Shown piece after piece: positions 1 through 64,000 of a stretch of 64,000 nt of DNA. The notes under the pieces are model-generated. The model was not told the DNA's origin. It saw nothing but the letters and a program-made list of their open reading frames with translations, and did no database searches. Location: positions 54,312,001-54,376,000 of the forward strand of contig CM126222.1 in NCBI GenBank assembly GCA_052327205.1, in the 5' to 3' direction. A program made the position numbers and the translations under genes. This DNA comes from Somniosus microcephalus. Its lineage: Eukaryota. Positions within the stretch are counted from its first letter, which is position 1. Every line of letters begins with the position of its first letter.

Positions 1-352
1 AGATGAGGTGCTGTTCCTCGAGTTTACGTTGAGCTTCCGTGGAACAGTACAAGAGGCCAAGGACAGTGAGGTCCGAGTGGGAATGGAGCGGTGAATTAAA
101 ATGACAGGCGACCGGAAGCTCGGGGCACCCTTACGGACTGAACGGAGGTTCTTTTGCTTCTTTTGTTTCTTTCACTTCTTTTGTCCGATCGCAGCCCTGC
201 CTTCTATCTATTTTCTTTTCTTTCCAGTTTTGAAGAAGGGTTCGACCTGAAACGTCAACTCAAATTTCTCTCCACGGATGTTGCCTGACCTGCTGAGTTT
301 TTCCAGCATTTTCTGTTGTTATTTCGGATTTCCAACATCTGCAGTATTTTGC
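1..352. mobile_element. Penelope-like retroelement fragment: GIY-YIG piece on - strand (1-150) joined to terminal repeat on + strand (151-352)
   Basis: 1-150 is close to the reverse complement of 14640-14791 (GIY-YIG ORF). 160-321 matches 15060-15212 in direct orientation. Confidence 0.8.
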
Positions 353-1119
353 TATCGTACTAGTCATTCCTCCACGCTGCACTACTAGGACAATGATGAA
401 CTTCTGCCCTCTACCTTTACGCAAGGAACCTACCAGTCACCCATAGCAGCTACCTCAAGAGTCCACCACTTTATTCTAAATCTCTCCACTGAGGAGGTAC
501 CTTAAGTGGTGTATCACTACACACTCCTCCAAACTACAACTTAGCAGAAACAGCAGCAGACCGTAGCTTGGGAGACACAGAGCGAGAGTGTTTCATTGCC
601 CTTTTTTTCCAGCCAGCTCTGCAGTTAAGCACTCTTATATTCTTTTGCACATAATTACAATTATGGAATTGCTGTTTGTCCTCTCTGTTTAGTTTTTGCT
701 GTCCATTGTGTATGTATTGTTTGTTTGGCTTTTGAACAACTGACGTTTTCCTTTCTGCACAATAGAGACTGCAAGGTTTATTAAAAGTGAATTAATTTTA
801 TTCAGCTGTGCAATGCCACTGATGTAGATATTTAATGTGCTTTGCTGGTGAATTTGACTCCAGTGTGTCATTAACTTCTCTGCATTGGTTGTGCATGTGT
901 CCTACTATGAAGTCTCTCATAGTTGAACGAGTAGCACTGATGAATGCTACATAACAACTGATGATCTATGGAGGATACAGAAGGCTCTCCACCTGTATCT
1001 GTGACGCACCCTGATGGACCTACATCCAAGGTTCATTGTTGCTGTAGTCATTGTGTGCTTCTATTTTCAGAAGCATTGCCTAATGTAACTTTAGCTGCTG
1101 AACTGAATGCCAATAGTAG

Positions 1120-1315
1120 AAGTAAAAAGAAAAAACTGCAAATGCTGGAAATCTAAAATAAAAAGAGAAATTACTGGTCCATCAGTACTGAGAAAAAAAA
1201 AGGTTTCCGATGTTCTGAGAAAGGGTTAACAGCCAAAATATTAATTAAGCTTTTCCCTTTTCAGATGCTGATGGAATTTCTGTGTCTTTTCCAGTATTTT
1301 CTGGTTTTATTTACA
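1120..1315. mobile_element. Degenerate non-autonomous Penelope-derived element (inverted terminal-repeat pair)
   Basis: Left arm aaatgctggaaatctaaaataaaaagagaaa is roughly complementary to right arm ttccagtattttctggttttattt. Internal ttctgagaaagggt...cagatgctg resembles the tail at 225-340. Confidence 0.55.
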
Positions 1316-2467
1316 AGTGCCAACAGACTGCTTTTGTGCTACTCCACGTATGTCACATATGTGTGAGCATAGTACAGTGGACAGTCACGGGATACAAGAA
1401 TTCCTCTGGAATGGTTGTCTAGAGCAATTCATGATTGTATATTCGAGTTTGGATACCAAAGCATTCATAGAAACAGTTGGAGCATTCATGAGAAATACGA
1501 GTATGTCTAATGAATGCTCCCACTGTATCTATTGCTTGCATAAATAATGCCTCAATTGCAGATAATTTGCAGATTGAAATGCAAAAAACAATGCTCCAAT
1601 GCATCACTTATATAAGAGGTGTCAGTGAATGATTGAATGTGGAATTTTTCCACTGAGAATAACTAGACCACTTTACAGTATTATGTGTAAGGAGGCAATT
1701 AATGCCTGGTCAGAATCTGGGTGCTGGTCCAGTCTTCATTTGAAAGCGGGCCCACTAAGCTGTATTTACTGATAGAACTGAGTGGGGCACTCGTGATCCT
1801 GGACCCCTGTAGCAGTTGACATCTCATCAACAACTACTGTTGCTATCCCTTCTTCACTAATGCTCATCACCTCACTCTGTGCTTCCTGCTCATCATCAAA
1901 ATCTAGGTCTCCTGCATGTCCATCTGTGCTGGTGCCTGCTTTAAGTGGGGTGGGGACCATATCATTGGTATGAGAGATGGCACATTATGAGTACGTAAGT
2001 GCCCTTCTCCATTTGGGTACTGTAATGTCATTGCGAACACCATTATGTGCTTTTCCACAATCAATGTTTATGGACACAATGATTTAACATATTGTGCAAA
2101 TCATAGAATATATTATCAATATGGTACTAGTGCTGTCCTCTCTTCCAATCTCGACAGTGCCAGTAACTTCTAAACTCTCCCTCCTGAATAAATAAATTAT
2201 TGTTTCTGCTGATTAAATGAGTTCCTTAAGGTATGGGGGTCCAAAACCAGTTGTAGATTGTGACCTCCTATTATGTGGTAGTTTTTATATAAAACTAAGA
2301 GCAGTGGCGTTTGAAAAATAGTGATATGGCCGACAGATTTCTTTCCTGCTGTACATTTTCTATTACGACCTGACATATATAATGTTATTTGCATAGCCCG
2401 GCTATTTTCACTTCTAATACCTTACTTGCTACACCCTTCCTAACATTTGTCTGATGTCAGGATATTA

Positions 2468-2538
2468 TGTGCATATGTGTCCTTTGTGCATATGTGTCCT
2501 TTGTGCATATGTGTACTTTGTGCATATGTGTACTTTGT
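2468..2538 (+). repeat. 17-bp tandem repeat, 4 copies (TGTGCATATGTGTMCTT)
   Basis: Directly visible. Confidence 0.9.
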
Positions 2539-2636
2539 TGCTACTTTACAGTAGCACATAAGCCTTATCTTTGTACTCTTATTTGTATATCCTCTTTCAG
2601 AGTTCCTGCCAGGCCCTCTATTTTGTAGCGGTATTG

Positions 2637-2768
2637 GGGTAAATTTTCATCTTCGCTGCATGGGCAGTAATCTGAAATACATTAAATGAATACTGGGTGA
2701 GTTCTACCATGGGCGGGTGATCTGCTCCACCAAATTACTGTACAGATGATGAAGATGAATATTTACCC
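2637..2768. mobile_element. Small MITE (Harbinger-like termini)
   Basis: Inverted termini gggtaaattttcatcttc / gaagatgaatatttaccc, one mismatch. Confidence 0.65.
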
Positions 2769-3234
2769 AATTGCGGACCGTGCCTGTCATGTCTTGTGCT
2801 TTTTTTGAGTACTTGGGGGCCATTCTTCCCCACCAAATGTGCATGCATTACTGCATTACTGATTTACTGTGCTTACTGGCACATCCAGAACCCTGTTAGT
2901 AAATCAGATTTTTCCTGCTGGAATTTAGACATTTTCTCCAATAATTTCACACTTCTGCTCTGGATGATAGTGGTTAAGTGGCGCGTTAGCTGCTCGAGAA
3001 GTGTTAAAGATTATTCTTGCAGATACATTGTGATTAGCTGGCACCGTTTTGTTGTCACTGATGAAATACCATTTTTTAGATATAATTTGCTTGAAAGCTC
3101 CACATTCCTACAACTTTGTTGGCCTTTAGTTGAAACTGGTGAAGAACATACTTTTTTTTCCAGAAGAGGGATGTTGATCCTGGTTTCGTATGTATTACAA
3201 AAATATCAATAAATTTTAACAGTGCTACCAAGTA

Positions 3235-3480
3235 GATAAGCCCTCTGTTCACTCACTGACGGGACCTGAATTTGAATACACTGCAAACTGATAAAAGTGT
3301 CATCTCTCTGCCAGCCTTAAGGGTCCTAAAGTGAAATGAATTTTAAGCAGTTTCAACCCACATCCTATTAGATGTGGATCTAAAGCCCAAAACTCATAAC
3401 TCAACACAAATTGGCAATCTGGTTTAGAAAATCCACAAGAATAGTTAGCCTGGACATTGGAAAAGTTCATATTGGTGAAT
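3235..3480 (+). mobile_element. Degenerate LF-SINE-like SINE fragment
   Basis: cctaaagtgaaatgaa...tttcaacccacatcctatt...caaaactc...cacaaattggca is collinear with the - strand copy at 39200-39582 and with LF-SINE as remembered. Confidence 0.45.
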
Positions 3481-4149
3481 TAGTTATTTGCGATCCTTTG
3501 AGCAGGGCTCAAATCTGCATTTGTCAGATGTCCAAAGACCAATTTTGTTATTATTTTCTTGGGGTGGGTGGTAAGTAGGGACCCTTTAGAGTCACATTGC
3601 TTCCAAGGTGATATGCTTGATAATGGGAGATTGGAACTGAGTTGATCCTCTGTGGCAAACTTGGCAATCAGATATCTGAGCTAAACAGACCTGCAGTACT
3701 TCCTGACCCCGTTAATGATTAACCAACTAGTCCGCTCATTGATAAGATCTAAAGAAGTAAACTGTCATTGGGGGCTGGAATTCTTCCCACTCTCCTCCAG
3801 ATAATGGCCCAATGGTAGGCTACTTCTCCTAATAGGACAACCACGGGAAGCTTTATTCTGGTGAGCTGAGTGATTTTAGCTGTTTTAAGTCCAGGAGTGC
3901 CCCACCCACACTAAGGTTCAATCTTTTCAAACTGTGTCTAGGCTTGGGTAAGTAGGGTAGGTCCCTACCAGTTTCTGCTGGACTGCTTCTGGAGTTATGT
4001 TGGGAGTGTCGTGAAACCTTCCAAAACAATTCCTGGCCATATTGTTTTACACTTAAGAAAAGTATATGGTGCTAAAGGCGATATTCTGTAATTATACTGA
4101 TGCACTGTGAGACAGCACTTTCATAGGTAAACTCCCCTAATCTATTGCA

Positions 4150-6010
4150 GTGATCCAGTAGTTTAGCATTTATGGTACTGGACTAGATCCTTAGTTCCAA
4201 TTCCACCATGGCAAATTGTAAAAAGTAAATCTGGTAATTTGTGGGCTAGTACCAGAATAATAACCATGAAAGGTTGCCAGCTGGTTCACTAACCTCCTTC
4301 ACTTGATTCCAGTCCAGCTCTTAATGCCTAGTAAACCATTCAATTGTAAGTAATCACTATGAAGTTTATAAATTAAGAAAAAATTGGATGGACCTATTGG
4401 CAATAAAACATAAACAATTCCAGACCAGTTGACATGCACAGTCCTCCTCACTAACATCTGGGAACTGGTGTCCAATTTGGGAGACTAGTTAAATAACACA
4501 TAGTCATACTCACAGAATCATATCTATCAGCCGATATCCCAGATTCCTCCATCACCATTGCTGTGTGTGTCCTCACCCACCAGAAGTGGGAAAATGGTGG
4601 TATACAGTCAGGAAAACCTTTGAGGGAAGCAAGGGCATAAAATGTACTCTGGGTGAAGGACTTCAATGTCCATCACCAAGAGTGGATCACTTGTACTGAC
4701 CAAGTCTTGAAGGTGTTGAGGAACACAAGGAGGTAACCTACTTGACCTTGTGACCTACCTGTTGCATCCATGTCTGTCCACAATAGCATTGGTAGGACTA
4801 ACAGGAGGAGAAGGTTCCATGAACGTCCCCATTCCCAGCCATAATGGAACTCAGCACGCAAGTGCAAGAGACAAGGCTGAAGTGTTTGCAAGTACCTTCA
4901 GTCAAAAGTGTCGCTTTGACAATACTACTCGGCCTCCTCCTGAGGTCCCCAAGTGTACAGCCAATTTAGTTTCTTCTACGTGACATTCAGAAGTGGCTAA
5001 GCACACTGGACACAGCAAAGGCTAAGGGCCCTGACAGCATCCCAGTTGTAGTGCTGAGCACCTGTGCACCAACCAGAGCTAGCTGCTTCCCTAGCTGAGC
5101 TATTCCAGTACAGCTATGACACTGACATCAACACAACAATGTAGAAGATTGCCCCAAGTATGTTTCAACCACAAAAACAGATTAAATTTAACCTGGCCAA
5201 TTACCACCCTATCAGCCTCCTTTTCAATTGTCAGTAAAGTGATGGAAGTAGTCACAAATAGTGCATTGAATAGCACCAACTCACCAATAACCTGCTAACC
5301 AATGTTAATTTCAAGTTCTGCCAGAACCAGTCAGCTCAAAACTCACCACAGTTTCATACAGACATGGATGCAAGTGCTGAATGCCAGAAGAGAGATGACA
5401 GTACCTGTCCTTGACATCAAGGACAGCATTTGACCATGTACCAAGGAGCCCAAACAAAACTAGTGGTCAATGGGAAAATGCTTCAATGGCTGGAGTCATA
5501 CCTGATACAAAGGAAGATAGTTGTCGTCATTAGAGACCAATCATCACAGCCCCAGGACATTGCTACTGGAGTTCTTCAGGTAACCATTTTCATAAATGGC
5601 CTTCCCTCTATCATAAAATCAGGAGTGGGACTGTTCCCTGAGGAGTCCACGGTGTTCAGCTCTATTTACAACTCTTCTGAGAATGGAGCAGCCCATGTCA
5701 GTCTACAGCAGGATGCAGACAACATTTAGGTTTAGGCTGACAAGTGTCAGGTATTTGCACCACATAAGTGCCAGGTAATGATCATCTTGAATGAGATAAC
5801 ATCCGTCATCTCCCCTGACCTTCAATGGCACTACCATTGCCGAGTTCTCCCATTGATATCTTGGGGGGGGGGGTTACCATTGTGTAGGCACTTAACTGGG
5901 CCAACCATATCAACACCATGGCTACAAGAGAAGGGCAGAGGCTAAAGCTGCAATGAGTGGCTCATCTCCTGACCCCTCTAAACACTTATAAGGCTCAAGT
6001 CAGGAGTGTG
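4150..6010 (+). mobile_element. Old decayed LINE (CR1/L2/Crack group), 5' part, interrupted by the younger CR1
   Basis: RT remnants ARDKAEVFASTFSQKC (4750 ORF) and GKMLQWLESYLIQRKIVVVI...ATGVLQ..IFINGLPS (5430 ORF). Many stops and indels. Breaks at aagtcaggagtgtg and resumes at 10727 tgatggaatac. Confidence 0.75.
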
Positions 6011-6571
6011 TGTGAGTCATCAAAGAGTGCTGTGAGTTTGGGTAAGTGTGAGAGTTCTTTAATTGTTATTTCTCTTTAAATCATTCTTGATAAGATTACT
6101 TAAGCAGTTTAAGTAAAGGGGAAAAGTTAAATATTTGGGATTCTGTTGGTTTAAGAAGAGTAAAACAAGGTTACACTACAGTAGGAGTAAATTGGCACAG
6201 CAGGCAGTGGAAACCAGTTTTCTAACCAGTCAGCAGGGGTGACTCATTTGGCTGTAAACAAACAAACAGTATAAAAAGACCAGTCCTAGTGCGAGCAAGC
6301 AGTGAGTGCGAGTCATCAAAGAGTGCTGTGAGCTTGGGTAAGTATGAGTTAGGGTAAGTGGGGTGTTAGGTGCTCTTTTCAAACTTTAACTCTGTGGGTT
6401 GTAGTTAATAAGGCCTTTCTGGTGCAGAGTGACTGTTGGTAAACCATTTAACTGGTGTAACTAGAGGGATTGATTTAATTTAAATCCAATTAATTAAAGG
6501 GGATACTAGCATCTAAAATCGGGCAGAGGGTGTCCATAACTAACAATAAAAAATTTAATTAATTACATAGA

Positions 6572-7510
6572 ATGGAGCAGGTGATGTGTTACTGTTGCGA
6601 GATGTGGGAGCCGGTGAACCCCATTGAGGCTCACGGTGATTACGTCTGTGACATGTGTCTGCTGCTACAGGAACTCCAGCTCCGTGTTGATGAGCTGGAG
6701 TCTGAGCTTCAGACGCTGCGACACATCAGGGAGGGGGAGAAGTACCTGGACTCTGTGTATCAGGAGGTGGTCACACCTATGAAGTTAATTAATTCAGATG
6801 TAGCCCATGGTCAGGGACAGGACGGTGTGACTACGAGTGAGGCAGGTACGGGGATCCAGGAGGTAGAGCTGGAGGAGCCGCAGCCCTTGCTCTTGTCCAA
6901 CAGGTTCGAGGTTCTTACTCCCTGTGGGGACAGGAGCAGGGACTGCAGGGAGGATGAGCAACCTGGCCACAGCACCGTGGAACGGGGGGCCATTCAAGAG
7001 GGGGGAGTAAATAGAAATGTTGTAGTGGTAGGGGATAGTATTATTAGGGGGATAGATAGAGTTCTCTGCAGCCGAGAGCGAGAGTCCCGTAGGCTGTGTT
7101 GCCTACCCGGTGCCAGGGTTAAGGACATCTCCTCTGGGCTGGAAAGAAACTTGCAGTGGGAGGGGGTGGATCCAGTTGTCGTGGTCCATGTTGGTACAAA
7201 CAACGTAGATAGGACTAGGAAGCCAGTTCTGTTAAAGGAGTATGAGCAGCTAGGGGTCAAATTAAAAAACAGAACCTCAAGGGTAATAATCTCGCCACGA
7301 GCGAATTTGGCTAGGACAAATAAAATTAGAGAGTTAAATGCGTGGCTCAAAGACTGGTGTGGGAGAAATGGGTTTTGCTTCCTGGGACACTGGCACCAGT
7401 ACTGGGGCAGGAGGGAGCTGTTCCGTTGGGACGGGCTTCACTTGGCCAGTGCTGGGACTGGAGTCCTGGCGGATCATATAACTAGGGCTGTAGAGAGGGC
7501 TTTAAACTAA
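6572..7510 (+). CDS. CR1 ORF1p: zinc finger/leucine zipper plus SGNH esterase domain
   Basis: CxCCxMW...CxxC, heptad LQELQLRVDELESELQTL, SGNH blocks GDSIIRG, HVGTNN, DGLHL; ends ERALN*. Confidence 0.92.
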   Translation: MEQVMCYCCEMWEPVNPIEAHGDYVCDMCLLLQELQLRVDELESELQTLRHIREGEKYLDSVYQEVVTPMKLINSDVAHGQGQDGVTTSEAGTGIQEVELEEPQPLLLSNRFEVLTPCGDRSRDCREDEQPGHSTVERGAIQEGGVNRNVVVVGDSIIRGIDRVLCSRERESRRLCCLPGARVKDISSGLERNLQWEGVDPVVVVHVGTNNVDRTRKPVLLKEYEQLGVKLKNRTSRVIISPRANLARTNKIRELNAWLKDWCGRNGFCFLGHWHQYWGRRELFRWDGLHLASAGTGVLADHITRAVERALN

Positions 7511-7548
7511 CGAGTGGGGGGGAGGTTCCTAGAGAGCAAATAATAAAA

Positions 7549-10499
7549 ATGACAACAGAGAAGGTCATAGACTTAGGTAGCAGTGGGGAAATTAAAAACC
7601 AGAGCATGTCAGGAAGGGGCAGAAGGTATGGAGTAAAAGGTAAAGTAATCAAAAGGGCAAAAGCAGGAACTAAGCATCACAAAACATATTTGAAAGTTCT
7701 CTATCTGAATGCACGTAGCATTCGTAACAAAATAGACGAGTTAATGGCACAAATAACTACATATGGGTATGATCTTGTGGCCATTACAGAAACATGGCTG
7801 CAGGGTGACAATGCCTGGGAATTAAACATACCAGGTTATTTAACGATCAGGAAGGACAGGCAGGAAGGAAGGGGGGTGGGGTGGCTATGTTAATAAAGGA
7901 AGGAATCACTGTAATACAGAGAAATGATATTGGGTCAAAAGATCAGGATAATGAAACAGTTTGGGTGGAGGTAAGGAATAATAAGGGGAAAAAAACACGA
8001 GTGGGTGTAGTCTATAGGCCTCCGAACAGTTGCAACTCTGTTGGACGGAGTATCAATCAGGAAATAGTTGAGGCTTGTAATAAGGGAACATCTATAATTA
8101 TGGGGGATTTTAACTATCATATTAATTGGACAAATCAAATTGGGCAGGGCTGCCTTGAGGATGAGTTCATTGAGTGTATTAGGGATGGGTTTCTTGAGCA
8201 GTATGTAACTGAACCGACCAGGGGGCAAGCAACCTTAGATCTGGTCCTGTGTAATGAGACAGGATTAATTAAAAATGTCCTAGTAAAGGATCCCCTTGGA
8301 ATGAGCGACCATAACATGGTTGAATTCCATATTCAATTAGAGGGTGAGAAGGTTGGATCTCAAACAAGTGTGCTAAGCTTGAATAAAGGAGACTATGAAG
8401 GTATGAGAGCGGAATTGAGGAGAGTGGATTGGGAAAATAGATTAAAGGGTAAGACGATACATGATCAGTGGTGTACATTTAAAGAGTTATTTTACAACTT
8501 CCAAAAAATATATATTCCACTGAGAAGAAAAGGGTGTAAAAGAAAAGACAGCCATCCGTGGCTAAGTAAAGAAATTAAGGATAGTATTCAACTAAAAACA
8601 AGGGCATATAAGGTAGCCAAATCTAGTGGGAGGATAGAGGATTGGGAAAACTTTAAAAGACAGCAAAAAATAACAAAAAGATTGATTAAGAAAGGGAAGA
8701 TAGATTATGAAAGTAAATTAGCAAAAAATATAAAAACAGATAGTAAGAGTTTTTATAGTTATATAAAAAGAAAAAGGGTGGCTAAAGTAAATGTTGGTCC
8801 CTTAGAGGATGAGACCAGGAAATTAATGGTGGGAAATATGGAGATGGCAAAAACACTGAATGAATATTTTACATCAGTCTTTACAGTAGAAGACACTAAG
8901 AATATCCCAACACTGGACAAACAGGGGGCTATAGCGGGGGAGGAGCTAAACACGATCAAAATCACTAAGGAAGTGGTACTCGGTAAAATAATGGGACTCA
9001 AGGCGAATAAATCACCTGGACCTGATGGCTTACATCCTAGGGTCTTGAGGGAAGTGGCGGTAGGGATTGTGGATGCATTGGTAATAATTTTCCAAAACTC
9101 CCTGGACTCAGCAAAGGTCCCGGCAGACTGGAAAACTGCTAATGTAACACCCTTATTTAAAAAGGGCAGTAGACAGAAGGCTGGAAACTATAGACCGGTT
9201 AGCCTAACATCTGTGGTAGGTAAAATTTTGGAGTCCATTATTAAGGAGACAGTAACAGGACATTTGGATAATCATAATTTAATAGGACAAAGTCAGCATG
9301 GTTTTATGAAGGGGAAGTCATGTTTGACAAATTTGCTGGAGTTCTTTGAGGAAGTAACATATAGGGTGGATAAAGGGGAACCAGTGGACGTAGTGTATTT
9401 AGACTTCCAAAAGGCATTTGACAAGGTGCCACACAAAAGATTATTGCTTAAGATAAAAAATCACGGGATTGGGGGTAATATTCTGGCATGGATAGAGGAT
9501 TGGCTATCTAACAGAAGGCAGAGAGTTGGGATAAATGGTTCATTCTCAGACTGGCAATCAGTAACTAGTGGTGTTCCGCAGGGGTCAGTGCTGGGTCCCC
9601 AACTCTTTACAATCTATATTAACGATTTGGAGGAGGGGACCGAGTGTAACATATCAAAGTTTGCAGATGATACTAAGATGGGAGGGAAAGTAGTGAGTGA
9701 GGAGGACATAAAAAACCTGCAAGGGGACATAGACAGGTTAAGTAAGTGGGCAGAGATTTGGCAGATGGAATACAATACTGGAAAGTGTGAGGTTATGCAC
9801 TTTGGCAGGAAAAATCGTAGAGCAAGTTATTATCTTAATGGCAAGAAACTGGAAAGTACTGAAGTACAAAGGGATCTGGGGGTCCTGGTGCACGAAACTC
9901 AAAAGGTTAGTATGCAGGTGCAGCAAGTGATTAAGAAGGCCAATGGAATGTTGGCTTTCATTGCTAGGGGGATAGAATATAAAAATAGGGAGATATTGCT
10001 TCAGTTGTACAAGGTATTGGTGAGACCGCACCTGGAATACTGCATACAGTTTTGGTGTCCATACTTAAGAAAAGACATACTTGCTCTCGAGTCAGTACAA
10101 AGAAGGTTCACTCGGTTAATCCCGGGGATGAGGGGATGGACATATGAGGAGAGGTTGAGTAGATTGGGACTCTACTCATTGGAGTTCAGAAGAATGAGAG
10201 GCGATCTTATTGAAACATATAAGATTGTGAGGGGGTTGGATCGGGTGGATGCGGGGAGGATGTTCCCGATGATGGGTGAAACTAGAACTAGGGGGCATAG
10301 TCTTAGAATAAGGGGCTGCTCTTTCAAAACTGAGATGAGGAGGAACTACTTCACTCAGAGGGTGGTAGGTCCATGGAATATGCTGCCCCAAAAAGCTGTA
10401 GAAGCTACATCATTACATACATTTAAAACAGAAATAGACAGTTTCCTAGAAGTAAAGGGAATTAAGGGTTACGGGGAGCGGGCAGGAATTTGGACATGA
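7549..10499 (+). CDS. CR1 ORF2p: AP endonuclease + reverse transcriptase, with one frameshift in the G-run at 7871-7876
   Basis: YLNARSIRNK, AITETW, VYRPP, GDFN, LDLV, SDHN (APE); NYRPVSLTS, YLDFQKAFD, GVPQGSVLGP, FADD (RT). Adding one G joins the 7549 and 7881 ORFs as RQEGRGGGVAMLIK. Confidence 0.93.
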
Positions 10500-10726
10500 G
10501 TCTAGGTTCGGATCGGACATGGCCCTGTGGGTAGTGGAGCGGGCCCAGGGGCCGTGTAGCCTGGTCCTGCTCCTATTTCGTGTGTCTAATTCTGTTAGAT
10601 TCGGGAGATGGTTCTGTGATAGTAGATTGGCGGTTCGGATCAGATCAGCCATGATCTTATTGAATGGCGGAGCAGGCTCAAGGGGCCGATTGGCCTACTC
10701 CTGCTCCTATTTCTTATGTTCTTATG

Positions 10727-11632
10727 TGATGGAATACTTGCCACTTGCTTGGATGGATGCAGATGCACTAACACCATTCAGGACAGAGCAATTTGCTTCA
10801 TTGACACCCCTACTATTGGACTCAATATCCACTCTCTTCATCCTCAGCACACTGTGACTGAGGTATATACAATCTACATGTCATACTGCAGCAAGCTTAC
10901 TTCATCAGGAACTCATAAAATCAAAGAAAGTTACAGCACGGAAGGAGGCCATTTCGGCCCATCGTGTCCACACCGGCCAACAAAGAACAATCCAGCCTAA
11001 TCCCACTTCCCAGCTCTTGGTCCATAGCCCTGCAGGTTACAGCATCCCAAGTGCAATTCCAAGTACTTTTAAAATGTGGTTAGGGTTCCTGCCTCTACCA
11101 CCCTTTCAGGCAGTGAGTTCCAGACACCCACAACCCTCTGGGTGAAGAAATTTCCCCTCAAATCCCCTCTAAAGCTTCCATCAATTACTTTTAATCTGTG
11201 CCCCCTGGTTTTTGACCCCTCTGCTAAGGGAAATAGGTCCTTTCTATCCACTTTATCTAGGCCCCTCATAATTGTATACACCTCAATAAGGTCTTCCCTC
11301 AGCCTCCTCTGTTCCAAGGAAAGCAAACCCAGCCTATCCAGTCTTTCCTGCAATCTTTACCACTTTGAAGGACTAGCAGCAATGTTGTGCAAACTCCATT
11401 ATCTCCAAGCTCCCTTCCAAGTCAGTCATCATCCTGACTTGGACAGTTTTTCATCATCTCTGTGTCAAAATCCTGAAACTTCCAACTGCTGTTGGGTTGT
11501 GGCAGTGTCATCACCACAGGACTATAGCAGCTTAAGGAGAAGGCCCACCTCCACCTTCCCAGGGCAACTATGGATGGACAATAAATGCGGCCTTGCCAGC
11601 CCTTCCTGCAGCCCAAGAAAAAATAAACAATA
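10727..11632 (+). mobile_element. 3' part of the old LINE, split by a CR1 fragment at 10914-11352
   Basis: Continues YKAQVRSV|MEYLPLAWM across the CR1 insertion. Ends agggcaactatggatggacaataaatgcggccttgccagc plus A-rich tail. Confidence 0.7.
10914..11352 (-). mobile_element. 5'-truncated CR1 3' fragment
   Basis: ORF 11069-11353 RLDRLGLLSLEQRRLREDLIEVY...FFTQRVVGVWNSLP is homologous to the ORF2 C-terminus. Confidence 0.92.
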
Positions 11633-11699
11633 AACAAAATGGAAATGGGGACAGCATGAATAAACTCAAAGTCAACCTAACTCAAATACAGTGATGTTG

Positions 11700-12320
11700 G
11701 ATCACACCATATCTTCATTTCTATTACAGTGGTTGAATCATTACATGTTGATCTCCTCCATGTCCCACGATGGGCTATGAAAATCTTGCTCCTTTCAGTT
11801 CTTCAAAGAAGCGATTTCTTCATATCTCATAATTCCAACTAACAACTGCCACCTCTTACCTTTGACAGTTTTAGCCTTAGTCCTTCTTTATCTGTTGACA
11901 CTACTCGTCTCACCGTCTCATCTGACCATAAATGGAACTCACGCATTTCTGTTGCTAGATCAGCCTCCAAAATGCTTCATTTTCTCTTTCATGCCAAACA
12001 CGTATTTTCCCTTCAACAGTTCAGCTCTCTGTAAAGCCCAAATCCATCCACAACTCAAATACTGTTGCTATATCTGGGGAGGTTCTTCAAGCACTTACAC
12101 TTCAGGACAGGATAAAATTAAAAGATTGACATCCTATAAACAATCCCCTGTTCCCTTCTAGTTTCAAACATTTCTCTCTCCTTGCAACCTTTGTTGTCTT
12201 TGTTTTGTTGACAGTACTATGATCAGTGCTCCTCTGAACATTCCTCTCTTGCTTCTCCTAAACTCCAAATATGCTGTTCCACACATTCTTCCTTGTTTCT
12301 TCATCCTCACTGTGTTGAAA
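11700..12320 (+). mobile_element. Highly decayed LINE RT C-terminal fragment
   Basis: ALCKAQIHPQLKYCCYIWGG resembles the LYKxxxRPxLEYCxxxW motif. Confidence 0.5.
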
Positions 12321-13224
12321 TCAAGAGTCATCACAAAGTCTTGTAACTTCCCAGGAACTCAAACCATAGACCTTGATGTAAGAAAACTACTAGGCACTTG
12401 GTCTAAGCGTTAAACAAAGCTTTAATCAACTGTTTTACAACATGGAAGTCCAGTTGTGTCCTTCACTAGTTCCTGTTAAAGAATGTTCCGAGCAAGCTGG
12501 GCCCATGCCCGAGTATTTATACTCTCCCTGGACAGTGCCACCAGCAGGCCGCCCAGTGTTATTTCATAAGTCATTTCCACATGAATGACAAGATTCATGT
12601 CAGACCTCATGAAGCTCCCTCAGACTTTCCTTTTTCCTACAATACTCAGGCTTTTAAAATCCAAGCAATCAAATCTCTGAAGAGCATTATAAACATATAT
12701 TTTCTCCAAAGACGATAAAGAAATTGTTAAAACCATTATTAAAGGACATTTTCTTCAAGGAGTTTATTCCTTTCCCAAATAATGCATTGGTAGCTCCAGT
12801 AATGTCCCTTCCAGTTTAAAAGCACGGATAGGGGAGTAACTATAATTATGCTGCCAGTTTGTGCAGTCTAAATTGTTAATTTAGCAATTGTCTTTGTTTA
12901 GTAGAATCAAAGATGGCAGATGAAATGTGACTTTGACACAATTTTTACGATAAAGATGTAACATGAAGATCCTACTTTGGAAATTTTCCAAAAGTGTACA
13001 TCCACAACATTTTAATAATTAAGACTGCGGTTTGTAAACAGAATTTCTGAATTGCAAAGAAAATAATTTCTTGATTATGCAAACAGTGCCTTTAACGTAT
13101 CTTGGAAGCAAGGAAAGCACCTCTGTTCTCCATTGATTCCTACTAAGAAGGCATTGTATGAGGTCCCCCAATGGTCTAGTGGCTAAAGGTACTGCCTCTT
13201 GCGCCCAGGCCTGGGCTAATGTGC

Positions 13225-13644
13225 TGGCTTGGCTCAGTTGGAAGCGCACTCATCTCTGTCAGAAAGTCATGGTTTCAAGCCCCACTCCAAGATCTTGAGT
13301 ACATAATCTAAACTGACACTTCAGTGCAGTATGGAGGGAGTGTTGCATTGTCAGATTGCCATCTTTCAGATGAAATGTTAAACAGAGGTCCTGTCTGGCT
13401 CTTCAGATATAAAAGTTCCCATAGCACTATTTGAAGAAGAGCAGGGGAGTTCTCCACATGTCCTGAAAAAACATTCCTCCCTCAATCAACACCACTGAAA
13501 CAGATTAACTGGTCAGTTTGTGGGACCTTGCTGTGTGCAAATTGGCTACTGCATTTCTCTACATTTCAAATTAATTCATTAGCTGCAAAGTGTTTTGGGA
13601 TGTCCTGTAGATATTAAAGGCAGAAAGGCAAGTTCTTTCTTCTT
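13225..13644 (+). mobile_element. SacSINE1-like tRNA-derived Deu-SINE (older copy)
   Basis: A box tggctcagttgg, B-box-like ggtttcaagccc, core cactatttgaagaagagcaggggagttctcc; collinear with 36785-37248. Confidence 0.8.
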
Positions 13645-14569
13645 ATTGAATAGCCTGCCACTAAAAGGTATTCAAAAGTAGCCAATGGTGACTGGACCAT
13701 TTATCCCTCTCTCCCTTCATGTAATATCTGGCCTCTGCTTTGTCACAACAGACACTGGACGCTTATCATTGGAAAACTCATCATGTGGGAAATCCCATTT
13801 ATGAATTTGAAACTTACCATCTGTGATGCAGCATGTGCTGAATCACCAAGTCACCCAACAGGATCCTTCTTCTTAATTACTCTAGTGTACTGACAAAAGA
13901 GTGCCTCTTATTTAGTTTTTAAACATGTTTAGAAAATTCACCTACTGGGCAAAACTGTCACGTGGTATTTCACACAATCTTTCTTGTGGTGTGCCAATAG
14001 AACGACTGAAATAAGCATTTTGAACAACAAAGCATGATCTGAGGTGAAATTTACCTATCTGGGTAATCTGCTGTCAGACAAAAATGACATACACAAAAAT
14101 TCGCTATTACATTTAATTTGCGCCTAGAGTGGAATGCCTTCTGGAAACACTTTTCCAGTACCATGTTGTTCAAATCTTAACCAAAATGCCTGTACTGTCA
14201 TCTCACATCGCAACTGCCAATATATTGCTTTCATTGCTTTGACGCGGTCTCAGTTTGAGATATAGTGCATAAGATATATCTTGGCAATGTTGTGGAAAGA
14301 CCACATACGAAATAAAGACCTGTTGTGTAAACATAGTACGTTGCCAGTGACAGTGCTGTTTACAATCATTTGGGCACATATGGCTGCTGCCCCTAAATAG
14401 TCTTCCTGCAACAGTCTCACAATATCAAGACATTGGTGCTGTTGGATGATCTACATACTGATACCCATCAATTTGGTTTCTAGACACTGGCAAGGATGAT
14501 CTGTGAGTAGTAGGATTGGTGTTCAATGACAAGAAGGCACTAACCTAAGTTAGAAGGCATCAGAGAACT

Positions 14570-15212
14570 TGCGGGAACCACAATGCGGTCTCCTCTACAT
14601 TGGGGAGACCAAACGCAGATTGGGTGACCGCTTTGCGGAACACCTCTGTTCAGTCCGTAAGGGTGACCCCAAGCTGCCGGTTGCCTGTCATTTTAATTCA
14701 CCGCTCCATTCCCACTCGGACCTCACCGTCCTCGGCCTCTTGCATTGTTCCACGGAAGCTCAACGTAAACTCGAGGAACAGCACCTCATCTTCCGATTAG
14801 GCACTTTGCAGCCTTCCGGACTCAATATCGAGTTCAACAATTTCAGATCATAACCTCGGCCCCTATTACATTTTTACTAATATTTTTTTTTCCACCCCTT
14901 GTTTTGGGTTTTCCCTTCTCCCCCCTTTCCTTTTTTTTTCTCTCTCCCACATGGCAGCTGTCTCTCATTCTGCCAGAACATTTCACACCTAATCTGAGCC
15001 GTCTTTTGTCTCCACTGTCCTATCACCATCTCGTCTGGTTTTGAATACCTCTTAATGTCTCTTCACTTCTTTTGTTCTATCGCAGCCCTGCCTTTGATCT
15101 ATTTCATTTCCTTTCCAGTTTTGAAAAAGGGTTCACCCGAAACGTCGACTCTAATTTCTCTCCACGGATGTTGCCTGGCCTGCTGAGTTTTTCCAGCATT
15201 TTCTGTTGTTAT
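14570..15212 (+). mobile_element. 5'-truncated Penelope-like retroelement (GIY-YIG C-terminus + terminal repeat) with 11-bp target-site duplication
   Basis: CGLLYIGETKRRLGDRFAEH...PVACHFN...RKLEEQHLIFRLGTLQPSGLN. TSD atcagagaact at 14559-14569 and 15213-15223. Confidence 0.92.
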
Positions 15213-16689
15213 ATCAGAGAACTGCTGTTGTGAAGGCTGCCTGTCCCACTTGGCCAAACTGGGAAGAGACTCACTGATACCATTACAGACTGTAAAAATA
15301 AAAAAATTTCATACAGATACATTGTGACCTTATACTCCATGGCTAAGTTAACTGTAACATTAACGTTACTCCAGAGTAAGAGCTAATGCAAAAATATGTA
15401 TTTGCGGTCTATTTTGTACTAATGATAGATCTCAGACTTTGTTTTCTTATTTATTGTTCAAAGTTCTGTCACAGGTTTAACCCAGCAGATACTTGTGAAC
15501 CAGTGATATGAAAAATTATTTCAGTTGCTAGTCACTCAAACTGTTAATGAAGAGACAGAAAAATACAATGGGACTTTAAGACAAAAAGAAATTAACTGAG
15601 AGCTTAAGGCTGCATATACATAATCAAAGAGCTTTAAAAGTTCTAGGGTCATTTGTTTTTCTTATTATGGCAATATGATAGTTTAATGACTCCTACAGAG
15701 AATTAAATAAGCGGAGTAGTTTCTCACATAATTGTGAGTGATACATAGCTAAAGTTGAAAAAATGAATTTATCCTGTCTTCTTTGTGAATTGCTAATGAA
15801 TTAGATTGGAATATCACATTCTGCAAACACAAATCAAACAACCAAATATAACAGATGATGGAGAGAAGATATTATTCCAGAAAGGGTGGGCAATTTCACC
15901 ATAAAAGAATAAATGTTCAAATTGATTTGTTTCCTTTTGAGAAAAAGTTATATGAGGAATCAATATGTTTGCAAATAAAAAAAAAAATTGTTTATGGTTG
16001 GCTATGAAAATTAGATGATGCATTTAAAGGATTACTTCAAGAAGAAGTTAATAAAGGCGTTATCCTAGATTATTCCTAGTACTGTAAAACATCTTCATTT
16101 TTTTTTCTATTTTATAAATACCATTGGGTCTCAACCAAATTGAAGTTGCCAGTTCCCAAATGGAGAAAGGCTGAGTGCTGAGGCCGAACAGTATCAGCAC
16201 CCCATCTCTCTCTATATTCAGTGGAGACACTGGCTAGCAGTTGCATACATTAAACAGTCCATTTGCAGCATAATTTCCCCAAGATTGGGATTCTCACTAT
16301 GTTCAGAAAAATTGTCCTCAACATTATGGCAGTTGAAAATTGATAAAATGCACTGGGGGTGTATTCTGATACAGCCACCAATGTCGTGTCGCTGTGCTCC
16401 AAACCTCCGGGGACCTTGAACATTGATGGTAGCAGTTCCAATGACCAACTGATGGAGGCGATGGAGAAAGTAAACTATTGCCAAGCAATATTAATATGAA
16501 TAATCAATAACCCAACAAAAAATGAAGACCTGGTTTCAAACGAAATATATACACTCTGTGATAAACCTATTAGATAAAGCTGTGTGGAACATTTCTGTGA
16601 AGTGTTTCTTTTACCTTAAATAAGGGCATGGTTTAAATATTCAGGCTAGCCTGAATCTCCTTGGCCTGTTCTGAAATTTCAGTGGTCGA

Positions 16690-16842
16690 TGACATCACCT
16701 GGATGACGCCATACATCAACAGCAGAGTGACGTCATTCCAGGGGGGCTCCCAGAGCGACGTCACTCTTTTCCCAGGGCTGTGACCTCGGCAGAAAGTTCA
16801 GGACAATAAAATCCTGCCTGGGAGTTCTCGTACTGGGCGGGG
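16690..16842. promoter_or_regulatory. CRE/ATF site cluster with GC box
   Basis: TGACATCA 16690, TGACGCCA 16704, TGACGTCA 16728, CGACGTCA 16756, GGGCGGGG 16835. Confidence 0.5.
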
Positions 16843-19800
16843 AATCAGAGGAAGAATGAACGAAATAGCGCGCAGGGCTCTGTCCTAAATAGATCAATGC
16901 GGGACCGGTTGTTACAGCGGAACATAATCGGGACATTAAATCAAAAAAAGCAAACAGATGAGCTTTAGAAAGTAAACCACAATCAGAATAATCCTTGGCG
17001 TGTGTCAATTTCTTTTTAATCTGTAGTTTCTTTGTAAAAAGGCCCTCGTGTTGGGGGAGGGTCACTAGTTCCTGGTTCAGTGGCGAGTGGTGCTTTTATC
17101 GCAGTTGTGAATATTGGGAACCCAACAATGGCCGAGTTTAGGAAGTTGGGAGAATTGCAGCTTCTCTTCGGATCAGAGAATTAGGAATTTTTTTTTTTTT
17201 ACATTCTCCGCCCCCACTCCCCCAAAAAATACCAACAACAACATTGTGGCGGAGGCGCCGGTGTTTGAAACAAAGGGAGCGGGGGCTGCCGAACCAAAGC
17301 GGGGATACTAGAACTGGGGAAAAGCGGAGCAGGATCTGGAAAAGAGATTAGATTTCGCTTCTCTCTCATCAATTTTATGGTTAATGTCAAGCGGCTCCAT
17401 TGTGGGAGAAGAGGCACGTCAGCTAAGCCATAAATTGGTGAGCAGAGTGGCAGCGCAGAGAGCATCTGTTTGACCGAGTTCATTCCCTCTCACACTGTAC
17501 GGAGGCAGGTAGAGTCCTGTCTGAACATCATCTATCAGCAAAACAGAGTCAACCCGGGACAAAATACAAACCTACCAGATATTTACAGCGGGAGTTTCTC
17601 TAGGAAACATTCTCGATCTGCCGCCTGCGCCGTCTCGGTATGTTCTTTTGGGGGTTTTTTTTGAGGTGGGGGGAGGCAGTGCTTTTTTTCCCCGTCGGCT
17701 GTTTATAAATAAACACGACAATGTATGGGAGGGAGAAAATAATCAGCAGTGAAACGGCCCACCATGTTATAAAACATCTGAACACCGTTTAAAGGATCAG
17801 ATGCTCTAAAATCATTGACCACACGGTCTCCTAATAACATGCAATATAAGCTTATCATTACAGTACTTGCAATGGGCTCGCCTTTTACTCTGCAAAGGAA
17901 TGTGGGGTTACCCATTCCTTTTATCTTCAAAAATAACTCCCCCCCCCCCCCCAATTCAAAGTGTCCAACCTATAGTGCAACATGCACACGCATTTGAAAC
18001 CCTAATGAAAGGGACAAGGATATGGGTTTAGATTTCCTGGAAATCTAGAAAAAGAAATGTGCAATTTGGATTTTGAATCAATTATATATTTCCTACATAA
18101 TGGGTTTATTTTTGTTTCCGTTCGAAATGTTAGGGAGTATAGTGTGGGTGAGAGCGGCGGAGCCCCGGATTCTTGCTTTGGATTGTGATAAGTGCCCTTA
18201 TTACTTAATTTAAACTTCAGATTCCGAGATCAATTTTTTTTGTACTTTAAAAAGACGTGCCAAATGTTAATTGGTGGAAATCTGAACTAAATGCGCGAGT
18301 TTTCATTTATTGATGGTTTTGCTGTGCTAATTTGAAAGGATTATTTCGCCTGTGATATATATTTTTTAATTATTGTTCCTTGCGTTTCCATTACTGTCGG
18401 GACGTGTTGATGCATCGGGAATCAAGGCAAATGAACCCGTAATAAATAGCTACCGAACAAAACGCCTGGTGATATATATATTTTTAAAAAATCTTATGCC
18501 GGCGAAAATGTAGTTAATGAAATTCCCACAATTAGGTCACATTTATGACAAAGTCCAGCAGTGTGTGCGTGTGTTTTTTTTTGCTCAGGTTCTATCCGTA
18601 GTTCTCACCCGGTACTGTGCATTTCTCCAATGTCATTCATTGCCTGTTTGGGTATATCCTATTATTTTTTTTTAAAAAGTGTAAAAAAGCTGACAGGGCT
18701 TCAGTTGCAGGATTACAAATACATTGCCAATTAGATCTTGTTTTGCAGGCTTAAAGCAAATAGATTAAACTCTTTGGGGCTGCAGTACATTTAGAACCTC
18801 AAAAGTCTTTTGTTTTTTAATCAAATTATAGCAGAAATTCGAGTATTTTCTTTGGCGATGAACAGATAGTAGGTCGGTTGGCATGGGGGAAGTGAAACCA
18901 TGCAGAACGCTATAATCCCTTCTCTATCTGCCGAGTCCCTGTTTTTTTAAATAAAAAAAGGTTCACATTGGTGAATAAAACGCAACCTTGATTGTAGGCA
19001 CATTACGGAGAAAGGGGGTCGGGTTGTAAAAGCAGAACATCTTTACTCTTTTCTTTTATTTATTTTATTGCTTATTGTGTCTTAAACAACAAAAGAGGAA
19101 GAAAAAGCGCTTGAAAGGGGAACCCCGCGGTTGGGGAACTGTTTGTGATGGGGGTTGGGTGTAATCAGCTATCATCTTATTGTATTCTACTGACTGAAGG
19201 CTTAGGTTGCTAATTATCTCCTTAAAATGCAGGGGGAAAAACACACTAAAACAAAACAAGAAAGCTTGCTAGGCAATGGAGGTTGATTTTATTTTAGCGC
19301 CTTTGTGGGAACTAATAAAAAGCGGCATTGCCATCTGTAGGAAATCGGATTCGGACTACCCATGGCTCCTAATCTATGGAAGCAGTTTAGCATTAAGTAA
19401 ACCTGTATAAATAAAATATGTGTGATAGATTTCATCTTAGTGCCATTACAGTTTGGAAAAATAATGATCATTGCAACACGTGCAGGGGTTCCCCAGCATA
19501 CTGTTGTTACAGGTTATATCAAATCCGCGTTTAACATTGGTATCGAGGTATTTGTGTGTTTAACAGAGTCAAGTCTGTACGTGTGTCTGTGTGTGTATTT
19601 TAAGTTTTTATTCCAGTTCTGCCGTGTCGATATGATGTGGGCGAGTTCTCCTGCGAGTTGCCGGCTCGGCGCACACTCAGAGCGGGGGGGGGGGGGGGGG
19701 GAAGAGTCTGCAGCGACTCTGGGATCAGCCTGGAACGCCACAAACAAGCGCTGTCAGCTTACAGGGCCGCTCCGTGAGATCAAACATCACGAGGATCTAC

Positions 19801-22800
19801 TTATATTGTAAATCAGAGTGTTATTCGATTGTAAACAGGGGCTGCATTTGTGCCATTTTTACATTCGCTGCTTTGCAATTCATTTCATGTCCGCGATCCA
19901 CTCTGCAAAAAGCATTCTTGTCTCTTTAAAATAGATGGCAAAAAAAAAATTAAATCCGGCCCATCAGCACTATCCCCAGAAATGGTGAAATATAGCACAT
20001 GAACTAAGACAGTGAGGTTGCAAAGATGTTGCTCTTTGTTTCACGTTTCAATGTGTGCAAGCGTTTATCGGATAGAGACACACACACATATATATCAATA
20101 TATATATATAGAGAACAAATTGTGTATATCGTTGACATTTTTTCTCTTCACTTTAGGAGAAAAAGGTTAAATAGTAATACTTTGCAAAGGAATGAGTTTT
20201 CATTCGGGCAAATAGTTCCGTAGATGCACGGGTTCCTCTCTCCTCGCAGACCCCAAAGAACACACGTCCCCCCCCCCCCCCCCCCAATTTGGCTGTGTCA
20301 CATCATGTTGAATAAAAAAAACCTTAGCCCTTTTAGTACAGAAAACGAAGTGGGCATTGCCATTACAGCCTTGCCCCCAGCTTCTCCGGTTTGGTTGCTG
20401 CAATCTCTCTCTCGCTCTTAGGGTTCTCTGCCTGCTCTGTCGTTTTTTCCCCCTCTCTTGTCTTTTTTCTGTCTCTATCTCCTTCCTATTTCTCTCTCTC
20501 GCTCTCACTCTAATTTACTCTGTAAAATAAACGCCCTTTTACTTTGATAAATTGCAGATTTCTAGCCACAGCCTCCACATCTTCCGATTGATAAGATCTG
20601 AAACCGAAAGTACATCCACACAGCTCGGCGCCCGGCGAGTTCAGGTTCCCCGTCCGTTCCACAGATTTATACCCTGTCACGGAGTTTCAGTGTCTGATGG
20701 GTGGTATATTCCTAAAATAAACTGAAACCCCATCAAGTGATTTTACAATTGCCTGGAAAGTATCGGTCCTGGAGAGCTGGGGGTGGGGGAGTGGGCTGTA
20801 GTTTAAAATACGGTTTAAGTAGATTTTTTGCGAGTCGTGTGTTGATTTTTCAAGTCCTGGGATATGGTGGAATAACTTGGGGGGGCTTTTATATTCACAA
20901 ACACAGTCATTTCAGCTCCTTCCATCAAATCTCTTGAAATATGAGCCGCCTCTGAATGTTTCAGAGAAAGCCACCGAAAGGACCCGGCGCACAACCATGC
21001 GACCGGCTTCGGTTGCAATTCGAAGCGGGTGCAGTTTTTATACGAGGCGGGGGGAAAGCGGTCTCGATTCGCCGCTCCGTCTCAGCTGCCTCCGGCCTGG
21101 AAGTAAAAACGCGCAATAACCCAATACAATATTAAAATGACCATCTGCGTGCAGCGTATATCATTTATTTAGATCGGTAATTAAATTCATTACAATACAT
21201 AAATTCATCAGCAGATAGCGATGGCTAATAAGCACCTTACATACTGAGCATCGATTGTGTTTTCGTCATATTGTTGAATAGCAAATTGATAATTAACAAC
21301 TATGACAAGTCATACAATGCTTTTAGTTGAAGCAATAACGCGTTGGACAAGTTTGCGATATGAACGCTCAAGTTTATTTCACCCCCCACAATTTTAAAAG
21401 TAGCGATCAATAAAGGGACAGGGACTCTCGCTCGGTGTACAGAAAACAGAAAATACAGCCAGCAAAAAGGCCATCTAAATATTAAAAAGTGACACAGCGT
21501 CAGAAATAGGCCCTTCACTTGTAAAACAATATTTAAATTAATTACCCGTGGAAAGAAATATTCAAAGTATATATATATAATATATCTGAATTTTAAACCA
21601 CCGCGCAGACATTTGTTACACGTGGATTTCCCATAAATGCTCGGGTTTATTCAGAAAACGCCAAATCCATTAAAAAATCTGCAGAAGTAACAATATTCAC
21701 AAAACGTAGATGGCAACCACGTATTCGAATGTCCTAGCCGACCCTGTTGTTGGCTCGCTCTCCGCATGTACTGGATCATCAGAATTTGTAATGAGGAACT
21801 AAAAAAACCTGACCAAGCTAGCAACAATTGCATCTCGAAGTATAAGGGCGTCTTCTTATAAATGTATGACAAACTTGATTGCTAGCACTTGGGGACTTAA
21901 AACTATTTTACACTGCCGGATTTCAAACATAGATGAAGCGCTTGTTTTAAAGGGTTCGGGTTCTTTGAATATTAACTGGAGAAAGTGATATTTGTCATAT
22001 ATGCGCCTGAAAGTAAACATTCTCAATAATGAAACTTAGCAACAAAGGTGTGAGTTCTGACAGTGACTATCAGATGAGCAGCGTCTCATTTTCTAAGAGA
22101 ATAATAAAAATATATGGCTAAAGAATCCGGATTGGAAACCTTCGGTTTAAAATATATTTATATATATATTGGCCCAGAATTTGCTGGAGAGGGAATCTCA
22201 CCTCCTCGAGTTGGTTTGAAAGCTCACGACCGCCGAGTTCACGTTGTGCTGAGCTCCCATGACTTTGTGCTTATTTAAGCAGCAGGACGATCAGGCAGTG
22301 TGCGTGGTGGAACCTTTACCACATTCAAACTCCGAATTCAGTCAGCCACCCCTGGCCACAAAAAACAACCGGCAGAAATGCCCCTGGTTAGGGGAAGATA
22401 CTGGTAAAGAATTCACCGTCACACAATGTTCATCTGTGCTTGCGATTTCTCTTCTCTCACGTAATCCACACGTGTGCTGTGCTGTTAAAATGTGGAAACT
22501 TGCTATATGAAGAAAACTGGAGAGAAAGTGAACCATCGCAGCAGGAAGATTAACAGACCAAAACTGCGTTTACAATGGAATTGGTGCAGTGGTGCATGAT
22601 CATTGCACGTCTGATTTCTTTCCCTTTGGAAGTACTCATGTTGAAATAAATTTGCAGATATTGCTGGGTTCCTGTTAAAAAAAATAAAACCGCCACCGTT
22701 TTAGTGAACTGTCGCGTCCTTTACCGATTCATTTCTAAAATAAATAAGGCAGAGTTTAGTACAAAGTCCTTTCACAGACGCCGAAAGAAAGGTTTCGCAG

Positions 22801-24059
22801 CCCTTGGAGAGGAATTGCTGTCTTTATTTTCAGTCATTTTGGCAAGTTTCCTTCATGCGATTACATGTTAGTTACTTTATGATACCGTGTGAGAGCGCCA
22901 CAGTACAATAAAGGGCCCATTGTACAAATTTGTATTCTTTATTTTTTTTGATAAAAGCTGTTCGAGCTTAAAGAAGGAAATGTCTGACCTTATGAGGTAT
23001 TTCGGTTTTTATGTGTTTTCTTTGATTTGCCGTTACAGTCACTTAGAATTGTAATACTAAGTACGGACAGACATCTGGTTTACCTTTGGAACACTTTTTC
23101 TTAATTGATGTTTAAAAGTGGTCTTTATGGCTATCGGTAGGTTCCAACTTATTAAAGCGAAAACCAGATTTCCCTCGCTCCCAAAAAAAATGCACCACTT
23201 TCGAAACGTGATCTGTACAGATTAATGTCTCCGAAAATTCCACTTAAACACACGATTAAAGAAAGCAACAAAAAAATGAAAGGCCGGACTAAACGTCCGC
23301 TGACTGTAAACCGCTTTTCAGTCTTTTCGAGCCCCGTTTACTTTTATGTTTTTCTTCAATAAAATGCCTCGTAATGAAGCAGCCGCGCCAATAGCTTCTA
23401 CCATTTACGAGTGACCTCAACAGCTTATAATGCAACACAGATGCAGTACCCTATTAGAGAGATTTCTCACATTCGCTCAAAGCTGGGCGGATTAAAGTAA
23501 CAGTCTCCCTCTTTCCGAGGCTCTTTTACAACCTATGTTGCAGCCGTACAGCAAAATAACGGGCTGGTGCCTTTCCCATTTGAATTTCTGTCATTTTGTT
23601 TTGACCGGACGCTACTTTCTCTCTGAAATGCACTGCCATTTTATTGCAGTAAGCTGGTTTCTGACGGTCACGCTTCCGAATCAGATCCAAAGCCCAGGGA
23701 TCGCTGGTTGGTTGGTTCTGAATTCATGAAAGCGGCCTAAAATTGACAATTTATAGTAGGGGAAAACGAGATGTTGACACTGTCTATTTTAACACGTTTA
23801 ATGCGTATTTATCTTAGTAGATCAGATCTGTGTAGTCAAACGGGTGCTTATACAAACCCTTGTGAACTATATACTGAAAAGTTTCTAAAATATATATACA
23901 ATTAAATACAACATACAATATCTGCAAGCAGTTATTTCCATTCGCTCAGATGCAACTCAGCACTACTTATTATACCTATCGTTTTCGCCTGTGTTCTTTT
24001 TTTTTGTAAAATTGCGTTTTTAAGAAGCGTTCTGTTTCTCTTCCCCTTTTTTTTGTGTT

Positions 24060-25203
24060 TTGCCTTGCATGGCAAGCATGTATAGAGTAGCCTCCGGCCT
24101 CTAGTGACAAATCCTCGTTCTGGTAGTTGGATCTGGGTGTAAGATCGAAGGAAACTGTCAGTCAGTGATGCTTCATTGATCAGGCACAATCCTCTTTGCA
24201 GGACTTGCCTTCTTCAACAGCCATCAGTCATTTTGCATTAATTATCCTATCCACTGGTCCTCCAGGCTTCAACAGGGCGCCTCTGTGCACTGTTGGTGTA
24301 AAGTGAGAGAGAGAGAGAGAGAGAGAGAAGGCAAAAAGGAGAGGATTACAAGTTAGAAATAAAAGGGGAGAGAGAGAACCAAACAGATGCACAGGTTTAC
24401 ATATATATGAACGAGAGACTGGTATTGCTTCAGAAGGGGGGGGGGGGAAATGACAGACAAAAATAGAATTAAAAAATAAAATAAACCCACCTCGAGTTGT
24501 CTTTTTCCCCTTTCTTGAAACTCCTGTGGTGAAGAATGAAATATGTCCACGCGGATGCGAGCACACCACCATGTGTTTTCTACAGGCATATTGCCTTCCA
24601 AACTTCCTCTTCACGCCAGGCATCTTGTATTGAATTTCTTCACCCTATCGTGTACAATTGGTTATTCTTCCAACTTTTTCAGATCAAACATTTTTTTTCC
24701 ATTTCGATCTCATATTTTTTGTGTTTCACTCCATTTAAGCTGCAGCAGTAAACTCTGAAATCACAGTCTCCCCTTTTGGTCATATTTAACCCTGTTCTTT
24801 TTGTATCTTTCTCGCACTCACCCTTATATATGTTAAATTACTTTAAAGTCTCCTATTCTATCCTTTTGTTGCTTCTCTGGTCATTTCATTCAGTCGCAGT
24901 AATCATTGTACCTCCTTCCTGGTGTTGGAAAAGTCTGCTACCTCGCTCTTCCTGTTTCCTTTCAAGCACCTCTTTTTGTCTTGTAATTGTTCTGTCCTTT
25001 TCTTCCACGTTGCTTATCACTCTGACTCCCTCTCTGTTGTGAAATCCTGCTGCCTTACGTTTCCACTTTTTTTCCCCCACGTAATTGCTTTTTCCCCCCC
25101 TCACTCAGTATTTCTCTGTACAGATCACCTTCCTCTTGCACTACAACTCCACTCTTTCACTCTTCCCCTTTTCTGCTCTAGGGCCATTTGGGTCTCTTTA
25201 GAG
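24060..25203 (-). ncRNA. Candidate spliced divergent non-coding transcript upstream of BAHCC1 (3' end unknown)
   Basis: On - strand: TATAAAG (25233-25227), YY1-like AAATGGC (25189-25183), donors AAC|GTAAGG (25058) or GAG|GTACAA (24911), branch CTAAC (~24355), (CT)n tract, acceptor AACAG| at 24290. No long ATG-initiated ORF in the putative exon. Confidence 0.4.
24305..24328. repeat. (GA)n microsatellite
   Basis: Directly visible. Confidence 0.9.
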
Positions 25204-25450
25204 GCCGCCGCGAAACCGTCACTTCCCTTTATATCTCTCTCTGGCAACTCCGAGCGAGGGGCGCCCCGAAACCGTCGCCGCGCCCTAATTGCTTTTCATG
25301 CAGCCCGGCGCGGACTGGCCGCCAGCCAATCAGAGGCTTGTTTACACAGTTTGATTGACAGGAATCTGGCAACCCGCCAGCCAATGGGAGTCTTGTTTAC
25401 ACAGTTTGATTGACAAGAGCCCAGGATTGCTAGCAGTGCGTGCCTCATTG
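25183..25450. promoter_or_regulatory. Probable bidirectional BAHCC1 promoter with duplicated CCAAT / Forkhead / PBX-PREP module
   Basis: Two 42-bp copies (25319-25360, 25374-25415) of ccgccagCCAAT-N6-ctTGTTTACacagttTGATTGACA; CpG-dense; Inr-like TCATTG at 25445. Confidence 0.7.
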
Positions 25451-25605
25451 TACAGACAAGTTGTTGAAGCAAAGAAATCTTTTAGTGCTCGTGCTCAACT
25501 GCAACCTTTTCAGAAGTGTAGCATGTCACATAGCGTCCAGATAATTAAAAATTAGTATTTTTTTTGCTTTTTTTCACAATAAGGCAGTGTATACTCGGAA
25601 TTCCA
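25447..25605 (+). other. BAHCC1: Probable non-coding exon 1 of BAHCC1
   Basis: Starts at an Inr-like motif just after the promoter module and ends at donor CCA|GTAAGT (25606-25611). A strong acceptor follows at 27426. The start position is inferred. Confidence 0.55.
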
Positions 25606-27426
25606 GTAAGTACACGTTTTTGCTACATATATACAATAAAAGTCAAAATACAAACATTATAAAAATTAAAATATTTGTTATTTTAAGTGTAACCTAATGT
25701 ATTTCCGTCTTTGTTTGTTATTAAAGCAATGTAATCAATAAACCGTTCTTTTTTTTTGGGTGAGGGGGGGTTTGTGAAATCCCACTTTTGTCTGCAAAAA
25801 AAAAACGGAAGCCGAAGCTCCAAGCGGCAAGCTCTGGTTGTGTATCCGCTCTGTGCGCTCTCTAGCCCGGTTGCATTCGTGAGGACAGCGCGCTCTCAGA
25901 TCAGATACCACTCACCAAGCTTTACCCCAAAACACCTTCTCAAATGCTTCCCTAATTCTCAAAAAAAAAATGAATCAATATATAAAGTCTCTGTAACAGC
26001 CGCTCTGCCTGTGATATTATCAAGAGGACATTGAGCAGAGGGAGCGGGTCTGAGCTGAAGCAGATTCCTTATCGCGCTGTGATGATACGGAATGTCTCAT
26101 TCATATTCGATATTTGGAGAGACGGTATCATTTTTTTTTTAAATCCTAAAGGTACGAAAGCAGCAAGAACGAGTGATAACTTTCACCTCTGTATTGTCGG
26201 CGAGAAGATAAACGCCTCGATTTTAATTTTAAAGCACAGCAGTGCCAGGTGGAGAATGAGACGGAACACACGGAAGAAAACAGTAGTCATATTGTACTGT
26301 GAATTGACAACTCGACTCCCCACATTACAAAAAGCAGGCATTTTACACGATCCCATTTTAATTATTTTTAAAATGTATATCGTGGTCGGTCGATTAATTG
26401 CTACATCTTTGCGGCCAGTTCTTTAAATTGCAATCTAGATAGAGTAGGTAAGAACATGCATTCGTTTTAGCTGTAGGGCGCAGAATGCAGTCTACTTTTT
26501 AGGGTTTGTATGTGTATTTTACAGAATCAGTGGTCTTACAAATAAAAACCGACTTTTGAGATAATCACGTTGGTTAAGAGGGGGGGGGGGAGTCTTCCAT
26601 TTCAATTCCTTAACAATAACGTCTCCATTTAGTCTTTTAAATATTTCGCACAGCTCTCTGTGTGTTGTGGCAATGGTAACTTTCTGTCAAAAGTAATGTC
26701 AGATGGATATAAAGAAAGGAGGAGAGCAAGAGAGGGAATTGCTGAAAAATAAAGAGGAAGAATGAAAGACAAATTGAGAGCATCCAAATGAACGAGAGCT
26801 CCTTGTGCTAAATTGCCAATGCAGCCCAGTGTGTGCGCGCCTGCCTAAAAGCGGGTGTGTAAAAAATATCCTGCACATATAACTGGACAAAATGCTTAAA
26901 GAAAAATACAGTACAAATTCTGCTGCATAAACCAATTCGTCTTAGAAACAGGGGCCGCCTTTAATAAACATTTCATTGTTTAATCCTCTGAATGTCATGA
27001 GTAATTTATGTCCCCGGGAGCCGTGCGCTGAATGCAGGCTCTGTATTGCAGATATTTGGTTTAATTTTCTTTTCTTGTTGGACCGACTAAGTGTTGAGGT
27101 AAATTGGTGTGATTTATAAGAGAGTGAATTTTAAAAAAAATGTATTATTCAAATGGTCTCGGGCGTCCGTTCTCCTGTTAAAATATATGGTTTGAAGAGA
27201 GACTTGAGTTTATCTGTTCCATTCTCTGTTATTAGAAGCGAGCTGGAAATGGAGTGATTTTGAATGCTCGAGAAGGGTGTGAGTTTTCATTTGATCTTAT
27301 TGTACTTGTTGGTGCAGTATGGCGGCTGTGAGAAAGACAGGAAGGAGCCGGCAAAGTTTCTCCTCTCTGAGCTTGAAGTACGGGGTCTAGATGTGCGATT
27401 GACGGCTGATTCTCCCTCTCTTGCAG

Positions 27427-27761
<335 letters not shown>

Positions 27762-30700
27762 TAGTGAATCTTAACCCGAACTCGCGCCTGTGCCTGTGTG
27801 TATATAATATACACAAGTCTAGACTGCTTGATCGAAATAAATAATTTTGCAAATTACCCTGGATTTTTTTTTAACCCAAACCATGCTTTTGTTAAACAGC
27901 ATTTATCATTGTCGCAGAAAAACAGCGATGTTTAGTATATAATGAATCGATGTCTGTTAGCATTAAAAGCTAAAATTGTTCCTCGGATAACGCTTACTTT
28001 GAAGAATAATGCTTTATACTGTTTAAAAAAAAACCCTGATAAGCGTATCACATTCTGCAGAAAAGTAAGCAAGGGTGCATATTCAAATGCTGTTATCCAG
28101 TACAAAGAGACTGTAGTCACCTTGAATACCGAGGCTGTTCACAGATGTGTATATTGATACAGGGTAATGCAATAGGAAAATTCTGACCGTTATATGTTCT
28201 GCATATTCTGCAGAAATGTAATAGTGCGATACCATATTGAAGGGAGCTACTCAGCAAGAGATCGCCGTCACGTTAAGCTAAGTGGCAGTGTATCTGTCTG
28301 CGGGGTGTGTAATGGTGTGGTGTGATGCTCGAAAATCCGGTTTCTAAAATGGTTTGCGAAGTGTGAGGGTGAAAATGGGTTCACTCGACATTCAGAGGCT
28401 TGGTCAAGTGTTTCTGGTATTCTGTTAAACAAATACTGCACAGGCGTTAGAGCAAGAGGAAACAAAGTATTCTACCGCCTGCTCCGTAAAGAGGAAACAG
28501 AAGGCAGAATGCTGAGCTTGGTTTGGTGTGTAACTACGCGCCATGTCCTTGGAATAGTACTAATGATATACTGTTAATAATATATATATAGGACACTATT
28601 GTGGAACTCACAGACCTACCGAAGCACAGAATTCCACTGCACCATTCCAAGTCACTTTCTCTAACGAGAAATTCAGATTCAAACATCGCAGTACTTCACA
28701 AATGTTGCTACTCGGCATTCCTCTGTAGTAACAGCAGTAACAATAATAAAGAGGTTGTCAGTTCTTGGTTTTGTCAGAGCAGATGTTTTGAATGTCGGTG
28801 TTTCTGATTTTTTTTTCCAGTGATGGTTTCTAAGTATATAGTTTGGATCAAGTTTCATCTTAAAAAAGAAAAAAAACACACACACACACACACACACACA
28901 AGCGCGTCCCTCGTGGTGCTGGCTTCGGCGGGGCTTGGTAATATTTCTGGAAAAAAAAAACAACATCACTTCAGTCACCGCCGAGAATAGTCAGTGAACA
29001 TCTTCCCCTCCCAGCCCCACCTCCAACCCCACACCCCCAGAACAACAAGCCACTCGCCGCTACCTTTGCATGCACTGACAAATTTGGGAGATAAATAATA
29101 CATTTGCTGGGGATTAGGAGTGTAAAAGAGGTGACGCGATTCTGCATGTGTTACATAAGAACATGCTGAAATTGCCATCATTGAGGTAGTCTACAATATC
29201 CCGGTCACCGTCTCCACAGTGAGGCTGTTGGTAAGTTGCAAACCACATGGAAATTCAGAAAGAAACATTTCGAGATCTATAAAACAAGTCATCTTCCATT
29301 CCATGCTATTTTTGCTTGGAGGCAAATGCTGAGCAGGTATTGCATTAGTCAAATGAGAAGGAAGATTGTTGCCTAGAAGTGTTGGGATTGATAGATCACT
29401 GTTAGTTCGAACATATTTAATACCGTCTGATGCGAGTTATAATGTGGCGGCAAATTCGTGTTTGGAAATGGTCAAATTGGTGGATTAAAATCCCAATTGT
29501 GAATCAGGGACTTTCATTAGGGATTTCACCAGCAAGATGACAAGGTTGTGAGGAATATTGAAATCACCACCATGTTTGAGAATACCGACACGGATTCTGA
29601 ATAGACCAAAGTCCTGTAATATGTGTTTTTTTTAACGTTTCGCTTGATGCACTTGGCACCGAGTCAAGACGTTTTATTAATCTGACTGCAATGTAAACCA
29701 ATCTTAGCAGGCGGGCTCTACATTTATAGTGAAGTGACCGAACGCTCGCCATTGATTAAACCCGAAGAGCCTGTCCTTTTTCACTAGTGCACGTTACATA
29801 AAGGTCAGAAGCGAGTGGCGTACGGAAATCTTAAGAGATATGGGTTTTTAAATATCTCTTTGTTCAGGCTTTTAACTAGCGATTGATCCTTGTATTGATA
29901 GACAATAATCACATTACACCAAATGAAGCCGTTCAGAGTAAATACTTTCTTCCTTTTTAACAAAATGCAACAACATAAAATTAGGCCAATTCACTTGAAT
30001 GATCTGTATAATCCCCCTTTTCCTGTTGGTTTGTAGATTTCAGTGTAGTTTCCCCAAAGTTTTTTTTATACATGCCCCCAAACATGACTTAATTTGAATG
30101 AACTTTTAGCAGATTATGGGTTTTTTTTACCACAAGGCAGTAACACTTCACACCGGGCCGTATCTTGAAGCAAACGCTATTCCTATTGTCCAAATGTTCA
30201 GTGAGCTGAATTCGATCGTTGCTGTTCGAACTTTTCCCCACTTTGCTGAACGTGATTAACTACCAGGAACCAAAGGATCCAGGAATTTGATCAGCGGGTC
30301 CCCATCCCAGAGAGTCATGCAGCCCATAAAATGGAAATCTGCGAAACAGAACAAAAAAAGTTGTGCCCTAACTGAATTGTCTTCAGAAAAGTTATTCCCA
30401 TTATTGGCAGCTACCTGTTTTAGGGTCAGTTCCGGTTCAGCGTACACCCCAGATACCCAGATATCAAAGCCCGATTGATTCCAGCGTCTAAAAGGTGATC
30501 TTAGTATGTTTGCCATTTCTGCGCGGCGTTTGCAGACATTTGCGAACAAGAATAGTAATGCTATATTCAGAGGCTGGGAATGTGTGAATATACTGATACT
30601 CTTTCACATGCAGTTCCTTCCAAAATGGAAACTGTGGAGCGGTCTGCTGGTTCATGGCGGGACGACGTTTACTGTAATTTTTAAAACATTATTTCGTTTT

Positions 30701-33700
30701 GTTCCATGGGGTCCACTTGAGGTTAATGCTAGAAACCCGCATATTTCTCCAATCACTAGATCATTTAAGTATTACAAATGAGATTGCACAAGAATGAAAC
30801 TAAACCTTAAAATCCACCATTTACACATCCGAAGCCAGGTTAAATCAGGCGATCTCTGACAAACACACACAGAAGGAACTTGAATCGCGCCTGTTTCATC
30901 GCAACATAATTTCCCTCTTTGCCCTTCTGTTTTTGACGATTTCCGAACTTTTACTTTGTTAATGTTCCCGTCAGCTTTTGTTCATGTCGATACAAAGAAT
31001 CTCAGTTTTCATCGCTCCCTCCCCCTGATTTCTCTCTTCTGTATCTTTAGTCAGGCTCCAAGTCATTTCTCGCTCTGTTTTTGCACCGGTGTTGTCAGCC
31101 TCTGGTTTTGTTTCTCGCCGGCCGACAACACACTGCCCACTTGTAAAGGTTTCCCATTTTATTTGTGAAATTGCCTGTCAATAGAAAAGTAGATCAATAT
31201 TTAGATAGTTTTATTAGTCAAATAGATTTATTGGACAGACAAGTCGATAGACGAGTTGATTTATTACTTTTATCAGATGAAACAGATAACGGAGAGATGC
31301 AGATAGATAGGTATGTTCGTGTGTATGTTGTACCTATCAGAGAGACATGTACATAAAGCTAACGTTTCATTTAAACCTAGCAGAAACAATAATGGGTACA
31401 AGTACGTACACAGGCAGGCAAATCTCTATTTAATACCATGAAAGGATAGGTCGTATCTACGTAATATATTGACTTAGAAACATAAATATAGCCGATTAAT
31501 AATGAAGATACTGGACTTTAAAGTCGGAGAGCCATTCTTAATATGAAGCAAATACTGATATCCGTTTGGGAGAACTGTACAGTACATGTGTACATGGACG
31601 GAGTGGAAGCAGGCAGTTTGATGGTTCTGGGAGTACAGGCTCCCTGCCTTTCTTCGGGTTTTGCTTCACCCAGTAGATTTTCTCAGTAGCTGGGCGATTG
31701 GACACGAACGCCTCTCTATCATTCGGTTGGGAAGTGTCCGGTCGCTATATTTTTCCTTTTGTGTTGTTGCTGATTTATCGAGGTTTTTTTTGCCAAGTCC
31801 TGAATAAACCCCCCCCCCCCCCCAACCCCCAACCCATCTTCGATTTGGAACATTTAAAAAAAAGATTGCCTTGGATGTTTTGACACTTAGTAAAGATGAA
31901 ACAATAGTCACGCTGAAAAATAAAAGTTGGTAAATGTAGGCCGAGAGATTGGATGCTGGAAAAGTCTCCACCCTGTTCTGATGGTAATTGCCAGTCAGAA
32001 TTGTACCGTTTGCTCATGGAAGGTTCCTGGTCTTGTGGCATGTTAAAGGGTTAATGCCTCTGACATAACCTTGGAAACATAAGTAAGTTCAGACCTTTTG
32101 TAAAGTTTTGGAAATAGGAGCGATAGAGAGGAAAAGAAACATCAAACAGTGAAGTCATTTCTTTCATTTTTTTAAAATGCGAATGATTACAAATCAAGAT
32201 CACGCCATTGAAAGACTCATTTACTTCATTCCTGTTTGTGGCATTTACTTTCTGATGGACAATGAGGCATTTCCTGAGGAGAATTTCTTTTGCTTTAAAA
32301 TACTTAAACGGCCAGGACTCGAACCTATTGCTGCAATGAGGGACAAGGTGCAGAATCTACACACATCAATAAATGCCATGCATTAAAGTAACTAGCAACT
32401 ACTATACAAATATAAAAATCCAGTGTTCCACATCTGAGGAAGTCATTCACTGAATGTCAGTCTGAAAGTGACCGATGAAGCAAATTCGGTCTCATTTCCA
32501 AAACCCATTTGAAAGCGCCTCGCCCTGACGGGGCGACCAGAGAGCAGTGTGGATCTCCCAGCCTGCGCCTCACTGTACTGCAAACACTCAAATACAGCCG
32601 GGCTCTTAAGGTAAAGCTGGGGGGGGGTGGGGGTTGGGGTTTGACCGTGCTTTACCTCTGTACCGAGTTTGCATAAACAAAACAAATTTTAAAAAAAAGA
32701 CGTCCCGGATTGTTTGAGATTCTTAATTCTTCTGGGTTCTCGAATCCAACTCAAGGATTAGATAAGAGATTCCGAGAGTGTATTACAACTGGTCTTTTCT
32801 TTGTACAGCTGAAACATTCAGCATTTATCCCTTAATCATTCTTTTCATTCGCAATTACTGTACTTCCTTTGGAGATACGCATTGAGACTCAGTTCTGGCA
32901 TAAAACCTTGCAAACTCCTCAAGTCCCCAAACCAGGGCTCTGCTATCGATTTTACAGTTTTCCAACCTATCGTGGACTCAAGAGACTGAAATATATGATG
33001 AAGTATGGCATAAAGCAGATCTCGCTCCTAAATGAAAGATACAGGCTGAAATTAGACAGCAGAGGCTGCAGCGTGCTGTGGGATTGAATTGCTAATTCAG
33101 TTAACTAACCATTTCGTAAACGGAGGGAGTGGAGATTATCCTACATTTCTACCTCGGATTACCAAGTCAAACACCAGAGATATTTAACTACGAAGTGTTA
33201 AATAATCCGACGTTGTGCTAAATAAGAAGAAATCCCCTGCGCTCCCGGCTTCTATAGCGAACCGGTTCTGATTTAAAAGAAATAGTAAAAAAAATAAACC
33301 ATCCTTGGTCAAACCCTAAAGGGATTCTCCTCCCAGTTAAAATCTTTACTGCTTTTAGATAAGACTCGAGCGTGTTAAAGCTGTTACACGCCTTTCTGCT
33401 TTATCCCGCCAAGGCAGGCGATGCACCGAACTGCTAATTTGAATTTTGTTTGGAATATTCTGTTTTTCAAAAAAAAGCGAGGACTCGGCGGCTGGGCTGC
33501 TGAAGCTTCCGAGCTGCTGTATTGTGCTGGGTTTGAATTGCGATCCCCGCCCTCTCTAATCTTACTATTTATTTACTCTCCAGCTCCCGCTGATCTTCCT
33601 CACTCGGTCTGTTCAGAAAAGCATCGGCTGTTTTATTTTCTCCCTCATTTACAACAGCCTCTCTTTCCCCCCCCCCCCCTCCCTCCCTCCATTATATCTC

Positions 33701-35039
33701 TCATTTAAAGGGGCACATTCTCAGATTGGTTTCTGCAATTTAATCGGCGCGTTTTCAAAAAATAAAATAACACATTTTTACTTCAAACTGTCTAAACGGA
33801 GCAGGAATATCCGAGCGAGTTTCCTGTGAGAACCATTTCAAATCGCGATCGTTCCAATCGCGACTCTCGATTCAAACGAGAGGCTGAGATTTTTTTAAAA
33901 ACACTATAAAATGTTGAAAACTATTTGCCAGTTTTAAAAGATGTCACACAACGTGCAAACCGTTTGTCGTAACAAATTGTACACAGTCGAGGAAAAATGT
34001 GGCCAAACCCGTGCCATGGTTAGCATATTTTACCGTTTAAAATGTTGAGACATGTACTCGACAAGGGGCTGTACACTTTAATCATTGTAATCCAATCTAT
34101 CCACTTATCCGTATTAGTAAATTAATTGTAAATTGTTTTACAACATAAGCACAATTATGTTGGAGGGAAAGGTTTTTTTTAACATACGAGATTATCGTTC
34201 TGAGATTTTTGGTGGTCATTATCATTTTGCAGTCTTTAAAGTCAGTGTGTAGTTCAGACAGCAATCCTCAACTCCTCAAACTGATTGCAGTAGTTGAAGA
34301 CAGCAGCAGCTTTCTGTGCGGGGAGGGGGAGGGGGGAGAGGGGGGAGGTAATTGCCAAAAAATAGCCCCTAAAATCTTTAGCTATTTCATCCTAGTTTTC
34401 AAATAATGACACCTTCATACAGTGATCTCAGAATCCTATATTCTTGATTAGAATCGTTAAACAATATATTAGATTCACCTAGCTTAGAAATCTCTAAATT
34501 ATTTAATTCTGATTTTTATACATGTTAAAGTTGACAAAGACTTTTTGCTGGAATGCCTTTTAACAATTCCATTTGAACCTCAGCCTCAGATAACATATAG
34601 ATAATAAACATGCCTGGGTATTTCTCGGAAGGCTTTAACACACATAGTGCCTATAAACTGAATGTGGTCTTCAGATGGTTATGCAGTTATCCAATGCTGG
34701 CGAATATGTTGTAGCTTTGAAGTATTTCCAAATATGACTTTTTAAAATCATATAAATGATGCTTCTCTCCTTTTTTATAGTTTTCCTAGATGTTATTTAT
34801 TGGCCATTTATCAATGCATTTTGCATTTTCAATTACTATGGTTAACTACTGCCATTATACCCCTTAATCTTTTCCGTGCCATGTGACAGGAAGAGGGCGT
34901 GTTTTAATATATGGTGCCAGGGTCTGCAGACAGGAAGAAAACATTTTATAGAGAAATAATCACATTTTGAGGATTAAATGATTTTGAATAAACTCTATGT
35001 ACTTCTATTTACAGTGACATTTCTATGGTTGTTTGCTAT

Positions 35040-35160
35040 TTTCATTATTTGCCAGCAAACCACCTGTGACTATACTTTAAAAGTAATGAATTGAATGCGA
35101 AGCACTTTGGGATGTCCTGAAGAGGTGAAAGGTGCTATATAGAGCAATTTCTTTCTACTT
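35040..35160 (+). mobile_element. 3' fragment of SacSINE1-like SINE
   Basis: gtgactatactt...gcactttgggatgtcctga...gtgaaaggtgctatatag matches 37146-37220. Confidence 0.6.
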
Positions 35161-36169
35161 TTTAAGAGCATTTTCAAAAGTAGCATCATTTTATAGTTGC
35201 TTTTGATCAGTGTTGATGCTTCTATTTCGTAAATGCCTTGAAATCGGTGATACCATTACAAATAGAATGTTGTTTCTGTAATTTATCCCCAAACTAATCT
35301 CCCTTTACAGCTTTTAGAATGCATCCATTTCTCGATTTAATATATTTACCAAAATGATTTTTGGATGCTGGATACCATAAATATGAAAGCATCATGGGCA
35401 ACAAAACCATTCTCTATCTGAAATGTTATTATAAGAAACATTTGTAACCTTGTTATATTGACTGTTTTTGGAAAAAAAAGTTTGACTTAGTTTTCATAAA
35501 TTACAGTCTTTTATAAGGGTCTGAAGAAGATTTCAGTTATTCCTGAGTACATTTTGAGCTGTAAATCGAGTGCGTTGGGAGTTGAATTGGGATGAATGTT
35601 GGGAGCTGGTTTTTTTTGCAATATATGTTGGGAGTCGGGGATGTATGTTGAGAGCTGTACTGGCGATGTATTTGGGGATCTGTGTTGGAGTGGTGCTGGT
35701 TGTTTTACCATTGGCTGTATTGGCAGTTGCACTGCGCCTGTATTGGGAGTCCGTCTTGGGAGCTGTGTCGGAGAGATTCTGCTGGGGTCTGTGTCAGTAG
35801 CTGTTCTGTAACCTTGTTGGAACCCAGGCAACTGACTGCATAAACATCTACCACATATCACACGACATGTATAGCACATAAAGTATTCATTGACATAAAA
35901 CACCTAATACTGTTAAACCTATTATGCTGTGGTTTTCCTTGGGGGCCAGAGTGACCGACTATTTGATTTAGAGTGTTTACACGAGTGTGAGTTGAATTAC
36001 TTTGATTTGCAGCTGGTTTTAAGCTCGTATCAGGAAATGAACATTTTTACTCCAAACTAAGGTTGGAGTAAATAACTCTGCACTGTTTGCACTTATAGTT
36101 TTACTCAGAACTATTTTGCGAATCACAATATAGATTTAGAGTTGCAGCCTAAATGATGCTTAATACTTC

Positions 36170-36590
36170 TCTGATGACTTGGGGATAAATGGTATGAAGC
36201 CATAGAGATTAGGAAGGGCCCAGTTTGATCTTTTGTCTACACTGAATTAGTTGTTTTCAGCAGGCGGTGGCTGTGTGGGAGATACAGTTGGCCCCACTAT
36301 CTCTAGGCTAGGAGAGGGGAAATCTGCCAGTGTTCCCATTCATGATCACCGTCGAGTGACCCCTCTTGGAAAGTGCTTTGTGGGTGGACATTGGGGAAGG
36401 AAGAATTGAGCTCAGTTGGTTGCCTCTTCGGGTCAAATGGACTGCGAACACTCATTGTATTGGTGAATGCCGATACTCATTGTATAGGATGGCCTCTTGG
36501 GTGAGGTATTGGAGGGTTGCCAGTGTCTGTGGAACCACACCCTAGCATGAACGGCCACTATTAGTTGATGAGGGGAGAAAATGAAAAAAC
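36170..36590 (+). mobile_element. Old SINE-like repeat of a second family (copies also at 42570, 50380, 50800, 52895)
   Basis: Shared blocks such as gaggggaaa..gccag.gttcc.att..tgat.ac and tgacccct..tggaaagtg; purine-rich 3' end. Confidence 0.6.
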
Positions 36591-36784
36591 AAATGGGGCT
36601 TCACACTGCAGCATTCAATTCAATTTGCTGTGAGTTAATGCCTGAAGATTCGCTTTAAGACTGGTTCATTAAAATAAACTTGTTAAATTTTGTATGTAGT
36701 TATAATTGCTTCATATGCGCCCCATATTCACAACGTGCCACAGACACACAATTTTACTGTTCGCACAAAAGAAGTAAGAAGTAG

Positions 36785-37248
36785 GCGTCCGCCGTGGCTC
36801 AGGGGCAGCACTCTCGCCTCTGAGTCCGAAGGTTGTGGGTTCAAGACTTGAGCACAAAAATCTAGGCTGACACTCCAGTGCTGCATTGAGGGAGTGCTGC
36901 ACTGTCAGAGGTGCCATCTTTCGGGTGAGACGTTAAACCGAGACCCCCATCTGCTCTCATAGTTGGACGTGAAAGATCCCACGGCCACTATTTCGAAGAA
37001 GAGCAGGGGAGTTATTACCAGTGTCCTGGCCAATATTTGTCCCTCAATCAATGTAACAAAAACAGATCATCTGGTCATTATCACATTGCTGTTTGTGGGA
37101 GCTTGCTGTGCGCAAATTGGCTGCCGCGTTTCCCACTTTACAACAGTGACTACACTTCAAAGTGCTTCATTGGCTGTAAAGCGTTTTGGAACGTCCGATG
37201 GTTGTGAAAGGTGCTGTATAAATGCAAGTCTTTTTTTCTTTTTTTTTT
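36785..37248 (+). mobile_element. SacSINE1-like tRNA-derived Deu-SINE (younger copy)
   Basis: gtggctcag A box, gggttcaag B box, Deu core, 3' tataaatgcaagtctttt tail; CpGs retained. Confidence 0.85.
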
Positions 37249-37491
37249 GCCTCAAACCATACATTGTGCAAGCCAGGAATTGTCTTATTTTCAAATCCAT
37301 GTGCATGCAGAAATGCATCATTTTTAGGCAGGAATCGTAGTCGGTTTGGACACTGTTGGCTGTTGCTGACAGCACAGGAGCTAAATTCAGAGGTGTGCCT
37401 AGAAAGATAACAGGCAAAATTGATCAATAATGTAACTGGGAAGACCTTGATAATTGAATAAAATTAGCAGAGCTATTTTACTGGGGAAGTC

Positions 37492-38164
37492 TGAAAAGCA
37501 CTGATAGAAGTCAGTAACCTTTTAACTAACTTTCCCGGTCAGTGTCCTATTCTGCAGTATTCAACATATTTTTGAGGTATTCGCTTTTGCACAGATCTGT
37601 TGCACTTTTTGTGACATTGTGATCTCTGAAGTTTGCATTCTGTAATGGATCTGAGAGTGACCCACGTGGAGGGGAAGTGGGGTGACTTGGAAGAAACCTG
37701 GTAAGGTTGCTGCTACAGCAATGTCAGATTTATTTAATAACAGAACGTTTAATTGGCGGGGGAACCGTGCTGTGATTTCGTCAAAAATGACTGGGCAGAG
37801 ACGCAGTGACCTGTGATATACTTGCTGATCTCCATTGTTGTTGCTCAAACACAAAACATTAAAAATGTTGTGTGCCTCTCTTTCTGGGACCCTCCCTCTC
37901 TTGTCTCTACTTTTTAATTCTTGCTAGTCCCCTTTCTCTGTATTTTAGTTTGTCTTAAACTCACTCTCTCTCTCTCTCCCTCTCTCTCTCTCTCTATGTC
38001 TCAAAGATATTTGCTTTTGTTGTCATTGCTGTATTTATTTGAAAAGCATTGATAGAAGTCAGTAACCTTTTAACTAACTTTCCCGGTCAGTGTCCTATTC
38101 TGCAGTATTCAACATATTTTTGAGGTATTCGCTTTTGCGCTTTTTGTGACATTGTGATCTCTGA
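37492..38164 (+). repeat. Dispersed direct duplication: 37492-37629 copied at 38040-38164
   Basis: Near-identical; copy 2 has a 13-bp deletion and about 2 substitutions. Confidence 0.92.
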
Positions 38165-39199
38165 TTTTTTTTCTTTTTTTTCTCCCTTTGTGTAAATCTT
38201 CCTTGTCTCTGTCTGCTCTCTTCTGTAACTTTTGCTCTCTGTGCACATGTATCATGCAGTTTCCGTCTTTCTCTCTGTGTGTCACTCTCTGCAGGCCTTT
38301 CCCTCTTTATATTTGGCAGTCTTCACACACACACACCTCTCACACATTTTCTCTCCATTTCTTTCTGAATGTCCTGTTGTCTTTTTGAATGTAATGCACT
38401 TTCTCTTTCTCCTGTCATAAGTCATGGAGATCTAGTGGCAGACGTGGGGCTCAAAGCATCACAAGAATAACCTCTCTGAGTGGGGAATTACCATTTATCA
38501 TATTGCTGCTTTAATTTGAGCGAGTGTGAGGCAGGGCATAGGTTGGGAAGGAGTAGTGGACTCCGTCTCAAAGGGAGTAGGGAGAAGGACCGAGAGAGCA
38601 GATGCATTCTGGAGATTATGGAGCAAAGTACAGATCAGGATATGGCTGTTCAGTAAAGCTAAGGTTGGGCCTACAGCATGGGCCGGAAGAGAAGCTGGAC
38701 CTTATACGAGGAAGCTGATCAGAGGCTGAGGAGCATAATTAGACCAAGGCCGTTGAGGAGAAGTGGTAAATCTGGGAAATTAGGGACACAGGTGGCTGAC
38801 TATGGGAAGGCTGGAGGCACACAGAGCATATGGGAAATGGCAAGAGGGTGAGAACAGCGAGGTCGGTGGCCCAAAGCTCTCAAGGCAGAGACTGATGGTC
38901 CCACATCAGTGACATGAAGGCAGGAATGGGGCCCAGGCCTTGGGAGTGCTCAAAGCGGGTGTGCAGTCTGGGAGAACTCTGTTGGCAGATTATTTTCCTT
39001 GTGCAGGCACAAAAGGCAGCCAGCCAAGAGAGGGGATAATGAGGTCTTTGTGCAAATGGCTTTCTTTTATGTGCCACATAAATGGGACCAATGCTGAGAG
39101 AACCAGGCTTGTGCCATGAAGTATTGGGGAAGGATGTACCTCAGTTCAGGGTTATTGGTGAGGCCTGGTGAGTGATAATGGGTCATGTGGGAAAAAGCA

Positions 39200-39582
39200 C
39201 TTCCAGGTCAAGTATAGCACAAGCAGATGCAGAGGAAAGTTCACACTACTCTGCCCCAAAAATGAACCTCAACCCCATGCTAAGAAGAACATCCTCTACT
39301 GTACCAGTATGACATTTTTCTATTCTCCACATCACCCATCCTGTGGTTCCTTCGGAATGGCCGCGCCAATTAGTGCTGAATTAGGAGCAGTTTTGTGCTG
39401 TATGCCCACACCCACTATGAACTGGATTGAGACTGTCCAAAATAATTTCACTTAGATCCCTTACAGCCAGAAAATAGAGGGGATTTTCATCCTATCAGCA
39501 GTCTGGGCTAGACTTCTGCTCAGACCTGACTCCTGAGAGATGAAAAGTCAGTATCTAACCCCCTGTGTCATTCGTTCTCCAG
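39200..39582 (-). mobile_element. LF-SINE-like element, near full length
   Basis: - strand reads ttttcatctct...agcccag...gtgaaat...gtctcaatccagttcatagtgg...cacaaaac...gcactaattggc...ggggttgagg...ggggcag...tgctatac, the block order I recall for LF-SINE. Confidence 0.6.
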
Positions 39583-39792
39583 AAAGAGTTTCTTTTGCTG
39601 CATTGAGATTGGATAGAATTCTCTTTCAGAGCAAGGTGATTGGAGAGAGAGGTTTTGCCTGATATTATTAGTGAATAACAAGTGGAAAATAATGAGACTA
39701 ACCCATTAGAAAGAAGAACAACAAAGAGACCTAACCAGTAAGGAAGAAGAAAAATTGAACAGACATGACAGACACAAAAATTGTTATTATGA

Positions 39793-40125
39793 ATTACATA
39801 GAAATGACAGCATAGAAACAAGCCATTCAGCCTAACTGGTCTATGTATATGCTCCACCCTACTTTATCTAACCTTATCCGCTATATATGAAGATATATTC
39901 ATAGTTGCATGGATAGTGATACAGTTACAGATTCTGATATAGAACTATATCAGGGCTTGACATCTATCCTTTCTATTTTTTGTTTTAGGGAGTGAATAGA
40001 GAATAAATAGACACTAGGGCTATGGGGAGAGGGCAGTGGGCATAGTTTTGGATTGCTGTAGCAAGCAGCCTGTGTGATATGATGGGTGGAATGCCCTCCT
40101 TCTATACACTCTTATTGTTCTAAAT
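39793..40125. mobile_element. Two short decayed CR1 3'-UTR fragments (- at 39793-39885, + at 39985-40125)
   Basis: acatagaaatgacagcatagaaacaagccattcagcc resembles 54474-54520; ggctatggggagagggcag...gaatgccctccttct resembles a CR1 3' end. Confidence 0.55.
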
Positions 40126-42569
40126 GATATGAATAATCATTGTCTGGATTAAGTTAAATCTTAGATATACTGGGGTAAAGGTGGATACATTTCCTTCGAT
40201 CAGGATTAATGTAAAAACATATCGTGACATTTGCACAGCCTTTTCTTTTTAAGCTTCTTTTTAAAATCTGTCCATTTGTTCAAACATTGACTGAAGAATG
40301 GATCTATGGTTAACTTCATTTTTCTCATCGTACTGTACCGCATTGAGCAACAAAGTCAGTTATATTGAACTGTAATTCGACAAGAAAAAAGTATACTTTA
40401 ATTGTTGGAAAAGCTGTTCAACATTTAGGCACTCAGTCAGGGTCTGAAAGTAGGATTGCTGTTGTTAGTTGTGTGCTGTCTGAATTGTGTACAGTAACAG
40501 ATGGGTACAAGTGACTTATACAATCGGGGGTTCTAATTACATTACACACTGCAAGGACATGGCTTGAGAATCACTGAGTGTGAAACTAATGGATTGCGGT
40601 CTTGTATTTGAAAGGAATCGTCAGGACAATGCACTACCAATGAAGATAAGTCCCTCTAAACATTGTTATAGACTTATAGATAACAAAACTACAGTAAACT
40701 CATATTATTTCAGACGCTAATGGAAACTGTTTCTGCACATTTTACTGTGATAGAGTACACCATATACCTAGTCAGAAACTTTTCGTACTTAAAGACTGTT
40801 TTTACTTTTAATAATTGAAGGTCACTTTTTGTCCCCCCCAAACCAAGTACCTCAATACTCAAAGTATCCGTCTTTGCAAACCATACATTGAATTATATTA
40901 GAGTGCACTCATGTGGGATGCATAGAACAAGTAACTTAGGTTCAAAATGTACTGAATGTAGGATTATCCTTTGTAAAGCTACTCATTGTGATTAATTTTT
41001 TTTAGAGATTCATGAATGAAGCTTACAGAAAATGCTTGAGTCACTTCTGACAAAAAAGAGCGTAGAATGAATACACAACCCAGCGGGTGGTGCTGATTTT
41101 TGTCATTACCTGACCTTCGATGAATGCCCTCATGTCATCAGGAATTTCTTGCTAGCGAGCAGGATAGTTTTGTGAACACGCTGTTCCTGGAGCAGCATGT
41201 TTAGTTGTAGTAAATGCGACACACATATCTAATCTGCCATGATATTACAACCAATATTGTTTTTAACCAGACTCAGTGAGAGTATCATTTGTAACAATGA
41301 AAGCACTACCTTAACTCTGAATATTAATGTGAAATTCCTGGCGATATAAGGAGCTTTAGTGCCTGTGCAGTACTCTTGTGACTAATTCCCAATCATAAAT
41401 TATATAATGGTAAAACATGCAGTTGCTGCCTCTTGAATAACATATATGGGAATTGTTACATGCACATCCTTGACATTTGATATGGACTTCTTTATCTAAG
41501 AGGCGATATCCCTTGTACTCCATTTGTAGATTTGTAACAAGAAATCCCACTAAAATATTAGTGACACAACAAAATCATTTGAATAATATCTTTGTGTTCT
41601 TCGGAAATACTGTAAACATTTTGTGCAATGATCAGTTTTCCTTGACCGCATGTGAACTAAAAGTGGGAGCTGCCTGGACTCAAATGAAAGGTTGCGTCCT
41701 CTAGGATAGCTTTATGTATTGAAAGAGGAAAATCCTATGAAAGCTGAATACAGTTTAAAAATTATTAATCAGAAATGCTCTCTTTCAAGTAAAACTGGGC
41801 ATTAGAAAATAGAATTTCTGCCTCCAGCAGTTGTGAACAGCTGCAGAAATCAAATGAGAGAAGAGGCATTACTTTGTGCAAAGTTTAACGACCACATTTC
41901 TGTTTGTAAATTACATGAGAGAAACTCGGTTGTTGAGCATCACATCACTATCAGAAATTTGATGATTTGATTGACTATGGCAAGTTTCATTTTTATGTTT
42001 GGCAAAATTTTATACAAGAGATTTTTTTTTTCAATTGTAATTGCTTGTGTGCTTATTGATTTGTGACCTTTATTGAAGACTTCAATATCCTTTCCCATAA
42101 GTCTATCTCTTCATCTTAGATTGGTTTCATATTTTCCAAGAGTGCTGTACTCACAGATCAGCCCTATGGGTGTTACTGAGCTGCCCTTTGACTACAGAAT
42201 CCAAATTTTAATCCTCCCAAAAATGATTATAACAAATCCCACAGTATGTTACTATTCTCCAAACTACTTTGCAATATTCAGAATTGTTGTTTCTTTAATG
42301 GTATGATATCAGTTGCAGATACTTTGAAAGGAAAAAAGGAAAAAAATCCGTATGCAGTGCCCAAAGGGTTACTAATTGCATCTAGTTGCTGAAGATGATT
42401 AACTGCTTTTGGAATTTAGCAAAACAAACTTTTTTTTACAATCTTTAATGAAAAAAAAATGTTTCCACTCTCCTGAAGGCATCGGCGCTTTGCTGCGGGT
42501 TGATTTCACGAGTACCGATCACCTCTGGTACTTCATTTATTTGTGTGTTAACCATGACAGTAGGTCTCG

Positions 42570-42812
42570 TTAACTGTGAGGGATCTCCGAGTAGAGAGCA
42601 ATCCTGTCTGGATCCGGCATCTGAACACACTCCAGTGCTCACTGGATAGAGACCAGGTGCAGGTACCTTGGCTGATACTCTCTTCCCCGATCCAGGCCAC
42701 TGGGGCCAATTGTAACGTCTCTCCTGCTGCTTGGCTGAGAACAGCTAACTCAGCACAGATCAGACCCGGAGCCTTCCTGATCTGTATCACTGGTTAAGTT
42801 CACTGAGTCCAG
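42570..42812 (-). mobile_element. SINE-like repeat, second family
   Basis: Reverse complement aligns by eye with 36200-36410 and 50840-51060. Confidence 0.55.
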
Positions 42813-45589
42813 GGAATCGAGTGACCTGTCTGTTTTGTAGATTAATTTAAAAGAATAAAGCCTGAAATTTTCAAATGGACCAAACCTGTAAACATTTGAT
42901 GGTTTGTGTGAATCACTCAGAAGTTAGCTGTGCTGTGATGTTAAGATAGAGGACACTACCTGATTTTAGAAATATTGACTATGTAAATAAATTGTACTAT
43001 CACAATATCCCTTCCTTTCTAAAAAACGTAACGTAACAATTTGTGAGATTCCTGTAATTTAACTGGCAGTGCATATTTTTTGTATCTGTGTTCCCTTCGA
43101 TTCTCTGTGAATCAACACTGCAATTAGGTAAAGTGCTTAAAGAAAGACGGGTACGGGCTTGCTCCATTCCACAGCAGATGTGAAGCTTGTCCAGATTTCA
43201 AATGATAATTATGGCTTTGAACAGGTCTCACACATGACATAATTAGAACTGAAAATATAAACATTTAAAAATGTATAACAAGTCATTATTTCTGTCAACA
43301 ATGCAACTAATTTTATTTTTTAATCAAAACAAAACTGCAAATGACCACATTTGTTAATGTGATGATGTAAAACAAAAATAGACTTGCGCCTTTTTTTCAA
43401 AGGCATGTCTTCTCTTTCCCTTGGGTTTTCTGTTAAAAGTATAACATCACAAAATGACATCCTTTATCTCCTGCATGAATCCCTCTAATTGCCGTCTGTG
43501 GATCATTTTCTTATTTCACCCTCCGAATACTGAATATTTCTACCAACTTTCAATATCCAGTACACCAGCATTCTCCATAGTAGTGTATGAGAGGCAGCTA
43601 CCCAGCCTTATTTTTAACCAACCCACTTGCATGTGTATTGGGGTAGGGGGAGATGGGGAAGGAAAATGTTATCCAAAATGTTTCAGACCATTATTATCTG
43701 TCAGTAAATGTTTAAATGTGTTAACTTCAGTTATGAGCTTTTAATCATTTTTTTGAAATAAAATATCGGCAGAAAAAGAATAAAATACTTCAAGTAATAT
43801 TATCCAACTCTTCTGAAATCTCCTATAGTCGCCTCTAGTAACTGTTGCTCTCTCTCCCTTTCTATTTTTTGGGTGAATGCTCATTTGCACTCTTCCTGTT
43901 TATTTGCATTATATTTTTCTATGGAGAATTTGATCGACTTGAGTCGTAAAATATTCTGAACCAACCCTACCCAGCGTTCTGAATTATATACACTCTCTTA
44001 ACCGGCATGACAACATTCTCGCAAGCTGTTGGGCGTTTGCTTTATTCGTTCATATATCGTGCGCTGTCCTGAATAGAAGTTAAATTTTTTAAACCAAGAA
44101 AATTACAAAAATGTAGGAGGTGCAGCTTTTTAAAAGTGATTATGGTCCAGTAAACCGAAGTACAATGGAGATCCAGATTCTGTCACGATAGGTGGTGATA
44201 ACACCTGTCATTAGTCTATCAAATCTTCTGCCATGCTACATGTTGAATACAGATTGTAATAACCAAAAGGAAGCTTATGATGAAATGGAATTTTTTTCCG
44301 CTGAATCAAAGGATACTGTAAACTGAGAAGTGTATGTGACTCTCGCACTATTGAGCTACTTTCTAATACTTTGCATGACAGACACGCAGACAACCATTTT
44401 TTGAAGATGTTACATGACAGCAAATATGTGTACTCTGAATGCAACAAGGGCCACTCAGCACGCAGAGAGTTATTAGCCAAGATAAGTACCGTCAGTGCAA
44501 TCTCCAGTCAAATTCAGCTGTAAGATAACTAGGGAAAAAATAAATGTTGGCCTTTCTTCTTGCCTGTTCCTTCTCACCATGAATTCATAACTATGTTTAT
44601 GCATTACCACCAACATATTTAAATGAGAAATGCTGGCGCTTAATATCAGACCAGATAACGAGAACCTTTAAATTGGGTCTTTTTGAAAAAGCGCACAAAA
44701 TGTGATTATTTAGTGTTTTGCATTTCATGACCCAAGTTGTGGAATTACATCCATTCCAAGATCATCATAGTTCTGTTGAATATATCTTTTACAAATGCAT
44801 CTCAGAAGTATACAAATGCAATTGTGAATAGAATGCTTCAGAAACAAATTACAGTTTTTATTTTTATGTGCAGTCTTTGATTCTCTTTTAATGTCATTTT
44901 ATTATTTTGTTTGTCATTCCTTTGGTGCAAGGTCTGAATGGAAATCAGTTGCTCTTGACTAATTGGGTTATTACATTTCTTTTGAGTGCAAACACTGTAT
45001 ACATATTTTTAAATATAATAAAATATGTGAGGATTTAAAAAAAAAAAGAATGTCTTGGCAGTGTTGTTGTCTTCATCTCATTTGAATAAACTAATTCAAC
45101 CATCTCCCACTCAGAAGAGCTGAAAATGAATCGCGAACAGTAGCTTCGGATAACTCCAGCATCACACAGATTTGTGTTTTTTTTTATATATATAAATAAA
45201 CTTTCTTATACAACCAGTTGGAATTATGCGTCATTGTAAAACAGAACCTTGCAGCTACCAGTTATTTAATTACAGGTTCTGGGCATTTTACTATTTGCTT
45301 TTGGTGCTGTGAGACCACACTGAGCTACTTGTAGGCATTCCAGGAATAAGAAAAGGCACAATTAGAAAATCACTAAGAGGGGGTGGGGGAGAGGGTTAAA
45401 TGATCCCCAGACTTAAAGGAACAGTTGAAATATGGAAATGATGCTGTACATGTTTTACTGCCGTTCGATTTTATCCCAGCGTGTGTAGAAGAAAACCAAT
45501 CCAAAGCGGGTAGTGTCTAGATGGTTACTACTGCATTCTTACACTTTTCTTTCCAAAATCATGTGCAGCAGCAACTTTGAGTCCGTTGT

Positions 45590-46060
45590 ATAAAAACAGA
45601 AAATGCTGGCAATGCACACTGGGAAAAGAGAAGAAACAGTGAACCCAGGATTACAGCTATCTCCAAGACCAAGGATTACAGATTACAGATATCTCCAAGT
45701 GGTTCACTGCCACTTCTCTTCTAGGAATGCCTACCTCAGACGAGAATAGACAGCTTCATGTTTTGGGTATGAACATTCATCAGAAGCTTGCAATTCTGTT
45801 GAAGGGTTTAGACCAAAAACATTCACTTATCTTTGCTCTTTTCCGATTCTGCTTGCGCATTTGTAGAACTTTCTGTTTTATTTCAAATTTCCACAATTCC
45901 TTTTTTAACATTTTTATTTCAACTTGTTAAAATTGTAAAATAAATAAAGCGGGGGGGGGGGTGGGGGGGGAAATCCTGGAAATACACAGAAGGTCAATCG
46001 CCATCTGGAAGAAAACTGCATTAGCACTAGCATTTCGTGTTTCTTTTTTCCCCAAATGTT
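45590..46060. mobile_element. Decayed Penelope-derived terminal-repeat pieces
   Basis: ataaaaacagaaaatgctgg; ttctgttgaagggtttagaccaaaaac; tttctgttttatttcaaatttcca. Confidence 0.45.
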
Positions 46061-48890
46061 TTACATTCACAGTTTTTCTTTTCATCTCCCCCTTGTTAAA
46101 ATGTGCCAGCCACACATTTCAAAGGAAATTCATAGTCGAATGACTTTTTTTTTAAACAAAAGCTTTCCAAACATTTTCATGTGCTATCTCATTTGTAAAA
46201 TTATTCGTGATGTTCTTACAGAGAGCAGAATTGAAGTTTGTTTTGTGGTTCTGATAGATTGAAAGCTGTTAAAGGAGATTAATTATTCATAGGCTAAAAT
46301 GTGGCTAGTGGGCTTTGACAGTGCATTGGTTTTGAACTGCAAAATAGCTGTTTTTCTGACTGTTCAGGAACCCAGCTGTTACTACTGGTGGGCACCCAGA
46401 TCAAAATTAAAATCCCTTCGCCATTACACAAGGAGGTTAAAAAAGGAGAAAACAAGAAAGCTTCATTTCCCTTCAGAAGTCATTGTTTCCTTTTGTTCCA
46501 AGACTGTGGGCTTGAGAGGCTGACACACAACTCACACATACACTTGTGTTCCGATTAAAAAAGAAGTTAAGAATATTGCAGGAAAAACAGGATATCGGTT
46601 GCAGAGGATGGGAAACTGGCACTGAACTCCGGACTGCTGGAGTTAAGTGAGTGTTGGGAATGCGACTGGTGCCAGGAGTTTGAGTCAGATGTTCAGTGGA
46701 GGCAGGAGAGAGTGTGAGAGACTACAGATGCAATTTGTCTCAGGGCTAGAGCCAGGATCCCGGAATTAATTCAGCAGAGTCAAAATCATTTGGGACGGAA
46801 TGATAGAGCTGTACTCATTCCTAAAATCAACTGCTGTATTAACAAGACTGGGCTAAACTAATCAAACTAGACATGTAGGAGTAAGCCAGACCAGATTGGA
46901 AGTTTTTTGATTCCATGCAGGTACATTGTACCTTTATTCTTGAGACAGTCACCCTTGAAATGAGAGTGTTTATTATATTTATATAAGAGAGTGGAGGAGT
47001 GGGGAGCATCGCCTCTGCAATAACGCTGTGAGCACTTAGTCTTTCAGATTCTTTGCATTTGTTTGACTAACAAAACACTTCTTATGTGTTGAACTCGTGC
47101 TGTACAATATTAGCAACAAATGTATTAAACCAACCGATGAAATTCCTGTTTTAACAAAAGCATCAAACCGTTTAATTTAAACAATTTAGGCCTTTATTAA
47201 ATTAGCAGAGGGATTTTATACCAGCACGCTAACGTGTTTGCCAATAATATTACACGGCAAACCTTGAAGCATAAAAGTCCTTCCAATTATTTTTTTTTAA
47301 ATGTCTTTTTTACTTTTTCAGAGAGACAACAAAAAAATATTAAGCAGTTTAATCTTAGCAATAAGTCACAAATTGAGACGCCCTGCGGTTATACAGTTGT
47401 GGCCTCCAAACCGTGCAGGCTCTCTGCATCATGCACTGTCCCTGGCTTAGAAGGTGGCAATCCCTGATCACGTGTCTGCTGCCCATGCTGCCCTATACCT
47501 GGCCACCAATAAGCGTATGATAGTGTCCCGGGATGAATCTCCCTGTGAAGGAGCTCCTGGCCTCCGCTCAGTGGCCTCTCCATGACTGCTTGGCTGGGCT
47601 CAAGAATGGTTCTTGCGGGGAATTCTACAGGGAGCTAATTTGCACCCTCCCACTCCCTGGCACAGACCGCAGTGTGCAGCACCACCCACAGCTGAGCAAT
47701 TCTATACATGCAAAGGAAGTTGAGGGAAGGCTCTATAAACAAAAGAAAGACGGTAAATTGTACCAAAAAGAAACTTTCTACAATTTGTATTTAATAATGA
47801 AAAAAGGCAGCTGGTGTTAATTCCTATCTTCACTAATTTTACCAAATAATTAGACCTGAGTATAAAGTGCTGGACCACAACTTATTATTCAAATCTAGCT
47901 TTTGGCTAAACTAAAGAAAGACAGCCCCATGGAGATTAATAGGTGGGTGGGAGAGAAAATAGTCATCTTTGGTGTTTTTCTGAAGATAGAATCAGGAGTG
48001 AAGCTGAAGCAAATTTTTTTGACATTGTAATCACTCCTGACCTCCACTATTCATCTATCTGTATAGACCTGGATTTTCCTGGGGGCTTGTGCCATATGAC
48101 ATAGGGAGCCTTGAAATTCTGGGGTACGTGACTTACCCTGTTAATTACATCACTCCATATTGTCTTTGTACTTTTACACCACTCCGCCATTACCCCCGCC
48201 GAAAATAGTTAGGAGTTAATCATCATAGCTCCGCCCTTATTACATTTAATGGTGGTCGCGATTTTCCTGCCTTTTAAGACCGTTTTCACACTGCTGCCAT
48301 TTAGACTGAAAAATAATAGCACTGGTGGCCTGGCAGCCGAGTGATTTATTGATTTTAAATGTATTCTCTGATTGCATTTAAATGACATGTTAATGTGTTT
48401 GCTGATCGGGACTTGTAGGGGGGAAAAAAAAAAGACAGATTCTTAAACCTGTCATGTCATGTCAATGTCATGCCAATAAAACAATTATTTTCTTTACTGT
48501 ATTTTCTAAACAATGTTTCCTTTTTGAGCTTTTATTGGTGCTAATTCACAAATTTGTTTAACTAAAAGATCCATTGAAATAAATAAATGCCTAAAAAAAA
48601 ATTCAACAGTTGTGTGTACAGATGGTTAATCTGTGGCAGGCACAGCCAAGCAGCGGCACTGCGGTTTTAAATGAAGTTATCAGGAATCTTCTATGGAATG
48701 ATGGAAGTAGAGTGGTCATTGGCAGCACTGCTTCTGATTCGCCGCTACACTCTAATTAGGAATCCAGGAAACTATGGAGTAAGTTATCACTGGTCAGATC
48801 GGCATACTAGATGGTGACATTTACGATCAATGTCACTCATCTCGTTATTGCAGGAACATCTGGGCCATAATCGCTCTCACTCTCCATTGT

Positions 48891-50048
48891 TCTATCTATA
48901 TAATCACTCTCACCGTCTATTGTTGGTCTCTCTATATAATCACTCCCACTGTCTATTGTTGGTCTGTCTATATAATCACTCCCACTGTCTATTGTTGGTC
49001 TGTCTATATAATCACTCCCACTGTCTATTGTTGGTCTGTCTATATAATCACTCCCACTGTCTATTGTTGGTCTGTCTATATAATCACTCCCACTGTCTAT
49101 TGTTGGCCTGTCTATATAATCACTCCCACTGTCTATTGTTGGCCTATCTATATAATCACTGCCACTGTCTATTGTTGGTCTGTCTATATAATCACTCCCA
49201 CTGTCTATTGTTGGCCTATCTATATAATCACTCCCACTGTCTATTGTTGGTCTGTCTATATAATCACTCCCACTGTCTATTGTTGGTCTGTCTATATAAT
49301 CACTGCCACTGTCTATTGTTGGCCTATCTATATAATCACTCCCACTGTCTATTGTTGGTCTATCTATATAATCACTCCCACTGTCTATTGTTGGTCTGTC
49401 TATATAATCACTCCCACTGTCTATTGTTGGTCTGTCTATATAATCACTCCCACTGTCTATTGTTGGCCTATCTATATAATCACTCCCACTGTCTATTGTT
49501 GGTCTATCTATATAATCACTGCCACTGTCTATTGTTGGTCTATCTATATAATCACTCCCACTGTCTATTGTTGGTCTATCTATATAATCACTCCCACTGT
49601 CTATTGTTGGTCTATCTATATAATCACTGCCACTGTCTATTGTTGGCCTATCTATATAATCACGCCCACTGTCTATTGTTGGTCTATCTATATAATCACT
49701 CCCACTGTCTATTGTTGGTCTATCTATATAATCACTGCCACTGTCTATTGTTGGCCTATCTATATAATCACTCCCACTGTCTATTGTTGGCCTATCTATA
49801 TAATCACTGCCACTGTCTATTGTTGGTCTGTCTATATAATCACTCCCACTGTCTATTGTTGGTTTGTCTATATAATCACTCCCACTGTCTATTGTTGGTC
49901 TATCTATATAATCACTCCCACTGTCTATTGTTGGTCTATCTATATAATCACTCCCACTGTCTATTGTTGGTCTATCTATATAATCACTCCCACTGTCTAT
50001 TGTTGGTCTATCTATATAATCACTCCCACTGTCTATTGTTGGTCTATC
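48891..50048. repeat. 36-bp minisatellite, about 32 copies
   Basis: Unit TCTATATAATCACTCCCACTGTCTATTGTTGGTCTR; gives 12-aa periodic ORFs on both strands. Confidence 0.97.
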
Positions 50049-50379
50049 TTTACAAAAATAATGGTGGATTGTCACCCTCCAAATGTCAAAAATGTGTGTC
50101 AAAAATATTAACCAGTATAAGAAGTATCAAAGAAAAGATGCTTCTTTTTTCTGACCTGGAACCTGAAATTTACAAGCGCCTACCGGCAAATAACAATTAA
50201 GCTCTTGATTGATCTCAGGACTTATTTAGGACAGTTCGCACTTGGGGCACCTGAGCATTGGCCTTCAAGGGAGAGACGAGGTTATCAGCTAAAACAGCAC
50301 AACAGTGTTCCAGATCCCAGGCTACCCCTGAGCAATACCATGGGAGACCAGATGTGTGTGTTTATGCATTTAGTGGTGT

Positions 50380-50760
50380 TACTGTTCTCTCTTTTCTTAA
50401 CCAATTCTCTCCTTGGTTCTCCCAAAGGCGCTAACTCCTTGCTTTAGTTTGGGCACCAGTCACCCGTTGATGCCTCTCCCAAGGAACAATTATTCACGTG
50501 TGAGCCTTGGCTGTGAGAATCTACAGGCTATTGAATCACAGAGGTGTGATTCTATCCTCAACTGACAAGTAGAAATGTGTAGTTACAGCAAGAGGCTCTG
50601 GATGGTGATTAGGAGCAAGAACTCTCTATGGTTTCCCTTCCTATCCAAGTGCTGATTTGGCCAAGACCAGCGAACTCCGCACAGACTGTGGATCAAATCC
50701 AGGACCTTCCTGGTCTGTTTGCCTCCGCTATTGACTGGATAATACCATGGGGTCATGGGG
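50380..50760 (-). mobile_element. SINE-like repeat, second family
   Basis: gatcaaatccaggaccttcctggtctgt and gaactccgcacagac are complementary to blocks in the + copies. Confidence 0.55.
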
Positions 50761-50799
50761 GAAGCCAGCAGTATTACCTTTAACCAGAACATTTGAGTC

Positions 50800-51700
50800 G
50801 CAGCTTTCCCTATCGCTCAGTTGCTTTAAGGAAACCTGTAACTGAGCCACACAGACTAAAAGGTCTCGGAATTGATTCCAGTCCGTGCCAGGTTAGTGGA
50901 TTTTACCCAGGTTGGCAGTGGCGGTACTACAGTTTGCCTCGGCTCCCTGCGACAGAGAGGGGAAAATCACCCAGAGTTCCTATTCCTGATTACTATTCAG
51001 TGAACTCTGCTGGAAAGTGTGCAGGTGTGGACTATCGGGCGTCAACAGGATCAGGCTCACTGTGACAATTCCCGTGGTCAAATTCACCAGAATCATACCA
51101 AGGCTTAAAGGGTTAAATTATAAGGACAGGTTGCATAAACCTCATTTGTATTGACTTGAATTTCGAAGGTTGAGGGGTGATCTAATTGTGGCCTTTAAAA
51201 TGGTAGAGGGATACGATCGGGTAGTTACAGAAAAACTATTCCCTCTGGTGGGAGAGTCCAGAACACGAGGGCATAATCTTTATTGGTGTTGGGCCATTTA
51301 GAAGTGAAATCAGGAAATACGTTTTCACACACAGCGCAGTGGAAATCTGGAATTCTTCCCCAAAATACTGTAGATGCTGGGTCAAAGGAGATTTTCAAGA
51401 CTGAAATCGATAAATTTTGTTACGTAAGGGTATCAAAGGACATTAAGCAAAGGTGAGTAAATGGAGTTGAGGAACAGACCAGCCATGAGCTAATTGAATG
51501 GCGGAACCGGCCCAAGGGGCTCAACGGTCTACTCCTGTTCCGACCATCCTGTCCTAAAAACCCCGCTGACTCTCATCGTCACAAATAAAGAATGGCCAAA
51601 GCGGAATCAGATGGCAGACGGTCCCAATTGAACTGTACCTCAGCAGGAGGTAATGTCTTCAGGAGAGGACGAAGAGGAGAAAAGGGAAGAAAATTGTTAA
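50800..51700 (+). mobile_element. SINE-like repeat, second family, interrupted by a CR1 fragment
   Basis: gctcagttg head; body collinear with 36170-36590, broken at gtggtcaaat| and resuming near 51560. Confidence 0.55.
51085..51557 (+). mobile_element. Decayed 5'-truncated CR1 3' fragment
   Basis: gaaggttgaggggtgatctaatt, ccagaacacgaggggcataatctt, agccatgagctaattgaatggcggaa...ctactcctgttcc parallel 10190-10710. Confidence 0.85.
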
Positions 51701-52894
51701 AAGATTTACGTCTGATCTGTCACAGTCACCATTGATATCCCGACAATTCATTCAGTTAATGCGTGATGATATCCTCACTGAAAGATTAAATTTGTGAAAC
51801 AATCATTGCGTGATTACTGGAATTCAATCTGCAGTCGATTACTAGGATATAACACTGCTCTATATATTACCGTTTGTGAATTTGAAGCATGCATTAGTTC
51901 ATCACATCACAATATATTACATCAAATTGTGGTTCCTTTTGAGAAAGCAGCAATTGATATAGTCCTGTGGTTCTTGCACAGTAATACAAACATGTGGTAT
52001 GGAGTGGAGTGCGTTACCTCTCTACTGAATGGAGTGGGGTTATTGGCAGAAGCCCAGGAACAGGTTGGCTGGTTAGTCTGTTGGTTGGTAAATGGTGCAT
52101 GGCACAAGGAGAACTAAGAAAGGGGCATAAAAAAATGGAAGAAAAATTGAGTGCTGTCGTGTGCAACAAATGGATATGTTTGATTGGTGGGGAGAGATGG
52201 ATGATTTATAGGACACTGTTTCTGAACCTGCCTTTGATCTCAAGCCTACGCTGAAATGAGCTCAGTTGGGTTCAGTTTATTTATCCATGGCCTTGAGTCT
52301 TACAGAATTTACAGATGCAAATGGCGTTTGTCATCCAAACAAATAACATGTCATGTGATCCTATTCCCATCAGCAAGTCTGGGAGTCAAGACGCCATTCA
52401 TTTTAATAGCAGCAAGGGAGATCAAAGTGATTCTTAAAGAAGGAGGAAAAACTGAGTGACGCTTTAAATATATACCCGTCAGGTATTCTGTTTTTAACAC
52501 TAGGCTCCTGATTTTGTTGCTTGTCTCCTGATTGCCACCGTGTGTAAAACTTCAACTTTTGTTATAGTGCTCTCAACTTTTCAAAACTTGTTACCTGCCT
52601 GTGTGGGGCAAGGGCTGTGAGAAATCAAACTTGTCAATCAGGAGTGACGACCATTAGGTGGGGTGCCCTAACTGTCACAACCTTTATAAAGTATTTGATG
52701 AAAGCGAGTGCTTAACTCTGGCTTGGCAGTATTCCTTCAGGCGGTGGTTTGCCTTTTTGTTTCCATGCCAGATTGCGTGTTTTTTTGTTGTTGTTGCCCT
52801 TTCTCTGTTGTGAACCCTTGCTCCTTTACTGTGCTGTCAACGTTTCACGTTTGCCAGTTCTTCTCCTGAATTCTCTGCTGTTTTTCGTCTTTTA

Positions 52895-53530
52895 CTCCAG
52901 TTTTTCTCCCTCCTCTTCGAAACACCCTGCCCAACAACTGATGTAGTGTACCAGCAGCCCTGTTCAAGTGTCCACTCTTTGTGGCTGAGCATAGGCATTG
53001 AGTGCGCCCGAGGTACTCGACTGTAGGGACATCCTAGCCAAGCCTAACCATATCCTCACAAAGGGGTAGATCTTGACTTTGTGCAATAGAGTAAAACTTG
53101 TGATGGCGAGTCAGCAGCCAGTTTTACACCTCTCCTGATTTTTATTTCCATTGACTTAGAAACATAGGAACAGGGGAAGGTCATTCAACCCCTCAAGCCT
53201 GTTCCGCCAGTGGAATTTCTATGGAAATAAAAATCGGGAAAGATGTAACACGAGCTGCCAACTTGCTATCACCCATTTTGCACTGTCGCACAAAGTCAGG
53301 ATCTACCCCTCAATACCCATACATTGGTACTTCCAACAGGGCTTATCGTGCAGTGATCAGGAGTGGGGAAACCTGGCTAATTGATTTCCTTCTAGGGTTG
53401 CTGAAACCCCTATAGCTGCCACAGATAAAATCAGCTGTCTCAGTACAGATCAGTCATCGAAGCTGGGATTTTCCAGGTGTCTCCATACCAAACTGGATGA
53501 TGCATTTACCCACTGAGCCATGTGGACCTT
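52895..53530 (-). mobile_element. SINE-like repeat, second family, interrupted by a MITE
   Basis: ttccaacagggctt...gtgatcaggagtggggaaacctggct...atttacccactgagcca (A box on - strand). Confidence 0.55.
53062..53310. mobile_element. Palindromic PIF/Harbinger-type MITE with 3-bp TSD (CAA) and a tiny CR1 tail at its centre
   Basis: TIRs aggggtagatcttgactttgtgc / gcacaaagtcaggatctacccct; caa at 53059-53061 and 53311-53313; CR1 3' end on - strand at ~53157-53210. Confidence 0.85.
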
Positions 53531-53991
53531 ATATTCTGATAATCCTGCTGCTTCTCTTGTTTTCTTTTTCTTTGTTCTATTGTCTTGCACACCTTTTCTC
53601 CATCTTTCTGCTCTTTCCTTTATGCCTACTCCACCTTGCCACGAATTCTTTTTTGATACCTCCTTAGCCACTATTGTTTTTCTGACTGCTCCTTGGTGCA
53701 AAGAGAGAAAGAAAGAGGTAAAGGACAAATGGCACTGCAACAGTAAGAAAGAAATGATTTGACAGGAGAGGAAGTATAACATTCACGACCGAGAAAAGAG
53801 GTAATACAGATGTACAAAAATAAAGGAAAAGAAAGATGGAAAGTAACCATGGAGAAAGATTTAAGGATCAGAGAACAGTGGAAAAAAATGATAAGGGGGA
53901 AGAAACAGTAAATGTAACCAACAGGACGAGGCAGTTGCTGAGCATTATTAACCACACATAACATGCTGGTTTGCCTTTAACCTGTTGCACA

Positions 53992-54313
53992 GGGAGTAAT
54001 TTTGTAATTCCATCCTATGAACAGGGAGTCAACCCTCTGGGTGGTGTTGGAAATTTGGACACATTCTGCCCATGATCTTCCGACCATTAAAATTAATGGT
54101 TAGAAACACATGGGCAGCGCGGCCAATGCAATCCCGCCCGGCAAGGTGCCCTGCGAACAGTGCAGATCCATAAATTTACTCACATAATGAGGGTAATGTT
54201 AATTTCTGGCGAGTTTGACTACAACAGAAACAAAAATGGGGAGAGGTGTATAACGGGTGACCGATCCGATATCGCTCTATTTACATTATATCGGCAAAAG
54301 TTAAAATGACCCT
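53992..54313. mobile_element. Two adjacent decayed MITEs
   Basis: gagtaattt...aaatttactc with palindromic centre ccattaaaattaatgg; agggtaatgttaattt...aaagttaaaatgaccct. Confidence 0.5.
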
Positions 54314-54376
54314 GAATGATATAAAGATGCTCCTGGATGACCTCCTATACCCCCATTCCTTTACATGCACCCATAT

Positions 54377-54379
<3 letters not shown>

Positions 54380-54423
<44 letters not shown>

Positions 54424-54473
54424 GCACACTTACACCTAACCAGGCACATTCACACACCTACACTAGGCACACA
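54380..54473. repeat. (CA)n plus about 3 degenerate units of the CACACCTACACCAGG satellite
   Basis: Directly visible. Confidence 0.85.
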
Positions 54474-56735
54474 ACATAGGATATACGGCACAGAAACAGG
54501 CCATTCGGCCCAACCAGTCCATGCCGGCATTTATGCTCCACACGAGCCTCCTCCCGTCTTTCCTCATCTAAATCTATCAGCATAACCCTCTATTCCCTTC
54601 TCCCTCATAGGCTTGTCTAGCCTCCCCTTAAATGCATCTATACTATTCGCTTCAACCACTCCCTGTGGTAGTGAGTTCCACATTCTCACCACTCTTTGGG
54701 TAAAGAAGTTTCTTCTGAATTCCCTATTGGATTTCTTGGTGACTATCTTATATTGATGGCCTCTAGTTATGCTCTTCCCCACAAGTGGAACATTCTCTGT
54801 ATCCACTCTATCAACATTTTTCATAATTTTAAAGACCTCTATTAGGTCACCCCTCAGCCTTTTTTCAAGAGAAATCATCCTTTCCTGATATGTATACCCT
54901 CGCATTTCTGGTATCATCCTTGTAAATCTTCTCTGCACCCTCTGCGGTGCCTTAATATACTTTTTATGATATGGCGACCAGAACTGTACGCAGTACTTTA
55001 AGTGTGGTCTAACCAAGGTTCGATACAGGTTTAGCATAACTTTGCTACTTTTCAATTCTATCCCTCTCGAAATAAACCCTAGTGCTTGGTTTGCTTTTTT
55101 AATGGCCTTGCTAACCTGTGCTACAACGTTTAGTGATTTGTGTATTTGTACTCCTAGATCCCTTTGTTCCTCTACCCCACCTAGACTCGCACACCCCAAG
55201 TGATAAGTGACCTCCCTATTCTTACCAAAATGTAATACCTCACATTTATCTGTGTTGAACTTAATTTGCCAATTATATGCCCATCCTGCAAGTTTACTAA
55301 CGTCCTCCTGTAAGTTGTTGCAGTCCTCCTCAGTATTGACTATCCCCCCCCACCCCGCCCCCCGCCAATTTTGGTGTCATCTGCAAATTTAGAAATTGTG
55401 TTTTTTGATTCCGAAGTCTAAATCGTTAATGTAAATTGTGAACAGCAGTGATCCCAGCACTGATCCTTGTGGAACACCACTACCCACCTTCTGCCACTGT
55501 GAATCGCTACCCTTTACTCCCACTCTCTGTTTTCTGTCCTGAAGCCAGCCAGCAATCCATTCTGCTACTTGTCCCCTGACTCCGCATTCTCTGACCTTGG
55601 TCATCAGTCTATTATGGGATACCTCGTCGAAGGTCTTTTGAAAATCCAGATAAATTACATCTACTGCAGTACCATTGTCTACTCTCTCTGTTACCTCTTC
55701 AAAAAATTCAGTAAGGTTGGTCAAGCAAGACTTTCCCTTTTGAAATCCATGCTGACTATTCATTATTATATTTTTGGTTTCTAGACGTTCTTCTATTTTC
55801 TCCTTTAGTAGGGATTCCATTATTTTTCCTATCACCAATGTTAAGCTGACTGGTCTATAATTTCCTGGACATGTTCTATCCCCCTTCTTAAATATAGGTA
55901 TTACGTCAGCTATCCGCCAGTCTTCTGGCACTATACCTTTTTCTAACGAATTATTAAATATGCGTAGTAATGCCTCTGCTATCTCTTCCCGAGATTCCTT
56001 TAAAATGCGTGGATGCAATCCATCCGGACCAGGGGTTTTATCCTCTTTGAATTTGATTATTTATTTAATATATCCCTTTATTTTAAATGCTCCTATCTCA
56101 TTACTAATCTCATTATCCAATGTCATGTCCACCTGTTCTATCTCCCTGGTAAATACTGAAGCAAAATGATTATTTAATATTTCTGCCATCTTTCTATCGT
56201 TACCTGTGGTATTATCCAAACAATCCCTTAATGTCCCTATTCCTATCCCAATCTTCCTTTTTTATTGATGTGCCTATAAAATATTTTACAATTTTGTTTT
56301 ATGTTCCTTGATAATTTAATTTCATAGTTCCTCTTTGCCTCCCTGATTGTTTTATTGACTTCTCTACTAATCTTTTTGTATTCTCTCTTATCATGCACTC
56401 CCCTGCTGTCTCTGTACTTAATGTATGCCTCTTTCTTTACCCTCAATTGTTCCCTTATGGCTTTATTCATCCATGGAGTCTCATTATTGTTTAGTTTGTT
56501 CTTTCGTTTTAGTGGAATATATTTTTCCTGCATTCTGTTGAACACCGTTTTAAATGTTTCCCATTGCTGGTCTACATCGTTGTTTGCCAATATTGTTGCC
56601 CAATTTTTTCCCAATTTCTATTCTCAGCCCCTCAAAATCAGCTTTTCTCCAAACTATTAACCTGGTTTTCATCATACTTCTGTCCTTTTCAATTATCATC
56701 TTAAAGCATATTATATTCTGTCTTAAAGCGTATTA
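54474..56735 (-). mobile_element. 5'-truncated CR1 with frameshifted ORF2
   Basis: ORFs 56243-56614, 55389-56018 (NYRPVSLT, YLDFQKTFD, GVPQGSVLG), 54564-55199 (RPHLKYCVQFWSP, FFTQRVVRMWNSLP); CR1 3' UTR. Confidence 0.95.
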
Positions 56736-56741
56736 CACTTG

Positions 56742-57885
56742 CACACCTACACCAGGCACACACTCACTCCTACACCAGGCACACACTCACACACCGACAC
56801 CAGGCACATTCACACACCTACACCAGGCACACTCACACACACCTACACCAGGCACACTCACACACACCTACACACCTACACCAGGCACACTCACACACCT
56901 ACACCAGGCACACTCACACACCTACACCAGGCACACTCACACACCTACACCAGGCACACTCACACACACCTACACCAGGCACACTCACACACTCCTACAC
57001 CAGGCACACTCACACACACCTACACCAGGCACACTCACACACTCCTACACCAGGCACACTCTCACACTCCTACACCAGGCACACTCACACACTCCTACAC
57101 CAGGCACACTCACACACTCCTACACCAGGCACACTCACACAATCCTACACCAGGCACACTCACACACTCCTACACCAGGCACACTCACACAATCCTACAC
57201 CAGGCACACTCACACACTCCTACACCAGGCACACTCACACTCCTACACCAGGCACACTCACACACCTACACCAGGCACACTCACACACACCTACACCAGG
57301 CACACTCACACTCCTACACCAGGCACACTCTCACACCTACACCAGGCACACTCACACACTCCTACACCAGGCACACTCACACACTCCTACACCAGGCACA
57401 CTCACACACACCTACACCAGGCACACTCTCACACCTACACCAGGCACACTCACACACACCTACACCAGGCACACTCACACACACCTACACCAGGCACACT
57501 CACACACTCCTACACCAGGCACACTCACACACACCTACACCAGGCACACTCACACACACCTACACCAGGCACACTCACACACACCTACACCAGGCACACT
57601 CACACACACCTACACTAGGCACACTCACACACACCTACACCAGGCACACTCACACACACCTACACCAGGCACACTCACACACACCTACACCAGGCACACT
57701 CACACACTCCTACACCAGGCACACTCACACACCTACACCAGGCACACTCACACACACCTACACCAGGCACACTCACACACCTACACCAGGCACACTCACA
57801 CACACCTACACCAGGCACACTCACACTCCTACACCAGGCACACTCACACACCTACACCAGACACACTCACACACACCTACACCAG

Positions 57886-57936
<51 letters not shown>

Positions 57937-59086
57937 CACCAGGCACACTCACACTCCTACACCAGGCACACTCACACTCCTACACCAGGCACACTCACAC
58001 ACTCCTACACCAGGCACACTCACACACACACCTACACCAGGCACACACACACACTCCTACACCAGGCACTCACACACACCTACACCAGGCACACACACAC
58101 ACTCCTACACCAGGCACACTCACACTCCTACACCAGGCACACTCTCACACCTACACCAGGCACACTCACACTCCTACACCAGGCACACTCTCACACCTAC
58201 ACCAGGCACACTCACACACACCTACACCAGGCACACTCACACACACCTACACCAGACACACTCACACACCTACACCAGACACTCTCACACCTACACCAGG
58301 CACACACACACACCTACACCAGGCACACTCACACACCTACACCAGGCACACTCACACACCTACACCAGGCACACTCACACACCTACACCAGGCACACTCA
58401 CACACCTACACCAGGCACACTCACAAACTCCTACACCAGGCACACTCACACACCTACACCAGGCACACTCACACACACCTACACCAGGCACACTCACACA
58501 CCTACACCAGACACACTCACACACCTACACCAGGCACACTCACACACCTACACCAGACACACTCACACACCTACACCAGACACTCACACACTCCTACACC
58601 AGGCACACTCACACACCTACACCAGGCACACTCACACACCTACACCAGGCACACTCTCACACTCCTACACCAGGCACACTCACACACACCTACACCAGGC
58701 ACACTCACACACTCCTACACCAGGCACACTCACACACACCTACACCAGGCACACTCACACACACCTACACCAGGCACACTCACACACACCTACACCAGGC
58801 ACACTCACACACACCTACACCAGACACACTCACACACACCTACACCAGGCACACTCACACACACCTACACCAGGCACACTCACACACTCCTACACCAGGC
58901 ACACACACACCTACACCAGGCACACTCACACACCTACACCAGGCACACTCACACACACCTACACCAGGCACACTCACACACCTACACCAGGCACACTCAC
59001 ACACACCTACACCAGGCACACTCACACTCCTACACCAGGCACACTCACACACCTACACCAGACACACTCACACACACCTACACCAG

Positions 59087-59139
<53 letters not shown>

Positions 59140-60323
59140 CACCAGGCACACTCACACTCCTACACCAGGCACACTCACACTCCTACACCAGGCACACTCA
59201 CACACTCCTACACCAGGCACACTCACACACACACCTACACCAGGCACACACACACACTCCTACACCAGGCACACACACACACCTACACCAGACACACTCA
59301 CACACCTACACCAGACACTCACACACCTACACCAGGCACACTCACACACCTACACCAGGCACACTCACACACCTACACCAGGCACACTCACACACCTACA
59401 CCAGGCACACTCACACACCTACACCAGGCACACTCACACACCTACACCAGGCACACTCACAAACTCCTACACCAGGCACACTCACACACCTACACCAGGC
59501 ACACTCACACACACCTACACCAGGCACACTCACACACCTACACCAGGCACACTCACACACCTACACCAGGCACACTCACACACCTACACCAGACACACTC
59601 ACACACCTACACCAGGCACACTCACACACCTACACCAGACACACTCACACACCTACACCAGACACACTCACACACCTACACCAGGCACACTCACACACCT
59701 ACACCAGACACACTCACACACCTACACCAGACACTCACACACTCCTACACCAGGCACACTCACACACCTACACCAGGCACACTCACACACCTACACCAGG
59801 CACACTCTCACACTCCTACACCAGGCACACTCACACTCCTACACCAGGCACACTCTCACACCTACACCAGGCACACACTCACACCTACACCAGGCACACT
59901 CACACACTCCTACACCAGGCACACTCTCACACTCCTACCCCAGGCACACTCACACACTCCTACACCAGGCACACTCACACACTCCTACACCAGGCACACA
60001 CTCACACCTACACCAGGCACACTCACACACTCCTACACCAGGCACACACACACACACACCTACACCAGGCACACTCACACACACCTACACCAGGCACACT
60101 CACACACTCCTACACCAGGCACACTCACACACTCCTACACCAGGCACACTCACACACACCTACACCAGGCACACTCACACACACCTACACCAGGCACACT
60201 CACACACACCTACACCAGGCACACTCACACACCTACACCAGGCACACTCACACACACCTACACCAGGCACACTCACACACCTACACCAGACACACTCACA
60301 CACACCTACACCAGGCACACTGA
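56742..60323. repeat. 3.6-kb CA-rich minisatellite, unit CCTACACCAGGCACACT(CA)n of about 20-28 bp
   Basis: Directly visible; embedded long (CA)n runs at ~57886 and ~59087. Confidence 0.97.
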
Positions 60324-62123
60324 CACAACTACACATAGTTGGCCCCCATTTGCCCCTCCCACTCGGCCCTTGTCCGACCCATGTCCTGATCTTTCCTTCC
60401 AAAAAGTTGGCAAGCACACCAATAGGGATAACGTTCCAATCGAGACTTACTGAAATAGTACACCAATCTGTGAAGTTCATTAGTTAAAAAAACATTCCCT
60501 GTAGTCTCTAACCGCTGTTAAAATGACTAAGAATTTTCCTCTAATGTAACAAATAAATGTTTGGCTGGGATGTTGCACCAGCATTAAAAAAAAACTACTC
60601 ACAGTGCCTGTGTCTATTGATGTTAAATAGTTTTAAACACTGTGGGAACAGAGCTTCCTGGTGCATCTCACTGGTTTGAGAATCTGGAATCACTCTGGCT
60701 GAAGAAAGTGAATGTTCCCTTTAGTAATGCTGAAAGTCTTGGACATTGTCATGGAAAAAACATAACCGTATGAATTTAGACATTTCTACATTCGCAAACT
60801 AGTGTTCTCTCAGCTCTGGAATAGCAGACATTTCCTTATCTGGCATATTTGTAATTGAGAAGCTTTGAAGGGCAATGTGTATAATATTGTAAGGCTTGTG
60901 ATTAAAGTAATACTGTGTTAATAACTGCAATGTCTGATAGCTTTAGCCATGTCTTCATTCCAGTCATATCTCAAAGAATGTATTACTAAACATGACTGCA
61001 TCATTGTGGCTCTAATAGTTTCAAATAATTTCTCATCTAAGTAAAGAATTGAGTGAAGAGTTGGGCGTGGGCAGTGTGGAATAACATTTCAATCTCAATG
61101 CATTAGCACACATTCTCTATACTGCCACAGTCCTGCCTTTTCACCCCACTCCTCTTCCCCTATATAATTCTTCTCCCGCTCCTTTAGCCCCAACTCACTG
61201 TCATACCCCTTACTGCTATTCTTCTGTTCATACTTTTATACCCTAAGTTCATTGTACATTATTTAAGTCGGATATTAGACCATATTTTAATAGTTCTAAT
61301 TTCTAGTACTGTTAACATAAAGGGTATGTTTTTTAAAGTCTGTGTAAATACGAGAAGGGGCCGGAGCAGCAGCAGCAGCTGTGGTAACACAATTGTGCTT
61401 TCTGTGTTATTCATTGGAACAATTTGTTTTGTTTTGTTTATTTTTAGCATTGTACAGCCATTGTGGCTTTTTTCTTCGTAGAGAGCAGAAAGGCAACTGT
61501 CTCGTTAGAAAGTGCGCTATACTAAGAACACAACAACTTCCGTGCGTCTGAAAAAAATGTCATTCAGGGCAGCGCAACCCACCCTCTCCTGACTTAATAG
61601 AACAAATTGGCAGCTAGTGCGTCCGTAACTTTCTGCAGTTCTGCTTTGTATTCAGAATAGCAGCGTCACCACACATTGCCACACTCCCATACTCCTGTGC
61701 TTTTTCACCCACACCTCTTCCTTCTCCGTGCTTCTGTAATCCTCCTCCTGCCCCTGCAGCTCTCACTGCTTGTCCTAACCTTTACTCCTACTTCTCCTGT
61801 CATTCTTTTAGACATTTGTTTTCTTCGGCCGGAGTGATTCCAGATTCGTAAAACAGCGAGATTCATCAGGAACCTTTCTTCCCATAATGTATAAAACCAC
61901 TCAGTGCAAATACCCCAAGCTCCTAATACAATATATAGGCCATCTTCTGAATTATTAGTGATTATTCATCTCGGATCTTACAATAGCGAGTGAACATTGG
62001 CTCACGTTGGCTACTGTTTATCAGAGTGTCATTCGAGGGAATATCTTACACTGCAGAATGAAAAGAGAATCTAGTTATTTTTGTGACGTTGTGCTTTGGT
62101 CTATTAAAGTGTATTTTAATACT

Positions 62124-62840
62124 GGCCCAGATTTTCCGATCGCAGGCCTCCCGCGGGCGGAGGGCTGCGATCTGGGAAAATCCGCGCCCTGACCGGAGGG
62201 CTCCCGGGAGGCGCAGAGTTCCGGTGCTGGGCCTCTCCAAACTGCCGGTGCGCAGGGCCCACGTATCCCAGAGGCGCAGGTAGTTCGCAGCGCACGTGGG
62301 CCATGGGGAGCCAATCACAGAAGGGAATCTCCCTTCATACATTTGACAGGAAGACCTGTCAAATATATGAATGGAGATCACCCCCAAAAACATACTAAAA
62401 CTTCAAATAAATTTTTTTTTTTAAATCACATTTTTAAAATGACTTGAAGTTACATAAATTAACTATTTTAAACAAAATTAAAATTTTTGAAAAAAATAAT
62501 TTAAGTTTTTAACGAGGCTAAAAATAAACTTTAAAGTATTTTTAATTTAATTGATAAATCAGTGGGAATTTTTTTAAAAACTTTTTTCAACTGTTATCCT
62601 GGTAAAAGCAGGCCTTACGCCTGCTTTTACCAGGTGCAAGAATTGTAAGTGTTTTCTATGGGCGGAGGGTCTCCAAAAAGCGGAACTCTCCACCCGCAGA
62701 GGCCCTGCTCCAGATCTTGACAGATCGGAAATGCCGGTTTCCGGCGTATGTGCAGTGCATGCCTGAAACCGGCATTTCCGATGTCCCTACGGGTAAGTAC
62801 ACGGCACGTACACACCCGTAGGGATCGGAATTTCTGCCCC
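62124..62840. mobile_element. Non-autonomous PIF/Harbinger-type DNA transposon with 3-bp TSD (ACT)
   Basis: Imperfect TIRs ggcccagattttccgatcgc / gggatcggaatttctgcccc; act at 62121-62123 and 62841-62843; CpG-rich arms around an AT-rich core. Confidence 0.8.
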
Positions 62841-64000
62841 ACTGTCTTTATATCTGTCATTGTATAAAATGAACCTATGCGTGAAAGTGTGCAATACAAT
62901 AAAATATCTTTATTTATGGGGAAAAGAAATACCAGAAACCCAGCAAACTAGCATAATTCTAGTTTTTAAAAAAAAATCAGGTCCTGCAAAGTATGTCCTT
63001 GACTTCTCCTGAAGAGGGAATGGAAGTTTGGATATTGGCTTGTCCCTAATTTTTAACAGACTTCAAGCATTAGAGTGAAGGTTATTTCAAGGGGCTACAT
63101 TACAGAAGAAGAAAAATATTAATGTTATAGGAAAACCGAGCTTTAATATAGGTACTGCAATTGACATCTCATCAGAGAACAGTTCCAATATGAATACTAC
63201 ACTACAAATTTTATTTTATTATTACCATTACAAAAACCAGAATGTGCATGAAGCAGTCACTGGACCTCTGGATTTTGAATTCCTTTCGTGTAACACTACC
63301 TGTATTCCAATATCAGAAAGTTGTTATTTTGTACCTGATAGTTTAACAAATGTCTTTTACAAGCCATTTCCCATGCTTCTGCCGGTAATCTGAGTAATGG
63401 CTTTCTCCATGACTGTAACCACTGTTGTCCTGTTATTGGCTGGCAGAAGGCAAGATTCAAGGAGGCGCACCAGATAATGTAACTTTTTCCTCCTTTCTTC
63501 TCTACTTTCTGGCCGTTTGACCAAAATAAAAAAACAGATAAAGCTCACCTGATTGAGATGGGAGGATTTAAGTACCAGGCAGCCCCTTCTGGTCAACAGC
63601 TCAGTTAAAATACTGGCCATTCCTAGCTGTTTATTAGTAATAATATATAAATAGAGTCCGCACAAACCCGTGGTTTACAAAACCTCCACTGTTGTGGCCT
63701 GTAACTCCATCGCATGTGAGACTCGTGTGTTAGAAGATAGAGTGCCACTCGGTCAAATATTTTTCACAATTCACTGCTTATTGATGTGCATCACATCTGC
63801 ATAACTCATTTTTATGTCATATGTTTCTCTGTATTTTTAAGGGTACCAGTAAGCAGGAATTGGAAGGCTAAAAGGAATTCTCAGAAACTCGTGAATGAAT
63901 CAGTATTTGTGGCATGAAATTCTAAACCCAAGAAAACCTGAATTCAATTTTGTAATTGAACGCATATACTGGAGTGATGTGAAGAATCCAATGTTCATGT

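Follow-up and report, generated by a model that had tools for sequence, protein, structure and literature searches.

A conserved slippery heptamer and linear G run where ORF1 meets ORF2 in a CR1-type LINE point to probable programmed -1 frameshifting

Introduction

The translation of ORF2 from a two-gene LINE RNA has been named an open question (sections of PMC3894237 and PMC3708506), and the worked-out cases, L1 with AUG-independent reinitiation and SART1 with a UAAUG stop-start overlap, rely on reinitiation as described in parts of PMC5009743, PMC3708506 and PMC3894237. For the Dictyostelium APE-type non-LTR elements TRE5-A and TRE3-A, a -1 frameshift is stated to be necessary for ORF2 (excerpt of PMC5911963). 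Among viruses, the ORF1a/1b -1 frameshift of the coronavirus IBV uses U_UUA_AAC (passages of PMC5009743 and PMC7618472), one of three heptamers, with G_GGA_AAC and A_AAA_AAC, that belong to the four named most shifty (PMC5009743, in part). The -2/-1 frameshift in PRRSV nsp2 is protein-stimulated and involves a linear motif 11 nt past the shift site, with a 10-nt spacer (part of PMC4937337). Frameshifting can also be stimulated by a stable G-quadruplex beside the shift site (part of PMC3919603); natural stimulation of this kind was not yet known according to a section of a 2016 review (PMC5009743), and later G-quadruplex frameshift work has appeared (PMC12809536, in part).

The LINE described here shares with coronavirus ORF1a/1b the identical heptamer in the identical phase and an enzyme ORF in the -1 frame, but it is a LINE and not a virus, its ORF1 stop directly adjoins the heptamer, and neither a stem-loop 5-9 nt downstream nor a partner strand was detected. 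With PRRSV nsp2 it has in common the lack of an evident downstream structure and a short conserved linear motif about 11 nt after the shift site, whereas the heptamers differ, a G-rich motif takes the place of CCCANCUCC, a long open frame exists in -1 alone and the protein partner is putative. TRE5-A and TRE3-A, compared here by their stated requirement and not by their shift site, are amoebal and targeted to tRNA genes, unlike the present animal element with its esterase ORF1. L1 and SART1 likewise carry both ORFs on one LINE RNA and yield little ORF2 product (parts of PMC5009743, PMC3708506 and PMC3894237), but produce a separate ORF2p, whereas here ORF2 overlaps ORF1 at the slippery site. 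A similar layout is found in ZfL2-1, a CR1-clade LINE in which an SGNH esterase ORF1 is followed by an endonuclease-RT ORF2 (PMC3905857); the word "frameshift" is absent from the available text of that paper. A literature search that stopped short of the classic CR1 papers found no report of CR1 frameshifting.

Results

Within the window (the whole 64-kb stretch of DNA analysed) lies one copy of a very abundant LINE with an esterase ORF1, which we take to be of CR1 type from its architecture. It comprises the following features:

6011 to 6571, plus strand: 5′ UTR of the CR1-type LINE, 5′ end approximate
6572 to 7510, plus strand: ORF1, 312 aa (ATG at 6572, stop at 7508-7510), with N-terminal Cys cluster, SGNH/GDSL esterase domain and C-terminus ...RALN before the stop
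7486 to 7510, plus strand: region shared by ORF1 and ORF2, the -1 frame being open from 7486 on
7501 to 7507, plus strand: U_UUA_AAC slippery heptamer in ORF1 phase
7508 to 7510, plus strand: stop codon of ORF1, immediately after the heptamer; relatives have TAA or TAG
7511 to 7701, plus strand: basic -1-frame linker that joins shift site and endonuclease
7516 to 7522, plus strand: G run, whose conserved core, 7518-7522, lies at +11 to +15 relative to the heptamer and is the candidate stimulator on the 3′ side
7702 to 10499, plus strand: ORF2 endonuclease and reverse transcriptase (PF03372, PF14529, PF00078)
10500 to 10722, plus strand: 3′ UTR with internal 39-nt duplication and short terminal octamer repeat

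The match of ORF1 to PF13472 (E 1.3e-7, 32.7 bits) falls just below the curated cut-off of 32.9, and its 778 homologues come from sharks, rays, turtles and birds. ORF2 of this copy carries a frame break near 7870, with the remainder (7809-10499) in a different frame, a break that the preliminary description does not mention.

At the junction, TTTAAAC at 7501-7507 reads T_TTA_AAC in the ORF1 frame, which ends GCT TTA AAC TAA, just as the preliminary description had it. Its placement of ORF2 in the -1 frame holds as well, this frame being open from 7486 to 7893 and containing the first endonuclease motif (Asn codon at 7708-7710) and, in this copy, an in-frame ATG at 7549; likewise, the G7 run at 7516-7522 starts after an 8-nt spacer. 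TTTAAAC by itself is no rarity in the window (10 per strand, with 480 and 470 words of X_XXY_YYZ type on the two strands); its significance rests on position and conservation.

In a junction-blind sample, consisting of the first 100 of 23,969 genome copies matched by an upstream esterase motif, the junction read TTTAAAC in 86, TTTAAAT in 5 and another sequence in 8, with 1 copy unmapped. Thirty-eight divergent representatives were picked by hand, and 8 were left out for broken frames, including one with TTCAAAC and one with TTTAAAT; in the remaining 30 the terminal Leu codon was TTA 29 times, the Asn codon was AAC every time, and the first base of the heptamer was T in 28, across 8 different preceding amino acids. 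By comparison, the conserved upstream Leu of DGLHL used all six codons (TTA in 1/30) and a control Asn was mostly AAT (19, vs 7 AAC). The earlier proposal would have been refuted by synonymous variation in the heptamer, of which there is almost none in lineages with nearly saturated four-fold sites (identity 0.325 among 8 clusters); parsimony on the tree gave 2, 1 and 0 changes at the heptamer vs 3-11 at 12 conserved control codons. Genome-wide, the full signal pattern had 58,747 matches vs 17 for the control, and its CTN-Leu variant 108 vs 38; a version requiring two non-G letters before the G run (39,401 matches) added no insight. On these sequence comparisons, the heptamer is kept beyond the need for its amino acids and is a family-wide trait.

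The ...LN endings noted earlier for other CR1s were borne out in 86/106 scorable ORF1 homologues, while SN, a misfit with the strict heptamer, ended 9/106. Among 84 more distant ORF1 representatives, gathered with a profile built from LN-rich rows, the endings were LN (40), GN (10) and KN (1), the dipeptides of U_UUA_AAC, G_GGA_AAC and A_AAA_AAC, GN being known here from protein only; 32/84 had no compatible terminal dipeptide. The motif is locked to the ORF1 phase and stop, even though it lies anywhere between 24 and 39 residues away from the esterase motif. A DNA search for GN- and SN-ending relatives found none, its two weak hits not being CR1 by tblastn, and the heptamer is absent from the more distant esterase LINEs L086, L095 and L097.

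Downstream of the heptamer, G occupies positions +11 to +15 in 36, 34, 33, 30 and 32 of 36 representatives, respectively, and on the tree each of these sites changed 1-3 times. The weak GGA/UCC hairpin put forward earlier as a stimulator did not stand up: it has 3 bp only, and folding of the 80 nt beyond the stop is no stronger than that of shuffled sequences (z = +0.3 in this copy). No local stem-loop 5-9 nt downstream was found in the 36 representatives (z from -1.9 to +1.0), and duplex scans for long-range pairing gave no homologous downstream partner, most loci ending 1.1-2.5 kb past the stop; the canonical stimulator thus appears to be missing. The duplex scans repeatedly paired the G run with the CLPG codons, which lie roughly 420 nt upstream, yet this match was no better than in swapped pairs (p = 0.27) and was rejected. 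A G4Hunter-type score reached at least 1.2 in 21/32 and at least 1.5 in 9/32 representatives, and ViennaRNA predicted no G-quadruplex in this copy. As judged from the alignments, what is conserved 3′ of the heptamer takes the form of a linear G run, not a hairpin, and the junction signal has three parts: U_UUA_AAC, the ORF1 stop and G5 at +11 to +15.

A variable ORF2 frame among copies would also have refuted the earlier proposal; in 92/105 copies with a located endonuclease motif, that motif lies in the -1 frame, and 85/105 are open without a stop in this frame from the heptamer. The exceptions, 13 with the motif in another frame and 7 with a stop, may be read, short of proof, as decay. Linker length ranges between 45 and 86 codons and differs by whole codons. 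Counting linker stops in 21 lineages gave 0 in the -1 frame vs 74 and 103 in the other frames, but the -1 count is circular, the rows having been selected for an intact linker, and what we used from this test was the AUG and other-frame tallies alone. Met precedes the endonuclease motif in 13/21 lineages, at codons 3 to 73, and is missing in 8/21; two abundant subfamilies have no Met/AUG before endonuclease motif I in 18/20 and 15/15 copies, and L179 and L182 have zero Met over about 200 codons. The in-frame ATG at 7549 is confined to the present subfamily (Met at codon 16 in 29/30 copies). A SART1-type UAAUG overlap (TAATG) was seen in only one sampled family (L124, L150 and L169), being absent here and in most lineages, and three bird-like loci (L061, L062 and L065) have an ATG 2 nt past the stop. 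These sequences show that an AUG is not conserved before the ORF2 endonuclease, some subfamilies having one nearby. Four long database proteins running from esterase into endonuclease (P0037, P0121, P0127 and P0129) probably represent individual copies that acquired an indel close to the junction and were not counted as natural fusions; hits of greater length, 12 in all, are weak evidence either way.

RNA reads over 7440-7580 from two raw runs (3,211 and 4,296 reads), derived from many copies and both strands and thus no proof of autonomous transcription, showed no joint and no pile of starts or ends; heptamer indels at 1% or above were absent, such changes being confined to the G run and position 7551. 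In viral contigs, the signal pattern turned up in 62 stretches, none of which matched the ORF1 C-terminus or the endonuclease, and aligning ORF1 against the contigs gave no match.

Discussion

Since the slippery site and a G5 at fixed distance are kept letter for letter in distant relatives, ORF2 is likely made by a -1 slip, and we consider it probable that programmed -1 frameshifting yields an ORF1-ORF2 fusion. The majority of ribosomes would terminate and release ORF1p, the esterase, whereas a minority would stall while UUA occupies the P site and AAC the A site, shift back onto UUU and AAA, and carry on across the basic linker as far as endonuclease and RT, so that a Gag-Pol-like fusion is made in a low and constant proportion. 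Stalling would most likely be caused by the G run, which would work as a linear element where the mRNA enters the ribosome, through a bound protein or, in G-richer families, a G-quadruplex, and the adjacent stop may aid it. This role of the G run as pause stimulator is the weakest step of the proposal, and the balance for and against it is about even.

It is unlikely, in our estimate, that ORF2 instead arises through termination-reinitiation, whether without an AUG as in L1 or from a near AUG as in SART1, the heptamer and G run serving to retain or position the post-termination ribosome for a restart in the -1 frame just past the stop. Such a mechanism is described for both elements (parts of PMC5009743, PMC3708506 and PMC3894237), would likewise keep the -1 linker open, and would suit the TAATG family and the bird-like loci; it gives, however, no account of an in-phase X_XXY_YYZ conserved as letters, of the T before the Leu codon across 8 amino acids, or of the GN and KN endings, and the position of the AUG is unconserved. 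Smaller still is the chance that the motif acts outside translation, in packaging, splicing or as an internal promoter for an ORF2 mRNA, or is a transcriptional slippage site. TTTAAA is palindromic, many RNA-binding proteins bind G runs, and conserved nucleotides alone name no process; against this stand the RNA reads, mixed in copy and strand as they are, and the locking of the motif to ORF1 phase and stop despite its varying distance from the esterase motif.

That Leu-Asn is a requirement of the protein, its codons being due to descent or A/T bias, is largely refuted and retains hardly any probability: LN is the commonest ending and the shark-type subfamilies are related to one another, but nearby Leu and Asn, equally conserved, switch codons freely, background TTA makes up only 15% of Leu codons and AAC 38% of Asn codons, and no expanded family has CTN-Leu.

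Frameshifting, the reading we prefer, may extend further, and we offer tentatively, as somewhat less than an even bet, that the esterase-ORF1 CR1 elements, a large and ancient animal LINE branch, make their RT as a Gag-Pol-like fusion by structure-free -1 frameshifting, with a linear G5 at +11 read by a protein (a host factor or ORF1p) or forming a G-quadruplex; the signal itself recurs tens of thousands of times within one vertebrate genome. If so, a widespread group of animal LINEs would have a retrovirus-like solution for ORF2, unlike L1 and SART1; annotated ORF2 starts would shift, CR1 could, we infer, be exposed to anti-frameshift host factors, and the RT would be tethered to a lipid-binding esterase, the ZfL2-1 esterase being one that binds liposomes (part of PMC3905857). 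Were ORF1p itself to read the G5, the frameshift would be self-regulating.

At the other end of the element, a 51-nt unit in the 5′ UTR recurs at 296-nt spacing, and the depth of reads and contigs climbs at about 5981-6061.

The ORF1/ORF2 junction of the window LINE

The window carries a near full-length LINE, which from its architecture we take to be a CR1 element; among named sources, rays and sharks give its best ORF1 matches.

Features of the LINE copy (ORFs and domain matches)
about 6011-10722, + strand: LINE, near full-length
6572-7510, + strand: ORF1, SGNH esterase domain
+ strand: ORF2, APE endonuclease and RT
7501-7507, + strand: slippery heptamer TTTAAAC in the ORF1 phase, stop directly 3′
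7486-7893, + strand: open -1 frame spanning the first endonuclease motif and ATG 7549
7516-7522, + strand: G7 run

The 3′ end of ORF1 reads GCT TTA AAC TAA, an in-phase U_UUA_AAC adjoining the stop, so that the window sequence bears out the preliminary description, which had placed TTTAAAC in the ORF1 phase before the stop and ORF2 in the -1 frame. Within the endonuclease, near 7870, this copy has a break in its ORF2 frame. In 15 of the 21 own-genome representatives used below, the -1 frame opens 22 nt 5′ of the ORF1 stop, giving a constant short overlap; just upstream of the opening the frame is closed by a stop, which lies at 7483-7485 in the window copy and is shared by most shark-type representatives.

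Near 7293, ORF1 of the window copy apparently lacks about five codons present in reads of relatives. Its 5′ UTR contains a 51-nt unit at 6002-6052 and again at 6298-6348 (spacing 296 nt), and its 3′ UTR a 39-nt duplication (10547-10585 and 10681-10719, offset 134 nt). Elsewhere in the window, an RT-like fragment lies on the - strand at 55881-56051, and the stretch 56001-60000, with a strong C-/A-rich skew (GC skew between -0.6 and -0.7, AT skew reaching 0.58), is probably a simple repeat array.

Conservation of the heptamer

TTTAAAC alone is common, with 20 copies in the window, and the case therefore rests wholly on conservation. From the element's own subfamily (535 candidates, 40 scored), 30 copies were fetched, window copy included; 29 have TTTAAAC and one TTTAAAT, and the -1 frame is open for at least 300 codons in 17, but at 98-100% identity these copies are too similar to demonstrate selection. 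A junction-blind sample was drawn by matching a pattern to the esterase motif, some 26 codons upstream (23,969 matches, control 0): the first 100 matches listed comprised 86 TTTAAAC, 5 TTTAAAT, 8 other sequences and 1 unmapped. Together with 30 copies obtained through a second pattern and the window copy, the mapped junctions numbered 130. An endonuclease motif could be located for 105 of them and was not found for 25; among the former, 85 are open in the -1 frame, 7 have a stop in that frame and 13 use another frame. Linker length differs by subfamily, from 45 to 86 codons, always in whole codons. Genome-wide, the heptamer followed by the stop, 7 nt and GGGGG has 58,747 matches (control 17), and the version with a synonymous CTN Leu codon has 108 (control 38), as scattered single copies.

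As lineage representatives we picked 38 real copies, 21 from the own genome and 17 from 46 metagenome loci with a recovered junction; eight whose frames were broken (six with TTTAAAC, one with TTCAAAC, one with TTTAAAT) were dropped and 30 kept. At four-fold sites, 1,397 of 4,300 comparisons (0.325) agree between the eight clusters below 70% nucleotide identity. Synonymous variation of the heptamer, for which the preliminary description had advised a check, is almost absent: the terminal Leu is TTA in 29/30 and the terminal Asn AAC in all 30. At the invariant control Leu of DGLHL all six codons are used (TTA 1/30), and for a conserved Asn upstream the codon is AAT in 19 and AAC in 7. The heptamer begins with T in 28/30, within a codon that encodes eight different amino acids. 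On the protein tree the three heptamer positions changed 2, 1 and 0 times, against 3-11 times at 12 conserved control codons; the ORF1 stop changed 6 times. Protein constraint as the source of the heptamer is thus left with next to no probability; as a candidate -1 frameshift signal, the junction is real and strongly conserved.

The 3′ element

Folding of the 80 nt that follow the stop is no more stable than that of shuffled sequences in 36 representatives (z -1.9 to +1.0; window copy +0.3), and the local hairpin proposed earlier as the 3′ stimulator is therefore rejected. G occupies positions +11 to +15 from the heptamer in 36, 34, 33, 30 and 32 of the 36, with 1-3 tree changes per site, compared with 4-12 at +4 to +10 and 6-10 at +16 to +20. 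In the -1 frame, +11 and +14 fall at third codon positions; no representative has A at +11 (background CAG 58 and CAA 35, AAG 82 and AAA 106), and the codon that follows is GGG in 26/36 versus 55 of 206 background Gly codons. This third-position bias marks the G run as a nucleotide signal. A search for a conserved pairing partner of the run found none; the G4 score is at least 1.2 in 21/32. In PRRSV, frameshifting uses an unstructured, protein-bound motif 11 nt downstream, with a 10-nt spacer (PMC4937337, partial text), and G4s are able to stimulate -1 frameshifting in constructs (PMC3919603, partial text). By analogy, either a bound protein or a G4 could mediate stimulation by the G run.

Frameshifting and its alternatives

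Taken together, these features make it probable that a -1 frameshift at the junction yields an ORF1-ORF2 fusion. Most ribosomes would terminate, producing ORF1p; on U_UUA_AAC a smaller share would slip -1 during a pause imposed by the G-run element, perhaps also by the adjacent stop, and would read through the basic linker into the endonuclease and RT. The sequence features are observed; from them we infer the slippage itself, its ratio, what stimulates it and such processing as the fusion may undergo.

Production of ORF2 by reinitiation instead appears unlikely, although some families do have a Met or AUG near the junction: at codon 19 in 21/21 copies of one subfamily, at codon 16 in the window's subfamily, in one family (loci L124, L150, L169) as a SART1-like overlap of stop and start (TAATG) in the -1 frame, alongside the heptamer, and as an ATG 2 nt 3′ of the stop in three bird-like loci. 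Across 21 lineages with an intact linker there is no conserved AUG position; a Met before the first endonuclease motif is absent in 8 and lies anywhere from codon 3 to 73 in the other 13. Two abundant subfamilies have none there in 18/20 and 15/15 copies, and loci L179 and L182 are Met-free for about 200 codons, beyond both conserved endonuclease motifs. L1 reinitiation has been described as AUG-independent (PMC5009743, partial text), so a missing AUG alone does not exclude reinitiation, and in families with a near AUG the two processes may operate side by side.

A non-translational signal is more improbable still. Two raw RNA-seq runs, chosen by species label and compared with 5900-8300 and 7440-7580, contained at the junction no joint, no pile of read starts or ends and no heptamer indel at ≥1%, nor any heptamer substitution among the substitutions listed. 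Read indels were confined to the G run and to 7551, and the G-run insertion also occurs in contigs from a large run of unrecorded kind. Since the reads come from both strands and mix many copies, they make only a mild case against splicing or transcriptional slippage and are silent on autonomous expression.

Frameshifting is not new to LINEs, as Dictyostelium TRE5-A and TRE3-A are stated to require a -1 frameshift for ORF2 (PMC5911963, partial text). The literature searched on CR1/LINE frameshifting and on frameshift stimulators, in partial texts including PMC11835228, PMC3905857, PMC3708506, PMC7618472, PMC4255032, PMC6609765 and PMC3894237, yielded no report for CR1, and PMC5009743 does not mention CR1 in the 300,000 characters covered; classic CR1 papers, outside this search, may already have described the overlap or the site.

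ORF1 endings and related elements

Of 120 listed ORF1 homologues, 106 with an esterase motif near the C end were scorable, and they end in LN (86), SN (9), GN (2) or otherwise (9); named sources of LN endings include rays, sharks, coelacanth, a teleost, frogs, turtles, lizards, birds and sea cucumber. A further 135 representatives gave 84 scorable endings (40 LN, 10 GN, 1 KN), with an XXY_YYZ-compatible dipeptide in 52/84 versus a 6.3% background. LN, GN and KN are encoded by U_UUA_AAC, G_GGA_AAC and A_AAA_AAC, which are three of the four heptamers rated most shifty (PMC5009743, partial text). As the profile behind the 135 was LN-rich, 32/84 do not fit and the GN and SN groups are known from protein alone, the endings are supporting, not decisive. 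P0072-P0091 form a coherent SN-ending group of homologues, one named from sea cucumber; were this group to share the mechanism, its SN endings would call for a non-standard shift site.

The heptamer is not universal among esterase LINEs. Three more distant loci with an esterase ORF1 (L095:2736, L097:739, L086:2923) lack it: their ORF1 stop is TGA followed by CTG, and the reading frame is unchanged and open beyond, which makes this junction a candidate for stop-codon readthrough. L095 has a same-frame endonuclease motif 279 nt past the stop, and in L095 and L097 an ATG overlaps the codon preceding the stop.

What the first reader, a model, noticed from the sequence alone, without database searches (positions are those of the whole stretch)
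25319..25416. Tandemly duplicated CCAAT-Forkhead-PBX/PREP cassette at the core of the BAHCC1 promoter
Seen: two 42-bp units with a 55-bp period. CCAAT, TGTTTAC and TGATTGACA(G/A) and their spacing are identical; differences fall only in the 6-nt linker after CCAAT. Established: TGATTGACAG is the PBX-PREP decamer and is reported about 20 bp from NF-Y CCAAT boxes at early-embryo promoters; the gap here is 21 bp. Inference: a fixed three-factor module with a Fox site in the NF-Y/TALE spacer, doubled and under selection, driving both directions.
Basis: partly seen in the sequence, partly recalled or inferred. Interest (0 to 1): 0.7.

Follow-up and report, generated by a model that had tools for sequence, protein, structure and literature searches.

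The report
Doubled promoter cassette from dispersed repeat
A doubled set of three transcription-factor sites upstream of the chromatin gene BAHCC1 is real and conserved in a related species, and it lies in a stretch that occurs elsewhere in related genomes as decayed single-cassette copies, so it may be a promoter recruited from an old mobile element.

Summary
The repeat is real: two 45-bp units (41/45 identical, 55-bp period), each CCAAT-8-TGTTTAC-6-TGATTGACA, 2.2 kb upstream of the BAHCC1 start codon. A relative keeps both units in a 668-bp island with 2.7% change against 8.1% in the flanks. Here CCAAT comes first and the gap is 21 bp. New: the island (about 25171-25748) also matches at least 4 non-orthologous contigs in one relative and 2 in another. 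They look decayed, and 3 of 3 informative ones carry one cassette. So the cassette probably belongs to an old low-copy repeat and was doubled at this locus. In published mouse tables NF-YA/B/C, Prep1 and weak Sp2 peak about 140-175 bp upstream of the Bahcc1 start, and Bahcc1 falls to 0.65 in Prep1-null cells. That match is by position only, not by alignment. RNA is thin: about 10 antisense reads leftwards in 1 of 2 runs, and no sense reads next to the cassette. Forkhead binding is untested. Verdict: probably an NF-Y/TALE promoter module; transposon origin about even odds.

The parts
25319..25363 (+). Cassette copy 1: CCAAT 25326-25330, Forkhead-type TGTTTAC 25339-25345, PBX/PREP decamer 25352-25361 (exact)
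25374..25418 (+). Cassette copy 2: CCAAT 25381-25385, TGTTTAC 25394-25400, decamer 25407-25416 (9 of 10)
25360..25380 (+). Junction made by the doubling: decamer core (GAnnGAC) followed by CCAAT in the canonical order, but 21 bp apart (11 plus about one helical turn)
   Evidence: canonical spacing
25089..25756 (.). Conserved island holding both copies in organism E (18 substitutions, 4 gaps in 668 bp); its limits are contig ends, so approximate
   Evidence: table 8 record 3
25171..25748 (.). Stretch matched by non-orthologous contigs (4 in organism D, 2 in organism E) at about 86-94% in the aligned pieces; one cassette in 3 of 3 informative contigs
   Evidence: tables 5, 5c, 7, 8
25094..25107 (+). 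Left arm of a possible terminal inverted repeat (C-run plus 7 nt), TTT outside; suggestive only
25757..25770 (-). Right arm of the possible terminal inverted repeat (13 of 14 complementary), TTT outside
25203..25276 (.). Second repeat pair (18 bp, 16/18, period 56) with an E2F-like TTTCGCGG on the minus strand at 25215-25208 (motif name recalled)
25226..25233 (-). TATA-like TATAAAGG pointing away from BAHCC1; predicts a leftward start near 25200
   Evidence: inference
24592..25196 (-). Low-level antisense RNA, about 10 reads' worth of depth in run X22 and none in X21
25606..25611 (+). Candidate splice donor GTAAGT of a possible non-coding exon 1; not supported by reads
27561..27759 (+). First coding stretch of BAHCC1 (ATG to phase-1 donor); sense reads cover 27254-27760 and 5 molecules stop at the donor

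Best explanation
The cassette is a working NF-Y plus PBX/PREP binding module in the upstream promoter region of BAHCC1. It came with an old low-copy repeat, probably a non-autonomous mobile element of about 600-680 bp, that carried one cassette. At this locus the cassette was doubled before this species split from organism E, and the copy has since been held by selection while other copies decayed. SHOWN: the doubling, island-level constraint, dispersed single-cassette copies, gene identity. INFERRED: NF-Y on the two CCAAT boxes and PBX/PREP on the two decamers keep the island open. Polymerase starts leftwards at the TATA-like box and probably rightwards into a non-coding first exon. The two factors bind side by side without the 11-bp Sp2 bridge. 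SPECULATIVE: a Forkhead protein uses TGTTTAC, and the doubling was kept because it put a decamer upstream of a CCAAT on about the canonical helical face (11+10 bp). Odds: promoter or promoter-proximal function about 0.8; mobile-element origin about 0.5; Forkhead an obligate third partner about 0.25.
For: Constraint: 18/668 substitutions in the island against 186/2293 in four flanking pieces, Fisher P=1.4e-7, and lower than each piece including the one with the coding exon. Both CCAAT boxes fit RRCCAATSR although two of the differences lie there (consensus recalled). Dispersed copies: D records 8, 9, 10, 11 and E records 4, 5. The joints in records 8, 9 and 10 are 49, 60 and 44 nt shorter than the window, about one unit. 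D contigs show C>T/G>A 23 against T>C/A>G 8, while mostly orthologous E shows 53 against 51 (P=0.024). A possible inverted-repeat pair brackets the homology and is the best of 13 C-run/G-run pairs in the window. Mouse Bahcc1: NF-YA/B/C peaks at -164/-139/-175, Prep1 peaks 169 bp (81-fold) and 1267 bp (102-fold) upstream, and expression 0.65 in Prep1-null ES cells, adjusted P=4e-47. The NF-Y peaks persist in Sp2-null cells (0.71 to 0.48, 4.98 to 6.46, 1.82 to 1.24), unlike Tnrc18, where the NF-YA and NF-YC rows vanish. Antisense reads begin just left of the TATA-like box.
Against: No sense reads at 25197-25559 and no joint from 25605 to the ATG exon in either RNA run, although only about 24 and 19 reads lay on the ATG exon. 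Antisense reads were seen in 1 of 2 runs. No mouse or human sequence could be aligned, so the mouse data match by position only, and two Prep1 peaks compete for the match. Native Sp2 does bind the mouse Bahcc1 promoter (14-fold and 8-fold), which weakens 'no Sp2 bridge'. The inverted repeat is mostly a homopolymer, no transposon family could be named, and the copy number seen is low. One search hid 229 substitution rows, so base-level conservation of each motif in E was not seen. Two of the 9 CpG-type changes in D (25251, 25256) are shared with E's orthologue and may be ancestral states.
Confidence: 0.55

Rival explanations
1. As first read: a canonical early-embryo PBX/PREP-NF-Y composite with a Forkhead site in its spacer, working as one obligate three-factor unit at the BAHCC1 core promoter.
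For: All three motifs and both spacings are kept in both copies. NF-Y and Prep1 are co-centred at mouse Bahcc1, and weak native Sp2 is there too.
Against: Order and spacing differ from the defined element (decamer, 11 bp, CCAAT). Models predict that the Sp2 bridge is lost beyond 12 bp (tested to 13). Non-motif bases are as well kept as motif bases. Identical spacing follows from the duplication alone. No paper linking Forkhead to this module was found.
Confidence: 0.15
2. The cassette is not the BAHCC1 core promoter. It is a promoter-proximal enhancer and the promoter of a leftward non-coding RNA, while BAHCC1 starts mainly in or near the ATG exon about 1.9 kb away. This is compatible with the repeat origin.
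For: The only TATA-like box near the cassette points left. Antisense reads start there, and sense reads appear only from about 27254. Mouse has a second Bahcc1 transcript starting about 3.7 kb downstream (derived) and a strong Prep1 peak 1.27 kb upstream of the start.
Against: RNA depth is very low and 5' ends are under-covered. There is a perfect GTAAGT donor at 25606 and there are acceptor-like sites before the ATG. The mouse NF-Y plus Prep1 site lies at an upstream start.
Confidence: 0.3
3. There is no transposon origin. This is an ancient host promoter, and the dispersed copies were made from it when it had one cassette (capture, segmental duplication, or remnants of genome-duplication paralogues such as TNRC18). 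Only the constrained island is still alignable.
For: Low copy number; no family named; weak terminal repeats. Mouse Tnrc18 also has Prep1, NF-Y and Sp2 at its start, which suggests an ancestral NF-Y/TALE promoter in this gene family.
Against: At least 4 extra loci in organism D is more than two genome duplications give. They look decayed, not conserved. None shown in D extends outside 25171-25748 or into the coding exon.
Confidence: 0.3
4. A neutral local duplication inside a dead repeat, with the motifs being leftovers of the element's own promoter.
For: The motifs are present in the single-cassette copies too, and differences avoiding the cores is not significant.
Against: Three-fold lower substitution rate than the flanks in organism E. 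CpGs are retained (o/e 0.71 at 25001-25500) while other copies lost them.
Confidence: 0.05

Closest known systems
DECA-CCAAT composite element (PBX/PREP, NF-Y, Sp2; bioRxiv 10.64898/2026.02.16.706105, PMC7793273, PMC6023610)
   Same: Decamer and CCAAT box on the same strand near a developmental gene start, and repeated within one promoter (the Sp2 promoter has three such pairs).
   Different: Known: decamer upstream, 10-12 bp. Here: CCAAT upstream with a 21-bp gap holding a Forkhead-type site, and the only decamer-then-CCAAT pair is also 21 bp apart.
Tandem CCAAT promoters bound by NF-Y and Sp2 (PMC4368557)
   Same: Two CCAAT boxes in one orientation.
   Different: Known pairs average about 35 bp apart (30-50). 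These are 55 bp apart.
Mouse Bahcc1 promoter (supplements of PMC4395233, PMC4368557, PMC3439921)
   Same: Same gene; NF-Y, Prep1 and weak Sp2 peaks about 140-175 bp upstream of an upstream start; expression depends partly on Prep1.
   Different: Sequence homology to this cassette was not tested; whether mouse has one or two units, or the Forkhead site, is unknown.
Exapted ancient repeats (Eulor/UCON/MER-type conserved elements; PMC5753468, passages seen)
   Same: A low-copy dispersed family in which one copy near a developmental regulator is constrained and others decay.
   Different: No family could be assigned because no repeat library was available. The evidence is from contigs of two relatives only, and local doubling of a site cassette is added.

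Membership tests
DECA-CCAAT composite element | PBX/PREP decamer (TGAnTGACAG, core GAnnGAC) | tested here: met
   Exact in copy 1, 9 of 10 in copy 2
DECA-CCAAT composite element | CCAAT box with NF-Y flanks | tested here: met
   Both fit RRCCAATSR; 9 such sites in the 64-kb window (consensus recalled)
DECA-CCAAT composite element | Decamer upstream of CCAAT within the unit | tested here: not met
   CCAAT is upstream in each unit; the canonical order exists only across the junction of the two copies
DECA-CCAAT composite element | 11-bp (10-12) spacing | tested here: not met
   21 bp in both directions against 11 bp
DECA-CCAAT composite element | Co-binding of NF-Y and PBX/PREP in vivo | not testable with these tools
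   No ChIP for this species; mouse Bahcc1 promoter peaks match by position only
DECA-CCAAT composite element | Sp2 bound and NF-Y binding dependent on Sp2 | tested here: inconclusive
   Mouse: native Sp2 peak present, 0 of 22 Bahcc1 rows in the Flag-Sp2 sheets, NF-Y peaks kept in Sp2-null cells
Exapted non-autonomous transposon | Dispersed homologous copies | tested here: met
   4 non-orthologous contigs shown in D, 2 in E; none elsewhere in this window
Exapted non-autonomous transposon | Shared ends with terminal inverted repeats and target-site duplication | tested here: inconclusive
   13/14 inverted pair, mostly a C/G run, with TTT on both sides; best of 13 pairs; ends of the other copies not seen
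Exapted non-autonomous transposon | Match to a named family or autonomous partner | not testable with these tools
   No Dfam/Repbase here; Rfam gave 0 matches over 14000-36000
Exapted non-autonomous transposon | Purifying selection on the recruited copy | tested here: met
   2.7% against 8.1%, P=1.4e-7, one species pair
BAHCC1 core promoter | Sense start site within about 200 bp and splicing into the coding exon | tested here: inconclusive
   No sense reads or joint at low depth in 2 of 2 runs
BAHCC1 core promoter | CpG-retaining context upstream of the gene | tested here: met
   CpG o/e 0.71 at 25001-25500, inside a broad CpG-rich domain from about 16.5 to 34 kb
Bidirectional promoter | Divergent transcripts on both sides | tested here: inconclusive
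   Leftward reads in 1 of 2 runs, rightward reads not seen next to the cassette
Forkhead-bound element | Forkhead occupancy of TGTTTAC | not testable with these tools
   Consensus present twice; 11 such sites in the window

The most novel reading that the evidence does not exclude
The NF-Y/PBX-PREP promoter of BAHCC1 in jawed vertebrates descends from an undescribed transposon that carried a ready-made CCAAT-Forkhead-decamer cassette with a geometry unlike the known 11-bp element. The family is still visible as decayed copies in these slowly evolving genomes and may have seeded the same module at other genes.
Probability: 0.2. Interest if true: 0.7.

Novelty: new variant of a known kind. Interest (0 to 1): 0.42.

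Why it matters
BAHCC1 is a chromatin regulator needed for neuronal commitment and over-expressed in leukaemia and melanoma (PMC12276004, passages seen), and little was found in print on its promoter architecture. A second NF-Y/TALE geometry with a Forkhead site would extend the grammar beyond the 11-bp rule and is cheap to test with existing ChIP data. A traceable path from a one-cassette repeat to a doubled, constrained promoter would be a clean case of promoter birth from a mobile element. If the origin part fails, this is an ordinary conserved NF-Y/PREP promoter with a local duplication.

Tried and rejected
No whole genome is held for this window, so no genome-wide copy count was possible. 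Metagenome scan with free spacings: 64 chance-like hits, 0 of 64 with the 8/6 spacing. Viral contigs 0 and prokaryote genomes 0. These collections are not vertebrate sets, so they are no test of conservation. No second copy in the window by blastn or nhmmer. No notable fold (z=-1.3) and no Rfam match. ESM Atlas, Pfam and the word-indexed protein search gave nothing for the 66-aa exon (the last covered proteins up to 2000 aa only). The run search listed no holder on record as RNA, which is no evidence either way. The 385 and about 2046 reads at 24436-24485 are poly-G/poly-A artefacts and were dropped, as were short partial matches at 25560-25680. Reno1 as the divergent partner was rejected: in mouse it lies about 44 kb upstream. 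bahcc1 had 0 hits in 7 supplements of the zebrafish TALE paper. A Crypton-, Helitron-, hAT- or Harbinger-type identity was considered from recalled end motifs only and could not be tested. 'Sp2-independent' was my reading after and was weakened. The Reno1/Bahcc1 paper is not held, and bioRxiv supplements were closed. Earlier scan notes gave nothing on this locus.

Full report
OBSERVATION. Two units lie at 25319-25363 and 25374-25418, 41 of 45 bases alike, with a 55-bp period. Each reads CCAAT, 8 nt, TGTTTAC, 6 nt, TGATTGACA. The differences are at 25331, 25332, 25336 and the tenth base of the decamer. The pattern occurs twice in the window and in 0 of 100 shuffles. Resampled windows reach at most 29/45. 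The pattern of differences does not itself show selection on the motifs (P=0.12; 18 of 21 non-core bases are also identical), although both CCAAT variants fit the extended NF-Y consensus (consensus recalled).

GENE. An exon with ATG at 27561 and a phase-1 donor after 27759 hits 70 proteins. Of 10 clusters looked up, 8 are named BAHCC1 and 2 have no name. No later BAHCC1 exon was found in the window by tblastn with 100 proteins. The cassette centre is 2194 bp upstream of the ATG, inside a broad CpG-rich domain. That the host is a cartilaginous fish is my inference from recalled LINE types, not a tool result.

GEOMETRY. The published composite is GAnnGAC, 11 bp, CCAAT, with the decamer upstream (bioRxiv 10.64898/2026.02.16.706105, first part and passages read; PMC7793273, passages). 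Models there lose the Sp2 bridge beyond 12 bp (tested to 13). The '~20 bp' is an average spacing in PMC6023610 (passages). Here CCAAT precedes the decamer by 21 bp, so the unit is not that element. The doubling does create one decamer-then-CCAAT pair, also 21 bp apart, which is the canonical spacing plus about one helical turn. Whether that matters is speculation.

CONSERVATION. I laid 4 of the 24 listed runs. In organism E one contig spans 25089-25756 with 666 letters, 18 substitutions and 4 gaps, so both units are present. Four flanking pieces carry 186 substitutions in 2293 bp (8.1% against 2.7%, P=1.4e-7; each piece alone P<=0.012; a fifth 62-bp piece was left out). This is one species pair. 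Base-level detail at the motifs was hidden (229 rows not shown).

DISPERSED COPIES. Further contigs match only 25171-25748: records 8, 9, 10, 11 in organism D and 4, 5 in organism E, at about 86-94% in the aligned pieces (14 pieces not shown). They are not D's orthologue. D holds 17% of the sampled 31-mers, which contigs at about 89% identity cannot supply, and none touches the coding exon; the tool says a filter drops some records. Records 8, 9 and 10 cross the cassette region with 49, 60 and 44 fewer bases than the window, which means one unit in 3 of 3 informative contigs. Changes in D run C>T/G>A 23 to T>C/A>G 8, against 53 to 51 in E (P=0.024). Of 31 listed D changes, 9 are CpG transitions where CpG bases make up 8% of the stretch, though 2 of these are shared with E's orthologue. 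A 13/14 inverted pair at 25094-25107 and 25757-25770 with TTT outside brackets the stretch and is the best of 13 comparable pairs, but it is mostly homopolymer. The simplest reading is an old low-copy repeat with one cassette, doubled and retained here. The direction (repeat to promoter, or promoter to copies) is not proven.

RNA. Two raw-read runs with the same species label gave 25 and 32 reads at 99% or better. Sense reads lie at 27254-27760 (about 24 and 19 reads), and 5 molecules end at the donor. Neither run has depth at 25197-25438 or sense depth at 25439-25559, and no joint from the candidate donor at 25606 was listed. Run X22 has about 10 reads' worth of opposite-strand depth from about 25196 leftwards; X21 has none. 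A TATA-like box at 25233-25226 on the minus strand predicts a start near 25200. So leftward firing has thin support and the BAHCC1 start site is unresolved.

MOUSE DATA (supplement rows and passages seen; match by position only). Prep1 peaks lie 169 bp (81-fold), 1267 bp (102-fold) and 15.8 kb upstream of Bahcc1 in ES cells, and Bahcc1 falls to 0.65 in Prep1-null cells (PMC4395233). NF-YA, B and C peak at -164, -139 and -175 in fibroblasts and stay in Sp2-null cells. None of 22 Bahcc1 rows is in the Flag-Sp2 sheets, which hold only about 760 strong sites (PMC4368557). Tnrc18 has Prep1, NF-Y and Flag-Sp2 peaks and loses its NF-YA and NF-YC rows without Sp2. Against a clean contrast, native Sp2 does peak at Bahcc1 (14- and 8-fold, against 20- and 33-fold at Tnrc18; PMC3439921, one file not searched). 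Reno1 lies about 44 kb upstream in mouse, so it is not the divergent partner.

MECHANISM. Most likely NF-Y binds both CCAAT boxes and PBX/PREP binds both decamers. Together they keep the island free of nucleosomes (the NF-Y role is stated) and let polymerase start leftwards at the TATA-like box and probably rightwards into a non-coding exon of BAHCC1. Doubling doubles the sites. Forkhead binding is possible but the site lies 9-15 bp behind CCAAT, where NF-Y, which covers about 30 bp, may compete. Odds are given under Best explanation; the rival confidences concern different axes (function, start site, origin) and do not sum to one.

NOVELTY. Ten searches of the held library found no description of this three-motif cassette, of a doubled unit at BAHCC1, or of a repeat origin. 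Most subscription papers and repeat databases were not searchable. BAHCC1 is not among the terms of the Precambrian-conserved segments paper (PMC10735318, passages). Other papers seen as passages only: PMC12276004, 10.1101/720102, PMC9877250, PMC5753468, 10.1101/2023.01.18.524519. The parts are known kinds (NF-Y/TALE promoter, exapted repeat, local site duplication); the geometry and the traceable one-to-two history are the new variant. Interest 0.42.

Noticed in passing
window 27430-27486: A short upstream ORF (ATG just after the acceptor-like site at 27427) precedes the BAHCC1 ATG; a decamer-like CGATTGACGG lies at 27396.
   Followed up: no
window 25588-25616: Imperfect 29-bp palindrome centred on GAATTC, overlapping the candidate splice donor and lying inside the dispersed-repeat stretch.
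   Followed up: partly
window 25203-25276: Second repeat pair with a 56-bp period flanking the minus-strand TATA-like box; possibly an older duplication of similar length.
   Followed up: partly
window 16500-34000: Broad CpG-retaining domain of about 17 kb (o/e often 0.6-1.3) around the BAHCC1 5' end, against 0.1-0.5 in most of the rest.
   Followed up: no
window 20200-20520: Stretch that looks like the 5' end of a minus-strand transcript or a regulatory element about 5 kb left of the cassette; could be where the antisense RNA goes.
   Followed up: no
window 6563-10499 (+) and 54564-56660 (-): CR1-like LINE copies: one with an 896-aa stop-free endonuclease/reverse-transcriptase frame behind a 315-aa ORF, one broken (family name recalled).
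   Followed up: no
window 48887-50049 and 56735-60334: Minisatellites of 36 bp (32 copies, 96%) and 23-25 bp (about 148 copies).
   Followed up: no
L001 and 14 other metagenome loci: 15 of 64 motif hits share one sequence with 10/3 spacing, so they are one multi-sample organism or element, unrelated to this finding.
   Followed up: no
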